NCBI GenBank assembly: GCA_049322915.1
Contig: JBMOPW010000020.1
Span: forward strand, 238,006-302,005
DNA: 64,000 nucleotides
Direction: 5' to 3'
DNA from: Candidatus Zhuqueibacterota bacterium
GTDB taxonomy: Bacteria; Zhuqueibacterota; Zhuqueibacteria; Thermofontimicrobiales; Thermofontimicrobiaceae
Shown: positions 1 to 64,000 of the stretch, piece after piece
Position numbering within the stretch: position 1 is the first letter of the stretch
How the letters are laid out: the number at the start of each line of letters is the position of its first letter
Notes under the pieces: model-generated
The model's input: the letters and a program-made list of their open reading frames with translations, nothing else
What the model was told of the DNA's origin: nothing
Database searches by the model: none
Made by a program: the position numbers and the translations under genes

Positions 1-304
1 CTCGGCAGTATTCGATACTGACGTCACTGCGAACACAATTGGTTCCTTTGAATTATATCAGAACTACCCCAATCCGTTCAACTCGGTCACCACAATCCGA
101 TTCAATCTGCCACAAGCGCAGAAAATAAATATTTCAGTGTTCAACGTGATTGGCCAAAAAATTGCAACTCTCATTGATGGATTTCTTAAAGCAGGCCGTG
201 GAGAGGTGCATTGGGATGCTGCGAACCAGGTGAGCGGAGTCTATTTCTATCAGATTAAATCCGATAACTATACCATGACCCGACGAATGGTTCTATTGAA
301 GTAG
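1..304 (+). CDS. 3' end of a secreted protein with T9SS type-A C-terminal sorting domain (partial, starts before the window)
   Basis: Frame starting at base 2 reads ...FELYQNYPNPFNSVTTIRFNLP...VSGVYFYQIKSDNYTMTRRMVLLK*, stop TAG at 302-304. Confidence 0.85.
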   Translation, partial: SAVFDTDVTANTIGSFELYQNYPNPFNSVTTIRFNLPQAQKINISVFNVIGQKIATLIDGFLKAGRGEVHWDAANQVSGVYFYQIKSDNYTMTRRMVLLK

Positions 305-339
305 CCATATTTCATCTCATGAAATAAGCGAAATTACCT

Positions 340-380
340 GCATGGCAGAAGGGACAACTCTTCTGCTGTGCTCATTTTTT
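340..380 (+). terminator. Rho-independent terminator
   Basis: Stem GCATGGCAGAAG / CTTCTGCTGTGC (two G-U pairs) followed by TCATTTTTT, just after the partial CDS. Confidence 0.65.
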
Positions 381-902
381 GATTTCTCCTGATCCTTGTG
401 CCGGCCTAAAAAAAGTTTCTGAGATCCCCAGTTTAGTCTTGTATAGTCTAACTTAAGCAATCATAAAATTTAAATGGATGAAGTTGTTGTTACGGTTCTG
501 AAGGTGTAATAACAATTTTGTATTTAATCCCAAAATATGTTAATCAATCTTAAGAAAAACTAGAGATTGTTCGATATATTAATTATAATAGGCCTTAATT
601 TTTAAAGCGTTAAGGGCCTGATTGTGTTAAACATCATATTTTTCAGTCATTAAAAAAATGTAATTATTAAGCGGGGGTAGAAGACCAATAAAAATAGCGG
701 ATTAGTAGAACGAGTTTATAGGGGTGGAAAAAGGAATATAGCTTGCATTTAAAAATTGAAATAATTACGTTATACGCATTCTGAAAATGCGTTCCCAACG
801 ATTCCCAAAGCTCGATAAGAAGAATGGAGCATTATCAATCGGCGATGAAAAGCGTGACATTAGTTTATCCTCTGAGAGAAAAGATTTTTACAACAACATC
901 GG

Positions 903-2396
903 GTGACCATGAACTGCATCGTGAGCTGCATATTTAAAATTAGTAGAAGGACATGTTGGGGGTTGATGATCCTGTTATTGGTCCATTCAAACGGATTAGC
1001 CCAGTTGGATCAATTCCATTCGTCCGGTCCGCATTTTTCCATGGCGGGATTGAGCGACAGCGGGATGATTTCGGATGACAAGAAAGAAAGTGATGACACC
1101 ATCCGTGAAATCAACCGGTTCACGTTGAGCGATTCCCTCTGGAGGATGTGGCAAGCTGTGGCAGATTCTCAATACGTCATTGCCAGAAAAGATTCGATTC
1201 AGGCGGAGAAGCTATTTATATCCGGAGCCAAATTAGCCCGCGAAGCATTTAATTCCATTAAGAATATCAATCGCAGCGAAATGGACTCCTCGGACGTGCG
1301 CAAGATCGAAGTGAAAGCAATCCTGCATTTTGAGCAGGCGCGCATGTATTTTGAACAGACCTTCAAGTTGAATCCTTTTGATATCAAGACGCAAAATTAC
1401 CTCATCTGGATTTTCCAAAACCTGGCTGAATTACATGCCCACTGCGACAATGCTACCCGCGCGATTACCATGCTGGAGTACCTGACTTACATCGTGAATG
1501 ACGATCCCGGGTTGTATTACAAATTAAGCCAGAAATATTTCAATGCTGGCCGCTGGGACAAGGCGCTGACGAACATCAAATCGGCGATTGAGTTATTATT
1601 GAATGATGACTGGAATAAAATTGACACGAACTACCTGTTCGGCCATTACTATATTAAATCAAATGCCGAGATTCAATTGAACATGATTCCGCAAGCGTTG
1701 CAGTCCCTGCAGTATGCCAAACTCATTGCCCCGACGCCGGTCGAAGCGAAGCGCATTCAGCAGAAAATTGATTGGATCAACTGGGACGATGGAAATCTGA
1801 CGGCATCCCGACGGTCCGACCAGTTGAATTACAAGGTGCAGCAGGGAGATTCAGATTATCTGACAATCAAAGAAGAGTACATGGACTTGCTGAACCAGGT
1901 GACTACGGAGCGCGCCAAACAGGACATCAACTGGAAGGTTGCTCAGTTGGAGTATTCGTTTCTTGACCAGAAATTGCTGGCAGCGGATAGAATGCGGGAA
2001 CTGGCAGAACAGATCCCACTGGATTCAACTGGACAGGCGCTTCGGCCCGAAGATCAGAAATACCTCGAAGATTATGGGATGATATGTTATAACCTGGGTC
2101 AGCAGCGCCTCCAGGAAAATGATCTCCGAAGTGCATTTGTTTATTTTTTCCAATCGGTCAATTTTCAATGGAGCGGTGTGGGAAAAAGCTACCTTCAACT
2201 TTCCAAGTTGACATCGCTGGATAATAAATCGTCACTTAAATATGCACAATCGGCGCTCGCACTGGAGGAGCAATTGTCCATCGATGAAAAGAATGACCTG
2301 TACTATGCCATTTACCTCGCCTATAAACGCATGGGCAGTTTTGATGATGCCCGACAATGGTTTCAAAAGTCAAGCAATTTAACGATGAGTCGGTGA
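903..2396 (+). CDS. Exported tetratricopeptide-repeat (TPR) protein, paralog 1
   Basis: Signal-peptide-like N-terminus; helical TPR-like repeats (LYYKLSQKYFNAGRWDKAL); shares WINWDDGN and INWKVAQLEY motifs with the next two ORFs; alternative start ATG 909. Confidence 0.8.
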   Translation: MTMNCIVSCIFKISRRTCWGLMILLLVHSNGLAQLDQFHSSGPHFSMAGLSDSGMISDDKKESDDTIREINRFTLSDSLWRMWQAVADSQYVIARKDSIQAEKLFISGAKLAREAFNSIKNINRSEMDSSDVRKIEVKAILHFEQARMYFEQTFKLNPFDIKTQNYLIWIFQNLAELHAHCDNATRAITMLEYLTYIVNDDPGLYYKLSQKYFNAGRWDKALTNIKSAIELLLNDDWNKIDTNYLFGHYYIKSNAEIQLNMIPQALQSLQYAKLIAPTPVEAKRIQQKIDWINWDDGNLTASRRSDQLNYKVQQGDSDYLTIKEEYMDLLNQVTTERAKQDINWKVAQLEYSFLDQKLLAADRMRELAEQIPLDSTGQALRPEDQKYLEDYGMICYNLGQQRLQENDLRSAFVYFFQSVNFQWSGVGKSYLQLSKLTSLDNKSSLKYAQSALALEEQLSIDEKNDLYYAIYLAYKRMGSFDDARQWFQKSSNLTMSR

Positions 2397-3862
2397 TGCG
2401 GAACGTTGGGATAGCCTTTCTGATAGCTACAATTCTTACCTCATGCGCGGTAAATCGCTCGCTGAATACAGAACAAAAATCCAGGCACGTTTCAACTGAG
2501 GTTGTGCATTTTCCGGGCGTGGATAGCACAGTCGCCCGCGAGGCGCTGAACTACGCCGATCGCATCCTTGCTGATGCCGCACAGATGGATGCCGCTGACT
2601 CTTTATATCAACGGGCGAAAATTTCATTTGAATGTGCAGACACGCTGTCTTTGGCGCTGCGCCATTCAAAAGAGCATGATCCCATTGGTGAGAATCTGTG
2701 CCATCGTTGGATCAACCAAATCGGACTCTCAGGCAAAACGCGAAACCTATTTCTGAAGCTCAATTCCAGGCGTAAGCTAGAATACATTTTTACAAATGCG
2801 AACGAGGATGCGGCTCAGGCGAAGCTGCTCAATCCATTCAATCTGAACACGCGGGGACTCCTTGTCCAGATAAATATGATGCTGGGCAATCTCACCAATC
2901 GTAACGATTATTACTTGGTTGCTGTGAATGAAATTGAAAATTTGCTGCTGGTCGATAAGAGCAATCCCGATGTGTACACGCGGTTGGCCGAATGCCATTA
3001 TGCACTGGGCAATTGGGCGAAATGCGATGAGAGTTTTCGGGAAGCGGAAAAGGTGCTTCACGTCGTCGCCCAGTTTAAAATGATTGAAGAACCTGGCAGC
3101 AGCAACGACGTGGATACATCGAAATGGGTGTACCTGCTTCGGGGACAGGGCGAAGCCAGAGCGAAAATGTACGATGCCGAAGGCGCAATTGGCTTTCTCA
3201 CCCGGGCGTATGAACTCACCGACTCCGAGTCGTTGCGAACTGAATTGACGAATTACCTGTCCTGGATAAAATGGGATGAGGGGAATATTCGCGCATCGGA
3301 ATTGCGCGATGAAGTTGTTGAACTGGAACAGCATGCGGACTATAAACAGGCGAGTGAGAAATACATCGACCTGTTGAATCACCTGAAAACCCAGCGCACC
3401 AGAAATGAGATCAATTGGAAAATTGCCTCTATCGAATATCAGCATCTGAATCGGGAGAAAGACGCTGTGGCCCGGCTTTTTAGTGTGTTGAAAAATATTC
3501 CCGACGATGAAACGAATGTGCCGCGACATGAGCGCTTTCGCAAAGACTATGCTGCGATGTGCTTTTCTCTCGGCTTGAAATATTCCAGGATGAATGAAAT
3601 GCGGCTGGCCTATATCTACCTCAGGCAGGCTTCAAAAATTGAATGGGACTATCGAGCCAGGAGCTATCTGCAACTGGCATTATTGTCCCAGTCGAATCCC
3701 GAAGAGACAATACGCAACTGCACATTGGCGCTGAACGAGCGGGAGCAGCTATCCAGCGACGAGATTTACAAAATTCATCAGATGTTATTTGGTGCCCATA
3801 AGCAAAATGGCAATTACGACGATGCCCGGCATTTTCACAAATTGCTGGCGAACCATAATTAA
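2396..3862 (+). CDS. TPR lipoprotein, paralog 2
   Basis: ATG 2396 overlaps the upstream stop (TGATG); lipobox LTSC; TPR (VYTRLAECHYALGNWAKC); WIKWDEGN and INWKIASIEY. Confidence 0.8.
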   Translation: MRNVGIAFLIATILTSCAVNRSLNTEQKSRHVSTEVVHFPGVDSTVAREALNYADRILADAAQMDAADSLYQRAKISFECADTLSLALRHSKEHDPIGENLCHRWINQIGLSGKTRNLFLKLNSRRKLEYIFTNANEDAAQAKLLNPFNLNTRGLLVQINMMLGNLTNRNDYYLVAVNEIENLLLVDKSNPDVYTRLAECHYALGNWAKCDESFREAEKVLHVVAQFKMIEEPGSSNDVDTSKWVYLLRGQGEARAKMYDAEGAIGFLTRAYELTDSESLRTELTNYLSWIKWDEGNIRASELRDEVVELEQHADYKQASEKYIDLLNHLKTQRTRNEINWKIASIEYQHLNREKDAVARLFSVLKNIPDDETNVPRHERFRKDYAAMCFSLGLKYSRMNEMRLAYIYLRQASKIEWDYRARSYLQLALLSQSNPEETIRNCTLALNEREQLSSDEIYKIHQMLFGAHKQNGNYDDARHFHKLLANHN

Positions 3863-5344
3863 ATGAGTTCCATGAGAGAAATTTTCCTGAAAAGTCTGAT
3901 TTCAATTGTGTTGTATGCCCTGATATTCCTGAATGGCTGCGGGACGACGCGTCATCAGTTTCATGCCGGGGACGAAGGATCTGACCCGGTGGGAGTCGAT
4001 AGCCTCACCCTGGCCGAAGCGGATTCCATCATCCCGCATCTTTTTGTGAATTTTCACCATAAGCAAAAGTCGACCCAACTTTGCAATGACGGCGAACGTT
4101 CCCTCACAGCCGCGGATTCACTGTGGCAATTGCTGCGTACTGAAATCCGGGATTCGTCACAAAATTCCGACACAACATCGGAGACTATCCTTACCCGGGA
4201 GAAAAGGCGGCAGAGCCACGTCGAAGAGCTGACCAAATGCCTGGTTGCTGCGGAGAAAAATTTTCAGAAATCGATCGAGTTAAATCCATTTGCCCTGGAT
4301 TGCCGGGATGGTCTGGCTCGAACCTATTTTTTAAAAGCAGATGTTGAAAAGAATAATTCCAATTTCGTAAAAGCGGAGCAGGTGCTTCTTGAAATTCTCG
4401 AGCGTGAGAAGGGCGAGCATAACCTTTACTTCAATCTGGGGGAATGCTATTTCAAACTGGAGCAGTGGGAAAACGCATTTCAAAATTACAGTCGGGCAGC
4501 ATCTGTTTTTAGCCAGACAAAAGACTTTTATTTTGACAGCACCAGATCTGCCCAAGCGCAAGATTCAAGCGCCAATGCGCTCAACTTCACTTATCTCTAT
4601 TCGCAGGCAGTGTGCCTGTCCAGGATGTACCGCTCGGCCGAGGCGCTCGAAATGATTCGTCAGGCAAAAACCATGGCGGAGACAGAACAGCGCAAATCGA
4701 TTGCCGCGCATTTCGAGAACTGGCTGAATTGGGATAACGGGAATATTCAGTCCGCAGAGAAGAAAAACAACATCCTGAATCTGGTCAAAGCGGAGAAATA
4801 TACCGACGCTGCCAATCAATTTCAAACGTTGAAAGAATCGTTGTCGGACAGAGATGCCATTGATGAGATTGAATGGCGCATTGCCGGTCTTGAATTTCAA
4901 TATTTGAATAAGAAAGAGCAGGCGTGCGACCGGTTACTGCGCGTCATTCGCAACCGGGAAAAAACGGCTTCCATCGCCCTGTCAAATCAGGAGAACATGA
5001 GGCAATATCTGAAAGATTGCGGTGCGATGCACTACTACCTGGGGATGAATTACATTGAAAAAGCGGACTATCGGTCGGCCAAAGACTATCTGGCAGTCGG
5101 CGCAGAAATCGAATGGTCCGGCAAGTACAAATGCCAACTCGAACTGGCTAAGATGAACAAACACAACCCACAGATGTCGCTGGAACTGATTCAAAAGGTC
5201 CTGAGCGCAGATTCCAATCTCACTATTCCCGAAAAAATCGATGCGCTCCAGGTGAAGCTCAAAGTGTTGAAAAAATTAGGCCCGGATTACCTCCTCGAAG
5301 CAAAACAGACCTACCTTCAAATCAGAGAACTTCAGAAGAACTGA
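3863..5344 (+). CDS. TPR lipoprotein, paralog 3
   Basis: Abuts the upstream stop; lipobox LNGC; TPR (LYFNLGECYFKLEQWENAF); WLNWDNGN and IEWRIAGLEF. Confidence 0.8.
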   Translation: MSSMREIFLKSLISIVLYALIFLNGCGTTRHQFHAGDEGSDPVGVDSLTLAEADSIIPHLFVNFHHKQKSTQLCNDGERSLTAADSLWQLLRTEIRDSSQNSDTTSETILTREKRRQSHVEELTKCLVAAEKNFQKSIELNPFALDCRDGLARTYFLKADVEKNNSNFVKAEQVLLEILEREKGEHNLYFNLGECYFKLEQWENAFQNYSRAASVFSQTKDFYFDSTRSAQAQDSSANALNFTYLYSQAVCLSRMYRSAEALEMIRQAKTMAETEQRKSIAAHFENWLNWDNGNIQSAEKKNNILNLVKAEKYTDAANQFQTLKESLSDRDAIDEIEWRIAGLEFQYLNKKEQACDRLLRVIRNREKTASIALSNQENMRQYLKDCGAMHYYLGMNYIEKADYRSAKDYLAVGAEIEWSGKYKCQLELAKMNKHNPQMSLELIQKVLSADSNLTIPEKIDALQVKLKVLKKLGPDYLLEAKQTYLQIRELQKN

Positions 5345-5422
5345 TGCCGCTGGTATCGCGTTTGATTCGACCCTCCGTTGGAATATCAATCCCATGACTG
5401 TTTTTTATCCGAAATTTCCCCT

Positions 5423-5449
5423 GAACTTTTTAATTTTTGTATCGTCTAA
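5423..5449 (+). promoter_or_regulatory. ECF sigma factor (sigmaE/RpoE-type) promoter
   Basis: GAACTT-N16-TCTAA matches the RpoE-type consensus; about 125 bp upstream of the 5573 start. Confidence 0.6.
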
Positions 5450-5572
5450 AAAAGTAGTTCAGGAAAAAGTTGTCTATCCATTTGAAATAGTATGTGTTTC
5501 TTGGAATTAAATCATAAATAATTTCTGCGGAGTTAACAGATAAGACCCAATAAAATACAGGAGGAGAAGCTG

Positions 5573-6661
5573 ATGAAAACGAACAGATCATCTTTTTACC
5601 TGGCAACGCTGCTCATTTTTATGATGAGCTTTATTTTGCCGGGATGTTACACACAGCTTTCCCGGCCGCAAGTGGATACTCAGGATGAGTATTATTCGGA
5701 TGAAAACCGAAGTGAATACGATGCGGAAGAGGCCGAGGATTATTACGATGATGAACAATACGCCGACTCGACGGTGATTCAGGAAACGGATGTCTACATT
5801 CACAATTATTATCCTTACGGGCCGGGCTGGAATTTCGGGTATTATGACCCCTTCTATTACGACTATTATCGCTGGAGCTATGTTGGCTATTATCCAGATT
5901 TCTGGTGGGATCCGTACAGCCACTATTGGGGCCCGGGCTGGTATGTCGGATATAGTTATTACGATTATTATTACTGGCGCAATCCCGGCTATTATCACAA
6001 TTACTACGGTTACAACAATAAACCGGAGCGGGGAGCGATGAATCAGCGGGAATTCAATCGTCGGTCGCCGGGATTGGCAGATCACACGCGACGGGATGAG
6101 CCGCGAAATGTATCCCGCGTGGATCCGGCTCAAAACGTCAATCGAGCAGGACGAACCGATGCGGCATTGAAAAATCCAACCATTCGGGATGACGCTCGTT
6201 CCGTGAAACGGGCGGTGAAACAGACGCCCTCTATTACCACGCGTCCCAGGACGAAGGACAATAAAGCCATGGTCAATGATTTGAAAAAGCGGTATTCTGA
6301 AAATAAACGGAATAATACTGCGACGGACGCTCGTAAGACGATTCGGGTGAAAGATCAGCCGCGTCAGGTGAAGCAAAATGTGCAGCGGCCGAAAATAACA
6401 ACGGTTCCAAAATCTCGCAGCGATGCGTCTCGCAGCACGAATAAAAATAGCGCTTCTCCGAGCACATCGAATCGGAGCAGCGGAAGTACGTCCGACAAAT
6501 CCAATACACCACCAAGCGGCAGCAGTTCATCCGGCAAGTCCTATACACCGCGCAGCAGCGGAAGCAGTTCTGGCTCTGCCACACGAAGCGTTTCCGCGCC
6601 CCCGGCGCGAACGACTGAAACCAGTTCAACGACTTCTAAAGGTTCAACCAACAAAAAGTAA
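5573..6661 (+). CDS. Lipoprotein with acidic block, Tyr/Trp-rich block and Arg/Ser-rich disordered tail
   Basis: AGGAGGAG RBS; lipobox LPGC; YYDPFYYDYYRWSYVGYYPDFWWDPY segment; low-complexity SSGSSS tail. Confidence 0.8.
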   Translation: MKTNRSSFYLATLLIFMMSFILPGCYTQLSRPQVDTQDEYYSDENRSEYDAEEAEDYYDDEQYADSTVIQETDVYIHNYYPYGPGWNFGYYDPFYYDYYRWSYVGYYPDFWWDPYSHYWGPGWYVGYSYYDYYYWRNPGYYHNYYGYNNKPERGAMNQREFNRRSPGLADHTRRDEPRNVSRVDPAQNVNRAGRTDAALKNPTIRDDARSVKRAVKQTPSITTRPRTKDNKAMVNDLKKRYSENKRNNTATDARKTIRVKDQPRQVKQNVQRPKITTVPKSRSDASRSTNKNSASPSTSNRSSGSTSDKSNTPPSGSSSSGKSYTPRSSGSSSGSATRSVSAPPARTTETSSTTSKGSTNKK

Positions 6662-6681
6662 CTTTTACATTGGAGCTGAAA

Positions 6682-7971
6682 ATGAAAAAATGGATTATTT
6701 TTCCAATACTTCTGTTGGTCGGGTTGGTTGTTACATCCGCACAAGCGCAGACAGAAGCTTTCTTCCTGGGCCATATCACCGGTGTTGGTGGGCGCGCCCT
6801 CTCTATGGGTAGCGCATACCTGGCGGTTTCGGATGATTATTCGGCGACACTGTGGAACCCGGCCGGTCTCACGCAACTGCGACGGATGGAATTGTTCGCC
6901 TCAATGTCCAATTTAAAGTATCTGAACGAGTCCACCCTGGGCGAAGTGAAAAACTCGGATAAAACGACCAAGACCAAATTGAATTCAATCGGGTTCGCGT
7001 TCCCTGTCCCGACCTATCGCGGCAGCCTCGTGTTTGCCGTGGGCTATAATAGGGTACGTAACTTTGATTCCGGTTTTTCGTTAGGTCTGTACAACAGCTA
7101 TTACGGAGTGAATCAAGAATTTACTGAAATCGAAGAAGGCGGATTGAACAATTGGGTTTTTGCCGGCGCGATGGAAGTCACTGAAAATCTGTCCATCGGC
7201 GCATCGATGAATATCTGGCGCGGAAATGATGATTACTATTTGAATTTCTATGAAGAAGACATTGATGATGCATATTATTATGATAACTATTCCTACGATC
7301 AACAAATACTAACCAAGTACAACGCAGTGAATTTCAAGTTGGGAGCGCTCTATAGATTCGCCCGCTTCTTTAGATTTGCTGCCACCGTCGCCACGCCGGT
7401 GTCGATGAATGCCGAAGAAGATTGGGAGGAATTGACCTCGCAGGTGGAAGACGCCGACAGTCCGGATGAGGATTACCTGAACGATCAGTCCGGTAGCTGG
7501 GACTATGGCATCAAATTCCCGTTTGTATTTTCAGCCGGTGCTGCAGTCACTTTGTTGCCGAATATCGTGGTTTCAGGTGACGTTGAATACACGGATTGGT
7601 CCCAGACCCGATACACCAAAGAACCGCCGGTCGGCGACAGGTTCAGCGAGAATCTGGATTTCAAACAGAATTATGCCGCCACGACCACGTATCGGGTGGG
7701 AGCGGAGTTCACAGTGCCGTTGATCAATGCCCAGTTACGGGCTGGCGCAATCAGAATTCCCTCGCCGCTCAAAGACGCAACGTCCCAGCAGGATAGAAAT
7801 TACTACACCGTCGGTGGCGGGTTGTTGCTGGACAAACAAGTGAAAATCGATGTGGCATACATTCACGGCTGGTGGGAGAAAGCTGAAAGCTCTCTCTCCG
7901 AAGGCCTTGATCCTCTCAACGAAAAAATTACGTTTGATACCGTGTTTGCGACGTTGTCAGTTCGATTCTAA
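6682..7971 (+). CDS. Outer-membrane beta-barrel, OmpP1/FadL/TodX (PorV-like) family
   Basis: GGAG RBS before ATG 6682; signal peptide; hatch motif GRALSMGSAYLAVSDDYSATLWNPAGL; C-terminal Phe (TLSVRF). Confidence 0.85.
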   Translation: MKKWIIFPILLLVGLVVTSAQAQTEAFFLGHITGVGGRALSMGSAYLAVSDDYSATLWNPAGLTQLRRMELFASMSNLKYLNESTLGEVKNSDKTTKTKLNSIGFAFPVPTYRGSLVFAVGYNRVRNFDSGFSLGLYNSYYGVNQEFTEIEEGGLNNWVFAGAMEVTENLSIGASMNIWRGNDDYYLNFYEEDIDDAYYYDNYSYDQQILTKYNAVNFKLGALYRFARFFRFAATVATPVSMNAEEDWEELTSQVEDADSPDEDYLNDQSGSWDYGIKFPFVFSAGAAVTLLPNIVVSGDVEYTDWSQTRYTKEPPVGDRFSENLDFKQNYAATTTYRVGAEFTVPLINAQLRAGAIRIPSPLKDATSQQDRNYYTVGGGLLLDKQVKIDVAYIHGWWEKAESSLSEGLDPLNEKITFDTVFATLSVRF

Positions 7972-8001
7972 TTTACCAGTACAAAAAGCGATTTGTGAAT
8001 T

Positions 8002-8046
8002 ATCTCTGCCATCGAATCCCGGCTTCCGGTGGCAGGGATTTTTTTT
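8002..8046 (+). terminator. Rho-independent terminator
   Basis: Stem ATCTCTGCCATCG / CGGTGGCAGGGAT followed by a T-run. Confidence 0.7.
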
Positions 8047-8060
8047 AATTTCAAATTGAG

Positions 8061-10172
8061 ATGAAACGGATCAGTCCGCAAATAATATTCCTCACCTACC
8101 TGCTGCTCCTTATATTTCCTGCGCAGACTGCCGCCTCGGAAAAAACCAAACGGGCAGAGGCGCATTACCAGCAGGCCGTCTCGTTCTACCAGCAAAGCAA
8201 CCGCGATTCCGCGCTCCATCATCTGAAAAAAGCTATCTCGCTCAATCGAAAACACGCAAAGGCATACCACCAATTAGCCGTGCTGTTCATGGACGAGGGG
8301 ACTGTGCACGGCCGGTTCAAGGCGACTTTTGAAATGGAACGCGCTTTAAAACTGGAACCAAACAATCCGGAATTCCGCTATTCCTGCGCCCTTCTCAATC
8401 TCAAAAAAGGCTTGACCTTCGAAGCCAGGCGACAGTTCGAGAAAATCGTCGAGGCTGATCCGTACCATTACCAGGCTTATTTTCAACTTGCCGCTCTGGA
8501 AGAAGACCAGGTGATGGCCTACAAAGATATGATCAGCATCGATCCGGATCTGGATGGGATTATCTTCATGCAGTCCTTTGCCCTGCAAGCGCAACAAAAG
8601 GCCGCGGATTACTTCAGGCAGGCCATATCAGCGAATCCCCATTTTACAACGGCATACTATCGTCTGGCGCTCCTCTATTTTGAATTCCAGCAACTGGAGC
8701 ACATGATTCAATTATTGGAGAGCGCGGTGAAGATTATGCCGACGGATAAAAATTGCCATCTGTTTTTGGGATTTGCCTATCAGCACTCGCGACGCTATGC
8801 TGAAGCGGAACGCGAATATCATCTGGCCAGATCGCTCATGACGCACGAAGAGGAGTCAATTTTCGAATCGGTGGAGCCCATTCTGTCCCCGACTCAACTC
8901 AAACAGCTTCAGCGTCCGGGGCGCCCGGCTGATACAGACTCCCTGCTCGAAAATGTATGGATGAGCAAGGACCCGCTTTTTCTTACTGAATTCAATGAGC
9001 GGAAATTGGAGCACTTCAGTCGCGTGGCCTATGCAAACCTGAGGTATTCTTTTCCGGACAGGGGCATCGAAGGTTGGCAGACGGACCGGGGTAAAGTGCT
9101 GATTCGCTATGGCAGCCCTGCCTTCAAATATCGCACGCGACCGTACATCGGCGCGTTTGTCGGTGGCACCCGGAATCCGCTTCACCATTCGAAAGAGTAC
9201 TGGATTTATTCGGACTTTCATTTTATTTTCGAAGACCAGTATCTCTCCGGCAATTTCGCCTTTGCCTGGGAGGATGGGACGCAGCCCGATTTCAAATATG
9301 TGTATGAAGAGATGATCAAGGACAGACCTGATTTTTACCAGGTTCATCCTGACTCCGAGATGTTTGACGTGCCAATGGAGATCGCTGCGTTCAAGGGCGC
9401 GACAGGGAAAACCGAGTTGGAAATTTATTACGGCATACCGGCCGGGAAAATCCGGATGAAACAGCAACAGTTCCATTTGAAACAGGGCGTGTTTTTTTTC
9501 GATCCGGATTGGAAACCGGTTGTGAACAGCCGGGCGGATCTATTTCTGACACATGGCGACCTCATCGAAGTGGACAACAGCGCCTTTGGTGTGGGTCGGT
9601 TTCAGGCAGTTCTGGCGCCCGGCGACTATTTTTTCGCCATGGAATTTTTGGATCAAAATTCCAGGCAGTCAGCGACCGTTCATCAGGAGGTGGCCATCGA
9701 TTCGTTTTTCGCGGATCGATTTCAAATGAGCCACGTGCTGTTCGCCCATGATCTGAACCCACCCCGGACAGACTCGCTGCCGACGCGGGCGGATTTTCAC
9801 ATCATCCCCAATCCGCTCAAAACCTATGGGCCGGGACAGCCGGTGATCCTTTACTACGAAATTTATGGGTTGAGTCAGGATAATTTCGGAGCAAGCCGAT
9901 ATAGCATAGAGTATAAAATTGGTCAGGATAGCAAATCAATCCCCGGCTGGAGGAAATTTTTTACGGAATTGAAATTGCTGAAAAAGCGGGGAGAAGTCAC
10001 CTCCAGCTACGAGTACGCCGGAAATTCGAGAGACGATATTCAGTATCAGAGAATCATCCTGCCGCCGGACCTGGTGGGGAGGGTGCAACTCATCATTCAA
10101 ATCACGGATTTAATCGGCAATGCCACGATACAGCGGCAGGAACTGGTGACCGTCATCGACAGGAAAAAATAG
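8061..10172 (+). CDS. GWxTD domain protein with N-terminal TPRs
   Basis: Signal peptide, multiple TPRs, signature EHFSRVAYANLRY...EGWQTDRGKVLIRYGSP. Confidence 0.9.
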   Translation: MKRISPQIIFLTYLLLLIFPAQTAASEKTKRAEAHYQQAVSFYQQSNRDSALHHLKKAISLNRKHAKAYHQLAVLFMDEGTVHGRFKATFEMERALKLEPNNPEFRYSCALLNLKKGLTFEARRQFEKIVEADPYHYQAYFQLAALEEDQVMAYKDMISIDPDLDGIIFMQSFALQAQQKAADYFRQAISANPHFTTAYYRLALLYFEFQQLEHMIQLLESAVKIMPTDKNCHLFLGFAYQHSRRYAEAEREYHLARSLMTHEEESIFESVEPILSPTQLKQLQRPGRPADTDSLLENVWMSKDPLFLTEFNERKLEHFSRVAYANLRYSFPDRGIEGWQTDRGKVLIRYGSPAFKYRTRPYIGAFVGGTRNPLHHSKEYWIYSDFHFIFEDQYLSGNFAFAWEDGTQPDFKYVYEEMIKDRPDFYQVHPDSEMFDVPMEIAAFKGATGKTELEIYYGIPAGKIRMKQQQFHLKQGVFFFDPDWKPVVNSRADLFLTHGDLIEVDNSAFGVGRFQAVLAPGDYFFAMEFLDQNSRQSATVHQEVAIDSFFADRFQMSHVLFAHDLNPPRTDSLPTRADFHIIPNPLKTYGPGQPVILYYEIYGLSQDNFGASRYSIEYKIGQDSKSIPGWRKFFTELKLLKKRGEVTSSYEYAGNSRDDIQYQRIILPPDLVGRVQLIIQITDLIGNATIQRQELVTVIDRKK

Positions 10173-10174
10173 GG

Positions 10175-11059
10175 ATGAAGAAACTGCTCATCACTGGCGG
10201 GAGCGGATTTGTAGGCACGTTTGTGACGGAGCTTGCCGCTCCCGGATATGAAGTTTATTCGCTGTACTCACAGCATGTGCCCGGTCATCGAAAAGCGACA
10301 TTGATTCAGGTCAATTTCACCAATCCGGATCAGCTCCACCAGGTGCTGGCGCGCGTGAGGCCTGATATCATTCTGCACACTGCCGCTATTTCCAAGCCGG
10401 ACGCCTGCGAAGCGGATCGGGACAGGACGGTGCAGGTGAATATCCAGGCGACGGTCAGTCTGGCTGACTGGGCCAGAGCCAATGGGGCGCGAATGATTTT
10501 CACATCGTCGGATCTGGTTTTCGATGGTCGGCGCGGACATTACAGTGAGGACGATGCGACCAATCCGATCAGTTTTTACGGGGAGACAAAAGCGCGCGCC
10601 GAACAGTTACTGTCGGCTATGGACTTCAACTGCGCTTTGGTGCGACTCGCCCTGGTTTACGGCATCGGTCAGTTGCACCAGGAGAATTTCTTCCACCAGA
10701 TGGTGAATCAATTGCGGGCCGGGAAGTCCGTCAATCTTTTTTATGATCAATTCCGAACGCCCATCTCTGGCATCACCTTAGCCGAAGCATTGCTCGAATT
10801 GGCTGAGAGCGATTTCACCGGCATTCTGCACGTGGGGGGCAGCGAGCGGATCAGCCGTTGGGACTTTGGTCTGAAAGCGTGCGCCATCCTGAACCTTCCG
10901 ACGGATACACTGCAACGCACGTCCATGTTCGATTTCCCATCCGCGGCGTCGCGTCCCCAGGATGTTTCCATGAATACAACCCTGGCGCAGCGCGTGCTGC
11001 GCACAAAACTGCTCGATTGCACCGAAGGCTTGCAGCGTGTGAAGTCTGCATTGCCATAG
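10175..11059 (+). CDS. RmlD/RfbD-like extended SDR oxidoreductase (dTDP-4-dehydrorhamnose reductase family)
   Basis: ITGGSGFVG Rossmann motif, HTAA, TSSDLVFDG, YGETK (YxxxK), DQFRTP. Confidence 0.85.
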   Translation: MKKLLITGGSGFVGTFVTELAAPGYEVYSLYSQHVPGHRKATLIQVNFTNPDQLHQVLARVRPDIILHTAAISKPDACEADRDRTVQVNIQATVSLADWARANGARMIFTSSDLVFDGRRGHYSEDDATNPISFYGETKARAEQLLSAMDFNCALVRLALVYGIGQLHQENFFHQMVNQLRAGKSVNLFYDQFRTPISGITLAEALLELAESDFTGILHVGGSERISRWDFGLKACAILNLPTDTLQRTSMFDFPSAASRPQDVSMNTTLAQRVLRTKLLDCTEGLQRVKSALP

Positions 11060-11075
11060 AACATCGATTTTATTC

Positions 11076-11104
11076 TTGCTTTTTTGACGCGGTTTCTTTA
11101 TAAT
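11076..11104 (+). promoter_or_regulatory. sigma70-type promoter for the MFS gene
   Basis: TTGCTT-N17-TATAAT. Confidence 0.6.
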
Positions 11105-11192
11105 AGCGGTGCATGAAACGATTCATCACGTAAAAACATCCTTCCTAAATTCCCTGATCATCGTATCTATTTCATTTAGCTGGAGCAATTTC

Positions 11193-12587
11193 ATGACTCA
11201 AAACTTGCTGGACAAACCAGTTCACAGTCGCGAATTTCGCATCCGCCGATTCCTGAACTGGTTCCCCATGGGTCTGACCTATGCGTTTCTCTATATGGGG
11301 CGCTACAATTTAACGGTTTCCAAGAATGCCCTCGGCGACCTCATGTCGAAAGCTGATTTCGGCGTCATCTTCGGCGCCGGGACAATCACCTATGCGTTCG
11401 CTTTTTTAATCAACGGCCCGTTGACGGATCGCATGGGAGGCAAAATGGCCATTCTGACCGGCGCATTGGGGGCTGCATTCATGAACGCCATTCTGGGCGT
11501 GGTCACTTATCTCGTGCTGACACAGAAAGCGACTATTAATCTCGTCCTGGTCTTTTCAATTATTTACTCGCTGAATATGTATTTCCAGAGCTTCGGCGCC
11601 GTGGCTATTGTGAAAGTGAACTCGTCGTGGTTCCATGTGCGCGAGCGCGGCGTATTCGGGGGAATCTTCGGCGTGCTCATCTCACTGGGCATTTATTTCG
11701 CATTCGATTGGGGCACAGCGATCGTCGAAGCAACGCGCGCCACGCTGACCACGGATTTGAATTTCATTCAGACCGGGCTGCGAAATCTGATCGGCGTGAC
11801 AGGATCGACCGTTGACCAGACCTGGTGGGTGTTCTTCATCCCTGCCATTCTGTTATTTGTGTTCTTCATATTCGAAATTTTTCTGCTCAGAGATACGCCG
11901 TCTCAGGCCGGGCTACGGGATTTCGATACGGCCGACGCCTCGTCCGGCGAGGACGAAGGAAAGTATCAACTCCGTTTGCTTCTCAAAAAAATTCTGACCA
12001 ATAAAATCATCATCACCGTCGCGGTCATTGAGTTTTGTACCGGCGTTCTACGGCAGGGCATCATGCACTGGTATCTCATTTTCACCAACGAGACCGGGCT
12101 CAGCGCCGAACATTTCATGCGCGCGCATTGGGGCCTCATTCTCATGCTGACCGGTTCTTTAGGCGGTATCTTCGCCGGATTTGTCTCTGACAAGATTTTT
12201 GGCTCGCGGCGCGGGCCCGTGGCTGCGCTGTTTTACGGCATGATGATTGTGCTGACTGCAGCCATGGGGTTTGTCCTGGACATGAATCCCTTTGTCCTGG
12301 GCGCGATTGTTTCGCTCATTTCACTGGCAGTGATTGGCACCCACGGCATGCTCTCCGGCACAGCGACTATGGATTTCGGCGGACGAAAAGGCGCGGCTAC
12401 CGCTGTCGGCCTGATCGATGGATTCGTCTATCTGGGAACCGGATTTCAATCAATTTGTCTGAGCCAACTTGTCACCATCAGTTGGAGTTACTGGGCGCCG
12501 TTTCTTGTCCCATTCGCCATCATCGGATTCATTCTGGCGATTAAAATCTGGCACGCCTACCCGCAGGGAAAACAAAAAGGCCATTAA
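11193..12587 (+). CDS. MFS transporter, GlpT/UhpT (organophosphate:Pi antiporter)-like
   Basis: GGAG RBS before ATG 11193; about 12 hydrophobic segments; YAFLYMGRYN, GPLTDRMG, SWFHVRERG, GFVSDKIFGSRRGP motifs. Confidence 0.85.
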   Translation: MTQNLLDKPVHSREFRIRRFLNWFPMGLTYAFLYMGRYNLTVSKNALGDLMSKADFGVIFGAGTITYAFAFLINGPLTDRMGGKMAILTGALGAAFMNAILGVVTYLVLTQKATINLVLVFSIIYSLNMYFQSFGAVAIVKVNSSWFHVRERGVFGGIFGVLISLGIYFAFDWGTAIVEATRATLTTDLNFIQTGLRNLIGVTGSTVDQTWWVFFIPAILLFVFFIFEIFLLRDTPSQAGLRDFDTADASSGEDEGKYQLRLLLKKILTNKIIITVAVIEFCTGVLRQGIMHWYLIFTNETGLSAEHFMRAHWGLILMLTGSLGGIFAGFVSDKIFGSRRGPVAALFYGMMIVLTAAMGFVLDMNPFVLGAIVSLISLAVIGTHGMLSGTATMDFGGRKGAATAVGLIDGFVYLGTGFQSICLSQLVTISWSYWAPFLVPFAIIGFILAIKIWHAYPQGKQKGH

Positions 12588-12610
12588 CTTTTAACTGAAG
12601 GAGCGCTTTC

Positions 12611-13324
12611 ATGAATTTCTTTGAAATTATCATCCTCACGGCTCGCCCGGCCTCGGGCAAATCTGAAGTCATTGACTATTTGAAAAAGACAGAAGTGGAA
12701 ACCCGAAAGCAGCGGTTTCATATAGCTGAATTCGATGAGATCGATGACTTCCCATTTGTGTGGGATACCTTTGTCATCGATGATATTCTGACCCGGCATG
12801 GCAGACCCCGCCTGTTCACCAACGAAGATTATTATTTCAACGACCCATTTGTGTGGAATTTATTCATCGAAAAGATCAATGTCGCCTACGCCAAGAAACT
12901 GGCCTATAACCCCAATTATCACAAAACCCACAGCGCCATCATCGAGTTCGCGCGCGGCGGTGAAAATGGCATTGGCGAAGCGCTGTCCTATTTGAGCGCC
13001 GATATCCTCAGTCGGGCGGGCATTGTGTACATCGATGTTTCGTACGAAGAGTCAGTTCGAAAAAACCGGGCGCGGGCACGAAAAGGCCAGGAGGATTCTA
13101 TCCTGTTTCATTCATTGCCGGATGAAAAAATGGAGTTTTATTATAAGACAAATGACTGGAAAAAATTGACGGGCGCGGATCCTGAATTCATCAACGTGAA
13201 GGGAATCAATGTGCCGTACTCGGTCTTTCGCAATGAACCGGACGTGACCACGCGCGGCGGTGAGCCGCTGGGCAAAGCGCTGGAGGATACGCTCGGCCGA
13301 CTGTGGAAAATCAAAAATAAATAG
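12611..13324 (+). CDS. Uncharacterised P-loop NTPase / nucleoside-monophosphate-kinase-like protein
   Basis: Walker A-like ILTARPASGKSE near the N-terminus; lid-like EESVRKNRAR; AAGGAG RBS. Confidence 0.7.
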   Translation: MNFFEIIILTARPASGKSEVIDYLKKTEVETRKQRFHIAEFDEIDDFPFVWDTFVIDDILTRHGRPRLFTNEDYYFNDPFVWNLFIEKINVAYAKKLAYNPNYHKTHSAIIEFARGGENGIGEALSYLSADILSRAGIVYIDVSYEESVRKNRARARKGQEDSILFHSLPDEKMEFYYKTNDWKKLTGADPEFINVKGINVPYSVFRNEPDVTTRGGEPLGKALEDTLGRLWKIKNK

Positions 13325-13344
13325 TCTGTTCGCCGGAATAAAAT

Positions 13345-13379
13345 AAAAGTGCACGACGGGTTTTGCCGTGCACTTTTTT
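13345..13379. terminator. Bidirectional Rho-independent terminator between convergent genes
   Basis: AAAAGTGCACG-loop-CGTGCACTTTTTT. Confidence 0.75.
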
Positions 13380-13549
13380 CATTTCTGAATCGGTGGATGA
13401 TACCGGCGTGGCTCCACTGTTCCGGGAGTCACTGGCCTGCCACAGGCAGTAACGCAGATAACTTTCACACCCTGCTGCAGCGGACGCCGATGGCCGGCGC
13501 GATGAGCATGACAGCCTCTTTCCCGATGAGTCGTCATCGGAGCGGGACA

Positions 13550-15076
13550 TCACTTCATGCGAATTCGGCCTTCGATTTTCGAATCAATTTTTTTCTGCTG
13601 CTCAATGGCCTTCACCACGACTTCCGTGAGAGGGATCATCAGATCGATCACTTTTTCAGGTTTGGAATACAGGTATTTTTCGTAATTGGCGAGGACAAAA
13701 TCCACGGTTGCCCCGGTGTAGATTCGCTGCGGATCGATCTTCTTGCCATTGACATGAGCCTTGAGTATTTTTATCGAACCATCGCCCTTTTTTTCGATGG
13801 CAATGGTAAGCCCTGAAACTTGCAGGATTCCGCCTTGCTTGTCCATGGCCGCTAGGGCGTTGTTATGAATCACGTTCAACAGATTCGCGCCGGTCATTTC
13901 AAATTTGCACAGCGAATTATTGAACGGCAGGATGTTTTTGATATCCAGCTTTTTAATCACCCCGCTATCCAGATCCCGGCGAATGCCGCCGCTGTTGATC
14001 ACCGCAAAATCGGCCTCGCAGTAGGTCCGAATGCAGTCCGCGATGAAATTGCCGATATTACTTTCCCCTTCAGAATTGCGATGCCACGGCGCGACCAGTT
14101 CGCCAATGACGCGATCGTATTCCGCATTGATCTGGTTCTCGTAGATGGCAATCTCTTTCTGCAGCGAGGAATCGGGCGCGACACCCTCATTTTCGAGAGG
14201 AATGAGTTCGTAGGTGAACTGCTGAACCGTGTCAGCGGCAACCGTGACGTCGATATGTCCCAGGTTCATGCAGTTGCTGCCGGCCTGAACTATGTATTTT
14301 CCATTGACACGAACCGGCTCTTTCAGCCGGGAATGGCTGTGTCCGCCGATGATGATGTCCACCGCCGGGCCGACATTAGAAGCCATCTCATAGTCAGCGT
14401 CCAGCCCGCGGTGACTGAGGACAATGATGAGATCGGTCAGCGGGTCGATGACTTGGGCGAGCGAATCCACGATGGGAATCGCCGGACGGACGATAACCTG
14501 GTTGCGCTGCGGCATGTTGATGTAATCTTTCAGATCGTCCACGATGACGCCGATGACTCCGATTTTCAAATCCGCTTTCGTGAAAATGACGTAGGGTTTC
14601 TCGGTGAATAACGCGCCGTCTTCGGTGAACAGATTGGCCGAGACCACCGGAAAATTACACAGGCGAATCAGGTTGCGGACGTTGGCCACAGAAATGTCGA
14701 ACTCATGATTCCCCAGGGTCATGCCATAGTATTTCATGTAATTGAAAAAATGAATCAACGCGCCGCCCCTGGCGCTGTCCACCTCGATGTCTGAAATGGG
14801 ATTGCCGGTCATAAAATCGCCGGCATCCAGCAGCAGGAGTTGAGGCTGCTCCGCTCTGAATTTACTGATGTAATGGTTGAGCGCCTGCACTCCGCCCACC
14901 CATCGCGTGCCGCCCTGGGGTTCTTTCGATTTGATGGAGACAGGGACGAATCCCGCGTGGATGTCATTCGTGTGTAGAATCGTAATCGTTTTTCTGGACG
15001 AGTCGGTACCATAACAGGACTGGAACAGCGCCAGCGTGAGGATGATTGTTGTAATCAGATTGTTTTTTATTTTCAT
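13550..15076 (-). CDS. Bifunctional metallophosphatase / 5'-nucleotidase (exported, possible lipoprotein)
   Basis: LHTNDIH, DAGDF, LGNHEFD, LSH, GGHSH and NSGGIR motifs; signal peptide with FQSC. Confidence 0.92.
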   Translation of the reverse strand: MKIKNNLITTIILTLALFQSCYGTDSSRKTITILHTNDIHAGFVPVSIKSKEPQGGTRWVGGVQALNHYISKFRAEQPQLLLLDAGDFMTGNPISDIEVDSARGGALIHFFNYMKYYGMTLGNHEFDISVANVRNLIRLCNFPVVSANLFTEDGALFTEKPYVIFTKADLKIGVIGVIVDDLKDYINMPQRNQVIVRPAIPIVDSLAQVIDPLTDLIIVLSHRGLDADYEMASNVGPAVDIIIGGHSHSRLKEPVRVNGKYIVQAGSNCMNLGHIDVTVAADTVQQFTYELIPLENEGVAPDSSLQKEIAIYENQINAEYDRVIGELVAPWHRNSEGESNIGNFIADCIRTYCEADFAVINSGGIRRDLDSGVIKKLDIKNILPFNNSLCKFEMTGANLLNVIHNNALAAMDKQGGILQVSGLTIAIEKKGDGSIKILKAHVNGKKIDPQRIYTGATVDFVLANYEKYLYSKPEKVIDLMIPLTEVVVKAIEQQKKIDSKIEGRIRMK

Positions 15077-15129
15077 GACGACCACCTGGAAGTGTTTTTT
15101 GAATAGTATGGAATTAGCGCGTGCGGAGC

Positions 15130-15158
15130 AATGTATACAAATAATTGAAAAAAATCAA
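15130..15158 (-). promoter_or_regulatory. sigma70-type promoter for the 5'-nucleotidase
   Basis: Minus strand TTGATT-N17-TACATT. Confidence 0.5.
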
Positions 15159-15315
15159 GCACTTTGTAACATGGTCTGAGAAGGCGAAACCGGATCATAA
15201 AAAGGAAATTTTATCATTGATTCTGATTTTCAAAATTAATATCTTGTGACTATCGAAAATTTTATTGTACACATCATGGAAAATTGACGATTCAATAAAA
15301 ATTGCGGAGCGGTCT

Positions 15316-15618
15316 ATGGTCAAACATATTGTCATGTGGCAACTGCACGAACATGCGGAAGGGCGTTCAAAACTGGAAAATGCAAATCGGGTGAAGGCGA
15401 GGCTGGAGGCACTAGCAGAATCGATACCGGAGATAAAATTGCTGGAAGTGGGATTGAATATCACGTCGGACCCGGATGCCTGCGATATCGTCCTTTATTC
15501 CGAATTCGACAGCCGCGAAGATTTACAGACCTACCAGGACCACCCGGACCACGTTGCGTTCAAGAAATTTATTCAGCCCATTCGATCCGAAAAGCGAGTG
15601 ATAGACTATCTCATTTGA
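15316..15618 (+). CDS. Dabb family (stress-responsive A/B barrel) protein
   Basis: GGAG RBS; MVKHIVMWQL...IPEIKLLEVG...DIVLYSEFDSREDLQTYQDHPDH...VIDY. Confidence 0.88.
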   Translation: MVKHIVMWQLHEHAEGRSKLENANRVKARLEALAESIPEIKLLEVGLNITSDPDACDIVLYSEFDSREDLQTYQDHPDHVAFKKFIQPIRSEKRVIDYLI

Positions 15619-15689
15619 ACCGCTCTGTGCCATGTACTGAGCAGATGTGCGGACGAATTTTAAAATACATCAAAGGGAGGATGAAAACC

Positions 15690-16652
15690 ATGCCACTGCT
15701 GTTTGATATGCCTTTGGAAGAGTTGTACACTTATGCCGGCTGCAATCCACGACCGGATGACTTTGATCAATTCTGGGATTCGGGATTGGAGGAGATGCAT
15801 TCCATTGAGCCGAAAATTGAACTGGTCCATGCGAAGTTTCAGACGTCATTTGCCGAGTGTATGGATTTATACTTCACCGGCGTTGGCGGCGCGAGAATAC
15901 ATGCGAAATTTATTCATCCGCGCAATGCAAAAAAGCCGCATCCGGCAGTGCTGATCTTCCACGGGTACGCGGGCAATTCCGGCGACTGGACGGACAAGTT
16001 AGGGTATGCAGCGCTGGGCTACACCGTGGCGGCGTTGGATTGTCGCGGCCAGGGCGGGAAATCCGAGGACAAAGGCGGCGTATTTGGCCACACATTGAAC
16101 GGACACATTATCCGCGGGTTGGACGATGTGCCGGAGAAGATGCTGTACCGGCAAATCATGCTGGATACGGCGCAATTGGCGGGCATTGTCATGGCCATGC
16201 CGGACGTGGATGAGAATCGCGTCGGCGCCCTGGGCGGCAGTCAGGGTGGCGCTTTGACTCTGGCCTGCGCCGCGCTGGAGCCGCGCATTAATCGCGCCGC
16301 GCCGGTGTTCCCGTTCCTCTCGGATTACAAACGCGTGTGGCAACTCGACCTGGCGGAACGCGCCTATGCCGAGCTGAAGGAGTACTTCCGTAAATTCGAT
16401 CCGCTGCATCAGCACGAGGAGTGGGTATTCACGCGATTGGGCTACATCGATATCCAGCACCTCTGTCCGCGCATTGCCGGCGAGGTGTTCCTGGGCGTCG
16501 GCCTGATGGATACAATTTGCCCGCCATCGACCCAATTCGCTGCCTACAACAAAATCACAGCGAAGAAATCGCTGGCCATTTATCCTGATTTTGGCCATGA
16601 AGAGTTGCCCGGTCATGCGGACAGCGTGTTTCAATTCATGGCAGAAATGTAA
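15690..16652 (+). CDS. Acetylxylan esterase / cephalosporin-C deacetylase (CE7, AXE1)
   Basis: GGGAGG RBS; PDDFDQFW, FHGY, DCRGQGG, nucleophile GGSQGG, DTICPPSTQFAAYN, YPDFGHE. Confidence 0.92.
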   Translation: MPLLFDMPLEELYTYAGCNPRPDDFDQFWDSGLEEMHSIEPKIELVHAKFQTSFAECMDLYFTGVGGARIHAKFIHPRNAKKPHPAVLIFHGYAGNSGDWTDKLGYAALGYTVAALDCRGQGGKSEDKGGVFGHTLNGHIIRGLDDVPEKMLYRQIMLDTAQLAGIVMAMPDVDENRVGALGGSQGGALTLACAALEPRINRAAPVFPFLSDYKRVWQLDLAERAYAELKEYFRKFDPLHQHEEWVFTRLGYIDIQHLCPRIAGEVFLGVGLMDTICPPSTQFAAYNKITAKKSLAIYPDFGHEELPGHADSVFQFMAEM

Positions 16653-16898
16653 TGTCGAACGGAGACGCTGCCGCTGAAAACGCTGCATCACGATGGGTCG
16701 ATTTTGCAGGGAGCGGTTTTTTATGCGGAGCGAATCATACCGGCGCGGTTCAGTCGCACGGTTCATGGACAGCGCCATTGCTTCAGATTTGAACAGAATT
16801 TCAGACTCTTTAAAAATATGAGAAATGCGGGACGCATGGTTTTTCATTCGAACTTTGTATCGAACAGACAGTGACCTACTTATTGAAAGGAAAATGGC

Positions 16899-17579
16899 AT
16901 GGTGCATGATCTGAACTCGCTTTTAAAATTAATGGGAGAGGTGTTCAAAGCGCACCCCTGGCATGGCATTTCCATTGGCGACGGCCAGCCCAAAGTTGTG
17001 ACGGCGTACATCGAGCTCGTGCCGGAGGATACGGTAAAATATGAATTGGACAAAGAAAGCGGCTTGCTCAAAGTGGATCGGCCGCAGGTGTACTCCAACA
17101 TTTGTCCCACCCTGTACGGGTTGATTCCCCAGACCTATTGCGGTGAAAAAATTGCCGAATTCTGCCAGCAGAAAACCGGGCGGCAGCACATTGTGGGTGA
17201 TGGCGATCCGCTCGATATTTGTGTCTTCTCTGAAAAGCTCATTCCCCACGGCGACGTGATTTTGCAGGCGCGGCCGGTCGGTGGTTTGCGCATGATCGAC
17301 CACGGCGAAGCGGATGACAAAATTATCGCTGTCATGAAAAATGACGCTGTGTTCGAGGAATGGGACGATATCACCGACTGCCCCAACAAAGTCATCGAGC
17401 GATTGAAGCATTATTTTCTGACCTACAAACAAGCGCCGGGCAGCTCGCTGACCGATTGCGAAATCACAGATGTCTATAATAAACAGGAAGCCTATGAGAT
17501 CATCCGGCGTGGGTATGAAGATTACCGGTCAAAATTCCCGGAAATAGAAAACGTGATGTCCACGATGTTGCGCCGATGA
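16899..17579 (+). CDS. ppa: Soluble family I inorganic pyrophosphatase
   Basis: AHPWHG, VKYELDKESG..VDR, YGLIPQT, GDGDPLDI, DHGEADDKIIAV, HYFLTYK. Confidence 0.93.
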   Translation: MVHDLNSLLKLMGEVFKAHPWHGISIGDGQPKVVTAYIELVPEDTVKYELDKESGLLKVDRPQVYSNICPTLYGLIPQTYCGEKIAEFCQQKTGRQHIVGDGDPLDICVFSEKLIPHGDVILQARPVGGLRMIDHGEADDKIIAVMKNDAVFEEWDDITDCPNKVIERLKHYFLTYKQAPGSSLTDCEITDVYNKQEAYEIIRRGYEDYRSKFPEIENVMSTMLRR

Positions 17580-17704
17580 TTTTTAAAAGGATAAAATCCA
17601 ATGGCTGGTGGGCGTTCTTTCCTGCATTGGAACGGATTGAAAAATATATTATCAACAATCCGATAAAATGGTCGAATGATAGATTTCGCGCGCCGCGAAG
17701 ATGA
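17576..17704 (+). pseudogene. C-terminal remnant of a REP-associated tyrosine (Y1/RAYT) transposase
   Basis: 42-codon ORF (ATGA overlap with ppa stop) ending ALERIEKYIINNPIKWSNDRF, resembling the catalytic-Tyr YIxxNPxxW segment of RAYT/IS200-like proteins; no HUH motif. Confidence 0.55.
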
Positions 17705-17860
17705 ATAGGAATAAACAGAAACCGAATCGCCTCTCTCTGGGTGGAATTTCGCGTATCTATTTCGCGGCTGAAATTCGAATAGTTGAAGGAAAGCAAGAGT
17801 AAATACTTATTTACAAATAGGGGTTATCTATTTATAATTCGAAATAATTAAGGAACCTGA

Positions 17861-19324
17861 ATGAACGCCTGGACATGGAATATTCAAAATGAAGATTTTC
17901 TTCAACGAACCATAAAAAGATGCCGCAGACAAAATATTATCCTCCCAACATTTCATCAACTCAGGCACCCTGATACGATTCCGCAGGAAATACAGGCCGG
18001 ACTGGATTCAGTGAACATGCATGACCTGCATCCGCTCAATCTGTTCCGGATCAACTGGTGCAATGATCCCGCACATGGTCGGTTCGCCGGCATCAATTAT
18101 CTGGAAATTCCCCGGCAAATCACCGGCGTTGACGCGCGGATCATCGGATTGGTGGGCAAACATTTCCCAACCGGAGCGCACAAAGTCGGGGCGACCTATG
18201 GCTGTCTCGCGCCGTATCTGGTCACCGGCCGCTTCGATCCGGAATACCACAAAGCGGTCTGGCCATCCACCGGTAACTACTGCCGCGGCGGCGTGTTCAA
18301 TTCCAATTTGCTGTCGGTGCACTCTGTCGCCATTCTGCCGGAAGAAATGAGCCAGGAGCGTTTCGACTGGCTGCGCGAGCGCGCCGCCGAAGTATACGCC
18401 ACGCCGGGCTGCGAGAGCAATGTCAAGGAAATTTACGACAAGTGTCACGAGTTGGAGGCCCTGAGCGACGAGTATTTGATCTTCAACCAGTTCGATCAGT
18501 TCGGCAATGCTGTGTGGCATTACGAAATCACCGGCTTCACCATCGAGTCGCTGTTCGAGCAGGTGCGGGAGAGCAAGCAGCGCATGAGCGGGTATGTCAG
18601 CGCGACCGGCTCGGCCGGAACCATTGCCGCCGGAGATTATCTGCGCACGAAATTCCCGCACGTGAAAGTTCTGGCCACTGAAGCAAAGCAATGCCCCACG
18701 CTGCTGATGAACGGATTTGGCGGCCATCGCATCGAGGGCATCGGCGATAAACACGTGCCCTGGATTCACAACGTGAAAAACCTGGATGCCGTCGCTGCCA
18801 TCGATGATGAGCAAACGCTCCGAATTTTACGGTTGTTCAACGAGACAGCCGGCCAGGAATGGCTGATGCAGCAGGGCGTTCCCGGCGAGGAGGTCGGGAA
18901 ACTGCCGCTGCTGGGGATATCCTCCATCTGCAATGTGCTCAGCGCGGTGAAATTAGCCAAATATTTTGAGTACAATGAAAATGATGTCATCTTCACCATT
19001 TTCACGGATTCTGTGGAATTGTACCGCTCGCGGCTGGAGGAGATGCGGACTGCCCGGGGCGAATACACGAGTCGGCAAGCCGAAGTCGACTGGACCAGCA
19101 TTTTCAAAAATGCCGGTATCGACTATTTCAAAGAGCTATCGTATTTCGATAAAAAAGCGATCCATAATTTGAAGTATTTCACCTGGGTGGAACAGCAGGG
19201 CAAGGAAGTGGAGGAACTCAACGCCCAGTGGTATGACGAAAGTTACTGGCCTGAGCGATTTTCCATTGCGCCGCAATGGGATAAGTTTATCACTGAATTC
19301 AATGTAAATGTTGGATTGCTGTAA
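17861..19324 (+). CDS. PLP-dependent enzyme, fold type II (cysteine synthase/TrpB superfamily), uncharacterised subfamily
   Basis: FPTGAHKVGA (Schiff-base Lys), WPSTGNYCRGG, ATGSAGT phosphate loop, IEGIGD. Confidence 0.85.
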   Translation: MNAWTWNIQNEDFLQRTIKRCRRQNIILPTFHQLRHPDTIPQEIQAGLDSVNMHDLHPLNLFRINWCNDPAHGRFAGINYLEIPRQITGVDARIIGLVGKHFPTGAHKVGATYGCLAPYLVTGRFDPEYHKAVWPSTGNYCRGGVFNSNLLSVHSVAILPEEMSQERFDWLRERAAEVYATPGCESNVKEIYDKCHELEALSDEYLIFNQFDQFGNAVWHYEITGFTIESLFEQVRESKQRMSGYVSATGSAGTIAAGDYLRTKFPHVKVLATEAKQCPTLLMNGFGGHRIEGIGDKHVPWIHNVKNLDAVAAIDDEQTLRILRLFNETAGQEWLMQQGVPGEEVGKLPLLGISSICNVLSAVKLAKYFEYNENDVIFTIFTDSVELYRSRLEEMRTARGEYTSRQAEVDWTSIFKNAGIDYFKELSYFDKKAIHNLKYFTWVEQQGKEVEELNAQWYDESYWPERFSIAPQWDKFITEFNVNVGLL

Positions 19325-19355
19325 AGAAGATTTGTCAAAAGACAACTTTTTTAGG

Positions 19356-19515
19356 ACACTGATAAACGTTGATTAACACAGATTATTTTAAGTAAATTTT
19401 TAAAAATAATGTTATTGCCCAATTTACCAATAACTTGAATGAATTTAGAATTCGTCAAAAATTTCATTCAATTAGCCCCATGGATTTTCTTCGCGTCTTG
19501 GCGTCTTAGCGGCAA
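19356..19515. repeat. Short-period intergenic repeats (10-mer and 8-mer units) and a hairpin
   Basis: ACACTGATAA-ACGTTGATTA-ACACAGATTA at 19356-19385; TTGAATGAA...TTCATTCAA stem; CTTCGCGT-CTTGGCGT-CTTAGCGG at 19489-19512. Confidence 0.55.
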
Positions 19516-19544
19516 AACAATACGTAGAAATCGGCGAGGCCACT

Positions 19545-21011
19545 ATGAACACTTCAGAGTTGAAAGTAATGCAGAATGTCTTCATTTCTAAAAAAGACAA
19601 TCTGCTGCAATTGGCCGATATTCTATTCAGCAACAAAATTGAAAAAGTCATTCCCCTGTCCGAAAAATTGATCGATTGGCGTGACATTTCAACTGCGGAA
19701 AAATTGAAACAGTTTCTGCAAACAGCCTCCCCCGGAGACGATTACCCGGATCGAAAAAAAATTGAAGGTCGGTTCTTGCTGGCCATGCCCGGCGCCATCG
19801 ATCCCCACGTGCATTTTAACACGCCGGGATTTGAGTCCCGGGAAAATTTTAAGCATGGGTCGCTGGCTGCTGCGTTTGGCGGCGTCACGACGATAATGGA
19901 TATGCCGTGCACATCGGTTCCGGCGGTCACTTCACGCGAAAATCTTGAAATAAAGCTCGACCAGATTCGTGGCAAAAGTCACGTCGATTATGCACTCTGG
20001 GGCGGGATTTCGAGATTGGGTTTCTCCCCGGAAAAAGACCTCGAAAGTGATATCCATCGATTGGCTTTAGCCGGCGTAATCGGATTCAAGGCTTATTTTT
20101 TATCCGGAATGGATACGTTCCCGGACCTGGATTTTGATCGGATGGAATTCGCTGCGATTGTGGCAGATGAAAATATGAGGCCTTTGGCCGTCCATGCCGA
20201 AGAGAGAATATATGTCGTTCAACGGCAGCAGCGTTTTGAAATGATGGGGAGAAACGATTGGCGCGCGTATTGTGAGTCGCGCGACGATCTTGCCGAAGCA
20301 AAAGCAGTTGCCAGATTAATTCAGATTGCCCGGGATATTTCAGCAAAAATTCATGTCGTTCATTTGAGTTCAAAACTGGCGCTGGATTTGATTCGGGAAG
20401 CGCAGGCCAATAGCGTAAAAATCACCGCCGAGACATGTCCGCATTATCTTTATTTCACACAGGAAAATTTTAAGGACGAATCCATCGCCGCGTATTTGAA
20501 AACCGCGCCGCCGGTGAAATTCGAAGTTGACAAAGAAGCGCTGTGGCAGGGGCTGCGGGACGGTGCTATTTCTTTCGTCACGACCGACCATGCCGGCTGC
20601 AATCCCAAAAAGGAGAAGTCGTCATTCAATTTCTGGGAGGTGTACGGCGGCATCCCCGGCGTGGAACACCGCGTGCCGTTTCTTTTCAGCGAAGGATTCA
20701 AAAAAGGACGACTGACTCTGGCGCAAACCATTGATTTGTTGGCAACGAACGCAGCGCGATATTTTTCTATTTCGAAGCGAAAGGGCGAATTGAGTCCGGG
20801 CAAAGATGCAGATATGGCGCTGATAAATTTATGGGACGGGCAGGTCGTCGAAGCCGGAAATATGCACAGCAAAGGGAAGTACACGCCGTTCGAGGGCGTA
20901 ACATTTTCGGCAGTGGTGGAAGCAACGTTTCTGCGGGGGCAATGCGCGATGGACAGAAATGGAGAGCCGGAAGTCGGTTTGGGATATGGTGAATTTATTA
21001 AGCCGGAATGA
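19545..21011 (+). CDS. allB: Allantoinase-like cyclic amidohydrolase (dihydroorotase/allantoinase family)
   Basis: PGAIDPHVHFN, AAAFGGVTTIMDMP, GFKAYF (carbamylated Lys), VHAE, VVHLSS, ETCPHYL, TTDHA; exact substrate not certain. Confidence 0.72.
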   Translation: MNTSELKVMQNVFISKKDNLLQLADILFSNKIEKVIPLSEKLIDWRDISTAEKLKQFLQTASPGDDYPDRKKIEGRFLLAMPGAIDPHVHFNTPGFESRENFKHGSLAAAFGGVTTIMDMPCTSVPAVTSRENLEIKLDQIRGKSHVDYALWGGISRLGFSPEKDLESDIHRLALAGVIGFKAYFLSGMDTFPDLDFDRMEFAAIVADENMRPLAVHAEERIYVVQRQQRFEMMGRNDWRAYCESRDDLAEAKAVARLIQIARDISAKIHVVHLSSKLALDLIREAQANSVKITAETCPHYLYFTQENFKDESIAAYLKTAPPVKFEVDKEALWQGLRDGAISFVTTDHAGCNPKKEKSSFNFWEVYGGIPGVEHRVPFLFSEGFKKGRLTLAQTIDLLATNAARYFSISKRKGELSPGKDADMALINLWDGQVVEAGNMHSKGKYTPFEGVTFSAVVEATFLRGQCAMDRNGEPEVGLGYGEFIKPE

Positions 21012-21109
21012 AAAAATATTTTGCTCACGGATTACGCGGAAGCACGCGAAAACTAAAGTTGTAATTTATACATGCATTCCTGTGCATCAATTTTTTCAAC
21101 GCGAAAAAT

Positions 21110-22444
21110 ATGAAAGAAGAAATTGAAAAGAAAATAATCAATGCGTGGATTTGCCAGGCTGACGGCAACAAAATTTCCCCGGTTTTTGGGGATGTGATTA
21201 TTTCAAATGGTAAAATCGCCGAGATTCGGGAAAGAAATTTTGAAGCCTTTTGGAGCGAACCTGTTCATAATTCAGAAAATGTATTGAACGCGGTCGGGCG
21301 GGTTTTAACAGTGCCAATGATCAATTTTCACGATCATTTTTATTCCCGATTGGCAAAGGGGCTCCCTCTGTTCGGACCCATGGAAAATTTTCACAACATC
21401 CTCGAAAATCTCTGGTGGAAGCTCGATCGGGCGCTGGATTTGGAAATGGTGGAGGCGTGCGCGCAAATGGGCGCGATGGAATCCATCCGAAATGGCGCGA
21501 CGTATTTTTTCGATCACCATGCCTCGCCCGATGCAACTGCCGGCAGCCTGAATATCATTCGCGATGTTCTGGCGCAGTTCGGATTGCGCGGCGTGCTGTG
21601 TTTCGAAACCTCGGATCGCAATGGCAGTGAACTGGCAGCGGCTGGGCTTCGGGAAAATGAGCGATTCCTTCGCGAAGCGATGGCCGATGATTTCAAGGGC
21701 ATGGTGGGGCTTCATGCGTCGTTCACTCTCACCGATGAAACGCTGCAGCGAGCCGCGGAGATTGTTCGAACCTGTGACGTTGGCATTCATATTCATCTCT
21801 GCGAGGCTGGCGTCGATCCGGAACTCAGCTCGCAGCGATACGGCGCTTTTCCGACGCAGCGATTGGCGCATTTCAACCTTCTAAATGACCGATCGATTTT
21901 ATCTCATGGCGTTTTTTTGAGCGATGCCGATTATTCGCTCATCGCCCGATATGGTGCAGCCCTTGTCTATAATCCGGATTCGAACATGAACAACGCTGTG
22001 GGATTGCCGCAGTTCGCTCGTGTTCCTGCAGGAATTCCGATTCTGACCGGGACTGATGGCATGCACGCCAACGTGGCCCGCTCGATCAAACAACTTTACC
22101 TTCTGTTGCGCCACAGCGGTCTTGATTTCGAGGGGTCGTTTCAGCGGATTCAAACGAGTCATTTCGACCAATTAGCGTTTGTCAGAAAATATTTCCCTGA
22201 CTTCCCGTCGCTGAAAATCAATGATCGGGCGGATATGATTTTGTGGGATTATGTTCCGCCAACGCCATATTCCGCGGACAATTTCTGGAGCCATTTTCTG
22301 TTCGGTATGCTGGAACGGAATATTCACAGCGTTGTTCAACGTGGCGCGTTTTTATTGAAAAATTTTCAGCTTGTCGGAGTCGATGAAGCGGCAATCATGG
22401 AGAATATTTTTCGGCAGGGGAAAAGGCTGTATAATAAAGTGTAA
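21110..22444 (+). CDS. ssnA: SsnA-like metal-dependent aminohydrolase
   Basis: INFHDHFYSRLAKG, LENLWWKLDRAL, DHHASP, CFETSDRNG, GLHASFTL, NPDSNMNNAVG, GTDG. Confidence 0.75.
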   Translation: MKEEIEKKIINAWICQADGNKISPVFGDVIISNGKIAEIRERNFEAFWSEPVHNSENVLNAVGRVLTVPMINFHDHFYSRLAKGLPLFGPMENFHNILENLWWKLDRALDLEMVEACAQMGAMESIRNGATYFFDHHASPDATAGSLNIIRDVLAQFGLRGVLCFETSDRNGSELAAAGLRENERFLREAMADDFKGMVGLHASFTLTDETLQRAAEIVRTCDVGIHIHLCEAGVDPELSSQRYGAFPTQRLAHFNLLNDRSILSHGVFLSDADYSLIARYGAALVYNPDSNMNNAVGLPQFARVPAGIPILTGTDGMHANVARSIKQLYLLLRHSGLDFEGSFQRIQTSHFDQLAFVRKYFPDFPSLKINDRADMILWDYVPPTPYSADNFWSHFLFGMLERNIHSVVQRGAFLLKNFQLVGVDEAAIMENIFRQGKRLYNKV

Positions 22445-22466
22445 GACCATAATTTGGGTAATTGAA

Positions 22467-22599
22467 TCGCCGCGAAGTCGCAAAGACTCCAAGCGTTGGT
22501 GGGTTGCAACCAATCATATTATTTCAAATAGAACTCTGAATTGAAAAAAATGATATGATAAATAAATTAAAACTTTACGCCTTCGAGTCTTCGAGGCGA
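22467..22599. repeat. Imperfect inverted repeat of 8-mer units around an AT-rich spacer (MITE/REP-like)
   Basis: TCGCCGCGAAGTCGCAAAGACTCCAAG (22467-22493) versus reverse complement of 22573-22599 (TCGCCTCGAAGACTCGAAGGCGTAAAG). Confidence 0.55.
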
Positions 22600-22622
22600 A
22601 GAAAAGGAAATGGAAAAAATAA

Positions 22623-23066
22623 ATGAAACGAATACGTCCCATCGCACTGTGCATATTCAGAAATAATGGCAGAATTTTGGTCGGTGAGTTCCAGGATCTC
22701 GTCAGCAAGAAAATATTTTATCGTCCCCTGGGCGGGGGCATTGAATTTTTGGAACCGGGGGAGAAGGCGGTCCAGCGGGAAATTCAGGAAGAGCTGTCTG
22801 AAGACATCGAAAACGTGAAGCTATTGGGCTACCTCGAAAATATATTCTTTCACGAGGGCGAGCACAAGCACGAAATTGTGATGGTGTTCGACGGGGAATT
22901 CAAAGATAAATCGGTTTACGCAAAAACACAGGTGGATGGCATGGAGGCCAATGGCGAGAAAATCAAGGCGCTGTGGAAGAGCCTGAGCGAATTCGGGGAC
23001 AATGGCCTCACGCTTTATCCCGATGGTATGCTGGAATTTTTGAGGAGACATCGCTCGGAAGAGTAG
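22623..23066 (+). CDS. NUDIX hydrolase
   Basis: Nudix box GGGIEFLEPGEKAVQREIQEEL. Confidence 0.9.
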   Translation: MKRIRPIALCIFRNNGRILVGEFQDLVSKKIFYRPLGGGIEFLEPGEKAVQREIQEELSEDIENVKLLGYLENIFFHEGEHKHEIVMVFDGEFKDKSVYAKTQVDGMEANGEKIKALWKSLSEFGDNGLTLYPDGMLEFLRRHRSEE

Positions 23067-23131
23067 GAATTTTCGGGTAGGTCATTTTTTGCTGTACTTG
23101 TTTTTATTAAAACGGTCAACGGAGAAAATAC

Positions 23132-23824
23132 ATGGAAATTTTAGATAAAATCCCTTTTCAACTCGACGAAGAAAAATTACTGAAGAAGCTGAGAATTGAT
23201 AAAGCGAGCGACTATTATGGTGAAATCAGCCGGCTGATTGAAAAGATTGCGCCGGTGGTGCGGCCAAAGGTTGTTTTTAGCGTTTCCTACATCAACGAAA
23301 AAAACGCGGATTCGATTGTGCTGGATGGTGTTCGGTTCACCAGCCGCGTGCTCAGCGCCAACGTGGAGAAGGTGGAGCGTCTGTTCCCGTTCGTTGCCAC
23401 GTGCGGAGCCGAGCTGGATGAGTTCGAAAAATCATGCGATGACATGCTGGAAATTTTCTGGATCGATACCATCAAATATTTTGCGCTGGAAACCAGCTCC
23501 CAATTTCTCAAAAATCAATTGAAAGAAAAATTTGCCCTCACAAAAATTTCCTCCATGAGTCCCGGTTCCGGCAAGGCAGACACCTGGCCCATCGAACAGC
23601 AGAAGCAGCTTTTTTCGCTGTTCGGTGATGTGGAAGCGCTCATCGGCGTGAGGCTTACGGATAGCTGTTTGATGATCCCCAACAAATCGGTGTCCGGCAT
23701 CTATTTCCCGCGGGACGTGACCTTCGAGAACTGCCAGTTGTGTCCCCGCGAAGGCTGCCCCGGCCGCCGCGCCGCGTACGACGAAAGCCTGCTGCACTCA
23801 TATTTCGATGAAGTGACGCAATGA
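23132..23824 (+). CDS. Stand-alone vitamin B12-dependent methionine synthase activation-domain-like protein
   Basis: FPFVATCGAELD, MSPGS...WPIEQQKQLFSL, IGVRLTDSCLMIPNKSVSGIYF, C-terminal CQLCPREGCPGRR. Confidence 0.8.
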   Translation: MEILDKIPFQLDEEKLLKKLRIDKASDYYGEISRLIEKIAPVVRPKVVFSVSYINEKNADSIVLDGVRFTSRVLSANVEKVERLFPFVATCGAELDEFEKSCDDMLEIFWIDTIKYFALETSSQFLKNQLKEKFALTKISSMSPGSGKADTWPIEQQKQLFSLFGDVEALIGVRLTDSCLMIPNKSVSGIYFPRDVTFENCQLCPREGCPGRRAAYDESLLHSYFDEVTQ

Positions 23825-25104
23825 CTGTAAATTCATCCCCCAAAAAAGTGATTGTCATTGGCGGCGGACCTGCCGGGTTGATGGCAGCCGGCCAGGCCGC
23901 CCAAAATGGCGCCGAGACGATTCTGTTCGAAAAGATGAACCAGCCCGGGCGCAAGCTGAGAATCACCGGCAAGGGGCGCTGCAACCTGACCAATGTGGCG
24001 CCGGTTTCGGATTTCATCGAACATTTTGGCATGAATGGCAGATTCCTCCGCCAGGTCTTTTCCCGATTCTTCAGCGAGGAATTAATTGAATTTTTCAACC
24101 ACCTGGGCGTGGAAACAATCGTCGAACGGGGAGGCCGCGTGTTCCCGGCAAGCGGTAGCGCGCCTGAGGTCGCCGCGGCGCTGTTGGCCTGGGCCAGGGA
24201 AAGCGGCGTTCGCATTATCACTGGTGCCAGAGCGGAAGGATTGATCGTCAGGGAGAATCGGCTCGTCGGCCTGAACGTGTTCAATATGAAGACAAAGCAA
24301 ACCACGCAATACGAGGCCGATGCGATTATCATTGCAACAGGAGGTAAATCGTACCCGGGAACCGGCTCGACCGGGGATGGTTATCAATTGGCAAAATCGG
24401 TCGGGCACACCATTGTTCCTGTCCGGCCGGCGCTGGTTCCGCTGGAAATAGCCGGGAAGATTTGTTCCCGGTTGAAGGGCCTGACCCTCCGAAATGTGGA
24501 GGTGACTGTTTTCTCCGATGAAAAAATGATGGGCCGGGAATTTGGCGAAATGGAATTTGAGGAATACGGCGTCACCGGCCCGATTATCCTTTCGCTCAGC
24601 CGTCTCGTTGTCGAAGCCATCAGCGAAAAACGAAATGTCACTCTCTCCATCAATTTGAAGCCGGCCCTGGACGCGGAAAAGCTGGACGCCCGCCTGCTCA
24701 GGGAAGTGGACAGCAATGGTAAAAACGAATTCCAAAAAATGTTGACGGCCCTGCTCCCGGCACGGTTAATTCCCGTTTGCCTCGAAGCAGTCAAAATTTT
24801 GCCGCAAAAGCCGTGTAGTCAAATCTCTGCGGAGGAACGGAAGCGATTAAGGCGCTGGTTGCACAACTTCACGCTGCAGGTAACCGGGTATCGCCCGTTC
24901 TCCGAAGCGCTGGTTACGGCCGGCGGCGTGGATTTGAGCGAGGTTTATCCCCGCACCATGGAATCGCGGATTCTCAACGGACTTTACTTTGCCGGCGAAG
25001 TGCTGAATGTGGATGCGGATACCGGGGGGTATAATTTACAGGCTGCGTTTTCTTCCGGGTACGTGGCAGGCCTTTCGGCGGCTGAGTTTCGAACTTTTAA
25101 ATAA
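23821..25104 (+). CDS. HI0933/YhiN-family NAD(P)/FAD-dependent oxidoreductase
   Basis: VIGGGPAGLMAA, GRKLRITGKGRCNLTN, GRVFP, ATGGKSYPGTGSTGDGY, VTAGGV, GEVLNVDADTGGYNLQAAFSSG. Confidence 0.92.
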   Translation: MTVNSSPKKVIVIGGGPAGLMAAGQAAQNGAETILFEKMNQPGRKLRITGKGRCNLTNVAPVSDFIEHFGMNGRFLRQVFSRFFSEELIEFFNHLGVETIVERGGRVFPASGSAPEVAAALLAWARESGVRIITGARAEGLIVRENRLVGLNVFNMKTKQTTQYEADAIIIATGGKSYPGTGSTGDGYQLAKSVGHTIVPVRPALVPLEIAGKICSRLKGLTLRNVEVTVFSDEKMMGREFGEMEFEEYGVTGPIILSLSRLVVEAISEKRNVTLSINLKPALDAEKLDARLLREVDSNGKNEFQKMLTALLPARLIPVCLEAVKILPQKPCSQISAEERKRLRRWLHNFTLQVTGYRPFSEALVTAGGVDLSEVYPRTMESRILNGLYFAGEVLNVDADTGGYNLQAAFSSGYVAGLSAAEFRTFK

Positions 25105-25270
25105 GAGAATACTTCAGCCGCCTGGCATTACTCTACATCAATCTCAAAGAAATCAGAACGAACATTGCCTAACCAATATCTGCCATCAGATAATTTTCGC
25201 TATTAATATACTACTTTTCTTCTAATAGCTAATTGGTTTCTAATAAAAGCAACAAATCATTTCCAATTCA

Positions 25271-26089
25271 TTATGGAATAATATTTACTGCAATCTCTGA
25301 TATACGAGACACAACATTCCTACTGTTTATTACAACAAATTCTATTGTATGTACACCAAGAAAGGGTTCGGGCACATAATTTCGGGAGGCGATAAATGTA
25401 AACACATTCTCAGGATCGCTCTCGACATTGAATAAGCCAAAAAGATATTGATATTCCAATGATTCATTCCGAGGATCAATTGCATTTACGGTTATTTTTA
25501 TAGATTCTCCCTCTTTCAAACTATTTTTACTTAACGTAATCGAATTTATTTTTGGAAGTGTGATAGAATTTTCAATTGATATGTATGACTCTTCTTCCAA
25601 TATGTCAGCATCAATTGCTTTGGCTAAATCTATTACTTTTCCATAACTGCGAGAGTTAATTCTAAAGAGAGCATTTCTCCGAATAAACAAAATATCTGCT
25701 ACGTTGGTAGAATCCGGATTTGGTGACGACCACCATAATTCATCCCCGATAGATACTCCCTGTATTGGACCTTCCTGCATAATCCCGCTAATACTTTTCA
25801 AATATGCCAGGGCAGTTTTTACTGCATCTTCATGTGATTGATATATTCCTACAGTTAGAAATACAGATACCTGGTTATCAGATTTCTGATAAACGAATTC
25901 CCTGCCTCGATTCCACTGAGCGCGTTTTCTTATAAATTCAAACTCTGGTAGATATTTTTTTGCTATGCCTTCTACGCCAATTTTGGTAATAAATGTTTCA
26001 TCATCTTTTGGATTAAAAATACCCTCGCAAAATAGAAAGAAGTATGGAAGTGTTAAGAAAAAAACGAAAAGGAACTGTTTAATTCTCAT
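25271..26089 (-). CDS. Hypothetical exported protein / lipoprotein with C-terminal Ig-like segment (AT-rich)
   Basis: AAGGAG RBS on minus strand; signal peptide ending FLFC; visibly lower GC than flanks. Confidence 0.7.
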   Translation of the reverse strand: MRIKQFLFVFFLTLPYFFLFCEGIFNPKDDETFITKIGVEGIAKKYLPEFEFIRKRAQWNRGREFVYQKSDNQVSVFLTVGIYQSHEDAVKTALAYLKSISGIMQEGPIQGVSIGDELWWSSPNPDSTNVADILFIRRNALFRINSRSYGKVIDLAKAIDADILEEESYISIENSITLPKINSITLSKNSLKEGESIKITVNAIDPRNESLEYQYLFGLFNVESDPENVFTFIASRNYVPEPFLGVHTIEFVVINSRNVVSRISEIAVNIIP

Positions 26090-26147
26090 ATTAATTTTCT
26101 CCTTACAAAAGAAAAAAAGAACAAAGTCAAGCTATTGCATGTGTACA

Positions 26148-26489
26148 TCAAGGAGTTTTTAAAGTTCGTCCATCATTTATCCAATTTCCCTTTTCATCCA
26201 CATTGATTACAAAAACATAAAGTAATCCTTCTGAATATCCCTCACATTGAATTGTATATTCCATTTCATGAACTCTGATTTCGAAAGTATCATCGATCAT
26301 TGAGTTCAAATCCCAGTAAGTCCTGCATGTCTTTTTGATTTGGTTATAAACTTCGGAATCAAGCCAGTTGATTTCCGGGAAAACGAATCCCTCAGAAATC
26401 TGAGTGATGCTTTTTTCATTCTGACAAGAAAAGAAAAATAGATAGATTAAAATAAAAAATATATTGGATTTTAGTATTATCATTCTCAT
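26148..26489 (-). CDS. Hypothetical lipoprotein (AT-rich)
   Basis: AGGAG RBS before ATG 26489; lipobox FFSC. Confidence 0.65.
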   Translation of the reverse strand: MRMIILKSNIFFILIYLFFFSCQNEKSITQISEGFVFPEINWLDSEVYNQIKKTCRTYWDLNSMIDDTFEIRVHEMEYTIQCEGYSEGLLYVFVINVDEKGNWINDGRTLKTP

Positions 26490-26621
26490 TTTTCTCACTC
26501 CTATCAGTCAGTTATATAAATAATTGCAATGTAAATAATAATAAAGTTTTTTCAGCTTTAATAATGGTGTTGAAGATTTACCTTGCCACTAACGATTGCG
26601 CTTCAAATGAAGTGTCAAAAG

Positions 26622-27143
26622 TTATTTACTTAACGAATCAATCCTGCTGGCGATCTCGGCTGCGGTCTCGATTAAAATGTTCGGAACCTCTTCATAAGCA
26701 GGGTAATAATATGCTGTTTCGATTATTGTATTCCACTGATTTAGGAAAACAGCATTCGCAGGGCTTTTAGCCAGCCACCATTTCCCTTTGATCAAGTCAT
26801 GTTTTTCGCCTTCTACCACCACTGTTGCAATATTGTTTTTTCGTAGCTCCATTGCCTCGATTGCATCGACTTGTGATTTGAATACAGAAACCGCAATATT
26901 GTTTTTATCGCCACTGTACTGGACGCCTTCCAGGAATTCAGAATAGTCATTGAAGTAACTGTCAATAAAATCAGATGTATGCTTAAGGCTATCATCACCC
27001 CAAAAATTACCTACTTCTGTCAAGGAAAGCAGAGGTAATTTTTGCGGATCAAAAAACTCTTCATTGTGTGCTGATGGTTCTTTTTCACAATTAAAAAAAG
27101 CCAGACAGGTTATAATAATAAGCATTTTGCATATTTTGAACAC
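26622..27143 (-). CDS. Hypothetical lipoprotein (AT-rich)
   Basis: Lipobox-like AFFNC; weak similarity to the N-terminal domain of the 25271-26089 protein. Confidence 0.65.
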   Translation of the reverse strand: MFKICKMLIIITCLAFFNCEKEPSAHNEEFFDPQKLPLLSLTEVGNFWGDDSLKHTSDFIDSYFNDYSEFLEGVQYSGDKNNIAVSVFKSQVDAIEAMELRKNNIATVVVEGEKHDLIKGKWWLAKSPANAVFLNQWNTIIETAYYYPAYEEVPNILIETAAEIASRIDSLSK

Positions 27144-27617
27144 TCAAAATTGGATCAGCGTTTTGAATTCCTTCCAATGAAATGAATGAATAAAAATCAA
27201 CCAATAGTTAAAAACTGCTCTCATCTTTTGTAAATTTTTAAATACGTTCACAAATCCGCGCAGACTTTCAAATATGCTATTGTCAAAGTAATCGCATTCA
27301 AACGTGCAGCTCCCCAGTTTTCCTGGAAACCTGTCCGCACAAGAATTCTTCGGCTCTTGTTGGTCTTTCAAATGATAATTTATACCAATAAATGATAGAA
27401 GTCAAACGATATTTTATTTATTGAAAAAAAATATTGCGTCCCGGTAATTGAGTCGAACACTCTGCTAACAACATTTAAACCTGGATAAAGTTTCCGGAAC
27501 AAATTTTCTGCAAAATCGTTTGATTGTGCATATTATTCGCTTTCGTCCAAATATACTATGGAAAACGATTGGAATAGACGAACAATGTGAGCAACATGTA
27601 TTGAAAAGGAATCAGCA

Positions 27618-28685
27618 ATGAAATTAGGTTTGATTGGATTACAGAATTCAGGCAAAACGACCATCTTCAACGCGCTCAGCAACTCCAGGGCAGAGGTGAC
27701 CGCATTTTCAAGCGGCAAGGCCGAACCGAACCTGGCCGTGGTGGATGTGGGCGACGAGCGTATCGATAAATTATCCGAGCTTTATTCCCCGAAGAAAACC
27801 ACGTACGCCACGGTGGAACTTGTGGATTTTGCAGGCATGACCGAGGGCGCGGCCAAAAACGGAAGCTTCTCGGCGGAGTTGATGGCGCTCATCAAAAATA
27901 TGGATGCGCTGGCGCTTGTCGTGCGGAATTTCACAGACAGCCTGGGCGACGATCCTGAACCACTCGAGGATATTGAACGTGTCAACACAGAATTGATCCT
28001 TTCCGATCTGGTTCTGGTAGAGACACGGCTTGAGCGAATTGAGGCCAATTACGCAAAAAATAAAAAAACAGTAGGCTTGCAACTTGAGGAAAAAATTCTC
28101 CGCAGAATTTTAGAGCAATTGAATGACAACAAACCAATACGCAATCTCGAATTGAGCGAGGAGGAGGAAAAGAACATTCGAGGATTTCAGTTTCTCACAA
28201 AAAAGCCGTTTCTGGTCATCCTGAACTCGGATGAAACCAGGTTTGGCAAGAATGAAAAACTGATTGCTGCCATTCAGGAACAATACAACACCATCGAATT
28301 TGCCGGCAATTTCGAGATGGAGCTTGCGCAACTGAGTCCCGAAGATGCGGCCCTTTTCATGCAGGACATGGGCATACGGCAATCGGCCAGGACGCGGCTC
28401 ACCGGTTTTCTGTACAGCATTTTGGGCTACATCAGTTTTTTTACGGTTGGCTCCGACGAGGTTCGGGCGTGGAGCATCCGCAAAGGACAAACCGCAGTGG
28501 AAGCAGCCGGCGTTATTCATACCGACCTGACACGCGGCTTCATTCGCGCAGAATGTTTTTCTTACAATGATCTTATCAAATATGGCTCGGAGAAAGCAGT
28601 GAAAGAAAAAGGATTGTTTCGCCTGGAGGGCAAAGATTACATCGTGAAAGATGGGGATGCCCTGAGTATTCGGTTTAACGTATGA
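27618..28685 (+). CDS. ychF: Obg-family ATPase YchF
   Basis: MKLGLIGLQNSGKTTIFNAL, VDFAG, FLTKKP, FFTVGSDEVRAW, GVIHTDLTRGFIRAE, RLEGKDYIVKDGD...RFNV. Confidence 0.93.
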   Translation: MKLGLIGLQNSGKTTIFNALSNSRAEVTAFSSGKAEPNLAVVDVGDERIDKLSELYSPKKTTYATVELVDFAGMTEGAAKNGSFSAELMALIKNMDALALVVRNFTDSLGDDPEPLEDIERVNTELILSDLVLVETRLERIEANYAKNKKTVGLQLEEKILRRILEQLNDNKPIRNLELSEEEEKNIRGFQFLTKKPFLVILNSDETRFGKNEKLIAAIQEQYNTIEFAGNFEMELAQLSPEDAALFMQDMGIRQSARTRLTGFLYSILGYISFFTVGSDEVRAWSIRKGQTAVEAAGVIHTDLTRGFIRAECFSYNDLIKYGSEKAVKEKGLFRLEGKDYIVKDGDALSIRFNV

Positions 28686-29351
28686 TATGCATTTGGGAAT
28701 GATGTGAGCCAGCGACTGACGCGTCACGAATCCTCTGACGCGATAGAGAGAACGATCCAATGCCATCTTCTTCTTTTACCTTTATGTTAATCTTCAGCCT
28801 GTTGCAGCAGAATCGCCTTCCAATGATAGTCGATGATAATGAAACAACACCCTGCCTGGAATCAATCCACGCTTTCCTCTGTCACCCTCAAGGATGTGAA
28901 TAATCCCTGTATTCCCAAATTGGATTTAACCCTACTATGTCACATAGATTTTTTATCGTTGTATATTGTATTTTTGATAGATGAAAAACTCAACATATTG
29001 TGATAAATTTACTAAATGACGTTGTAGGGTTAATCAACATGCGCTAACGGGCTAATTTCGTAAATGACTTGGAAGGCAATGCCCGTGTGCGTCTCCGGCA
29101 TATTAATGCATGGTATGTGAGTGGCGTTGAGGCTGTATCAAAAATCATTTTCGATAACTCGACTTTACTAAATTTTGATTTCAAGCAATCATCGCATCTT
29201 GTATTCAACTCCTGGATTCGGATGAGATTAATCTTTTCCCGGCAGTCGTTAAATCATGATATCTGGAAAAATTCAGAAAAGTGCCTCAGGTCACACGGCG
29301 ATTCTGTTAAAATGTTAAATTTAATTCAGAAAATTGAAGCCCACTCAACTT

Positions 29352-29425
29352 AGTAACCAGAGACTGAATCAATATAAATATTGCCCCCCAACATTTAATT
29401 GAAGGTCTCTGGTTACTTTTTTTTT
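29352..29425 (+). terminator. Long hairpin followed by T-tract (terminator-like)
   Basis: AGTAACCAGAGAC / GTCTCTGGTTACT 13-bp stem, extended by TCAAT/ATTGA and TAAAT/ATTTA pairs, then a T9 run. Confidence 0.6.
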
Positions 29426-29609
29426 ATCCGCTCTCTGTTCATGCAACTGAAAATTTATCCCCCCCATCAATTAATACCACATGGGCGACGTCACTCAGCC
29501 AGCGAATTTCCAGATTTTACATTCACCAAAGATGTAGAAATTTTCTCTTGATTTTTATCCAAAATTTTCTACATTGAATTAATTTATTTGAAAGCACAAA
29601 GGGCGAGTT

Positions 29610-30236
29610 ATGAAAAAGAATGGTGTAATACTGGCTTCGATACTTGCGATGATGATCGCATGCGCTGGTTCAGTGAGCATGTTGCCTGCGCCGCTGGACT
29701 CGAAAAACCTGCTCATAGGCGCGCTCATCTTCGATGTGAATGGCTACAATGATACGTTTGAATCAGTGCGCAAGCAAATCGAAGTTGCCATCGTCGGCAA
29801 TGTGATTGAAAATGGCGAGATGAAGAGCTACGGCCAATGGGCGGTCACAGACGAGAATGGCTATTTTTTTTTGGCCAATGTACCGGATGGTGAATATGTG
29901 ATAAAGGGCTTCAGGATTCACTCCATTGGTGCCGATAATCTAACTATTAGCAATGACTTGATTAATCCAAGGGAAGATTATTACGAGTTGCAGGACGAGG
30001 ATATCATTTATTTGCAGGCTGCCTATTTCGACACACAATCGAACCGGCGAATTGTGAATTTTAAGCATCATGTTTTTACGCTGCATTCCAATGAATTTAT
30101 CAAACATGAGCAATACGATGAATTGCGCGAAGTGAAGCTGTCAACAGGTGAACTTGTCAGTGAACCCCCTGTTCCGCAATATTTTCTCAATAAATTTCCC
30201 GCGAATCCCTGGGCGCCATTTTTGGAGTTAGAGTAG
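29610..30236 (+). CDS. Hypothetical lipoprotein with carboxypeptidase-regulatory-like (prealbumin fold) segment
   Basis: Lipobox MIAC; VTDENGYFFLANVPDGEYVI motif. Confidence 0.7.
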   Translation: MKKNGVILASILAMMIACAGSVSMLPAPLDSKNLLIGALIFDVNGYNDTFESVRKQIEVAIVGNVIENGEMKSYGQWAVTDENGYFFLANVPDGEYVIKGFRIHSIGADNLTISNDLINPREDYYELQDEDIIYLQAAYFDTQSNRRIVNFKHHVFTLHSNEFIKHEQYDELREVKLSTGELVSEPPVPQYFLNKFPANPWAPFLELE

Positions 30237-30420
30237 CAGTAATGCAATTCTGTGGGATGTCCGGGTGGGCTTGGAATGATGGTGTGTGCCCGGGAATAGT
30301 CATGCTACCACTTACCGTATATTTCCACTCCGTGCAATGATTATTATTTTCAAATCATTCCTGAATAAATTTTAATGTGCTGATACATCCGATAACCGCT
30401 AATGATTGGGAATACTGGCC

Positions 30421-33400
30421 ATGCAAGATGTTACAACCGTGAGATACAGCAATTTTCTGAAAGAGCAATCAGCGTTGAAACGAGTTTCGGAGCAACGCAA
30501 CGCCACTGAGCTTCTGTACCAGAGCGAGAAATTTCAATCAAATACTCCAGTCCAGAGTCTGCCTGGTTGGACGGAATTGCGGCAGAAGCTTTCCGAGGCA
30601 TCCGTCATTTTCTTTCCCAATGATGTGCAGCAGCAGACCTACACTGCGGATACCGGCACCCATATTGTCCCGTCCATCTTCAAGCGAATGCTGGTGAAAA
30701 TCAAGTTGTCCTTTGTATTTCGTCCCGGCTGTGTCGAAGATTTGAGCGTATTTGTGAAATGGGCGTATGAAAACAAGATTCATTACACCATTCGCGGCGC
30801 AGGCACCTGGCCGTTTGGGGGCTGTGTGCCCATCAACGGGGATGTTGTGGTTGATCTTTCTTACCTTGATTTTATGCACGTGGATGAGCGCGAGGGGATT
30901 TTCACATTCGGGGCCGGCGTCGTTTTCCCCAAGGCCAGGAAATTTTTACAGGAGCGGGAATTCACGTTAAAGCAGGAAATCACCAATCCTGGCAGCGGCA
31001 CCATTGCCGGCTGGTTGGCGACCGGCGGCATTGGACTCGGCAGCTACAAATACGGGCATGTCTCCAATTCCGTGCGCGCGCTGCTGGTCATTACCCCTGC
31101 GGGCGAATGCATCACCGTGGATCGGGACGACGCCAACTTCACCAGCTATTTCGGCAGCGAAGGCCAGTTCGGCATTATCGCCGGCGCATCCATGGAGGTG
31201 CGACGGGAATCCTACGTCACCAAGCCGTACGCGTTTTCCTTTACAAAATTCGAAGATGCGGTGCAGTTCATCCACATGCTTGAAAAAGCGCAACTGAAGC
31301 CCACTTCGGTCATTTACTTCAGCGACACCTACATTGCCGAGACGTATAAAATCGAGAAGCGCCACGTCGAAGAGCGACTGAATGAAGCGCTGGACAATAA
31401 CGACCAGACGCGTTTGCGCGAGACGCGCGAAGACCGCGATACCATCGAGGCGATGAAGCAGTACCAGCATGTCGTCGTCATCCATTTTGATGAAAACAGC
31501 GATTACCAATTCGCTTTGAAGTCGCGCCTGTTTGGCAAGAGCGGCGAATTGCGCCGCGCGAGTCATATCAGCTATTTGCAACTGCCCACTGACCTGGCGC
31601 ATATATTCTGGGATCACCGATTTCTGCCGGTGCAGCTTAAAGTCAACGGGCCGACTGTCCTTGTGAGTGAATTCGTGTTGCCGTTGGCGGCGTTTTCGAA
31701 TTTTCAAAACACGCTGCAAAAGGTGCTGGCTCGCTTGCTGAATATCGAGTTGAAGTCGGAAGCGCATCTTCTTCAAGACGGCGAAGTGTTGACGCAAGCC
31801 ATGTTCCTGGCTGACACGCGGACGTTTCGGCACAAGCTCTATTTTTCGCTAATTCCGCTGATGACGCAGGTCGGCTATTATTTTGGCGCCAGGCCGTACG
31901 GGATCGGTCTGTGGAATTATCCCTCATTGAGGCGGTGGCGAAGCGTGAACCGGGAGAAGGCCGATGCCATGATGGCGTTCAAAAAGGAATCGGATCCGCG
32001 CGGTCACATCAACCAGGGTAAATTCATCAATCCCCGGCGGCAGACGTTGGCGTTCAAGCTGTTCAAAATTATCACTCCCCGTTTCAACCAATGGTTCGTC
32101 GCCACCTACGATAAACGGATTCAGCAGAAAAAATTCGTCCTCACCTTCCCATTTCAGAAGTTGGTGTGGAATATCACCCGATTCATTTTCCCGCGAATGG
32201 TGCCGCCGGGGTTGAAAGCCGGAGAGCATGAACCCATCGAACGGATGATTTCAGTTTGCGCCGAATGCGACTCGTGCGAACGGGTCTGTCCGACTTCGGA
32301 TGTGTTCGGACTTTACGGCCCGGCCACGCCGATCACCCGCCGCCGCACAGCGCAGCGCTTGATTGCCGGAGAGAAAATCAGTCGGAATGAGGCGCTGGGA
32401 TTCCTCGCCTGCACCCGCTGCGACAATTGCACCGACATTTGTCCAACCAACATCAACCTCACGCAGGTGTTCGATCTGGTGGAAATGAATCCAAAGTTCA
32501 ACGCCCAGTTGAATTTCAGGAACGGTGAAAAGAAGGAGTATATCGATCGGTTCTGGCAGATCATGAAAGAGAGTCCGCTGTACATCGAACATACGCTGGC
32601 CGTTCAGAAAGAAGAGAAATCGCATCTGGCTCACGGGCTGAAAATTCTGTACGACAAAGGATTTGCCTACAGCGAATTGTACATCGATCCGACCACCTGT
32701 ATCCATTGCGGCATGTGCAGCAACGAAAACGCCTGCATGTACGCTGCCAGAGAAAGCCAGCCACGTCAGATTCCTGAACTGCGCCACATCAACTGCGCGC
32801 TGTGCAATGCCTGCGTTAATTTCTGTCCCCAGAACAAAATCATGGAGCGCACCCGGCTGTATTTCGATAAATTGATCCATCATGCCGTTGATCTGGAAGA
32901 GAAACGCTACTGGACCAAACAGCAGGCGCGGGTGCACGATACAACCACGGTGCAGCGGTCCACGCTGCTCACAGAAATGGCCGACCGCTACGTGACGGAA
33001 GAAATTATCATGGAAATTGATAAAGAGGCGTCCACCGGCAAAATCCCGGTTTCAGGATCGGGTCAGGGCGACCGGCACATGGGCATCGGCTTCGACGCCG
33101 AGCGGTTCGCTCATTTTCACATCGTGGGGCCGGCGCAAAACCGTCTGCACGAGGGCGATCCGGCAGAGGAACTGGCGGTGATTCTGGGCAAGCGGGAAGA
33201 TTTCTGCAAGTTTGACCGGGATGGCAATCTGGTGAATCCCGTGCATGCCAATATCAAATTGATGACGCCGATTTTATACAACGCCATCCCGCTGGAGAGC
33301 AACGGCAATGTGGAACTGGTTCTCATCAAAGTGGCGGAACAGCAGAAAAGCCTTGTGGTGATTCAATTGGAGCGGCTGCTGGAACACCATCAGGAAATCC

Positions 33401-36400
33401 TGAAAAATGGCGGGTATGCGCGCCTGCCCCAGGTGATTGTTCCGAGGGTGGGCAGCGATCTGATCAATCTGCTGACTGTCCACCAAAACACGAGCCGCGA
33501 TTTCATCACAGATCTGTGGCGCATGCCGGTGTTCGAGGTGGAATACCATCCGGACATCGAGCAGACCATCAGCTACATCCGCGGTTGCGTCGCCAGCAGC
33601 GAGAAAGTGCGGGCGCTGATCAGCGGGTATCTGGAAATTTCCGAGTACGACCTCATCGGCTCACTGAGTCTGACAGCGGATATCAAAGAGAAAGTGAACC
33701 ACTTCCTCGACCAGAAAGTGGATATAGTGCACATCCGCGGGCTGAGAAATAAAGACGAGTACTTTGTAACGTCCCGCGCAGTTCGCGCGCTGCATCATTA
33801 TCTGATGCGAATTGGCCGGCGGCATGAAGTGAGCATCATTGCATCGGGCGGAATACGGCTGGCATCGGACACGCAAAAGACAATTCAGCGCGGGGCTGAG
33901 GCCACGTTGATCGATTTCGCGGCACTGTTGGCGCTGGATCCTTCGACCTATCGCGCAATGATTGAGAATAAATCCACCACGGAAAAATTATTGAGCCTGG
34001 ATGTGGATTGGGCAGTGAAAAGGCTGCTCAACCAGGCTGAATCGCGCAAAGTGCAAATCCTTGAAGTGCTGGGCGCTGCCGGGTTCAAAGACCTGAAAAA
34101 GACGGTGGGCGAGGAAGGACGGCTCATCGATTTTCACAAACTGGAGAACAGAATTCAGCGGACGATTTTCGAAAATGAGCAACTCGTGGATGAGTATTCG
34201 ACCTGTAACGAGCAACTCATCAAAAATGAAACCATCCCGGAAACGCAGGTGCGCAGCTACAGCGTCCTGAAGACGAAACTGGCGCCCATGCCGGCGCCGC
34301 ACGATTTTTACAATCTCGGCGAAGTGAATCAGGTGCTGTACAAACGCGATTTTGTCTGGCCCGGGGCATTGATCGAATCCATGGGACGTATGGCAGCCGG
34401 GGACATGTCCATGCTCGATTTCAACAACGTGAAAAAGACCGGCCTGCTTGGCGATGGATTCGACGTCATGCGCATTTTGTACAACAAAGACCCGATGGAT
34501 ATTCACGAATCTGAATTGAACCAGATCTCCACTTCCTTGCTGCTGGACAAAGGCCTGATCCTCGAAGCGCCGTGGATGTTCGGTGGCAAATCCATCGGCT
34601 CCATCGGACTGGACACGTGGAAAGCGCACGTCACAGCGTCGCGGGAATTGGGCATTCAGTTCGACACCGGCGAGGGGGGCTATCCCACCAGCTTTTTCCT
34701 GAATTCGAAAGGCGAGCCGCTGTTCTTCACGGAGAATGAAATTCAACTCATCAAATCCTATTTCGAATCGGGCAGTGATTACACCATCGAGCAGATACAA
34801 AAGACGCTGGCAGAGAAGAAGATCACCGAAGAAAGCCATCCGGAATTGTACAAAAAACTGAAGCAATTTCCCTCGCTCAAGCCCTTCCGGTTTCTCGTCA
34901 TCGTCGATGAACAGGACCAGCCGTTCGTTTCGACTGAATTGAAAACCGGGCTGTTTGGCGTCACCAAGACTACGATTCAGAAAGCGCGGCGCGTGGTGAT
35001 TGCCTACAGTCAGGGCGCCAAGATGGGCATCGGCGGACACATCCTTGCGCAGAAGGTGAATAAACTGGTTTCGTACATGCGGGGGGTGGAAGGCATCGAA
35101 TACACCCACGCCGAGAAAGTGGAGCAGTTGTACCAGAAATTACAAAAAATCGCCTCGAAAAATGACCATCCGCTCCATGAACTGGCTGTTGCCAATCTGG
35201 ACATTTTCAACGCTATGGAAGACCAGCGGACTGCAACCGAAGCGTTCAAAAATGCGCTGTGGCAGATTCAGGAATATGCCTATAATCTCCATGCCCGCAA
35301 TGCGATTGATCCCATCGAATTCAAAAACATCCTGCAATTGTGCGAGGAGATCATCGACTACTCTTACAGCAGCATCATTTCGCCGTTCCCGTTTCACAAT
35401 TGTTATTCCATTGAAGATGTGAAAGCGTTCATCGATGTCGTGCGAATGATCAATCCGGAGGCGGTCATTGCCATCAAAGTGTCGCCGTCCATTGATATCG
35501 AATTCATTGCCACCGGACTGGGACGCATTGCGCGCGACAATACCGACGAAATTTTAGCCGCCAGATTCAACAAAACTCAGGCCGGATCGGACCCGTTGTC
35601 CGTCGAGATGGCCGAATATACCCGGAAATACGGAATGAAAATTGAAATCTGGCTGGATGGACCGCGCGGCGGCACCGGCGCGTCGCCCAATATCATCAAA
35701 GGTCAAATGGGCATGCATCTGGAATACGCCATTCCGCTGATTCACTATCGGCTTGTTAAAGACGGGCTGCGGAATTATGTCAAATTTATAGTCTCCGGCG
35801 GGATACGAACCTTTGAAGATGTGATCAAGGCTGTCGCCCTGGGCGCTGATGGTGTGGTCTGGGGAACGGCTCCGCTGGTGGCCATTGGCTGCGACCGAAA
35901 CCGGAACTGTCACGACGGCTGTTCGCGCGGCATTGCCACGAGCAATTTGAAGCTGCAACAACTGCGCGATGTGGCGGTTAACACGCAGCAAATCATCAAC
36001 GCGTTCACCATGATTCAGATGCAATGTATCCGCGCCATTGCCGCGCTGGGATTTTCCGACATCCGCGAGCTGCGCGGCCGGTTCGACAAAATTCATTGGC
36101 TGGGTCTCAAAGAACGGGTGGATCACCGCTATCGGGTGCGCGCTGAAGTGATTAAAGAGATTGAGAAGGACGAGCAGCTATTCGAGCAGCGCATGGCTCG
36201 CGCGACTGGCCAGAGCAATTGCGGCGTGGCGGCCATTAACGGCACGACGGCAATTCCCGGCTATATACTCGACCAGACGCTGCAATCGATGCGGAACCGC
36301 GGCATGGATGGCGTTGGCATTGCCAAAACGCTCTGTTTCCCGGACCATCCGAATGAATACGCCTATCGCATCCTGGTGAAGGGTCGGCTGCACCGGGATA

Positions 36401-39072
36401 TTGAATTTGAGCTGAGAAAATCGCAGGACGGAAAGAATGAGGCGATGGATGAAAATGAACTGCGGACGCTCGCCCGCGAAAGAACCGTCGCCCTGCGAAT
36501 CAGCCTGATGCGCAAAATCAAGTCGATTTATCTCGATCCCTATTTCGATTATTTCGGCCAGGACGATGTGACACGGTGTCGCGAGCCGTACAAAGTCAAC
36601 GAGCAGAGCGCAGAGAGGGACTATCGGGAGTTTGGAAATGCCAATACTGATCCCGGCGATGTCTTTCGTTTCTTCGTACGGGTGAAACCGGCGGCGCTGT
36701 ACCATTTCATCGAAAATGAACTGCTCCGCGGCGGCAAGCCGCGATTGCTGGAGCACCTGTTCCCGGAGATAACGCCGAATAATTACCGGCAGAACGAGAC
36801 TTTTCTGAACAAGGCAGAGGATTTGTTCATCCTGCAGCACTCGCACAATGTGACGCGGATTCTCTATGTGTCGTCGGTGCTGCCTGATGAATTGGAAAAG
36901 TTCGCCGGCAAGAAGATCGGTCTGAAGCGCATTTCCGAAGCCGATGAGGAATACATTCTGGCGGATGTCCGCGATGAGGATTGCTCCGATTATCTTAAAC
37001 TGCTGCGTGATTTCATGCTAGCCCATCCGTTTGAACATCACAAGCATCGCTACGGGGTGCGTAATCATAAAATCGCGGCGGTGATGTCGTGCGGGAAGAA
37101 TTTCGCCGTGTGGAAGACAGCCGGCCGCGAAATACCTTGGCAGACGCCGGACGCTCCCAACAATATCATTCACGTGCGATTGGCCACCGGCTCGGTGGTC
37201 GAGCAGATGAATTCGCACCCGTTCGCCAAACTGCACACCGCGCTGACTCACAACGGCGAGACCACCAATTACGAGGCGCTGAAGCAGCGCGTGGAGCAAT
37301 TCAATCTATCGCCATTGGCCAGCACCGATACGGAGGTGGCTTCGTTGAAATTTCATCTCACCGCCGATGAATGGGAATACCCGGACTGGGCGTTGTTCGA
37401 AAGTTTCTCGCCTACCACCGGCGATGATTTGCAATTGGTGGACGAAAAGATCAGGCCGCAGTTGGAGCAGGTGCAGCGTGTGGAATTCACCAGTTCCCCG
37501 GATGGCCCGTATCAATACCTGTGCCTGCGCCACAATCCCTACACCCGGGTGACCGAGCGCGTGGATTTGAAAGACCCGGCGGACCTGCGTCCCAATGTGA
37601 CCGCATTCTGGAGCGATCAATCCAACGGCCAACGGCGCGTCTTCAGCATCATCGCTTCGGAAGAACAGGCCATCAACACCATGCTGCGACTGCTGGATAA
37701 AGAGGGCATCATTCAGGGGAGCGTTGCAGATTTGACCTTTGTGAACGCCGGCATGATCAGCCGCTATTGGTACGACGAAGCCAATCGGATCACGGATTTC
37801 CGTTTCGTCGACCGCTACGGTCGCGCCATTCAACTGGAAAATAGCGGCATGCATCACAGTGTGCGCCAGGGAAAACCGTTGCCGACGCAGGGAAAAGACA
37901 CCCATGCTGGCTGGCAGAATCGCTATCAGCAGTTTTTCAGGGACAATCTGGCTGCCATGACGTTCGATGAGTTCCGCTGGCTGCTGCATCAGCAGTCCAA
38001 CGAAAACGCGGACAATGCCGCCTTTGCGCGCACCCTGGAAATTTTCACCTGGCTTCGCGATTATCTTCGCACGCTGAATCCCGGAGAAAAGGCGCAGAGT
38101 TCGCTCATCGACATCACGCAGTATTACATCGACGCGCTGCTGGATAGGGCGAAGGAATCGGTTTACAGCAATTATGTCTGGTGCAGCCGGGAGTCGGCAT
38201 TGCAATTCAACACGCGGGCTGGCGAGGGCCAGACACTGGTGATCAATGCCGGGAAATTTCTGCCGGAGGGCACAGACCCGGCAGTCTCGCTGACCGCATT
38301 TCTGTCAAAAGCCCACCGCCTGGGCTGGCGCAAATTCATCCTGTACAATACAACAGGTCAGCGGCTCATTTCAACGGCGGCGCTGCACGGAGGTGATTCG
38401 GACGATGTGGTCATGGATGTGTACGGCTCTGTCGGCGAATACTTTGGCGCGTTCATGCAGGGCGGCATTCTGCGATTGCACGGCAACGCACAGAACTTCG
38501 CCGCCATGTGCATGCATCACGGCGAATTGTACATTTTTGGCAATGCCGGCAAAGTGTGCGGCTACGCATCCAAAGGCGGCAAGGTCGTTGTTCTCGGCAA
38601 TGTCGTGGATCGCTGCTGGACCAACTCGGTGAACGATTCGCGCTGTCAGGATCTGGACGTGATGATTTTGGGTTCCGCGACAAAGTACGCCGGCGAGTCT
38701 CTCATGGGCGGTAAATTTTTCTTTGCCGGACTTCATTTCGATGTGAAAGGCAATTTATGCTTCAACGAGCGGCCCTACCTGGGCACGAAAATGCTCGGCG
38801 GCGCTTCACGCGGCGATTTCATTTTCTTCGATCCTGAAAATCGGCTCATCCACGCGCAGTACGTCCACGGCGCAGAGAAGCAGTTCACCATTGAGGAATG
38901 GCAGGCGTTCAAAGAAAAAGCCAAATCGGTCTTTCGTCTGTCCAATATCCCCATCCACGAGGCCGACGGCGTCGAATCCATTCAGGTGGGTGATCGCCGA
39001 TACGACCTCATCCCGGCGCACTTCAAATTTATCGTTCCCAGAGGCGGACTCCGCGGCTATGAGTCCCATTGA
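30421..39072 (+). CDS. gltB: Giant multidomain glutamate-synthase-related fusion: FAD-linked oxidoreductase + 4x[4Fe-4S] + two GltB FMN barrels + class II GATase + GXGXG domain
   Basis: One open frame (TTG 30406 is an alternative start). FAD_binding_4 motifs RGAGTWPFGG and GSEGQFGII; four CxxCxxC ferredoxin motifs; DTGEGG, QGAKMGIGGH, DGPRGGTGASP, SGGIRT, GCDRNRNCHDGC; CGVAA...RGMDG...HVRLAT...HPF...HNGE...TDTEV; GSVGEYFGAFMQGG repeats. Confidence 0.9.
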   Translation: MQDVTTVRYSNFLKEQSALKRVSEQRNATELLYQSEKFQSNTPVQSLPGWTELRQKLSEASVIFFPNDVQQQTYTADTGTHIVPSIFKRMLVKIKLSFVFRPGCVEDLSVFVKWAYENKIHYTIRGAGTWPFGGCVPINGDVVVDLSYLDFMHVDEREGIFTFGAGVVFPKARKFLQEREFTLKQEITNPGSGTIAGWLATGGIGLGSYKYGHVSNSVRALLVITPAGECITVDRDDANFTSYFGSEGQFGIIAGASMEVRRESYVTKPYAFSFTKFEDAVQFIHMLEKAQLKPTSVIYFSDTYIAETYKIEKRHVEERLNEALDNNDQTRLRETREDRDTIEAMKQYQHVVVIHFDENSDYQFALKSRLFGKSGELRRASHISYLQLPTDLAHIFWDHRFLPVQLKVNGPTVLVSEFVLPLAAFSNFQNTLQKVLARLLNIELKSEAHLLQDGEVLTQAMFLADTRTFRHKLYFSLIPLMTQVGYYFGARPYGIGLWNYPSLRRWRSVNREKADAMMAFKKESDPRGHINQGKFINPRRQTLAFKLFKIITPRFNQWFVATYDKRIQQKKFVLTFPFQKLVWNITRFIFPRMVPPGLKAGEHEPIERMISVCAECDSCERVCPTSDVFGLYGPATPITRRRTAQRLIAGEKISRNEALGFLACTRCDNCTDICPTNINLTQVFDLVEMNPKFNAQLNFRNGEKKEYIDRFWQIMKESPLYIEHTLAVQKEEKSHLAHGLKILYDKGFAYSELYIDPTTCIHCGMCSNENACMYAARESQPRQIPELRHINCALCNACVNFCPQNKIMERTRLYFDKLIHHAVDLEEKRYWTKQQARVHDTTTVQRSTLLTEMADRYVTEEIIMEIDKEASTGKIPVSGSGQGDRHMGIGFDAERFAHFHIVGPAQNRLHEGDPAEELAVILGKREDFCKFDRDGNLVNPVHANIKLMTPILYNAIPLESNGNVELVLIKVAEQQKSLVVIQLERLLEHHQEILKNGGYARLPQVIVPRVGSDLINLLTVHQNTSRDFITDLWRMPVFEVEYHPDIEQTISYIRGCVASSEKVRALISGYLEISEYDLIGSLSLTADIKEKVNHFLDQKVDIVHIRGLRNKDEYFVTSRAVRALHHYLMRIGRRHEVSIIASGGIRLASDTQKTIQRGAEATLIDFAALLALDPSTYRAMIENKSTTEKLLSLDVDWAVKRLLNQAESRKVQILEVLGAAGFKDLKKTVGEEGRLIDFHKLENRIQRTIFENEQLVDEYSTCNEQLIKNETIPETQVRSYSVLKTKLAPMPAPHDFYNLGEVNQVLYKRDFVWPGALIESMGRMAAGDMSMLDFNNVKKTGLLGDGFDVMRILYNKDPMDIHESELNQISTSLLLDKGLILEAPWMFGGKSIGSIGLDTWKAHVTASRELGIQFDTGEGGYPTSFFLNSKGEPLFFTENEIQLIKSYFESGSDYTIEQIQKTLAEKKITEESHPELYKKLKQFPSLKPFRFLVIVDEQDQPFVSTELKTGLFGVTKTTIQKARRVVIAYSQGAKMGIGGHILAQKVNKLVSYMRGVEGIEYTHAEKVEQLYQKLQKIASKNDHPLHELAVANLDIFNAMEDQRTATEAFKNALWQIQEYAYNLHARNAIDPIEFKNILQLCEEIIDYSYSSIISPFPFHNCYSIEDVKAFIDVVRMINPEAVIAIKVSPSIDIEFIATGLGRIARDNTDEILAARFNKTQAGSDPLSVEMAEYTRKYGMKIEIWLDGPRGGTGASPNIIKGQMGMHLEYAIPLIHYRLVKDGLRNYVKFIVSGGIRTFEDVIKAVALGADGVVWGTAPLVAIGCDRNRNCHDGCSRGIATSNLKLQQLRDVAVNTQQIINAFTMIQMQCIRAIAALGFSDIRELRGRFDKIHWLGLKERVDHRYRVRAEVIKEIEKDEQLFEQRMARATGQSNCGVAAINGTTAIPGYILDQTLQSMRNRGMDGVGIAKTLCFPDHPNEYAYRILVKGRLHRDIEFELRKSQDGKNEAMDENELRTLARERTVALRISLMRKIKSIYLDPYFDYFGQDDVTRCREPYKVNEQSAERDYREFGNANTDPGDVFRFFVRVKPAALYHFIENELLRGGKPRLLEHLFPEITPNNYRQNETFLNKAEDLFILQHSHNVTRILYVSSVLPDELEKFAGKKIGLKRISEADEEYILADVRDEDCSDYLKLLRDFMLAHPFEHHKHRYGVRNHKIAAVMSCGKNFAVWKTAGREIPWQTPDAPNNIIHVRLATGSVVEQMNSHPFAKLHTALTHNGETTNYEALKQRVEQFNLSPLASTDTEVASLKFHLTADEWEYPDWALFESFSPTTGDDLQLVDEKIRPQLEQVQRVEFTSSPDGPYQYLCLRHNPYTRVTERVDLKDPADLRPNVTAFWSDQSNGQRRVFSIIASEEQAINTMLRLLDKEGIIQGSVADLTFVNAGMISRYWYDEANRITDFRFVDRYGRAIQLENSGMHHSVRQGKPLPTQGKDTHAGWQNRYQQFFRDNLAAMTFDEFRWLLHQQSNENADNAAFARTLEIFTWLRDYLRTLNPGEKAQSSLIDITQYYIDALLDRAKESVYSNYVWCSRESALQFNTRAGEGQTLVINAGKFLPEGTDPAVSLTAFLSKAHRLGWRKFILYNTTGQRLISTAALHGGDSDDVVMDVYGSVGEYFGAFMQGGILRLHGNAQNFAAMCMHHGELYIFGNAGKVCGYASKGGKVVVLGNVVDRCWTNSVNDSRCQDLDVMILGSATKYAGESLMGGKFFFAGLHFDVKGNLCFNERPYLGTKMLGGASRGDFIFFDPENRLIHAQYVHGAEKQFTIEEWQAFKEKAKSVFRLSNIPIHEADGVESIQVGDRRYDLIPAHFKFIVPRGGLRGYESH

Positions 39073-39142
39073 GATGAACTAAATGCACCCTGCGGGGTTA
39101 AATTATCAGATTAAAATCGACAGACCTCGCAGGTGCCCATTT

Positions 39143-40588
39143 ATGAAAATGACTATCCCGTCAAATATTTCTTTTCTCAAGTACAGCATTCGCACGCGAC
39201 TGATCCTCCTTTTTTTCCTTTCCACCATCATGATTTTTGCTTCCGCCGGCTATTACCTGAACTGGCAGATTCGCGCGACGCTGGACCATGCGCTCAGTCA
39301 AAATGTCGAGGCGATTGCCTCCACGTTTGCCGGGCAAATCGACCCGGGGCTGATCGTTCACATCCAGCCCGGCGACGAAAATTCCCGCACCTATCGGCAT
39401 GTGCTGCAGCAGTTCGATCAATTCAAGCGGGTGAAAGGCATCTCCCGGATCTACCTGTTTTTAGCCGATGGCGCCAGTCTTGTCGATTCCGATTCAACCG
39501 TGCGAATTGGCCAGAGATACGCGCAACTGAATTACAGTCAGCAGGAAATGCAGGAGGTATTCTCCGGGCGCACGGCCAGTTCGGTTCTCTTTGCCGGCGT
39601 TGGTGGGCGATTGTACAAGTCCGGGTTCGCTCCCATCTGGCACGGCGACAGAGTACTGGCCGGAATCGCCGTCGAAGCCAGCGCGGAAATGCTGGAGGCG
39701 GTCGACGCCATTCGGAACGATCTGCTGATTCTGGGAGTGGCTGTTGCCATCGGCGCCATTTTCGTCGGCGCTATTTTTGCAAACCGCATCACCACGCCGC
39801 TGAAGAAATTGCAGCACGCTTCGGAGAAAATAAGTCAGGGCTATTTCTTTCAGCCAATTCCTGATTGCGGCCGGGACGAGGTTGGATTTCTCAGCAGCAC
39901 CATGGAACAGATGCGCCAGAATATTTTGATTCGGGATAAGCGCCAGCAGGCCATGCTCGCCGGCGTTGCCCATGAAATTCGGAATCCGCTGGGCGGCATT
40001 GAACTCTGCGCCGGGCTGCTGACCAATGACATCGAAAATCACGGATTGAAAAAATACGCCCAGAAAATCCTCGTGGAAGTGCAGCATCTCAAGTCCATCA
40101 TTCAGGGATTTCTGGATTACGCCCGACCCAATCCGGCGGCAAAGCAGTGGACCGACATCCGAGCCGTCTGGGACGAAGTGCAATTTTTGCTGGCCGGCGA
40201 AATGAATGCGGTGACGGTGAGTTTCACGCGCGCGCGCGATGCGGCAACCCTGTTCGTCGATCCCCTGCATCTCAAACAGATATTTTTGAACCTGCTGAAA
40301 AATTCACTGATAGCGGTTGGAACCGATGGAACGATTTTTGTTGAAATACACCGGGCCAACGACGACGTCGAGATCATTTTTTCTGATACCGGCCCGGGAA
40401 TACCGGCCGAATTGCAAAGCCAGATTTTCGAGCCATTTTTCACGACGCGCGAAAAGGGCACCGGCCTGGGACTGGCTGTGGTGAAAAATCTCGTGGAGGA
40501 AAATGGGGGCGTGATTCGCTATCAGGAAGGCGAAGGGGGAGGAGCTTGTTTTGTCATCACGTTTCCAATTGAGCTGATGAGAAGATGA
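39143..40588 (+). CDS. Membrane sensor histidine kinase (periplasmic sensor, HAMP, HisKA, HATPase)
   Basis: Two TM helices, HAMP (PLKKL...DEVGFL), H-box AGVAHEIRNPL, NLLKNS, DTGPGI, FEPFFTT, GTGLGL. Confidence 0.93.
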   Translation: MKMTIPSNISFLKYSIRTRLILLFFLSTIMIFASAGYYLNWQIRATLDHALSQNVEAIASTFAGQIDPGLIVHIQPGDENSRTYRHVLQQFDQFKRVKGISRIYLFLADGASLVDSDSTVRIGQRYAQLNYSQQEMQEVFSGRTASSVLFAGVGGRLYKSGFAPIWHGDRVLAGIAVEASAEMLEAVDAIRNDLLILGVAVAIGAIFVGAIFANRITTPLKKLQHASEKISQGYFFQPIPDCGRDEVGFLSSTMEQMRQNILIRDKRQQAMLAGVAHEIRNPLGGIELCAGLLTNDIENHGLKKYAQKILVEVQHLKSIIQGFLDYARPNPAAKQWTDIRAVWDEVQFLLAGEMNAVTVSFTRARDAATLFVDPLHLKQIFLNLLKNSLIAVGTDGTIFVEIHRANDDVEIIFSDTGPGIPAELQSQIFEPFFTTREKGTGLGLAVVKNLVEENGGVIRYQEGEGGGACFVITFPIELMRR

Positions 40589-40593
40589 ATGGG

Positions 40594-40932
40594 AAATTCC
40601 AATTACAAAAAGACAAAAAACAAATATAAATCAATGACCAAATTCGAATAGAAAAATTTATTTTGATTCTCGATACAGGACACTTTTTATATAATTGCCT
40701 GTTTGATTGAATTGTCATGCCCGAATGGTTCTATCGGGCATCCATTTGAAAATATTTTTCGAGATTCACGCTAAAAACATGCGATTGAAATGAGTGCCTG
40801 TGGTACGGGACTGACAGAACCACCAAACATAATTGAAAAAGTGTCCGGTAGATTGTTATGTTTCAAAGTAAGTGGTTGTGAAATTGGAAATTCGTATTTA
40901 TTTGTAAATTGAATTTTGCTTTTTTGGAATTT
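40594..40932. repeat. Nested inverted-repeat (REP/MITE-like) element between kinase and regulator
   Basis: Outer AAATTCCAA/TTGGAATTT with about 7-bp CAA periodicity; middle GGACACTTTTT (40678) / AAAAAGTGTCC (40836); inner TGTCATGCCCG / CGGGACTGACA plus hairpin ATGCCCGA..TCGGGCAT. Confidence 0.6.
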
Positions 40933-40994
40933 AGAAGAGTAACAAATTATTTTCGTTGCGCAGTTTTAATGATTTCATCAATGCGGAGTAAAAG

Positions 40995-42377
40995 GTGCCC
41001 GAAATATTGATCGTCGAAGATAACGCCACCATGCGCGAGGCCATGGTTGCCATTGTGGAGCGAATGGGCTATTCCTGCGATCAGGCAGAAAACGGTCGCG
41101 TGGCCCTGGAGCGGTTGGCCGCTAACGCGTATGAGTTTGTCGTGAGCGACTATAAAATGGAAGGCAAAAACGGGCTGGAAATTTTGAACCATATCAAGGG
41201 TACCACCCCGGCGACGGAGGTTCTCATCATCACTGCCTACGGGACAATTGAATTGGCCGTGGACGTGATGAAAGCCGGGGCAGCCGATTTCATCACCAAG
41301 CCGTTTTCCCACGATGAATTCAGGATGAAGGTGGAGCGCATTTTTCAGCGAATCCAGGAACGAAAAGAGCTGTCCCGCATTTCCGATGAAAATGCCTACC
41401 TGCGTCAGGAACTTGACGAGCAGTTCAATTACGGCGATATCATCGGACAGTCCGACGCCATGCGCAAAGTGTACCAGACCATCGACAAAGTGGCTCAGAC
41501 AGATTCGTCGGTGCTGATTTATGGCGAGAGTGGGACCGGGAAGGAATTGGTCGCCCGCGCCATTCACAAAGCCAGCCCGCGGAAGAATAAACCGTTTGTA
41601 CGGGTCAATTGCGGCGCGCTGGCCGAGACGTTGCTGGAATCGGAATTGTTCGGTCACGAGCGGGGCGCGTTCTCCGGCGCCATCAAGAGGAAAAAAGGCC
41701 GGTTCGAACTGGCCGATGGCGGCAGTATTTTTCTCGATGAAATCGGGGACATCTCGGCCAACATGCAGTTGAAATTGCTGCGTGTGCTGCAAGAGAAGGA
41801 GTTTGAACGGGTCGGCAGCGAAGAGACAATTCAGGTGGATGTTCGTATTCTCGCTGCGACAAATAAAAACCTTTCGGACCTGGTTCAGCAGGGGACGTTC
41901 CGCGAAGATCTGTATTACCGGCTGCATATCATTCCCATTTATCTCCCGGCGTTGCGCGAGCGGACGAGCGACATCCCCATCCTGATTGATTTTTTCCTCG
42001 CCAGATTCAGGTCAGAATTCAAGCGACAGCATATCAGCATCAGCCGGGATGCTGTTGAAAAACTTGTGAGCTACCGCTGGCCCGGCAATGTGCGGGAACT
42101 GGAAAACGTCATCGAGCGCGCATTTGTCCTCTGCGATGGCGACGCCATTCGGAGCAGCGATTTGCCGATTCTCACTTCGGAAGAGTCGCACAAATTGCCG
42201 GCGGATCTGCTGGATCGGTTCCAGCTCAATCTGAACGACACGCTGTACGCGGTTGAAAAGCACCTGCTGGAACGGGCGATGCAGCAGAGCGACGGGAATA
42301 AATCCCAGGCCGCCAAAATTTTAGGCATTAAAACGAATCTGCTGTATTATAAATTAGAAAAATTTGGAATGATTTGA
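40995..42377 (+). CDS. sigma54-dependent response regulator (NtrC family: REC, AAA+, Fis HTH)
   Basis: ILIVEDN, VVSDYKM, ITKPF; GESGTGKE, ESELFGHERGAFSGA, FLDEIG, FREDLYYRL, WPGNVRELEN; GNKSQAAKILGI. Confidence 0.95.
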   Translation: MPEILIVEDNATMREAMVAIVERMGYSCDQAENGRVALERLAANAYEFVVSDYKMEGKNGLEILNHIKGTTPATEVLIITAYGTIELAVDVMKAGAADFITKPFSHDEFRMKVERIFQRIQERKELSRISDENAYLRQELDEQFNYGDIIGQSDAMRKVYQTIDKVAQTDSSVLIYGESGTGKELVARAIHKASPRKNKPFVRVNCGALAETLLESELFGHERGAFSGAIKRKKGRFELADGGSIFLDEIGDISANMQLKLLRVLQEKEFERVGSEETIQVDVRILAATNKNLSDLVQQGTFREDLYYRLHIIPIYLPALRERTSDIPILIDFFLARFRSEFKRQHISISRDAVEKLVSYRWPGNVRELENVIERAFVLCDGDAIRSSDLPILTSEESHKLPADLLDRFQLNLNDTLYAVEKHLLERAMQQSDGNKSQAAKILGIKTNLLYYKLEKFGMI

Positions 42378-42440
42378 AGGCAATTAGCTCTTGGCCGTTA
42401 GCCAAAAGCTAAAAACTATCACCGAACAACTTGAAATAGA

Positions 42441-43433
42441 ATGTCTATGAAACGTATTTTATTTGGTATAACAATTTTTCTGCTTCTTGGTTCGCTCATC
42501 TTTTCCCAGGAAATGAATGAAGCTGCAATCGAGGCGAAAAATGGTGAATTCGAGATGAGAATCCGTTTGGAGGAGCGCAGTTCAGCCGGCCTGCAAAAAC
42601 AGGGCGATTCGCTGGCCGTGATAATTCGGGAGCTGAAAGCGGATAACAGCCTCAACATTTTCGAGCGGCAGCGATTGGAGCGACTGCTCAGAGAATCCCA
42701 GGCGCTCGATGCTCGTGCGCAGGCGAAGCGGCAGGAATTGGCAAAAACGAAACAGGATTATCAGGTTTTTCTGGGAGAAGCAGTTGCCTGGTTTGATGAT
42801 GAAATCAGGAAGCAGTTAGCGTCCATTCAAAATTTAAAAACACCGCAGCAAGAAAGGCAAAAACGGATTGATGGAATAATTGCATTGAAGGAGAGGCGAA
42901 AGCAATACAGCCAAAAATTGGAGCCGTACGAACTACCGGCGCCGGTGAGTTCAGCCATCGAGATTGGCGAATTCGATTCCTACGACAAGATGATTCAGAA
43001 GGCGGATCTGGTGAAGGACCAGGAGGAAAAAGCCCGCAAGCAATTGGCCGTTCTGAAAGAGCATGCCAAAGAGGCGGAGAATGAACTCAAGCTTCGAAGC
43101 AAAATGAACGAGCTGATTTCAGACACCTATTTGATGGAACACCAGTCGGAAACATTTTTAGCGACTTCGAAGGCGGACAAAGGGCGGATGACAGACGCCG
43201 AGGAAGGTGTTTACAATTCGGATATTTCAGCCGAATCGGAGATACTAGTCACCATTTTTGATGATTTCCTGAAATTCGATGTCAGCGAAATTTCAAGCAT
43301 GGACTTGGAATTTTACCTGAAAAATTTGAATGCGATGATAGCAATGATGGCATTGTCCGCCGATAGCCTGCAACTGAAAGCCGAAAAATTCTATCGCGCC
43401 GCTGAAATGAAACGTGAGGGCAGCAAAAAGTGA
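42441..43433 (+). CDS. Exported coiled-coil hypothetical protein
   Basis: Signal peptide (MKRILFGITIFLLLGSLIFSQ); long E/K/Q/L-rich helical sequence. Confidence 0.7.
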   Translation: MSMKRILFGITIFLLLGSLIFSQEMNEAAIEAKNGEFEMRIRLEERSSAGLQKQGDSLAVIIRELKADNSLNIFERQRLERLLRESQALDARAQAKRQELAKTKQDYQVFLGEAVAWFDDEIRKQLASIQNLKTPQQERQKRIDGIIALKERRKQYSQKLEPYELPAPVSSAIEIGEFDSYDKMIQKADLVKDQEEKARKQLAVLKEHAKEAENELKLRSKMNELISDTYLMEHQSETFLATSKADKGRMTDAEEGVYNSDISAESEILVTIFDDFLKFDVSEISSMDLEFYLKNLNAMIAMMALSADSLQLKAEKFYRAAEMKREGSKK

Positions 43434-44503
43434 CCGATCCCCTGAAATCGACACTCATTCAACTATTCATTATCGCAGCGATTTCTCCATCGGTTACGTT
43501 CGCTCAGGCGGATCAGTCAGCCTGGCTTTTCAAAACGCGCATTCAGCAGGGTTTTGAATACGATAGCAATACGCTCGAGGCCAAAGAAAATTTGGAAAGC
43601 GACGCGCTGTACAAACTCATTCTAAGTACACAGGCAAAAATTTCAGGCAAAGGCTGGTTAGGCCAGTTGCACTATCATGGCGGCTTTCACCGGTATTTTT
43701 TTTCGCCCTCGGAAAACAAGCTGACCAATGACCTGCAAACCTACTTTGTCCACAATTTAATGAAAAACAGAATCAGCATTGGCGGGCAGGCGCTGGTTCG
43801 GTTCAAGTATTTCCACCATCATGATTGGGAATACAGTCTGTCCAATATCGAGCCATTCATTGCGGCCACAGTTTTTCAAACGCGGTTGGCCATTTCTTTC
43901 AATTTCGAACAGTTGCATTATTTTGAATATGACCAGTTCAATTTTAAAGCGCGCACAATTTCGCTCTCTGCAGGAAAACGGCTGCATGGAAACGTTCGTC
44001 TCCAGCTTAAAGCTGGGCAGCAAACGCGAAATTACGATCGGTTCGCCCTGGTATATAAACCGTTTCTGGATTCAGCGTTGTATTCTAATTTACTTCAAAA
44101 AGATGTTTTCAATTTTGGCGGGTTCGAATTATCCCTGCAAAAGCGGATGTTGTGTTCGATAGAATATGTATTTCAGGACAATGCGTCAAATAGCTATGGA
44201 TTTACCTACACGCAGCATCGGCTGACGGTTTCGGCTGCTGTGCCGTTGAAAAACGGAATGCTGATTCGATTGTTAAGCGGCCTTCAGCGCAAAGAGTATG
44301 CGGAATCCCTGAACCGAATCATCGTCACGGAGTTGGACACCGAACGCGAAAACAGCAATTTTTTCATCATCGATTTCTCCAGGAACCTCTCTTCAACGCT
44401 GAATCTGTTGGTCCGCGGATCGTGGTTCAATAACGAATCCCCGATTCCCGGCCGCTACTACCAGAAATCTCTGACCTCCATCTGCCTTGAATACTCGTTC
44501 TGA
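43430..44503 (+). CDS. Putative outer-membrane beta-barrel protein
   Basis: GTGA overlap with upstream gene; signal peptide; GFEYDSN N-terminal motif; alternating aromatic strands; ends CLEYSF. Confidence 0.7.
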   Translation: MTDPLKSTLIQLFIIAAISPSVTFAQADQSAWLFKTRIQQGFEYDSNTLEAKENLESDALYKLILSTQAKISGKGWLGQLHYHGGFHRYFFSPSENKLTNDLQTYFVHNLMKNRISIGGQALVRFKYFHHHDWEYSLSNIEPFIAATVFQTRLAISFNFEQLHYFEYDQFNFKARTISLSAGKRLHGNVRLQLKAGQQTRNYDRFALVYKPFLDSALYSNLLQKDVFNFGGFELSLQKRMLCSIEYVFQDNASNSYGFTYTQHRLTVSAAVPLKNGMLIRLLSGLQRKEYAESLNRIIVTELDTERENSNFFIIDFSRNLSSTLNLLVRGSWFNNESPIPGRYYQKSLTSICLEYSF

Positions 44504-44541
44504 CTATCAAATATTTGATAGGACTTTCAAAATTCTGATAG
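44502..44541. promoter_or_regulatory. Tandem palindromic sites, putative upstream activator sequences for the NtrC-type regulator
   Basis: Perfect 18-bp palindrome CTATCAAATATTTGATAG (44504-44521) and an adjacent copy; 20-bp units GACTATCAAATATTTGATAG / GACTTTCAAAATTCTGATAG match 16/20. Confidence 0.65.
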
Positions 44542-44633
44542 GTAAACTGGTATTCCATCCCATACGTTTTCAGCCGGGAGCTTCAAACCTGTACATAGGA
44601 GCCAATTTCATCCCGTCAAAAAAAGTTGCGGCA

Positions 44634-44649
44634 TGGCATACAAGTTGCA
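44634..44649 (+). promoter_or_regulatory. sigma54 (-24/-12) promoter
   Basis: TGGCATACAAGTTGCA = TGGCA-N6-TTGCA with GG-N10-GC spacing, 80 bp upstream of the DUF3160 start. Confidence 0.85.
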
Positions 44650-44728
44650 TTTAACGAACAACAACAGTCCCAGTGGGATGTGTTGAAGAAAAGCAATGAA
44701 TCATTCGCTTCGAAAAGTGAGGTTCACT

Positions 44729-47197
44729 ATGAAAACAAAACCCTGGCAGACGGTAATCCTCTGTGGGATCGTTCTTTTTAGCTTCACCTCGTTGAGCGTG
44801 TCACAGATTCCGGTCACAATTCCTGATGATGTGGAGACCGAGTTTGGGACGTACCATCCAATTCCGGTCCAATTCACCCCGCAAGTTCCTGAGTTTCAGC
44901 TCGAGTCTGATTTCAGCAATGTCACCAATTATAATTCTCTCGGCTGGTGGTTCAACGCGACCGACATGAGTCTGCTGCTGGACAATCATTTTACGGTGAA
45001 AAAAAGCCAGTACAAGCAACTTTACGAAGTGTACAATGCCTGCACCTGGGACGGAACCCCGATATTCGTCACAGCCGATGCGGTGCTGCATACCTATCAT
45101 GTGCTGTTCGATTATTTTCTCTCCGAAATTGAGGCTCGGAAATTCGTGGCTGCGTTGAGCGAATTGACCGATGCGATGATCCTCAACATTGAGGCCGATT
45201 ACCCGCAGCTCATGACAGCGCAGGCCCGGGATGCGGCTTTGTCCAACCTGGCCTATTTCTATGTCGCCCGAAAATTGCTTTCCCCTGATGATGCGGCGCC
45301 GGCGGAGATCGCAGATGTGGTGGATGCGGAATTAGCCCTCATCGATGCGCACGAAGGCTTTTCTTTCTCCCCGATTTTTGGGGAATTCTCCAAACTGGAT
45401 TATAGCCAATTCAAACCGCGCGGGCATTACACGAAAAGCGAAACGCTTCAGGTTTATTTCAAAACCATGATGTGGTACGGCTGGACTATTTTCACGATGG
45501 AACCTCAACTGTTCGGCGAAATTGCAGCGCGGCATTCACTCCAGGCGCTGCTGATGGTTCAGGATATCTATACGCTGCAGGGAGCAGAAGCGTCGCTTGA
45601 AACGCTGTGGGACTCCATTTACGAACCGACTGTGTTTTTCGTGGGCAGAACCGATGATCCGAACATCCGCGATTATCGCATCCTTGGGGAGCAGATTTAT
45701 GGCGATAATTTTCTGACCCTTTCCGGGGATAGCCTGGCCAATGCCCACCTGCTGGATGCGTTCATGGCGCAGGCGCAGACGCTGCCTGAGCCAAAAATAC
45801 CCAACTGGATTCATGGCGCTTTTATCACGTACAAGGGATTCCGCTTCATGGGTCAGCGATTCATCCCTGACTCGTACTGGATGGCGCATCTCATCGATCC
45901 GTATGTTAGGTCCCGCTATTTCCCCAAAGGACTCGACGTACTGGCAATTTTAGGTTCGGCCCGCGCGTGCGCCTTGATGGATTCAGTCTACCACGAAACG
46001 AGTCCTGGCTACGCTGAAAAAATCGCCGAGTTTCGAGCCGAACTGATGGCGCTGAATCCGGAACAGTGGGCGCAGAACCTGTATTGGAACTGGCTCTATT
46101 GTCTGCTGCCGTTGCTCGGAGAGAAAGGCGCCGGCTACCCATTGTTCATGCAGACGCTGGCCTGGGCCGATAAAGAGTTGCTCACCGCTCTGGCGTCCTG
46201 GGCAGAACTCAGGCACGATACCATCCTCTATGCAAAACAAAGTATGACTCCCTGCGGTACAACGCCCGGTACACCAAAAAGCTACGTCGAACCCAATCCA
46301 CTTCTTTATGCGCGGCTGGCCAGTCTGGTCCAGTTCACAAAGGATGGATTGAGTTCAAGAAATCTTCTCCTGGATGGCTTCGACGTCAGACTGGATTCAT
46401 TTGAGAGGCTGCTCTTATTTTTGAAGGACATTTCGATCAAAGAATTGGAAAGCATACCGCTGACAGACACAGATTATGAAAATATTTTCTGCTTCGGATC
46501 GGTGATGCAAGACCTGGTATCTGTGACGTTAGACCCGAATAATCCCTTCAACAGGGACGTCGACGACATGGCCGTCGTGGCCGATGTGCATACCGATTCC
46601 AACAGCGAACAATGCCTGGAAGAAGGCGTGGGCTATCCGCTGGAAATTTATGTCATCGTCAACGAAGGCGGGGACATTCGGTTGACGCGCGGAGCGATTT
46701 TTTCTTACTACGAATTCACTCAGCCCATCGCCGATCGATTGACCGATGAAAAATGGCGACAGATGCTCGTCAGCGATGCTCCGCCCAAAATGCCGGAGTG
46801 GGTATCCGGCTTTGTGAACGTGAATGAGGAGCAGCCCGAGTACTCCGAATTTTCCCCGGGTAACCTGTTCAATCATCTGTTTCTAAGCGTGGAGCGCATC
46901 CATCGAGAAGTGAAGCCGAAGACCACTCAACTCCTGACGAATTATCCAAATCCGTTCAACCCCCGGACGACGATTCAATATCAATTGGATAAAGCAGCGT
47001 TCGTCCGCCTGGAAATCTACAACATCAACGGGCATAGGATTCGCACATTGGTCAATGAAGTGCAGACGTCGGGGGTGTACGCGGTGCGCTGGGATGGACG
47101 GGATGAATCCGGGAGAGCCGTCGCCAGCGGCGTCTATTTCTGCGCGATGAAATCCGGCGACTATGCCAAAGCTAATAAACTGTTTCTATTGAGATAA
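44729..47197 (+). CDS. DUF3160 domain protein with T9SS C-terminal sorting domain
   Basis: GAGG RBS; signal peptide; PIFVTADAVLHTYH, DYSQFKPRGHYT, FRFMGQRFIPDSY, LASWAELRHDTILYAKQS, VADVHT, RGAIFSYYEF; C-terminal NYPNPFNP...ASGVYF. Confidence 0.9.
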   Translation: MKTKPWQTVILCGIVLFSFTSLSVSQIPVTIPDDVETEFGTYHPIPVQFTPQVPEFQLESDFSNVTNYNSLGWWFNATDMSLLLDNHFTVKKSQYKQLYEVYNACTWDGTPIFVTADAVLHTYHVLFDYFLSEIEARKFVAALSELTDAMILNIEADYPQLMTAQARDAALSNLAYFYVARKLLSPDDAAPAEIADVVDAELALIDAHEGFSFSPIFGEFSKLDYSQFKPRGHYTKSETLQVYFKTMMWYGWTIFTMEPQLFGEIAARHSLQALLMVQDIYTLQGAEASLETLWDSIYEPTVFFVGRTDDPNIRDYRILGEQIYGDNFLTLSGDSLANAHLLDAFMAQAQTLPEPKIPNWIHGAFITYKGFRFMGQRFIPDSYWMAHLIDPYVRSRYFPKGLDVLAILGSARACALMDSVYHETSPGYAEKIAEFRAELMALNPEQWAQNLYWNWLYCLLPLLGEKGAGYPLFMQTLAWADKELLTALASWAELRHDTILYAKQSMTPCGTTPGTPKSYVEPNPLLYARLASLVQFTKDGLSSRNLLLDGFDVRLDSFERLLLFLKDISIKELESIPLTDTDYENIFCFGSVMQDLVSVTLDPNNPFNRDVDDMAVVADVHTDSNSEQCLEEGVGYPLEIYVIVNEGGDIRLTRGAIFSYYEFTQPIADRLTDEKWRQMLVSDAPPKMPEWVSGFVNVNEEQPEYSEFSPGNLFNHLFLSVERIHREVKPKTTQLLTNYPNPFNPRTTIQYQLDKAAFVRLEIYNINGHRIRTLVNEVQTSGVYAVRWDGRDESGRAVASGVYFCAMKSGDYAKANKLFLLR

Positions 47198-47222
47198 ATT
47201 TTAAACGGAAAGGTGAACGACC

Positions 47223-48449
47223 ATGTTGAAATTAAAATGGCTCATTATTGCTGCACTGACGATTGGTATGTTTGGTCGCTGTTCGAAAACGCCCACGACG
47301 CCGGACACAACACTGCCCCGCGAATTGACGTCTGCTGAAAAGTCGATTGTCGAATCGGACAACAAATTCGGCCTGAAGCTATTTCGCCAGATCAACACAG
47401 AAGAGGGCGCGAAGAATATTTTCATCTCACCGCTGAGCGTTTCCATGGCCCTGGGTATGACGCTGAATGGCGCTCATGGCAGCACGTACGACGCCATGCG
47501 GGCCACGCTCGAATACGAGGGATTGACTGAAGAGCAAATCAATAAATCCTATCACGATTTGATGGAATTACTACTCGGTCTGGATCCTGAAGTTGTGTTA
47601 CAGATAGCCAATTCCATCTGGTATCGGAACACGTACACGTTTCGGGAGACTTTCATCAATACGAACAAACAGTATTTTGACGCCGAGGTGGCCGGATTGA
47701 ATTTCGATGATCCGGCGTCCGTGAATGTCATCAATGGCTGGGTGAATCAGAGCACCAATGGCAAAATCACCGAAATCATCGACAGCATCCATCCGGCCAC
47801 CGTGATGTTTCTCATCAACGCCATTTATTTCAAAGGAACCTGGACCTACCAGTTCGAAGAAAAAGATACATACGATGGCTATTTCACGCTGCCGGATAAT
47901 TCGCAGCAAAACTGCAAGATGATGCGCCAGGCCAATGAATTCAATTATTTCAACGATGAACAGATTCAGGCTGTGGAACTGCCTTACGGCGATGGATTGT
48001 TCAGCATGATCTTGATGCTGCCGAAACAGGACGTGGACATCGAGGCGCTGATTAAAAACTTAGATCAGACCGCCTGGGATAGCTGGCTGGGTAAATTGAC
48101 CAAGCAAAATGGCACCGTTCACCTGCCTCGGTTCAAGCTGGAATATGAAATCAAAATGAACGACGCGCTGACAGCGCTGGGCATGGGGATTGCATTTTCA
48201 GATTTGGCTGATTTCACCAGCATGTACGAACCGGGTGGATTGTTCATCAGTCAGGTGAAACATAAATCGTTCGTGGAAGTTAATGAAGAGGGGACAGAGG
48301 CGTCGGCTGTGACCATTGTCGAAATTCGGGAGACTATGGCCACTGACGAATTCAATCTGGTTGTCAATCGTCCGTTCATTTTTGCCATTCGGGAGAATCA
48401 TTCCGGCAGCATTTTGTTCATCGGTAAAATTGTGAACCCGAATTCGTGA
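47223..48449 (+). CDS. Serpin (serine protease inhibitor) family lipoprotein
   Basis: Lipobox-like FGRC; NIFISPLSVS, INGWVNQSTNGKI, LINAIYFKGTW, LPRFKLE, hinge EVNEEGTEASAVT, NRPFIFAIRE..SGSILFIGKIVNP. Confidence 0.95.
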   Translation: MLKLKWLIIAALTIGMFGRCSKTPTTPDTTLPRELTSAEKSIVESDNKFGLKLFRQINTEEGAKNIFISPLSVSMALGMTLNGAHGSTYDAMRATLEYEGLTEEQINKSYHDLMELLLGLDPEVVLQIANSIWYRNTYTFRETFINTNKQYFDAEVAGLNFDDPASVNVINGWVNQSTNGKITEIIDSIHPATVMFLINAIYFKGTWTYQFEEKDTYDGYFTLPDNSQQNCKMMRQANEFNYFNDEQIQAVELPYGDGLFSMILMLPKQDVDIEALIKNLDQTAWDSWLGKLTKQNGTVHLPRFKLEYEIKMNDALTALGMGIAFSDLADFTSMYEPGGLFISQVKHKSFVEVNEEGTEASAVTIVEIRETMATDEFNLVVNRPFIFAIRENHSGSILFIGKIVNPNS

Positions 48450-48457
48450 GGAAGAAT

Positions 48458-48883
48458 ATGAGACGAGTCCTCTGGTTGCCGGGAATACTCCTGGCCCTGC
48501 TGGCGTGCGCCGGGGAAAATGCTCTGGACAGCCTGGCGCTACAGGAAAATCGATATAGCTACAGCGGCTACGATTCCACCGGCGTAAAAATAGTCCAGGG
48601 CTGGATTGAATTTCAGACCACTGATAGCTCCACGGTCGTCGGGCAATGGGAATTGAGTCCTGTGGGCAATCCACAACAGATTGGTCCCCAGACCGGCAGC
48701 GGGGAACTATCAGGTGGCCAGGTAGATGGCCGAATTTACATGGATTTAAATCCGACCTATCGCGATAACAATGTGGTGCTCGAGGCCGATTACAACCGGG
48801 AGAAACTGGACGGAGAATGGAGTTATATCGGTTTCCCGGGCGTCCTCAATCGCGGAAGTTTCAAGGCAGTGAGAGAGCGGTAG
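48458..48883 (+). CDS. Hypothetical lipoprotein (small beta-rich)
   Basis: GAGG RBS; lipobox LLAC. Confidence 0.7.
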   Translation: MRRVLWLPGILLALLACAGENALDSLALQENRYSYSGYDSTGVKIVQGWIEFQTTDSSTVVGQWELSPVGNPQQIGPQTGSGELSGGQVDGRIYMDLNPTYRDNNVVLEADYNREKLDGEWSYIGFPGVLNRGSFKAVRER

Positions 48884-48906
48884 TGTCTGACGAATGGAGG
48901 CGTGAC

Positions 48907-50469
48907 ATGAAAATGCCCGATCTTTTTTTGTTCCTGTTCATTTTACTTTTTCACAGTCTGTTTCCGGCTACAGCAATTCCTCATGAGATGCCGATGTTTT
49001 GCCACGAGTTTCGCGTCGGCGGCGGGGCCCGTCCGGATGTGGCGTCGCTGCCGAACGGAAATATCGTCATTTGTTGGGAAGGTGGAAACGGTCATGTTCT
49101 GGCCAGGATATTTGATCGAAACGGCGTGCCGGTCACGGATAACTTTCAGGCCAGTGCAACGCCGTCGGATGAACATCCTGAGCCCCGAATTGCCAGTCAA
49201 ACCAATGGCAATTTCCTGATTTGCTGGGAAGTTTATAAGGAAGCGGAAAACAAAAATTCCGATGTCTATGGTCAGTTCTTCTCTCAGGATGGTTCTCCGC
49301 TCGGTCCTGAATTCATTGCTTGCTCCAACCCTGTGGAGAATTGGTCACAGCGGGAATGCGATGTCGTCGCCTTGAATAACGGTGACTTCATCGTGGTCTG
49401 GATGAGCTACTACGAGGATAGCTTCCAGGGTGGCATTTTTGGACAGCGATTTACCAGCAGTGGAGAGACGGTGGGCGCGCAGTTTCAACTCAATTCATTC
49501 CCTGAAGAAGCGGACGAAAGAGCGCCAAATGTCACCAGCTTTGGGGAGTCCGGCTTTGGCGCTGTTTGGTTTCGCGGGTGGTTCGATTTCGGGCCGGATA
49601 TAAGCCATGAGGAAATCGCCATTCAACGGTTCAATGCCAGAAATGAGTGCATGTGGACTGAAAAAACAGTGTGCGGCGAGCAATTGGGGACAGATAGGCG
49701 ACATGCAGTGACAGCGTTGCACGATAGCACGTTTGTCGTATGCTGGAGTAACTGGAGCGGTTTGTATCAGGAAACGGTCTGGGCGCGAAAATACGATAGA
49801 GATGGGATTGCACTGGCAGCGCCATTTCGGGTGAACACCGCGCTCACTGCGATGGCGCTTGAACTTTCCATTGCCACCCTGAACAGTGGTGATTTCGTCA
49901 TCTGCTGGAGGCATCATACTCCGGCCATTGAGGACGGTGAGCAAGTGACGCATCTTGAAATCCACGGGCAAATTTTCAATGAAGCGGCAGAAAAGGTGGG
50001 CGAAGAATTTAAGGTAAACTCAATTTCCGGCCAATCGCTGAGGCATAATTATCCTTCGGTGATTGCTCACGGCGACAGCGGATTTGTCGTTGTCTGGATG
50101 GAAAAATGGGAGACAGTGTATGGCAAAGTTTTTTCCACAGATTCCATCAATGTCCGGGTTGAAGAAGAGCCGCCTTTGCCGGAAGATTTTGAATTGCATC
50201 TGAATTTTCCCAATCCGTTTCACGAAATAACGACCATTCCATACGCCCTGCCGGAGCGAGCGCACTGGTATTACGTGAAAATCCGAATCTACAATTCCCT
50301 GGGTGCTCAAATCAAAACGCTGCGTCGGGAGTATCAAAACGGGGGACGATATTCCATCGAATGGGACGGAAGGGATTCACACGGTACTCTGGTCGCCAAT
50401 GGCGTTTACTTCTGTCAATTTGATGTGAACGGTGCGGTGAAGACTTCCAAACTGATTTTTGTGAAGTGA
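48907..50469 (+). CDS. Secreted repeat (probable beta-propeller) protein with T9SS sorting domain, paralog A
   Basis: GGAGG RBS; signal peptide; about 7 repeats of P.VA.LxNGxF(V/I)xW...GQxFxxxG; C-terminal NFPNPFH...ANGVYF. Confidence 0.82.
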   Translation: MKMPDLFLFLFILLFHSLFPATAIPHEMPMFCHEFRVGGGARPDVASLPNGNIVICWEGGNGHVLARIFDRNGVPVTDNFQASATPSDEHPEPRIASQTNGNFLICWEVYKEAENKNSDVYGQFFSQDGSPLGPEFIACSNPVENWSQRECDVVALNNGDFIVVWMSYYEDSFQGGIFGQRFTSSGETVGAQFQLNSFPEEADERAPNVTSFGESGFGAVWFRGWFDFGPDISHEEIAIQRFNARNECMWTEKTVCGEQLGTDRRHAVTALHDSTFVVCWSNWSGLYQETVWARKYDRDGIALAAPFRVNTALTAMALELSIATLNSGDFVICWRHHTPAIEDGEQVTHLEIHGQIFNEAAEKVGEEFKVNSISGQSLRHNYPSVIAHGDSGFVVVWMEKWETVYGKVFSTDSINVRVEEEPPLPEDFELHLNFPNPFHEITTIPYALPERAHWYYVKIRIYNSLGAQIKTLRREYQNGGRYSIEWDGRDSHGTLVANGVYFCQFDVNGAVKTSKLIFVK

Positions 50470-50527
50470 ATTTTAAAATCATAGTCTCAAAATCCCGAAG
50501 GCTCGAAGTTTAAAACTGGAGCAAATT

Positions 50528-52090
50528 TTGAAAAAGAATTCATCTGTTATCAGGATGTTAATTTCTTTTTTCTCTCTGTTAATTGCAATGGCTGCAACAG
50601 CGCAGGAAGCGCCCATGTTCTGCCGCGAATTCAGAGTGGGCAATGGCGCTCGACCGGTTGTTGCAGCGCTGGCCAATGGAAATTTCGTCATTTGCTGGGC
50701 TGGCGAATACCAGCATATTTTCGGCCGAATTTTTGATAAGAATGGCAACAGCATTTCATCAGATTTTCAGGTGAGCACAACGAATTCCGAACGTGAGTCA
50801 GAACCACGGATTGCGGCATTGAAGAATGGCAATTTTATCGTCTGCTGGGGAGTCTACAAAGAAGAGCCAAATAAAAATGCGGATATATACGCCCAGCGTA
50901 TTGCCGCAGATGGGACGAAAATCGGGGAGGAATTCATTCCCTGCGCCAATCCTGAGCTTCATCTGGGACAGAACTGGTGCGACGCAGCAGGGTTGAACAA
51001 CGGCGATTTTGTCATTGTGTGGGAAAGCCAGGAAGAAGACGGCTGGTCTGGCGGCCTTTTTGGCCAGCGCTTCTCCGGAGATGGTGAACACCTCGGCGAA
51101 CAATTCCAGCTCAATTCATTCCCTGAAGTGGCGGATGAGAGGCTGGTCAACGTGGCGCCTTATGGCGAGGATGGATTCGTTGCTGTCTGGCACAGGCGCT
51201 GGAAAAATTGCCAGTCGCGTATTTCCCACGAAGAGATCGGATTTCAGCGGTTCGATGCAGCGAATTCTCCGGTTTGGGTCGAGAAAACAATCCACAGCCG
51301 GGAAATTCATAGTGATTGCAAGCCTGATTTGTGTTCATTGGAAGACGGGTCTGTCATTGTTTGCTGGTACAGCTACGCCGGTGTGCCCGATCAATATATT
51401 TGGGCGCAGCAATTTGATGAAAATGGGAATGAACCGGGCCCTGTGTTTCAGGTGAATGATGCAAATAGTCGCGGGGCGATTGAACAATGCATTGCTGCAC
51501 TGAATAGCGGCGAGTTTGTTGTTTTATGGCGCAATGGACGCGAAGAGCGTGCCGAAGGAGGGACACAACAAGTCCTTGATATTTATGGACAACTATTCGA
51601 CAGCGCCACGGAAAAAGTCAGCGAAGTATTTCGGATCAATTCCATTTCCGATGTGACATTGAGGTATAATTTGCCCCATGCGACCGCGCTGGGCGATAGC
51701 GGTTTTGTTGTGGTTTTTCAGGAAATGTGGAGTGGCATTCATTGCAAGGTATTCTCAACTGATTCCATTGATGTGGCATCCAATGAGGATGACACGTTGC
51801 CGGTGACATTTATCCTGCACGAAGGCTTTCCAAATCCGTTCCGGCAGCGCATCCAAATGAAATATGAATTGCCGGAGAGGAGCGGTTATTACTTTGTTCG
51901 TATCAAAATTTTTAATTCCATCGGTCGATTGGTGAAAACATTGTTTTCCAATTTCCAGACATTCGGCTTTCATGAAATTGAATGGGACGGCACTGACAGC
52001 GATGGTTCCTGTGTGTCCAATGGGATTTATTTCTGTCACATGGCTGTGAATGACGTGAAAAAAACAACAAAATTTACTTTCCTGCATTGA
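50528..52090 (+). CDS. Secreted repeat (probable beta-propeller) protein with T9SS sorting domain, paralog B
   Basis: Collinear with paralog A (PMFCxEFRVG, QFQLNSFPE, ISHEEI, KVFSTDSI); C-terminal GFPNPFR...SNGIYF. Confidence 0.82.
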   Translation: MKKNSSVIRMLISFFSLLIAMAATAQEAPMFCREFRVGNGARPVVAALANGNFVICWAGEYQHIFGRIFDKNGNSISSDFQVSTTNSERESEPRIAALKNGNFIVCWGVYKEEPNKNADIYAQRIAADGTKIGEEFIPCANPELHLGQNWCDAAGLNNGDFVIVWESQEEDGWSGGLFGQRFSGDGEHLGEQFQLNSFPEVADERLVNVAPYGEDGFVAVWHRRWKNCQSRISHEEIGFQRFDAANSPVWVEKTIHSREIHSDCKPDLCSLEDGSVIVCWYSYAGVPDQYIWAQQFDENGNEPGPVFQVNDANSRGAIEQCIAALNSGEFVVLWRNGREERAEGGTQQVLDIYGQLFDSATEKVSEVFRINSISDVTLRYNLPHATALGDSGFVVVFQEMWSGIHCKVFSTDSIDVASNEDDTLPVTFILHEGFPNPFRQRIQMKYELPERSGYYFVRIKIFNSIGRLVKTLFSNFQTFGFHEIEWDGTDSDGSCVSNGIYFCHMAVNDVKKTTKFTFLH

Positions 52091-52121
52091 GATTAATTCT
52101 GATTACTACGGAGGAACTTCT

Positions 52122-53960
52122 ATGAAGCAAAGACAATTAGTGTCCATCTTTCTATTCTGCGTTGTGCTGAATTTTATACCAACGGAAACAGCAATCAGCC
52201 AGTACTGGGACGAGGGAGTGCTCGAAAAATCGTTCGAGCACATGGACTTCTACTTCACGCCCAGCCATCTCAATCCGTTCGGCATTGGCAGCTTCGCCAA
52301 TTCGACGCCGGGTTTGATGGATGATCCGCTGCTCAATCTCATCGTCAATCCAGCCTTTCTCTTTTCCGATTCCATGCATTCGCGGTATCTCTACATGGAT
52401 TTCCGGGGCATCAATGCCGTGGAGACGCAGGATTATGGCGTGATGCCAATGTATCATCTTGATGTAAGTTCATCGTGTTATTTTCCAACCTATTATATGG
52501 AGTCCCGCAAAGAAGTTCTGCCAGTTTTTTCTGCCGCATTTCTGTCGCGGCCATTCTCCCGCAGGCTCCCTGGCTTGTTCCTCGGATTCACGTATCAGGC
52601 AATTTTGCAGGATGATGACTACTACGATATTCCCACGGATATCTACAAATCCAATGTTGGCTACGACTACTCTGGCGAAGAGACCGCATTCAGGGATGTC
52701 CCAATTGTGGACAGGTACAGCGGTGAAGACAAGATGAATTTATTCGGTAACTTCATTGCCGTCCATGCAGGATATGACATTGCCGGAAGAGCGCAAATTG
52801 GTCTGAAATTGAGTCGCGTGACATTCGAACAGGACGGCGCTTATGGCTCGACAAATTTTTGGAGCGATGTGTCATCGCCGGATTATACGTCCCTGTGGCG
52901 CATGATGGAATCCCGCAATCAGAATTATGATCATTGGGACATTTCGTCCGGGCTGAATATCAAGCTGACCTCCGATCTTTCGGTCGGATTTTCAGGCGGC
53001 TACCTCGTGGGGGATGTCCTGCAAACGCTGACCAACCAGGATTCATCCTATTACAAATACGGCGAAATCAACATGTCGGAATCATGGAGCTATTCGAACA
53101 CATCGGGCAACTCGGACAAGAGCTGGAAACATGACGGTTCGACGAAATATGCGGGATTCAATCTGAAGATGAAGCTCTCCCCGACCAATCTCTTTCAATT
53201 TTACTACAAATTCCAGCACCAGCGTTATGATATCCTGCTCAATTCCAGTGATATAGACACCTCTTTCAGCAGCTATTACGACGAATGGGAAGGCAATTCC
53301 TATTTCAGCGAATATGATTACTCGCTTTCGGATTTCCGAACCGGCGGAGGCGATAACTCGCTCACAAATCACACGCTCTTTGCCGGTTTTCAATGGAAAA
53401 TTGAGACTAACAAAAAATTGAATTTCGGCGTTGTCTTTCAAAAACAGGATCAACGCACAGAGACGCAGGAAGATGTCTTCTCCGACAGGCATTCTCGCGG
53501 CGCCTACAGTTCCATTTACGATGGCCGAATTGATGACTCTGATTATTATACACGAACCCGCGAGCAGAAGGAACTGTTCTGGGATTTCCATTTTATAAAG
53601 ACTTCCCTGCAAATCCCTCTCACATTCCATTGGCAGGTCTCCCCGTCCGCGGAACTGATTTTCGGGTTCAATCGGAAAATGGCCCGCTGGAAAATTGAGG
53701 ATGTGACCCTGGCGATTTTCGATTACCGCGAAGTCTCCACCGATTCGACCCTGGAAACGGAAACCAATTTCGGCGAGCGCTACACCCAGCCAGTTGAGGC
53801 GCGGACGGATATCGAAACCAATCTGATCGCCGGCATCACGGTCCGGCCGTCGTCATTGTTCGTCATCCGATTCCTGGTCATGCCTAATTTCCGGGAAGAC
53901 TATAATGGATCGACGTTGCGGGATTACCAGTGGTGGATCGGATTGAATTTGTACCCATGA
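52122..53960 (+). CDS. Putative outer-membrane beta-barrel with FadL-like NPA hatch motif
   Basis: GGAGG RBS; signal peptide; MDDPLLNLIVNPAFL; Tyr/Ser/Asp-rich loops with amphipathic strands; ends QWWIGLNLYP. Confidence 0.65.
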   Translation: MKQRQLVSIFLFCVVLNFIPTETAISQYWDEGVLEKSFEHMDFYFTPSHLNPFGIGSFANSTPGLMDDPLLNLIVNPAFLFSDSMHSRYLYMDFRGINAVETQDYGVMPMYHLDVSSSCYFPTYYMESRKEVLPVFSAAFLSRPFSRRLPGLFLGFTYQAILQDDDYYDIPTDIYKSNVGYDYSGEETAFRDVPIVDRYSGEDKMNLFGNFIAVHAGYDIAGRAQIGLKLSRVTFEQDGAYGSTNFWSDVSSPDYTSLWRMMESRNQNYDHWDISSGLNIKLTSDLSVGFSGGYLVGDVLQTLTNQDSSYYKYGEINMSESWSYSNTSGNSDKSWKHDGSTKYAGFNLKMKLSPTNLFQFYYKFQHQRYDILLNSSDIDTSFSSYYDEWEGNSYFSEYDYSLSDFRTGGGDNSLTNHTLFAGFQWKIETNKKLNFGVVFQKQDQRTETQEDVFSDRHSRGAYSSIYDGRIDDSDYYTRTREQKELFWDFHFIKTSLQIPLTFHWQVSPSAELIFGFNRKMARWKIEDVTLAIFDYREVSTDSTLETETNFGERYTQPVEARTDIETNLIAGITVRPSSLFVIRFLVMPNFREDYNGSTLRDYQWWIGLNLYP

Positions 53961-54129
53961 AAATCAATGATGCGTCGCAGTGGCGTTGAATCCGGACTTC
54001 GAGTTGCGCCCGTTGCCCTGCGGATTTTTGAAGTGACAATAATACTGCATCTGAAAAATGGCTCGATTCCATCGTTAAAAACGAGCATGCCCGAAAATAA
54101 AAATTCGGCCATGCGGGAGGATTTCTCCG

Positions 54130-56010
54130 ATGAAGAACATTGCATTGACGTTTATCTGCTTTCTGGGCGCGATTGGCGCGGCCAGCGCCGAAATCGGCCC
54201 TGTCAAATTTCTCGTTGCGCGGATGGACTATCTCACCTACGCCCCAAAGCACATTTATTACTTTGAACAGCCGTATCAGGCGATTTACCCGGCGGAGAAA
54301 GATTCCATCCATCACGATTTGTTCGTCCGAATTGTGCCAGCCGGTGATTTTGGCGGAACAACGATTCGGAGCCGCACCACCGGGGACAGTGTGTATTCTG
54401 CCACGACCGTGTGGAGCGGCGCCGGGGATCATGTATTCCCGCCGGCCAGTTACGAGATATTTGATGCGGATACCTGCGCCAATTCCAATCTCTATTTCAT
54501 CGATTTCGAATCGATCTTTTTCTTCTTTGAAAATGATTGGGCGCGAGCAGATACAGCCTGGCGAACGGCCCTGGACATTGTCCCGCTTTCACGATTCAAA
54601 GATGAAGATTTTTCCGTGCTGACCTATGCCCATTATTTTTCCCTGGGCGTGACTGATCCGACGACTGCGGAATGGATCGTCATTTTTTACACGCTGCCCG
54701 ATGAAATCCCGGCGGGCGAATGGAAAAGGGTGAGTCAGTCATTCCCGGACCAGGAGATTCATGACGTGCACGTCCATTTCGCCTATCCGGAGAAGGTGTA
54801 CACAGCCACCCAAAGCGGGGCCTACAAATCGTTCAATGGGGGAGAGAACTGGGAGAAAATACCCTTTGATTCTGAAAGTGATTTGAATGTGACCGCCCTG
54901 GCTGCGACGCCCAATCCGTGGGTCAATTGTCTCTGCGAGGTGCTCTATCTCGGCACCGAAGAGTACACCATGATCCCGGAAGCTCGCAATGGCCGTATTG
55001 TCCGAAGCTGGATCGATGGAATTGCATGGGAAGATACAAAATTCCCGGATATTGCAGTGACGGCCATTGGACTCAACCCGGCAAATCCAGGCACAGCGTA
55101 CGCCGCCGGCTACAATCCTTTCTATTCCCAGTGGGGTTTGTACAAACTGAACGGCAGCGCCGGCTGGAAAAAAGTCCTGCCGCTGGAGTCGGATAGCTTA
55201 CTGGTCAAAATCAACTGCATCCGGGTTCACCCGGCAGATACCAATCGGGTCTTTGCCGGCAGCGATCACGGCATGCTCATCAGCGAGGACGGCGGCGAAA
55301 CGTGGCGTCTCGATGTCAGCCGTTTTGCCATTTCCGCCATTGAATTTTATGACGATCTGGTGCTCAAAGCGACCGGCGGCGGGACCCGCTCCGATGGCAT
55401 CTATGCCAGCAGCGATTTCGGAAAGAGTTGGCAGGTGTGGTGCTATTGGATCTATTGCAAAGATTTTGTGGTGAGCTACCCGAGGCAGGACCTCCCACCG
55501 TATTTCTACGTTGCGGATTCGCTCCGCGGCGTATTTGGAACCCGAGCCCCGGGCTATCATTGGCAGGAATTTGGCGCTGAGCTTGAAAATTATCAGGTCA
55601 CGCGTATCGGCGCAACGCCGGCGTTAGCCGGATGGGTCTTCGCCGCAACCGGGGATGGTTTGTTCCGATATTCCGATGTGCCCACAGCGCTTGCACAGCA
55701 ATTGCCTGAGAAATCCGCATCGGCCGCATCGTGGCGATACCTGGGCAATTACCCCAATCCGTTCAATAGCCTGACGACGATTCGCTACAACGTGCCGATC
55801 GCTGAAGCGCGGGTGGAACTGACAGTGTACAATGTGCTCGGCGAGGAAGTGATTGTCCTCGTCGCCGAAACGAAAACCCGCGGTGAATATTCGGCCCAAT
55901 GGAACGGGCTGGATCGATTTGGGAACAGAGCGCCCAGCGGTATCTATTTTATTTCGTGCGAAATAGCCGGCGCCGGCGCCCGGGTGCTGAAGACGGTCAT
56001 GCTGCAATGA
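54130..56010 (+). CDS. Secreted BNR/Asp-box beta-propeller protein with T9SS sorting domain
   Basis: GGAGG RBS; signal peptide; Asp-boxes SFNGGENW, SEDGGETW, SSDFGKSW; C-terminal NYPNPFNS...PSGIYF. Confidence 0.85.
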   Translation: MKNIALTFICFLGAIGAASAEIGPVKFLVARMDYLTYAPKHIYYFEQPYQAIYPAEKDSIHHDLFVRIVPAGDFGGTTIRSRTTGDSVYSATTVWSGAGDHVFPPASYEIFDADTCANSNLYFIDFESIFFFFENDWARADTAWRTALDIVPLSRFKDEDFSVLTYAHYFSLGVTDPTTAEWIVIFYTLPDEIPAGEWKRVSQSFPDQEIHDVHVHFAYPEKVYTATQSGAYKSFNGGENWEKIPFDSESDLNVTALAATPNPWVNCLCEVLYLGTEEYTMIPEARNGRIVRSWIDGIAWEDTKFPDIAVTAIGLNPANPGTAYAAGYNPFYSQWGLYKLNGSAGWKKVLPLESDSLLVKINCIRVHPADTNRVFAGSDHGMLISEDGGETWRLDVSRFAISAIEFYDDLVLKATGGGTRSDGIYASSDFGKSWQVWCYWIYCKDFVVSYPRQDLPPYFYVADSLRGVFGTRAPGYHWQEFGAELENYQVTRIGATPALAGWVFAATGDGLFRYSDVPTALAQQLPEKSASAASWRYLGNYPNPFNSLTTIRYNVPIAEARVELTVYNVLGEEVIVLVAETKTRGEYSAQWNGLDRFGNRAPSGIYFISCEIAGAGARVLKTVMLQ

Positions 56011-56352
56011 GCATCCCGGACGAATGCTGCGACTGACATGCCCGGCTGGGATGGGAATGTGGCGGAGCGATGGCAATCAACGCTGCGCGTTTCCTCTGGC
56101 AATCGGGCTTGTTGCTTGTAATTCAATGGGCTGACGTGAGCTGATAGATGTGAGTAAAGCTGGCTGAATCGAACCGGCTTGTGTTTTTGCATTGCCCCCG
56201 ACTCAGGTGGTTCCTCCGCAGAAGAAAAATTTTTCCTTGATTTTAACCTCTTTTTTTTACATATTCATGCACATTGCGAATGAAATCCTGCCTGTAATCT
56301 GATCATTCTCAAAACGAATAGAGACTAACAGTCGTCACTCACTCAAAATAAT

Positions 56353-56883
56353 TTGACTATGCAACCGGAAGAAGTAGGACTGGTGAAACTTTTCGCCGGC
56401 GTTTTGTATACAAATGGCGAACTGCTGCAATCGGCTAAATTGAAACTTGAAGAAAATTACGGTCGGATCGATTTCGAAAGCGAGTCGTTCGAATTTGCCA
56501 TCTCCGAATATTATCGTCCGGAAATGGGCTGGCCGATTTTCCGACTCTTCTGGTCGTTCGAATCGCTGATCAATCCGAAGCAAATCGCCCGGATAAAGAT
56601 CGAGTGCAATGCCATTGAAGATGCCATTGCCGTGGACGGGCAGCGAAAAATCAATATCGACCCGGGCTACATGGATTACGATAAAATTGTCCTGGCCTCA
56701 GCCAAATACAACGGGCAGAAGGTGTATCTGGATTTTGGCATTTACGCCGACCTCACACTGCATTATGAAAAGGGCGATTTTTACCCCTATCCCTGGAGCT
56801 TTCCGGATTTCAAGAGCAACACGTACAATAAGACTTTATTACGCATGCGGGAGATTTTCAAATTACAGCGAAAGCAGAGATGA
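56353..56883 (+). CDS. DUF4416 family protein
   Basis: YYRPEMG, IARIKIECNAIE, RKINIDPGY, VLASAK, YLDFGIYADLTL, PYPWSFPDF; ATG 56359 is an alternative start. Confidence 0.8.
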   Translation: MTMQPEEVGLVKLFAGVLYTNGELLQSAKLKLEENYGRIDFESESFEFAISEYYRPEMGWPIFRLFWSFESLINPKQIARIKIECNAIEDAIAVDGQRKINIDPGYMDYDKIVLASAKYNGQKVYLDFGIYADLTLHYEKGDFYPYPWSFPDFKSNTYNKTLLRMREIFKLQRKQR

Positions 56884-57869
56884 GCCCGAAACAACTAAAT
56901 TATCAGATCATCGCCACGCTGGGACCGGCCGTGAAAAATCGGGTGAGCCAACTCATCTCCGCCGGCGCTACCGGATTTCGATTGAACTGCTCGCATTTAA
57001 CCCTGGAAGAGATTTCCCGCTGGCTGATTGAACTGGAGCAGGCGTTTTCTCATTTCGGCGACGCTCTGCCGGTGTGGCTGGATCTGCAGGGTTCGAAAAT
57101 GCGAATTGGCAAATTGGCCAGAGTGATCATCCTCGAACGCGGGAAAATTTTGACCTTCAAAAATAGCTACAGTCAAATCGACGATGAAATCCCGTTGCCG
57201 CACGGCGAGATTTTCAAACGCATTCAATCCGGCGATCTAATTCTTTTGGATGACGGTAAAATTGAGCTGCGGGTGCAGACCGCGTACAACGGGTACTTCA
57301 ATGCGGAGGTCATTAATTTTGGTGAGTTGAGTTCGTACAAGGGTTTTCTGATCAGGAATAAAAATCTCGATGTCTCGAAACCGGCAGCGCGCGACGTGGC
57401 CTTTATCGAACAAACGCGCCATTTGAAATTCGTCGGGTATGCAATTTCGTACATCCATACTTCAAAGGAAATCAAGCAATTCCGTTCGCTGGCGCTGGAT
57501 CGGCCCATCGTTGCCAAAATTGAACGGCAAAAGGCGTTCGATCAATTGCGAAACATCGCCCGCGTCTCGGATATGCTCTGGCTCTGCCGCGGCGATCTGG
57601 GCGCGGATGGCACCATTTACGAGCTATTTCATTTTGAAAAAAAATTCATCCGCAACATGGCGTTGATGAAGACACCCTCTCTGATTGCCGGCCAGGTGTT
57701 GGGGAACATGGTGACCCAATCCTGTCCTTCCCGTTCCGAGATTGCCCACCTGGGTTACCTGATAGAGAATGGTTTTGTCGGACTGGTCCTTTCCGATGAG
57801 ACGGCCATTGGAAAATATCCGGTCCAGGCGGTGGAGTTCTGTCGGAATTATTTCGAATACACGCGTTGA
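56880..57869 (+). CDS. pyk: Pyruvate kinase-like protein (barrel and B domain only, no C-terminal domain)
   Basis: IIATLGPA, FRLNCSH, DLQGSKMRIG, ILLDDGKI, AKIE, CRGDLG, LSDETAIGKYPVQAV; only 329 aa. Confidence 0.8.
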   Translation: MSPKQLNYQIIATLGPAVKNRVSQLISAGATGFRLNCSHLTLEEISRWLIELEQAFSHFGDALPVWLDLQGSKMRIGKLARVIILERGKILTFKNSYSQIDDEIPLPHGEIFKRIQSGDLILLDDGKIELRVQTAYNGYFNAEVINFGELSSYKGFLIRNKNLDVSKPAARDVAFIEQTRHLKFVGYAISYIHTSKEIKQFRSLALDRPIVAKIERQKAFDQLRNIARVSDMLWLCRGDLGADGTIYELFHFEKKFIRNMALMKTPSLIAGQVLGNMVTQSCPSRSEIAHLGYLIENGFVGLVLSDETAIGKYPVQAVEFCRNYFEYTR

Positions 57870-57914
57870 TATTGGCAGATGCGCCTATCACAGGTGATCT
57901 CATTTCATACAAAA

Positions 57915-59700
57915 ATTAAAGGCATAGAATCGAACATTCTATGCCTTTTTTTTATGGGTTAATTACAGCAACTTATCTGACATACAGCATTTTCCTGACC
58001 TGCGAGAACTCCTCGGTTTCCAGCTTGTACATGTAGACGCCACTGGTCACCTGCTTGCCCTGCTGATCCAGCGCATTCCAGATTTTGGTATAGCTGCCGC
58101 CTGCCAGTTCGCCATCGAACAGGGTGTAGATCAACTGGCCGAGACTGTTGTAAATGGTCAGCGTGACATGGCAGCTTTTGGGAATGGTGAAGCTGATCCG
58201 CGTCTCAGGATTGAACGGATTGGGGTAATTCGGCAGCAGCGCGTATTCAAGTGGCGTGGCGCCGTCCGGCTGAGCCACGCTGGATGAGATGACGCTGAAC
58301 ACGCCGAGATTGTTGCACTGCCTGAACCGACCGGTGGGGTCGTAGGCAATGACGCGCCAGTAATAAGTGCCATTGGCGATGGTTGTTGGCCTGAATACAA
58401 ACACCGAATCGGTCAGATTATTATACAGATCCATGACATGGCCGAACAGCACATCGTTGCTGAGGCTCCACTGGTACACGATGGATTCGCCGGGATCGGT
58501 GTCTTTGGATTTGCGCCAGGTGAATTTGATGGAGTCGACGCTGGCGTTGAAAGGCAATCCGATGGGCGAGAGCAGGCTGAATGGATTGGGTGCGTCCGGC
58601 GAGGACTGGACAACGATCGTCACGGATTGAAAATCCACGCCGCCCTTGTCATCGATGACCTGGAACAGCACGGTCTCCGAGCCAAACCAGTTGGCATCGG
58701 CGTAGAGCAGGATGTCTTTGCTGAGGGGCTCGGTGTAAAAATGCGTTTTCAAATTATTGGTGAACAGAAATACCAACCCATCGGACGGGCTGTCGATGTC
58801 GCTGACCAGCGCCAGCAACTCCGAGCGGCGGATGCGCAGCGTATCGTCTTCGGCGAAATAGAAATTGGAGACGGTTTTCAGCCGCGGCGCATCGTTGATG
58901 GGAATGACCTTGAAAATGGTGGTGCAGCTATCCTTTTTCCCGATGGGATCGGCGGCGATGAAGGTGATCACTTCCGTGCCGGCCCACTCGGAATCCGGGA
59001 CGGCGACGGTCAAAATGTGCTGGTTGTTGGTCAGCAGCAGCGAGCTGTTGCCGCGCCAGGACCAGGTGATTTGCGAATCATTGTTGTCAGGATCCGTGAC
59101 ATGGTAATCCAGGTAAATGGCGCTGAATGTGCCGTTTTCGTTGATGGTCTGATCGTTGATCTGAATGACGACTGGCGGCTCGTCGAAATCGCCCACAGTG
59201 AACGTGGCCGCCGATTGCGCCGTGGCGCCCAGCGGGTCTCGGGCCGTGAAGGTGATAGTCTCGCTGCCCGACCATTGGGCCGACGGCACAGTGACCGTGG
59301 CCACTTTGGTGGAACCGTTGATCTGGACGGTCAACTGGGTGGCATTGTGCGACCAGGTGATTTCGGCGTCGCTGTTGTCGACATCGCTGACATAATCGTT
59401 GAGCGAAATGGGGCTGAACGGCGAGCCCTGGTTCACGGTCTGGTTGGGAATCTGGGTCACCACGGGCGCATCGTTGACAGCCGTCACCGTGAAGGCGGCG
59501 CTTTCGCTGTCGAATTTGCCGCCGGGATCAGTGGCTTTGAAGGCGATGGTCTCGGCGCCCGACCATTCCGCGTTGGGCGTTTGAATGGTGGCCACGCGAT
59601 TGGTGATGGTGACGGTGAGCTGGGCCTGACCCGTTGCCGTCCAGGTGATCTGATTGTCGGCATTGTCCGGATCCGTGACATAATTATCCAGACTGATGGC
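57915..59700. repeat. Direct repeat, copy 1 (copy 2 at 62216-64000, offset 4300 bp)
   Basis: Manual alignment: about 64 mismatches over 57981-59120 and no mismatch seen over 59102-59700; includes the terminator. Confidence 0.92.
57917..57954. terminator. Bidirectional Rho-independent terminator
   Basis: AAAGGCATAGAAT-CGAAC-ATTCTATGCCTTT with T-runs on both strands, between convergent genes. Confidence 0.85.
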
Positions 59701-61755
59701 GGTGAACGCGCTGCCTTCAGCAATGGTCTGACTGGGAATCTGGCTGACGACCGGGTCGTCATTGACCGCTGTAATGGTGAACGTGGTCTGGCAATCGTCG
59801 GACAAGCCGCCGGGGTCGGTGGCGACAAAGGTGATGGTTTCGCTGCCGTTCCACTCGGCATCCTTCGCAGTGATGGTGGCCACGCGGGTGGTGATGGTCA
59901 CCTGCAAATTGGTGGCGCCGGTGACCGACCAGGTGATCTGGCTGTCGGAATTGTCCGAGTCGGTCACATAATTGTCCAGGGAAATGGTGGTGAAACTGCC
60001 GCCTTCGGTGATGGTCTGATTAGGAATCTGGCTGACGACCGGCGGATTATTGGAGAGGACGACATTGGCCTGGTCGGTGGCCTGGCCGCCATCGCCGTCG
60101 GTCACTTTCAGTGTGACCACATGGGTGCCGCCCGAGGTGAACGTCGCCTGGGGCGATTGTCCCTGGGTTTCGAAAATGGTGTCGTTGTTCAAATCCCAAC
60201 TGTAGGTTGGCGTATCGGTTCCGGGGTCAGTGGAACTGCCAGTCAACTGGATGGGCGAATTGATCACCCCGGAATAGGGCCCGCCGGCTTCGGCAGTGGG
60301 CGCGACATTGGCGACGACCAGCGTCTGGGTGGCCGTGGCTGTGGCGTTTTCGTTATCAGTCACGCGCAGTTTGATCGTGCCGTTGAAATCGTCGCTGATG
60401 GTGTGGCTCAATGTGGCGCTGGTTGTCGTCTGGTCGTAGGTGCCGTCGTTCTGGAAATCCCATTCGTATTTGACAATGGACCCGTCGCTGTCCGTGGAGC
60501 CTGCGCCATTGAACGTGATGGCCGTGCCTTCATTGGCCTGATACGGCCCCCCGGCATGGGCCACCGGCGGCTGGTTGACGGTCAGTTTGAGATAGCGGAG
60601 TTTTACTCCGGTTGGCGTCGGGTAGGCTAAATAGAAATTGCTTTTATAGGCGCGAAGCACCATTTTATTTCGGCCTAAATCATTGACGCTGCTCTCCGCC
60701 ATTTGGATTCGGCTGCCCCAGGTAGCGCCACCATCATCGGAGCGGCGGACAAAGAGACGCGCATCGAAATCTTCCGAGTAAGCGACATGGACGATCTGGC
60801 CGTCTGCACTTGATGCAACCGAACCAAATCCCTGAGGGGTATCAGCGCGCAGCAAAATTTCACCGGACGTTGTCACGGGTAGATCGCGTATTTGAGTGTT
60901 GGTAACACTAAAACGTGTATAACGAACTGACGCTTTATTGCCGACTGTCTCGTCAATTTCTGATCCATAAACGATATGGACATTTCCGGAATTATCGACG
61001 AACAAATCCGGCGCGCCATTCGCTCCCCTGGCTTTTTCGTGGTGTATCTCAAGATATTGCCAATGGGCTCCGCTGTCGAACGATCTCCAGTATGAGACCG
61101 GGCCGCCTTCCATTGGGTAATTAGGACAGCCAAGAATCATGTGAATGTTGGTTTGATAGGATGCATCAATTTCGATATTGTCGTCACAGCGATAGTCATA
61201 AAAATTATCAATCTCGTCCTGCAATGTACCATTGAGAAAGGTGAAGTATTTCACAGGTCCTTCCATGGGGGCATCTCCTGTGCCCGTTGCAGATCCGCGG
61301 ATGACATGGATTTTATTGTTATCGTCCGTATCGACTTTCACCACCCATCCCCGATAGGTTCGAGTCGACAGAACGATTGGGGATACCCATCCTGATGTTG
61401 TGCGATAGGTGTAATATGATGACCAGTAATTGCTTCCTTCAGATACACGAAACGTCACATGAGGAATGCCATTTGAGTCCACGGCAATGGAAGCGCCAAA
61501 TGAAAAATCGGACACTTCGCCCGCTGTTCCGGGAATCGTTTCCTGCCGAACGATGACGCCGGAATTGTCCATTTCAGTGTACACTGCCCCTGTGCCATTC
61601 TGAATACACACGATGTGCAAATGGCCTGTCGCCGGATCGATATCCATGTCCGGCGCTTTGCCATTGTAAACCGATATTTCATCGGACCATGTCTGGGCGA
61701 ACAGATTTGTATTCAAAATAAGTGCTAATATTATTAAAAATTTCATCCGTTTCAT
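57973..61755 (-). CDS. Large secreted adhesin-like protein: BNR/sialidase-like propeller head, 2 PKD domains, about 5 cadherin-like/tandem-95 repeats, Fn3-like domain, T9SS sorting domain
   Basis: GGGAG RBS; signal peptide; SFDSGAHW and SDDGGATW Asp-boxes; NQPPVAHAGGPY..YEWDF PKD; repeats VNDAPVV.QIPNQT...ISLDNYVTD.D...WSGxETITFxAxDP; NYPNPFNP. Confidence 0.9.
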   Translation of the reverse strand: MKRMKFLIILALILNTNLFAQTWSDEISVYNGKAPDMDIDPATGHLHIVCIQNGTGAVYTEMDNSGVIVRQETIPGTAGEVSDFSFGASIAVDSNGIPHVTFRVSEGSNYWSSYYTYRTTSGWVSPIVLSTRTYRGWVVKVDTDDNNKIHVIRGSATGTGDAPMEGPVKYFTFLNGTLQDEIDNFYDYRCDDNIEIDASYQTNIHMILGCPNYPMEGGPVSYWRSFDSGAHWQYLEIHHEKARGANGAPDLFVDNSGNVHIVYGSEIDETVGNKASVRYTRFSVTNTQIRDLPVTTSGEILLRADTPQGFGSVASSADGQIVHVAYSEDFDARLFVRRSDDGGATWGSRIQMAESSVNDLGRNKMVLRAYKSNFYLAYPTPTGVKLRYLKLTVNQPPVAHAGGPYQANEGTAITFNGAGSTDSDGSIVKYEWDFQNDGTYDQTTTSATLSHTISDDFNGTIKLRVTDNENATATATQTLVVANVAPTAEAGGPYSGVINSPIQLTGSSTDPGTDTPTYSWDLNNDTIFETQGQSPQATFTSGGTHVVTLKVTDGDGGQATDQANVVLSNNPPVVSQIPNQTITEGGSFTTISLDNYVTDSDNSDSQITWSVTGATNLQVTITTRVATITAKDAEWNGSETITFVATDPGGLSDDCQTTFTITAVNDDPVVSQIPSQTIAEGSAFTAISLDNYVTDPDNADNQITWTATGQAQLTVTITNRVATIQTPNAEWSGAETIAFKATDPGGKFDSESAAFTVTAVNDAPVVTQIPNQTVNQGSPFSPISLNDYVSDVDNSDAEITWSHNATQLTVQINGSTKVATVTVPSAQWSGSETITFTARDPLGATAQSAATFTVGDFDEPPVVIQINDQTINENGTFSAIYLDYHVTDPDNNDSQITWSWRGNSSLLLTNNQHILTVAVPDSEWAGTEVITFIAADPIGKKDSCTTIFKVIPINDAPRLKTVSNFYFAEDDTLRIRRSELLALVSDIDSPSDGLVFLFTNNLKTHFYTEPLSKDILLYADANWFGSETVLFQVIDDKGGVDFQSVTIVVQSSPDAPNPFSLLSPIGLPFNASVDSIKFTWRKSKDTDPGESIVYQWSLSNDVLFGHVMDLYNNLTDSVFVFRPTTIANGTYYWRVIAYDPTGRFRQCNNLGVFSVISSSVAQPDGATPLEYALLPNYPNPFNPETRISFTIPKSCHVTLTIYNSLGQLIYTLFDGELAGGSYTKIWNALDQQGKQVTSGVYMYKLETEEFSQVRKMLYVR

Positions 61756-61939
61756 ATTTTACTCCCATAAAAAAAAGTGTTTGCAGTTCAAAGCGATAGC
61801 TGAAAAAAACAAGGCGTAAGATTGGGCAAAGTTTAACGTAATTCTTCTGAATGCGTTTTTTTTCCTCCTCAAAATCGTTTTGTACATAACCTAAATTTCT
61901 AAATTGATTTTTAGGTAACTACTCAACTCATGTATTCCA

Positions 61940-62086
61940 GAAGCTGCTTAAGCGGCTGGTTAGCTGGCTGATTGATTGTTGAACACAACGATAAATCGTG
62001 GTGTTGGTACAATTTTGAACCAGCGCCATGCTTCAGCATGGTGATATTAGATGCGTGCTAAGAAGTTAGTCGCTTCAGCGGTTTCC
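61940..62086. repeat. Four-hairpin REP-like cluster (REPIN-like)
   Basis: Hairpins AGCTGC-TTAA-GCGGCT, CACAACGAT-AA-ATCGTGGTG, CGCCATGC-TTCA-GCATGGTG, AGTCGC-TTCA-GCGGTT; units 1/4 and 2/3 are inverted pairs. Confidence 0.6.
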
Positions 62087-62217
62087 ATTACATTTCAAAA
62101 TATTTAACACCGGAGTGGTTACATTTTTAGAAAGAAAACTTAAGCTCATGTTTTTGATATTACTCCGGAGTGCGATGCACTCCATGGGATCAATTTATTA
62201 AATTCTATCGACCTCAT

Positions 62218-62254
62218 TAAAGGCATAGAATCGAACATTCTATGCCTTTTTTTA
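62218..62254 (-). terminator. Rho-independent terminator (duplicate of 57917-57954)
   Basis: Same stem AAAGGCATAGAAT / ATTCTATGCCTTT. Confidence 0.8.
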
Positions 62255-62272
62255 TGGTGTAGTTACAGCAAC

Positions 62273-64000
62273 TTATCTTACATACAGCATTTTCCTGACC
62301 TGGGAGAACTCCTCGGTTTCCAGCTTGTACATGTAGACGCCGCTGGTCACCTGCTTGCCCTGCTGATCCAGCGCATTCCAGATTTTGGTATAGCTGCCGC
62401 TGGACAGTTCGCCATCGAACAGGGTGTAGATCAACTGGCCGAGACTGTTGTAAATGGTCAGCGTGACATGGCAGCTTTTGGGAATGGTGAAGCTGATCCG
62501 CGTCTCAGGGTTGAACGGATTGGGGTAATTCGGCAGCAGCGCGTATTCAATGGGCGTGGCGCCGTCCGGCTGAGCCACGCTGGATGAGCTGACGCTGAAC
62601 ACACCGAGATTGTTGCACTGCCTGAACCGACCGGTGGGGTCGTAGGCAATGACGCGCCAGTAAAACGTGCCGTTGGCAAGCGTTGTTGGCCGGAACACAA
62701 ACACCGAATCGGTCAGATTATTGAATTGATCCATGACATGGCCGAACAGCACATCCTGGCTGAGGCTCCATTGGTACACGATGGATTCGCCGGGATCGGT
62801 GTCTTTGGATTTGCGCCAGGTGAATTTAATGGAATCGACGCTGGCGTTGAACTGCTGTCCGATGGGCGAGAGCAAGCTGAATGGATTGGGCGAGTCCGGC
62901 GCGGACTGGACAACGATCGTCACGGATTGAAAATCGACGCCGCCCTTGTCGTCGATGGCCTGGAACAGCACGTTCTCCGAGCCAAACCAGTTGGCATCGG
63001 CGTAAACCATGAGGTCTTTGGTCAGCGCCTCGGTGTAATAATGGGTTTTCAAATTATTGGCGAACAAAAACATCAACCCATCGGACGGGCTGTCGATGTC
63101 GCTGACCAGCGCCAGCAACTCCGAGCGGCGGATGCGCAGCGTATCGTCTTCGGCGAAATAGAAATTGGAGACGGTTTTGAGCAGCGGCGCGTCGTTGATG
63201 GGAATGACCTTGAAAATGGTGGTGCAGCTATCCTTTTTCCCGATGGGATCGGCGGCGATGAAGGTGACCACTTCCGTACCAGCCCACTCGGAATCCGGGA
63301 CGGCGACAGTCAAAATATGCTGGTTGTTGGTCAGCAGCAGCGAACTGTTGCCGCGCCAGGACCAGGTGATTTGCGAATCATTGTTGTCAGGATCAGTGAC
63401 GTGGTAATCCAGGTAAATGGCGCTGAATGTGCCGTTTTCGTTGATGGTCTGATCGTTGATCTGAATGACGACTGGCGGCTCGTCGAAATCGCCCACAGTG
63501 AACGTGGCCGCCGATTGCGCCGTGGCGCCCAGCGGGTCTCGGGCCGTGAAGGTGATAGTCTCGCTGCCCGACCATTGGGCCGACGGCACAGTGACCGTGG
63601 CCACTTTGGTGGAACCGTTGATCTGGACGGTCAACTGGGTGGCATTGTGCGACCAGGTGATTTCGGCGTCGCTGTTGTCGACATCGCTGACATAATCGTT
63701 GAGCGAAATGGGGCTGAACGGCGAGCCCTGGTTCACGGTCTGGTTGGGAATCTGGGTCACCACGGGCGCATCGTTGACAGCCGTCACCGTGAAGGCGGCG
63801 CTTTCGCTGTCGAATTTGCCGCCGGGATCAGTGGCTTTGAAGGCGATGGTCTCGGCGCCCGACCATTCCGCGTTGGGCGTTTGAATGGTGGCCACGCGAT
63901 TGGTGATGGTGACGGTGAGCTGGGCCTGACCCGTTGCCGTCCAGGTGATCTGATTGTCGGCATTGTCCGGATCCGTGACATAATTATCCAGACTGATGGC
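62273..64000 (-). CDS. C-terminal part of a paralogous secreted adhesin-like protein (cadherin-like repeats + T9SS domain); start lies beyond the window
   Basis: Frame stays open to the window edge; near-identical to the C-terminal about 575 aa of the 57973-61755 protein. Confidence 0.9.
   Translation of the reverse strand, partial: AISLDNYVTDPDNADNQITWTATGQAQLTVTITNRVATIQTPNAEWSGAETIAFKATDPGGKFDSESAAFTVTAVNDAPVVTQIPNQTVNQGSPFSPISLNDYVSDVDNSDAEITWSHNATQLTVQINGSTKVATVTVPSAQWSGSETITFTARDPLGATAQSAATFTVGDFDEPPVVIQINDQTINENGTFSAIYLDYHVTDPDNNDSQITWSWRGNSSLLLTNNQHILTVAVPDSEWAGTEVVTFIAADPIGKKDSCTTIFKVIPINDAPLLKTVSNFYFAEDDTLRIRRSELLALVSDIDSPSDGLMFLFANNLKTHYYTEALTKDLMVYADANWFGSENVLFQAIDDKGGVDFQSVTIVVQSAPDSPNPFSLLSPIGQQFNASVDSIKFTWRKSKDTDPGESIVYQWSLSQDVLFGHVMDQFNNLTDSVFVFRPTTLANGTFYWRVIAYDPTGRFRQCNNLGVFSVSSSSVAQPDGATPIEYALLPNYPNPFNPETRISFTIPKSCHVTLTIYNSLGQLIYTLFDGELSSGSYTKIWNALDQQGKQVTSGVYMYKLETEEFSQVRKMLYVR

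Follow-up and report, generated by a model that had tools for sequence, protein, structure and literature searches.

A single-chain glutamate-synthase-like protein with a predicted built-in FAD/[4Fe-4S] electron input in a Zhuqueibacterota bacterium

A giant reading frame and its integrity

The window, by which we mean the whole 64-kb stretch of DNA analysed, contains one exceptionally long gene on the forward strand. Its product, referred to here as the giant protein, is composed of a VAO-type FAD module, two di-[4Fe-4S] domains, a barrel resembling the central domain of GltB, an FMN/[3Fe-4S] barrel, a class II glutamine amidotransferase (GATase) and a GXGXG helix, in that order (Table 1). 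The original prediction of a single uninterrupted frame of about 2,885 residues was borne out; the frame encodes 2,883 residues, or 2,888 if translation begins at an alternative TTG at 30406, and is open from either start to 39072. Residue numbers count along the 2,888-residue form (C1939 is residue 1939 of 2,888), and P0003, the entry standing for this protein in the database, is 2,883 residues long. The domain coordinates that had been predicted proved accurate by Pfam and motifs, with the amidotransferase start at 36220 being exact.

The unusual length and domain order were the sole prior ground for suspecting an assembly chimera, a frameshifted pseudogene or several genes wrongly read through, and no support for such an origin was found. 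A single Logan contig of 28,939 nt (depth 71.6), produced by a second assembler from a sequencing run that may be the source, spans positions 30400-39100 with 0 differences and 0 gaps; the domain junctions, where stops or frameshifts would indicate a chimera, contain neither in this contig. Low-depth pieces from a second study carry substitutions only, with no indels over the gene. In addition, a frame of 2,877-2,969 residues is present in 13 of 151 sampled genomes (12 besides G000, the genome of the window), and 70 homologs of 2,800-3,000 residues derive from NCBI, JGI, ENA and Logan assemblies. The GC content of the frame (0.537, compared to 0.488 for the genome) corresponds to the 93rd percentile and is inside the genome's range; a foreign origin of the gene was ruled out on the same grounds. 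The giant frame is a genuine single gene, and the probability that it is an artefact is in our estimate close to nil.

Table 1 Features of the giant gene and its predicted product
Feature	Position (nt)	Strand	Details
Whole gene	30421..39072	+	ATG 30421, stop TGA 39070-39072; 2,883 aa
VAO/PCMH-type FAD-binding and cap domain, GlcD/D-lactate-dehydrogenase-like	30712..32040	+	Residues about 103-545
First di-[4Fe-4S] domain, long-spacer Fer4_8/Fer4_17 type (predicted)	32257..32445	+	C618/621/624/628, C669/672/675/679
Second di-[4Fe-4S] domain, bacterial-ferredoxin type Fer4_21/Fer4_7 (predicted)	32698..32826	+	C765/768/771/777, C797/800/803/807
Barrel 1, GltB central-domain homolog	32983..34185	+	Residues 860-1260; hhalign
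Barrel 2, FMN-binding synthase domain	34438..36120	+	Three Cys for [3Fe-4S]: C1829, C1835, C1839 (nt 35890-35922)
Predicted self-cleavage site N1938/C1939	36217..36222	+	N-C-G-V-A-A invariant 70/70
Class II (Ntn) glutamine amidotransferase, about 660 aa	36220..38205	+	GATase_6 E 5.3e-8 on segment
GXGXG right-handed beta-helix	38230..39069	+	PF01493

Domain structure of the giant protein

The N-terminal module has the two-domain FAD plus cap fold of the GlcD/D-lactate dehydrogenase subgroup of the VAO/PCMH family, as judged by Pfam and Foldseek. PF01565 (FAD_binding_4) matches residues 103-238 with an E value of 9e-26 (90.6 bits, cut-off 26.4), and profile searches matched the module to LctD (7qh2_C, E 1.2e-30) and mouse LDHD (8jdb, E 3.3e-24). 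The predicted structure has a mean pLDDT of 75.5, with the FAD and cap blocks mostly at 85-96, and superimposes on mLDHD, LctD and RPA1076 with target-normalised TM scores of 0.73-0.79 over about 500 aligned columns (0.79 for mLDHD 8jdv and 0.73 for LctD). By sequence and fold, the module resembles LctD, LDHD and glycolate oxidase. The FAD motif RGAGTWPFGG contains no His, and the domain is of the non-covalent VAO-family type. The cap departs from that of these enzymes: RPYGIG stands where LctD has GEHGIG (the alignment over this region scores just 5-7 bits, with a fitting distance to the DP...N..K motif), GH.GDGN.H is without its second His, and FAD-oxidase_C (PF02913) stays below its cut-off on this segment (15.6 bits, cut-off 21.2). 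We take GEHG(I/V)G and GH.GDGN.H to represent the His/His/Glu metal site and the catalytic His of D-2-hydroxyacid dehydrogenases; with the first motif and the second His missing from the cap, there is no support for a 2-hydroxyacid donor. Conservation extends to the FAD-binding motifs and to cap residues Y498, G499, G501, W503 and N504 (70 of 70 homologs), and the Trp, Arg and Pro of a W..R..P motif in the cap are invariant in 15/15.

The FAD module is followed by four CxxCxxCxxxC motifs (nt 32257-32826) that start at C618, C669, C765 and C797, two per domain. All 16 cysteines, the predicted ligands of four [4Fe-4S] clusters, are kept in every one of the 70 homologs. The built-in electron-input module that had been claimed is thus present, with the FAD domain and the four ferredoxin motifs on the same chain. 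Searches for standalone relatives of the N-terminal module gave 13 matches at E <= 1e-10. The closest look like fragments of giant proteins, and one of them, P0125, is in the same 90% cluster as a 2,874-residue member; the remaining matches are FAD plus ferredoxin proteins with 23-28% identity. When five distant genomes that contain a GATase-GXGXG module were searched for the FAD module, only generic FAD_binding_4 proteins were found, and one that was retrieved is encoded on a contig whose length differs from that of the contig with the GATase-GXGXG module.

Barrel 1 had been described as a degenerate GltB FMN barrel. We reject a decayed FMN barrel, as barrel 1 together with the FMN barrel is collinear with residues 616-1203 of canonical GltB (hhalign probability 100, E 2.8e-39), which identifies it as homologous to GltB's central domain. 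Few parts of the protein are better conserved (mean identity to the 70 homologs 0.74-0.85 for residues 851-950 and 0.76-0.85 for residues 1101-1250). It is located directly before the FMN domain, as is the central domain of canonical GltB. The first half of barrel 1 was left unaligned to canonical GltB by hhalign. Residues 860-1260 produce weak Glu_synthase and Glu_syn_central Pfam matches, and PF04898 is under its cut-off in the giant protein (17.0 and 12.7 bits, cut-off 22.8) and matches the split homolog P0124 at E 7.4e-9.

Barrel 2 is readily recognised by PF01645 (Glu_synthase), which covers about residues 1345-1905 (E 2.7e-59 on the segment; 213 bits, cut-off 20.4). It aligns with residues 855-1172 of 2vdc/1ea0 with the three [3Fe-4S] cysteines in register, and contains three large insertions compared to A. 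brasilense GltB. These cysteines, the TGEGG, QGAK, GGTGA and SGGIR..D motifs and residues E1423, K1539 and R1559 are present in 70/70 homologs. In the synthase motif, QGAKMGIGGH replaces the QGAKPGEGGQ of canonical GltB, and the keto-acid specificity could differ between the two. At the C-terminus, residues 2661-2772 match PF01493 with 36.2 bits on the segment and 30.7 on the whole protein (cut-off 32.5), and the domain aligns with the C-terminal domain of canonical GltB (hhalign probability 96.7, E 3.8e-10).

The amidotransferase is matched by GATase_6 (residues 2252-2311), GATase_4 and GATase_7 only. PF00310, the GltB-type GATase family, has no match anywhere in the genome, and hhalign gave no alignment of the domain with canonical GltB; on these profile comparisons the amidotransferase is of a non-GltB type. 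The class II signature, consisting of a nucleophilic Cys-Gly at the first strand, an Arg, an Asn-Gly and an Asp, is complete: C1939-G1940 as well as H2256, R2258, T2261, N2283, G2284 and D2308 are found in all 70 homologs, with about 310 residues separating the Cys lobe from the R/N-G/D motifs. In an alignment with GlmS residues 67-128, the R, N-G and D of HxRxAT, HNG and TDTE are retained, and the catalytic roles that we assign to them (N-G in the oxyanion hole) are presumably those of the GlmS residues. Foldseek returned weak matches to GltS, GlmS, GFAT and PurF (E 2.6e-4 to 1e-2), and the most conserved stretch of the domain was modelled at a pLDDT below 50.

Class II amidotransferases require a free α-amino group on the catalytic Cys. 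As C1939 is internal, self-cleavage between N1938 and C1939 is predicted, which would convert the precursor into chains of about 215 and 106 kDa that would remain associated. N1938 is invariant along with C1939, and upstream of the pair S/T1937 is found in 70/70, Q1936 in 67/70 and G1935 in 61/70 homologs. In the GATase model the 14 residues preceding the Cys have pLDDT values <50, and the first strand begins with the next residue (16-26). In the split homolog P0123 the amidotransferase Cys is about 35 residues from the listed start. We know of no precedent for such a cleavage in class II amidotransferases beyond short propeptides.

Relatives, split forms and genome context

The 70 full-length homologs, collected as database proteins of 2,800-3,000 residues and aligned by MAFFT with its faster settings, are 53-80% identical and align end to end with the same domain order. 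The architecture is found across many uncultured anaerobes, with MAGs of KSB1, Calditrichota, Gemmatimonadota, Krumholzibacteria, Planctomycetota and Thermodesulfobacteriota carrying it under generic database names such as "FAD-binding protein" and "glutamate synthase-related protein". Some homologs are encoded on closed MAG chromosomes of Calditrichales. The original prediction took the architecture to be undescribed and asked for a search for the same domain order. No description was found in openly accessible article texts, and a search count gave 0 occurrences of "glutamate synthase" for a Zhuqueibacterota paper (PMC11683472); the architecture is, though, not unique, as the database entries attest. 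A collinear form of 2,520 residues exists in Thermodesulfobacteriota, and forms of 2,520, 3,031 and 3,294 residues hold the same module set. In the 3,152-residue relative P0163 the order is rearranged to GATase-GXGXG, FAD, Fe-S, central and FMN. On the evidence of these protein sequences, the FAD module belongs with GltS parts, being fused to them in P0163 too.

Other genomes encode split forms. G007 has a gene for the central and FMN domains followed by a GATase-GXGXG gene, while in G029 central, FMN and GATase-GXGXG are successive genes. These operons share with the giant protein both the gene order and the same divergent GATase_6-type amidotransferase fused to GXGXG. Unlike the giant protein, they contain no FAD module and no ferredoxin domains, and their Cys is near its own N-terminus. 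To our knowledge, none of the split GltS-like operons has been characterised. The GATase-GXGXG module is also encoded in MAGs of Bathyarchaeia, Heimdallarchaeota, Thermoproteota, Planctomycetota, Verrucomicrobiota and Chloroflexota, and archaeal single-domain GltS ORFs are mentioned in PMC8097209. It is plausible from the module orders that the giant gene arose by re-fusion of split modules, the relation of split and fused forms being unrooted. The claim that the fused order is non-canonical stands in so far as it differs from that of GltB; central, FMN and GXGXG follow one another as in GltB, which leaves the amidotransferase as the one part out of place.

The genome is 96.3% complete and has one PF01493 match, which is the giant gene, and one glnA. 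No canonical gltB was found in it (no PF00310 and the one GXGXG match), and the sole glutamate dehydrogenase candidate is a 952-residue protein of the NAD-GDH type. By gene content, the giant protein is the only candidate GOGAT of this genome. As predicted, the 64-kb window contains no gltD-type gene; six Fer4_20 matches are located elsewhere in the genome. The 13 flanks compared, from 9 relatives, comprise 82 ORFs; among the 22 of these nearest the gene, no neighbours were found to be conserved beyond the same genus, and they gave no hint of an electron donor. Single cases are a lactate-permease fragment that precedes the gene in G131 and SDR genes that follow it in G132 and G007. A histidine kinase/sigma-54 regulator pair is encoded downstream of the giant gene. 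A sigma-54 promoter upstream was considered and rejected; positions 30237-30420 contain none, and the window as a whole shows no excess of the pattern (10 matches, 13.9 expected). A search for RNA evidence listed no RNA data set.

Five genomes of the phylum sample (G132, G142, G145, G109 and the unpublished G088) contain both the giant-type module and a canonical GltB-type GATase, which fits a function that is not redundant with GOGAT. That the enzyme is dispensable can be seen within the window's own family, in which two genomes have broken fragments only and both genes are missing from four.

Proposed function and comparison with known enzymes

We propose, at a probability of about 0.6, that the giant protein is a self-contained glutamine:2-oxoglutarate amidotransferase (GOGAT-type) in which an FAD/[4Fe-4S] input replaces GltD or ferredoxin. 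A two-electron donor would reduce the FAD, the FAD module thereby acting in the role of GltD or ferredoxin, and the electrons would pass one at a time through the four [4Fe-4S] clusters and the [3Fe-4S] cluster to FMN. Hydrolysis of glutamine at Cys1939 would release ammonia, which would be channelled to the FMN site for reaction with 2-oxoglutarate, and reduction of the imine would give glutamate. The potentials of VAO-type flavins are usually above those of the GltS clusters, so that some of these electron-transfer steps would be uphill.

The same machinery could catalyse another reaction, as an amidotransferase or reductive aminase that uses another 2-oxoacid or amide donor or runs in the reverse direction, and this we consider possible but unlikely. 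It would account for the two positions at which the synthase motif departs from the canonical one (GIGGH, compared to GEGGQ) and for the co-occurrence with a canonical GltB-type GATase in the five genomes above. No curated NCBIfam model claims the protein either, the best match being gltB NF008730 with 119.8 bits against a cut-off of 1047, and GltB-domain homologs with a non-GOGAT function presumably exist in MgsABC. On the other hand, glutamine-derived ammonia and a dicarboxylic keto-acid are favoured by the invariance of the glutaminase residues and of Lys, Arg and Glu in the synthase site, and glnA is present in the genome without a second complete GOGAT. Reversal, in which glutamate or an amine would be oxidised at FMN, electrons would leave via the Fe-S clusters and a substrate would be reduced at FAD, is unlikely given glutamine hydrolysis, which is established GltS chemistry (PMC8097209).

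A different entry point for electrons appears improbable. Soluble ferredoxin in its reduced state, or another protein, might feed surface [4Fe-4S] clusters, as in Fd-GltS, leaving the VAO-like domain with a structural or regulatory function or a side reaction. The catalytic His/metal motif seen in the closest relatives that have been characterised is indeed missing from the cap, and the central/FMN proteins of G007 and G029, having no FAD or ferredoxin domains, must draw electrons from a separate carrier. Conservation of the FAD-binding motifs, of the distinct cap residues and of W..R..P argues against an idle domain, and fusions of the FAD module with GltS parts occur in two or more orders and in lineages at 25-43% identity, which is hard to reconcile with a passenger. 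More doubtful still is a redox-neutral "hydrogen-borrowing" aminase that, in addition, would be the first of the class II amidotransferases to mature through internal self-cleavage. Here an organic acid, most boldly 2-hydroxyglutarate, would be oxidised at the FAD site, and the same two electrons would travel via the four clusters to FMN, where glutamine-derived ammonia would aminate the resulting or a second 2-oxoacid. Neither NAD(P)H nor ferredoxin would be needed to make glutamate, and the catalytic Cys would be freed when the 320-kDa precursor cleaved its own invariant Asn/Cys bond. The cap has the W..R motif but lacks the known metal/His site of 2-hydroxyacid dehydrogenases.

The recognised electron-donor classes of GltS are NADPH, NADH and ferredoxin, and the amidotransferase is N-terminal in all that are known. 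If the GOGAT-type reading is true, the giant protein would contribute a fourth kind of input, in which a flavin dehydrogenase of the VAO type is connected via four extra clusters, as well as a different domain order. With two flavins and five Fe-S clusters in one natural chain, it would also lend itself to studies of how long-range electron transfer is coupled to ammonia channelling. A clear prediction follows from the internal nucleophile, namely self-cleavage at the N/C bond. Moreover, where this family is the only GOGAT candidate, as here, its generic labels may lead metabolic reconstructions to score nitrogen assimilation as missing.

The FAD_binding_4 plus cap fold is common to the giant protein and the GlcD-family FAD/Fe-S dehydrogenases, which include LctD of the Ldh-EtfAB complex (7qh2), LDHD (8jdb), D-2-hydroxyglutarate dehydrogenase (6lpn), glycolate oxidase (9qgz) and YdiJ (NF049975). 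They share the RG.GT motif without the covalent His, the W..R motif and the C-terminal DP...N..K motif, and in GlcDEF/YdiJ a long-spacer di-cluster domain comes after the FAD module, as it does in the giant protein. Unlike the GlcD family, the giant protein has neither GEHG(I/V)G nor the second His of GH.GDGN.H, and CCG/quinone-side domains were not found in it; the output would go to the GltS module instead. In N-methylglutamate synthase MgsABC, the counterparts of the GltB amidotransferase, GXGXG and FMN domains are individual proteins; the enzyme has a non-GOGAT function and, unlike the giant protein, is not a redox enzyme with an Fe-S input.

Like the giant protein, Fd-GltS (Synechocystis, 1ofd, 1llw) combines glutaminase, central, FMN/[3Fe-4S] and GXGXG domains in one chain, but it has no built-in flavin or ferredoxin input and its amidotransferase is N-terminal. 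NADPH-dependent GltB/GltD (A. brasilense, 1ea0, 2vdc, 6s6s) likewise has the central domain, FMN/[3Fe-4S] barrel, GXGXG helix and class II GATase. Its electron chain runs from FAD through two [4Fe-4S] clusters and the [3Fe-4S] cluster to FMN, according to section 6.1 of PMC8097209, and by analogy to GltD as described there the giant protein has an input module of one FAD and [4Fe-4S] clusters. The amidotransferase of the giant protein differs from that of GltB in being placed after the FMN barrel rather than at the N-terminus and in not being of the PF00310 type, and its FAD module is of the VAO/PCMH type, whereas GltD is adrenodoxin-reductase-like. Finally, the giant protein is predicted to carry four [4Fe-4S] clusters in a single chain, compared to the two of GltB/GltD.

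Reading frame and domain order

The giant gene, a glutamate-synthase-like fusion, occupies a single open frame. When Pfam was run on the full-length protein and on six of its segments, the modules came out in the order that the original prediction had read from the sequence alone, with accurate coordinates (table). An assembly chimera was also considered: a contig from another assembler (28,939 nt, depth 71.6) spans 30400–39100 with zero differences, a result that tests the assembly and not the sample because the run behind this contig may be the source of the window DNA. Relative to the giant gene, low-depth pieces from a second study differ by substitutions alone, and together these comparisons rule out that the frame is an assembly artefact. 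The GC content of the ORF (0.537, genome 0.488) reaches the 93rd percentile among 8.65-kb windows and is no outlier.

Features of the giant gene and protein and of associated loci (nucleotide positions are those of the window unless a locus is named)
Feature	Location	Detail
Giant gene frame	30406/30421-39072 (+)	2,888 aa from TTG, 2,883 aa from ATG
FAD_binding_4	residues 103-238	90.6 bits
Two ferredoxin-type di-cluster domains	four CxxCxxCxxxC motifs from C618, C669, C765, C797	Pfam and motif
Barrel 1	residues 860-1260	weak Glu_synthase (E 1.6e-5) and Glu_syn_central (E 0.085)
Barrel 2, Glu_synthase	after barrel 1	strong, E 2.7e-59
Class II amidotransferase, GATase_6	after barrel 2	E 5.3e-8
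Cys of NCGVAA	residue 1939, nt 36220	
GXGXG domain	after amidotransferase	36.2 bits on segment
HAMP histidine kinase	39083-40588	just downstream of giant gene
Sigma-54 response regulator	40995-42377	just downstream of giant gene
Sigma-54-type -24/-12 motif TGGCATACAAGTTGC	44634-44648 (+)	48 nt before DUF3160 gene
DUF3160 gene	44696-47197	
Further large ORF	57973-61755 (-)	1,260 aa, near window end
Giant-gene fragments in L135 (G083:C45:1-9000)	59-358, 1617-1916, 3111-3410, 4350-4649	also in G124:C151
ORFs of separate cluster L017 (G000:C14:642000-660000)	12191-15256, 11220-11918, 9586-11163, 2461-5319, all (-)	

Synthase, amidotransferase and flavin modules

For the two barrels, a 16-sequence profile was compared by hhalign with one built from five canonical GltB proteins of this phylum. 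One collinear alignment resulted, running from the second half of barrel 1 to the end of barrel 2 against GltB 616–1203 (probability 100, E 2.8e-39); the first half of barrel 1 gave no alignment to canonical GltB in this comparison. The Pfam central-domain model matches the split homolog P0124 at E 7.4e-9, and barrel 1 is among the best conserved stretches of the protein, with mean identities of 0.74–0.85 at residues 851–950 and 0.76–0.85 at 1101–1250. The original prediction had taken barrel 1 for a degenerate FMN barrel; these three observations identify it instead as a homolog of the GltB central domain and not a decaying FMN barrel. Barrel 2 aligns to A. brasilense GltB 855–1172 with the three [3Fe-4S] cysteines in register, differing by three large insertions, and is by this alignment the synthase domain. 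The GXGXG domain pairs with the C-terminal part of GltB (probability 96.7).

The key residues are strongly conserved in a MAFFT alignment of 70 full-length homologs. All 16 ferredoxin cysteines, C1829, C1835 and C1839, the stretch N1938, C1939, G1940, V1941, A1942 and A1943, and amidotransferase residues H2256, R2258, T2261, N2283, G2284 and D2308 are each kept in 70/70 sequences. The same holds for the synthase motifs (GEGG of TGEGG, QGAK, R1559 and GGTGA, with T1421 in 69/70) and for G1798, G1799, R1801 and D1805 of SGGIR..D, in which S1797 is found in 66/70 and I1800 in 65/70.

The amidotransferase is, as judged from profile comparisons, not GltB-type: PF00310, the GltB-type family, has no match in the whole genome and hhalign gave no pairing with the canonical GltB domain. 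The domain aligns to GlmS residues 67–128 with Arg, Asn-Gly and Asp in place, residues with catalytic roles in GlmS. An AlphaFold model of residues 1925–2888 (pLDDT 76.9, 16-sequence alignment) gave weak fold matches to GltS, GlmS, GFAT and PurF (E 2.6e-4 to 1e-2) and to FhcC (E 3.5e-2) and FwdC (E 4.7e-2); the most conserved amidotransferase stretch was modelled poorly (pLDDT < 50, model residues 334–417). Class II amidotransferases depend on an N-terminal Cys whose amino group is free. Cys1939 is internal, which implies that the precursor would be cut between N1938 and C1939, freeing Cys1939. The residues preceding it are conserved to a degree uncommon in linkers (G 61/70, Q 67/70, S/T 70/70, N 70/70) and are predicted to be disordered; the model assigns its first strand from one residue after the Cys. 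As to the route, we can only speculate on an N-to-S acyl shift by Cys1939 or cyclisation of the invariant Asn.

At the N-terminus lies a VAO-type flavoprotein module of two domains. Its profile matches LctD (7qh2_C, E 1.2e-30), mouse LDHD, glycolate oxidase and alkyl-DHAP synthase, and its model (pLDDT 75.5) gives target-normalised TM scores of 0.73–0.79 when superposed on mLDHD, LctD and RPA1076. The flavin motif RGAGTWPFGG resembles the GlcD/LctD type and lacks the His found at this position in covalent flavoproteins; the cap W..R..P is invariant (15/15) and a C-terminal DP...N..K motif is also kept. The module combines the GlcD/LctD fold with an apparent absence of the catalytic motif of that subgroup. 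Where LctD has GEHGIG, the giant-protein family has RPYGIG (Y, G, G, W and N 70/70; HMM alignment over this region is weak, 5–7 bits), and GH.GDGN.H lacks its second His. These motifs form the known metal/His catalytic site of D-2-hydroxyacid dehydrogenases, which therefore seems to be absent. Our searches found no clear close free-standing relatives of the module.

Distribution, relatives and genome context

A search of 5.8 billion proteins, limited to lengths of 1,588–5,054 aa, gave 214 matches; 70 of the best 120, the window's own copy excluded, are 2,800–3,000 aa long and cover 95–100% of the query at 53–80% identity. Where named, homologs are called 'FAD-binding protein' or 'glutamate synthase-related protein' and come from KSB1, Calditrichota, Gemmatimonadetes and Krumholzibacteria MAGs. 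A second class of ~2,520 aa (Thermodesulfobacteriota/Syntrophaceae), which also has CGVAA, is collinear over the full length at 32% identity across the N-terminal 1,400 residues and 43% across the C-terminal 1,200. A GATase-GXGXG profile searched against 1.84 billion 50%-identity representatives matched 181 of them at E <= 1e-30, rising to 775 at E <= 1e-10 and to 4,217 at E <= 1e-3. Among GTDB species, each represented by a single genome, a relative is encoded by at least 585 stretches; the 80 stretches listed all come from uncultured-organism assemblies (79 labelled MAG), and among them relatives at 27–31% identity occur in Bathyarchaeia, Heimdallarchaeota, Thermoproteota, Planctomycetota, Verrucomicrobiota and Chloroflexota.

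Split and permuted forms also exist. Genome G007 encodes an 846-aa central+FMN protein followed by an 885-aa GATase-GXGXG protein with its Cys ~35 residues from the listed start, and G029 has the same order across three genes (478, 471 and 889 aa). In P0163 (3,152 aa) the order is GATase-GXGXG (329–1199), FAD (1295–1877), Fe-S, central and FMN (2578–2890), and no CG[VIL] nucleophile motif was found. Fusion in two orders, in lineages down to ~25% identity, is the best evidence that the FAD module would work with GltS parts. More distant GATase-GXGXG relatives (P0208, P0211, P0213) are fused after a Glu_synthase barrel; they have CxxCxxCxxxC at the position of the GltS CX5CX3-4C [3Fe-4S] motif, the CG[VIL] motif was not found in them, and they may represent a variant that binds [4Fe-4S] and whose amidotransferase-like domain is inactive.

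Within a phylum sample of 151 genomes (including unpublished G088 and G144), the C-terminal 969 aa matched 26 at E <= 1e-20; frames of 2,877–2,969 aa occur in 13 of these, the window's genome counted. Longer frames at 32–39% identity occur in G122 (3,081 aa, known by alignments A1–A3 of giant-protein parts alone), G022 (3,031 aa) and G064 (3,337 aa); Pfam found FAD_binding_4, FAD-oxidase_C, Fer4, Glu_synthase and GXGXG in the G022 and G064 ORFs (3,031 and 3,294 aa from the start codon). Canonical GltB-type amidotransferases are present in 75/151 genomes and in 0/11 of the window's family, where the giant-type module matched in 7/11: full-length frames in G113, G070 and G148, pieces on two contigs each in G095 and G127, and fragments only, several with stops, in G083 and G124. 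Four genomes of the family have neither gene, and G132, G142, G145, G109 and unpublished G088 have both, so the complementarity is suggestive, not strict. The G083 and G124 fragments (one genus) are ~260–300 nt long, match residues ~2217–2303 at 58–86% aa identity, mostly contain stops and lie inside a ~1.5-kb tandem unit; the queries used found no intact giant gene or canonical GltB amidotransferase in these two genomes.

The window's genome (6.25 Mb, 45 contigs, 96.3% complete) has one GXGXG match, the giant gene, together with two ~520-aa FMN-barrel-only proteins, one glnA and one 952-aa NAD-GDH-type dehydrogenase. Its six GltD-like Fer4_20 matches all lie elsewhere, none near the giant gene. 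By gene content, the giant protein is therefore the only candidate for a complete GOGAT. A separate cluster (L017) encodes a 1,021-aa NuoF-like/GltD-like fusion (2Fe-2S thioredoxin-like, Complex1_51K, NADH_4Fe-4S, Fer4_20, Pyr_redox_2), a Fer2/Fer4 protein and a 525-aa Glu_synthase-barrel-only protein, with the 952-aa NAD-specific glutamate dehydrogenase nearby, and may be another uncharacterised FMN-barrel oxidoreductase complex.

Neighbours of the giant gene (YchF upstream, the HAMP kinase and sigma-54 regulator downstream) are conserved within the genus only, and no sigma-54 promoter was found in front of it. The kinase/regulator pair probably controls the DUF3160 cluster, in which a serpin and several FlgD_ig/T9SS-tail proteins follow the DUF3160 gene, rather than the giant gene. 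G113 has the pair as well, and in G070 a DUF3160 gene directly follows the giant gene.

Predicted mechanism and comparison with glutamate synthases

According to passages of the Vanoni 2021 review (PMC8097209), GltS hydrolyses glutamine at a PurF-type site, a tunnel carries the ammonia to 2-oxoglutarate at FMN, and FMN is reduced via [3Fe-4S] from GltD (FAD and two [4Fe-4S]) or ferredoxin. By analogy, a donor would hand the VAO-type FAD of the giant protein two electrons or a hydride, and single electrons would pass from the long-spacer di-cluster domain through the ferredoxin-type di-cluster domain to the [3Fe-4S]/FMN pair. As an uncomputed estimate, a donor near the lactate/pyruvate couple could suffice because glutamine hydrolysis pulls the overall reaction; some of the electron transfers to the low-potential clusters would run uphill.

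The original prediction knew of no description of this architecture, and we likewise found none in full-text searches of the open, non-subscription literature; the review passages mention only archaeal ORFs for single GltS domains. The family is widespread in uncultured anaerobes, deposited under generic names and uncharacterised. Taken together, its domains suggest a protein that works like glutamate synthase and differs from canonical GltB in the type and position of its amidotransferase, scoring 119.8 bits against the curated NF008730 cut-off of 1047.

Follow-up and report, generated by a model that had tools for sequence, protein, structure and literature searches.

A giant glutamate synthase-like protein with an internal amidotransferase cysteine and its predicted self-cleavage into two chains

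Background

The catalytic domain of class II glutamine amidotransferases has a four-layer alpha-beta-beta-alpha (Ntn) fold, in which the nucleophilic Cys opens a central strand. According to the available text of two sources (PMC9140057; PMC3207474), these enzymes (MEROPS C44) carry a few residues ahead of this Cys, which are removed by autocatalysis. The window, i.e. the whole 64-kb stretch of DNA analysed here, encodes a giant protein in which the original prediction placed the Cys codon at 36220, about 1,935 residues inside the chain. It left a choice between self-cleavage, with everything upstream acting as a giant propeptide, and a silent glutaminase. The locus thus raises the question of how an amidotransferase could work with its nucleophile so far from the N-terminus of the encoded polypeptide. 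We analyse here the integrity and domain composition of this gene, the conservation of the residues surrounding the Cys and the relatives in which the same modules occur separately.

Results and discussion

Organization and integrity of the gene

The protein is encoded by one open frame, and an identical copy in the databases (P0002, 2883 aa) begins at the ATG 30421. Asn1938, Cys1939 and the other motif residues are numbered from the upstream TTG 30406, Cys1939 corresponding to Cys1934 from the ATG. An LctD/GlcD-like FAD dehydrogenase, Fe-S domains, two GltS-type barrels, a class II (Ntn) amidotransferase and a GXGXG domain follow each other in the frame, with these features:

30421..39072, + strand: whole gene, one open frame (2,883 aa from ATG 30421; 2,888 from TTG 30406)
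30712..31119, + strand: FAD_binding_4 core of the LctD/GlcD-like FAD dehydrogenase module (PF01565, 92.8 bits, residues 103-238)
32257..32829, + strand: two ferredoxin-type 4Fe-4S dicluster segments (Fer4 families)
32698..34182, + strand: equivalent of operon gene 1, Fer4 and GltS central-domain-like barrel (residues 765-1259)
34348..36102, + strand: FMN/synthase barrel, equivalent of operon gene 2 (residues ~1315-1899, from PF01645 and blastp to gene 2)
36103..36219, + strand: linker, putative pro-segment (residues 1900-1938, from column counts in 120 sequences)
36217..36222, + strand: predicted scissile bond Asn1938-Cys1939 (AAT TGC)
36220..37779, + strand: class II (Ntn-type) glutamine amidotransferase domain (residues 1939 to ~2458)
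38386..38721, + strand: core of the GXGXG beta-helix domain (residues 2661-2772), the domain extending to the C-terminus

The FAD dehydrogenase module extends over residues ~60-540 and the family profile matches LctD (7qh2_C, E 1.9e-32, profile positions 94-537), while the 4Fe-4S Cys motifs are found at residues 618-629, 669-680, 765-777 and 797-808. Residues 765-1259 align by blastp with gene 1 of a three-gene operon described below (E 5e-29 and 3e-23 for loci L039 and L088) and give a weak Glu_synthase match (24.7 bits); the Glu_syn_central profile reaches 12.5-17 bits on the giant, under its cut-off of 22.8, and 26.9 bits on the homologous operon gene 1. The FMN/synthase barrel, which includes the Cys motif GCDRNRNCHDGC (35887-35922), is recognised by PF01645 with 201.7 bits as an isolated piece and 213 bits within the whole protein, and aligns with the GltS large chains 7mfm, 1llw and 1ea0 at E 1e-40. 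The GXGXG region matches FwdC (5t5i, E 1e-9) and residues 1297-1414 of GltS 1llw; PF01493, whose cut-off is 32.5, scores 36.7 bits on the isolated piece, 33.9 in the genome search and 30.7, below the cut-off, on the whole protein.

The codon in question is TGC at 36220-36222, in the context RMARATGQSN-CGVAAING (the hyphen marking here and below the junction before the Cys), and it specifies residue 1934 from the ATG within a single continuous ORF, in agreement with the original prediction. An assembly or annotation merger of two genes, or a restart of translation in the linker, would mean that the real product has no internal Cys, and an in-frame ATG, the closest one (36193), does lie 9 codons 5' of the Cys, here and in three close relatives (L009, L010 and L027). 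We find this explanation hardly credible. The same unbroken frame occurs in 13 independent assemblies or related genome loci, over 35600-36900 the sequence is identical to that of a 28.9-kb contig from the probable source run, and positions 36177-36327, with the junction in frame, are present with one synonymous change in a 151-nt contig of a second study. No Met codon directly precedes the Cys, as had been noted, because residue -1 is Asn (AAT). Internal initiation in the linker was ruled out because the Met is not conserved, the last in-frame Met being located 6-75 codons upstream of the Cys in 21 related genome loci; a start at the 36193 ATG would in any case still leave nine residues before the Cys.

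A divergent class II amidotransferase domain

The amidotransferase motifs that had been pointed out downstream of the Cys are all intact: RNRGMDG (36292-36312), HVRLAT (37171-37188), HPF (37216-37224), HNGE (37249-37260) and TDTEV (37324-37338), with an insertion of ~290 residues between R1965 and H2256. GATase_6 (PF13522, cut-off 27) matches the central 60 residues only, with 31.1 bits on the whole protein and 33.4 on the isolated piece. The fold was judged from sequence comparisons, in which entries of solved structure for GlmS (2j6h and 1xff) and PurF (6lbp) were matched, the central segments of 1xff and 6lbp being significant (1e-6 and 8e-5). In profile A2, the column of the Cys falls on the first residue of the E. 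coli GlmS chain (Cys1 of 1xff) and on the Cys within EE-CGVVG of plant PurF (6lbp), in both cases colinear with the central match, the N-terminal stretches themselves being weak (i-E 350 and 2.2, respectively). R1965, R2258, N2283-G2284 and D2308 align with the GlmS 67-128 segment and are each present in 120/120 homologs. From the roles of their counterparts in GlmS and PurF, we take them to be the Arg following strand 1, the Arg of H-x-R, the Asn-Gly oxyanion pair and the Asp of TDTE.

A relationship to canonical GltB glutaminase domains was found only by profile-profile comparison (hhalign, E 4.2e-4 over 186 columns, with a probability of 34%). The N-terminal strand gives a weak colinear match when a giants-only profile is compared with GltB (E 0.057), as does the single sequence of E. 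coli GltB by hhalign, and PF00310 (GATase_2) has no match on the giant at E up to 0.1. The ESM Atlas contains no model of the protein, and its feature matches (0.88; "putative glutamate synthase" and class II amidotransferase clusters) are considered as leads only.

Conservation at the cysteine junction

Conservation was assessed over 120 full-length homologs, 39-78% identical overall; the members of this cluster all come from uncultured organisms. CGVAA is identical in 120/120 of them. Conservation of the Asn-Cys-Gly junction among homologs, a check proposed with the original prediction, holds for the Cys without exception, and residue -1 is N in 78 sequences and D in 42; position -2 is occupied by S (89), T (30) or A (1). 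At and near the glutamine site, 17 positions of the motifs, among them the counterparts of the GlmS and PurF catalytic residues, are invariant (120/120 each for C1939, G1940, N1964-R1965-G1966, H2256, R2258, T2261, H2271-P2272-F2273, H2282-N2283-G2284 and T2307-D2308-T2309), and they remain so in a 21-row alignment that includes free-standing relatives. As judged from these alignments, the pattern at the junction and in the motifs is not due to chance.

This invariance bears on the possibility that the glutaminase is silent or has only a regulatory role, with free ammonia as the substrate of the enzyme and the amidotransferase domain kept as a scaffold or a glutamine sensor. An uncleaved Cys would indeed be expected to be inactive in a class II amidotransferase, but a scaffold would not need 17 glutamine-site positions kept in all homologs despite only 39% overall identity, nor their persistence in the free-standing relatives.

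The genomic loci agree with the protein alignments. Among 21 loci of giants, 13 have 1,665-1,993 open codons upstream of the junction, six are cut by a contig edge, two are frameshifted elsewhere and none (0/21) has the gene split at the junction. No start codon was found at positions -1 to -3 in 22 giant loci, where codon use is synonymous, nor across 73 loci, where the codons also vary synonymously; residues -1 to -3 are translated and conserved at the amino-acid level. None of the 38 shorter database fragments containing the junction begins at the Cys. No relative has the Cys adjoining an initiator Met (M-CGV start), and nature thus gives no test of the requirement for a free N-terminus.

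In the 120 sequences the linker preceding the Cys begins (ERV..R.R) and ends (T-G-Q-S-N) with conserved residues and its middle varies in length, the distance from W1898 to the Cys ranging from 29 to 52 residues. Such a variable and probably exposed segment would suit a separate cellular protease cutting at or near the junction, in place of self-cleavage. We attach a low probability to this alternative. An exact cut before the Cys would be needed across Calditrichota, Thermodesulfobacteriota, Chloroflexota and Bathyarchaeia, in four different contexts at -1 and -2 (SN, SD, DA and GG); no protease gene was seen to recur beside the giant, whose neighbourhood is conserved only within the genus; and the family is classed as self-processing in the accessible parts of PMC3207474 and PMC9140057.

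A split operon and the origin of the linker

The closest free-standing relatives are encoded by gene 3 of an operon of three genes, which are arranged like the domains of the giant: gene 1 encodes Fer4 and the central-like barrel, gene 2 Fer4 and the FMN barrel, and gene 3 the amidotransferase and GXGXG. This operon is found in Bathyarchaeia, Chloroflexota, Planctomycetota, Desulfobacterota and others (loci L033-L088), and in an unrooted tree of the module the giants form a separate clade with a support of 100. A review remark on archaeal ORFs with a single GltS domain apart, no description of the three-gene split operon was found in the literature, and it appears to be undescribed. The literature covered, outside subscription journals, for the fused giant family, archaeal split GltS subunits and GltS propeptides contained nothing on the giant family.

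In the free-standing relatives the Cys is not encoded at the N-terminus either: EGG-CGV follows an in-frame N-extension in 52/52 of them. This extension is translated, ~25-40 residues long, with the first in-frame Met mostly 25-38 codons upstream. When the operon proteins are aligned on the giant by blastp, the match to gene 2 stops near residue 1899, and residue 8 of the gene 3 product lies opposite residue 1911; the linker of the giant therefore corresponds to the pro-segment. In these alignments the 35-39 residue linker matches the free-standing N-extension in place and length; this linker, derived from the free-standing subunit, appears to be the actual pro-segment. To speak of a giant propeptide is consequently misleading, the 1,933 residues upstream of the Cys probably constituting a working redox chain.

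The same pro-segments lend some weight to the opposite view, in which the chain is never cut. The Cys would then act from within the chain, a different group serving as general base, and the linker of the giants, like the pro-segment of the free-standing subunits, would be a permanent structural element. The free-standing pro-segment is conserved in length and bears a recurring [IL][IL]xSR[RK]xL-like motif, so that it could be retained instead of removed and the whole clade might operate with a non-terminal Cys; the start of the linker in the giants (E1903-R1904-V1905..R1908.R1910) is nearly invariant, a free M-C start occurs in no relative, and the domain is highly divergent from the amidotransferases studied so far. 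Cleaved precursors, on the other hand, normally have conserved pro-segments too, and the residues found at -1 (G, A, N and D) resemble the S, G or N preceding the Cys of N-extended canonical GltB. The free amino group of Cys1 is, moreover, used by every class II amidotransferase studied, according to general knowledge and to the available text of PMC9140057. We regard a permanently intact chain as unlikely, though less so than the other alternatives.

Genomic context and use of glutamine

In the sister subfamily with an SD-C junction, glnA lies directly upstream of the giant in 3/3 scanned loci, which further disfavours a silent glutaminase; together with the invariance of the Cys and of the glutamine site, it makes this half of the original prediction improbable. 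Use of glutamine by the giant is expected from this context. The source genome (96% complete) also contains glnA, and the giant is its sole GXGXG protein and its sole strong Glu_synthase match, a search of this genome giving no match for GATase_2 (PF00310). As no canonical GltB was found in the source genome or in its family relatives, the giant may be the only glutamate synthase there.

A gene cluster located elsewhere in the genome (C14) encodes a NuoF-GltD fusion, a Fer2/Fer4 protein, a 525-aa Glu_synthase-like protein and a 952-aa NAD-GDH. It was considered and rejected, having no amidotransferase or GXGXG partner and two unknown neighbours that are unlike either. Downstream of the giant, a histidine kinase and sigma-54 regulator pair is kept only in a locus of the same genus (L009), and no regulatory link is therefore claimed. 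Promoter and terminator scans remained at background level and no tRNA or Rfam match was found in the 64-kb window.

A predicted self-cleaving precursor

Because its Cys is buried 1,934 residues inside the chain, the giant probably must cut itself in two to be active. Between the two readings originally offered, self-cleavage is favoured by the invariant Cys and glutamine-site residues, the conserved positions -1 to -3, the lack of any M-C start and the N-extensions of both the free-standing relatives and GltB. We hold with moderate confidence, on these comparative grounds, that the giant is a fusion that retained its pro-segment and cleaves itself between Asn1938 and Cys1939, the resulting redox (~220 kDa) and glutaminase (108 kDa) chains remaining associated.

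The gene product would then be the precursor of a self-contained glutamine-dependent glutamate synthase. It may have arisen by fusion of an LctD/GlcD-like FAD dehydrogenase and an Fe-S module to the three genes of the split GltS operon, with the operon order kept; gene 3 would already have had a ~35-residue pro-segment before its catalytic Cys, which the fusion preserved as the linker. Once the protein is folded, Cys1939 would use its thiol to attack the Asn1938-Cys1939 bond through an N-to-S acyl shift, as in Ntn precursors, and cleavage would free the alpha-amino group that acts as general base in class II amidotransferases. The predicted products are an alpha chain of ~220 kDa, carrying FAD, Fe-S and FMN, and a beta chain of ~108 kDa, carrying the glutaminase and GXGXG. 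They would stay associated non-covalently, so that ammonia derived from glutamine could reach 2-oxoglutarate at the FMN site.

A broader and clearly more tentative proposal is that this 328-kDa polypeptide is a complete glutamate synthase whose LctD-like FAD domain and Fe-S chain deliver electrons from a D-2-hydroxy acid (e.g. D-lactate), and not from NAD(P)H or ferredoxin, and which matures by self-cleavage at the Asn-Cys bond into two working chains. The ancestral, self-removing pro-segment of the glutaminase would have allowed whole operons to be fused, in at least two lineages (SN/SD-C and DA-C), ahead of an N-terminal-nucleophile enzyme.

To our knowledge, the known class II amidotransferases lose a short propeptide only, and we know of no self-cleavage at this scale in the enzyme class. 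If the giant is cleaved, the leaving part would be a 220-kDa catalytic chain, and the protein would clearly illustrate that a biosynthetic amidotransferase can, like penicillin acylase, be produced as a single precursor giving a two-chain enzyme. This would also suggest a rule by which only N-terminal-nucleophile domains that are already self-processing can end up inside fusion proteins. Several hundred entries annotated as "FAD-binding protein" or "glutamate synthase-related protein", from Calditrichota, KSB1, Thermodesulfobacteriota and others, would become probable glutamate synthases, and the fused LctD-like module suggests an electron donor new to the glutamate synthase reaction.

Comparison with known systems

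The giant shares with GltB (E. coli, A. brasilense 1ea0/2vdc, B. subtilis 7mfm and Synechocystis 1llw) the FMN/synthase barrel (E 1e-40), the GXGXG beta-helix and the GltB-type extended glutaminase domain (hhalign E 4.2e-4). In GltB the propeptide is removed, by autocatalysis or by a protease, to expose the Cys. This Cys is likewise preceded by residues in the E. coli protein (MLYDKSLERDN-CG), and in eight relatives 21-30 or more residues, with EHD[S/G/N] or RGN at their end, come before the Cys. The order of glutaminase, central, FMN/synthase and GXGXG beta-helix domains, as given for GltB in the available text of PMC8097209, is permuted in the giant to FAD, Fer4, central-like barrel, synthase, glutaminase and beta-helix. 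The giant also differs by the lack of a PF00310 match, by the 1,933 residues ahead of its Cys instead of tens, and by a fused LctD/GlcD-like FAD domain with Fer4 domains in place of the GltD reductase subunit. The split operon resembles it in modules, module order, catalytic motifs and pro-segment length, and differs by its separate polypeptides, its EGG-C junction (SN-C in the giant) and the lack of a fused FAD dehydrogenase.

Like the giant, the PurF precursor (MEROPS C44) is a class II Ntn enzyme, and it loses a short propeptide by autocatalysis to expose its Cys, as far as described in the accessible parts of PMC3207474 and PMC9140057. This propeptide comprises a few residues and is discarded, whereas the N-terminal product of the giant would be a 220-kDa working enzyme chain. 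Penicillin G acylase, gamma-glutamyltranspeptidase and glycosylasparaginase belong to other Ntn families, with Ser/Thr nucleophiles, and are hydrolases instead of amidotransferases; their alpha chains are far smaller and without independent catalytic modules. Their precursors nevertheless undergo cis-autoproteolysis at the nucleophile, after which the alpha and beta chains stay together (PMC3207474, in its available text), and the same logic is proposed for the giant.

Gene structure and domain organization

The giant glutamate-synthase-like protein of the window is encoded by a single open frame on the + strand, from 30406 (TTG) to 39072; its database copy, P0002, starts at ATG 30421 and has 2,883 residues. 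The original prediction placed the catalytic Cys deep inside the chain, with its codon at 36220 and intact GATase-II motifs behind it. The reading frame bears this out, and all the motifs were located.

Features of the giant (+ strand; residues counted from TTG 30406; the bar marks the predicted scissile junction, Asn1938|Cys1939)
103-238: FAD_binding_4 (Pfam)
616-683 and 760-811: two ferredoxin-type dicluster segments (Pfam/PDB searches)
about 1125-1226: weak GltS-type barrel (Pfam/PDB searches)
ending at about 1899: strong Glu_synthase FMN barrel (GltS large chains at E 1e-40)
after the FMN barrel: class II amidotransferase segment (GATase_6, 33.4 bits, cut-off 27)
1939 (1934 from the ATG): catalytic Cys, codon TGC at 36220-36222, in ...RMARATGQSN|CGVAAING
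1963-1969: RNRGMDG
2256-2261: HVRLAT
2271-2273: HPF
2282-2285: HNGE
2307-2311: TDTEV
after the amidotransferase segment, last in the domain order: GXGXG domain (Pfam/PDB searches)

In the PDB search the FAD module as a whole aligned with LctD, a subunit of lactate dehydrogenase (7qh2_C, E 1.9e-32), and from this domain similarity a D-2-hydroxy acid that would act through the LctD-like module is proposed as a possible electron donor. PF00310 did not match the giant in the Pfam search of the protein or in the genome search. The window protein aligns with GlmS residues 67-128, and a profile of giants and free-standing amidotransferase-GXGXG relatives (A2) matched PurF (6lbp) and GlmS (1xff) in two colinear stretches. 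In the first, weak alone (i-E 2.2 and 350), the Cys falls on their nucleophile Cys; the second is significant (8e-5 and 1e-6, respectively). With hhalign, a profile of nine canonical GltB glutaminase domains was matched at E 4.2e-4 over 186 columns, pairing, giant with GltB, H-x-R-x-x-T, [HQ]PF, HNGE, PDGP/WDGP, LRP/GLRPARY and ASE/ASE. Together with the missing PF00310 match, these similarities argue for a divergent, GltB-like class II amidotransferase. Between its NRG and H-x-R motifs, R1965 and H2256, about 290 residues are inserted (residues 1970-2255, window 36310-37170).

Giants with SN before the Cys (SN|C subfamily) have about 70 extra residues in this domain (A2 columns ~405-475), absent from SD|C giants and free-standing proteins. 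Pieces of the amidotransferase core also occur by themselves in a related genus (L089, G008:C45 1-7000; L090 and L091, G013:C95 and C151). These pieces of 60-125 residues, from giant residues ~2177-2300 and 76-86% identical, stand in 4-6 copies at ~1.5-kb spacing and alternate with cassette-like genes (Fic; BrnT and CopG antitoxin; DUF4160 and DUF2442; AAA_14 and DUF4143). The giant's first 1,933 residues are missing from these genomes. The arrangement resembles an array of cassettes, or a tandem row of integrated elements in which a captured piece of a gene forms the boundary repeat, and many metagenome "proteins" of ~100 aa, 85-98% identical to the core segment, are probably such pieces.

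Conservation of the junction among giants

Residues 1880-2888 were used as query against 5,979 candidates of 1,588-5,054 residues and matched 215 proteins at E <=0.001. Most of the best 120 of these 215 are 2,500-2,950 residues long and have their Pfam set in common; they bear names from Calditrichota, KSB1, Gemmatimonadota, Krumholzibacteria, Syntrophaceae and others. Their C-terminal 1,150 residues were aligned; P0002, as an exact copy of the window protein, was left out. At the N|CG junction, Cys-Gly is present in 120/120, as are the following V, A and A, and position -1 is Asn in 78/120 and Asp in the other 42. Position -2 is S (89/120), T (30/120) or A (1/120). Upstream, W1898, R1904 and V1905 never vary; the stretch 1913-1933 is variable and indel-rich (W-to-Cys distance 29-52 residues), and conservation resumes at positions -5 to -1.

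Seventeen motif positions, among them those aligned with GlmS/PurF catalytic residues, are identical in all 120 sequences; a silent glutaminase, for which a Cys left inside the chain would speak, is a less likely explanation.

Continuity of the reading frame

An artefact or an internal start would place the Cys at or near a true N-terminus. Over 35600-36900, a 28.9-kb contig of the probable source run equals the window without difference, and a 151-nt contig from a separate study spans the junction with one synonymous change. Eighty genome loci were scanned, 21 of which are giants containing the junction. None of the 21 is split there: 13 have 1,665-1,993 open codons 5' of the Cys, six reach a contig edge and two (L012 and L023) are frameshifted elsewhere, near residues 1833-1851 and 1140. 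Three further giant loci gave no recognisable junction in the scan, one being cut (L025), one fragmentary (L030) and one containing Ns and frame changes (L032). Among 38 shorter database proteins with the junction, none starts at the Cys, which lies 35-697 residues inside each. The original prediction had also noted that no Met codon directly precedes the Cys and that internal initiation was not the obvious explanation. Residue -1 is indeed Asn, with the closest in-frame ATG nine codons 5', and the last in-frame Met lies anywhere from 6 to 75 codons 5' of the Cys across the 21 loci; internal initiation is therefore not conserved. Artefact and internal start are thus both among the less likely explanations.

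Free-standing subunits and the split operon

An exhaustive representative search (613 matches at E <=0.001) and the genome scan revealed a wide family of proteins of ~850-920 residues comprising amidotransferase and GXGXG, found in Bathyarchaeia, Heimdallarchaeota, Chloroflexota, Planctomycetota, Desulfobacterota and others. EGG|CGV occurs in all 52 free-standing loci having the junction; an in-frame Met, where present, lies mostly 25-38 codons 5' of the Cys and in none of the 52 adjoins it. Codons -3 to -1 vary synonymously (Glu GAA 34, GAG 17; all four Gly codons), the Asn codon of giants is AAC in nine and AAT in eight, and no start codon occupies these positions in any of the 73 loci (21 giant, 52 free-standing), which argues that residues -3 to -1 are translated and selected as protein.

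In four loci examined, a Fer4 and FMN-barrel gene precedes the amidotransferase-GXGXG gene. It is itself preceded by a Fer4 and central-like-barrel gene in L088, L039 and L049, and in L035 both barrel genes are fused. The domains of the giant follow this gene order; blastp places gene 1 at giant residues 765-1259, gene 2 at ~1315-1899, and residue 8 onward of gene 3 at 1911-2856. By this mapping, the 35-39 residues between FMN-barrel end and Cys match the free-standing N-extension, or pro-segment, in place and length.

An [IL][IL]xSR[RK]xL-like motif recurs ~20-25 residues before EGG|C in archaeal and bacterial free-standing or operon-type loci (L033-L088; extension ~25-40 codons), so the pro-segment may have a function of its own, e.g. 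docking or delaying activation. The main rival to cleavage is that the pro-segment stays in place in this divergent clade and the Cys acts from a non-terminal position. It would fit the conserved length and motif of free-standing pro-segments as well; we consider it unlikely, though likelier than the other alternatives.

Other arrangements and module phylogeny

P0127, P0223, P0373 and P0374 form another set of giants with the identical domain order, and read [DG]A|CGVVSF at residue ~1,900-1,990. P0144 (3,152 residues) is permuted: amidotransferase and GXGXG come first, behind a 78-residue extension ending EGG|C, and are followed by FAD_binding_4, FAD-oxidase_C and Glu_synthase, i.e. the FAD and FMN modules. 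Being a single sequence on a single 60.7-kb contig, it may be a chimeric assembly. An unrooted quick maximum-likelihood tree of 62 modules (15 giants hand-picked from the 120, P0144, two giants of the DA type and 44 free-standing modules no shorter than 750 residues) groups SN|C and SD|C giants in one clade and free-standing proteins in another, each with support 100; the DA-type giants join P0144 on a long branch with weak support (84).

Genomic context

The window's own genome, 96% complete, has glnA and a 952-residue NAD-type GDH; it contains no GATase_2 match and no GXGXG besides the giant, and its only strong Glu_synthase matches lie inside the giant. None of 13 relatives of its family has PF00310 above cut-off; six of the 13 have the C-terminal module of the giant, complete or in large pieces, and three have small fragments of it. 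In a sister family within that order, three genomes carry canonical GltB (PF00310) and giant together, so the two are not exclusive. Among SD|C giants, each of the three scanned loci with upstream DNA has glnA directly 5' of the giant:

L029, 3440-4846, same strand as giant: glnA (carA-carB lie 3' of this giant)
L026, 2998-4326, same strand as giant: glnA
L024, 1437-2873, same strand as giant: glnA

No glnA was seen beside SN|C giants within the one or two flanking ORFs scanned per locus.

A second redox cluster of the own genome (L008, G000:C14:642000-660000) encodes a 1,021-aa NuoF-GltD fusion, a Fer2/Fer4 protein and a 525-aa protein that matches Glu_synthase in part, the 952-aa NAD-type glutamate dehydrogenase being nearby; it contains no amidotransferase or GXGXG partner. 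Within the window, the region 3' of the giant (44696-50469) encodes a DUF3160 protein bearing a sorting tail for type IX secretion, along with a serpin and an FlgD-Ig protein that likewise has a sorting tail; these point to an FCB-group type organism.

Predicted cleavage and comparison with known systems

The giant is best read, with moderate confidence, as a precursor cleaved at the junction, because the glutamine site is invariant, the setting is that of GS-GOGAT, the Cys is preceded by translated residues in all 73 relatives' loci and in the nine canonical GltB genes examined, and the linker matches the presumed ancestral pro-segment. The ancestral subunit would already have been obliged to free its Cys, so fusion ahead of it would have cost nothing. 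By analogy with other Ntn precursors, cleavage could proceed by an N-to-S acyl shift of the Cys thiol, possibly aided by the Asn/Asp at -1; cleavage by a separate protease is less likely. The predicted products are ~220 and 108 kDa.

According to a review (PMC9140057), class II amidotransferases (MEROPS C44) carry a few residues ahead of the Cys and remove them autocatalytically. PRPP amidotransferase precursor is counted among cis-cleaving Ntn precursors in PMC3207474; GltS domain limits and the ~30-angstrom ammonia tunnel are described in PMC8097209, which also remarks that archaea possess ORFs for single GltS domains. Our literature search, covering sources other than subscription journals, found no paper on the fused family or the split operon. 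As in the giant, residues precede the Cys of E. coli GltB (MLYDKSLERDN|CGFG). The same is true of eight canonical GltB genes from relatives that share the order or class of the window: their Cys comes after 21-30 or more residues, which end in EHDS (four), EHDG (two), EHDN (one) or RGN (one). Ntn amidotransferase, propeptide removal and GltS modules are already known; what is new is how these elements are arranged and on what scale self-cleavage is predicted.
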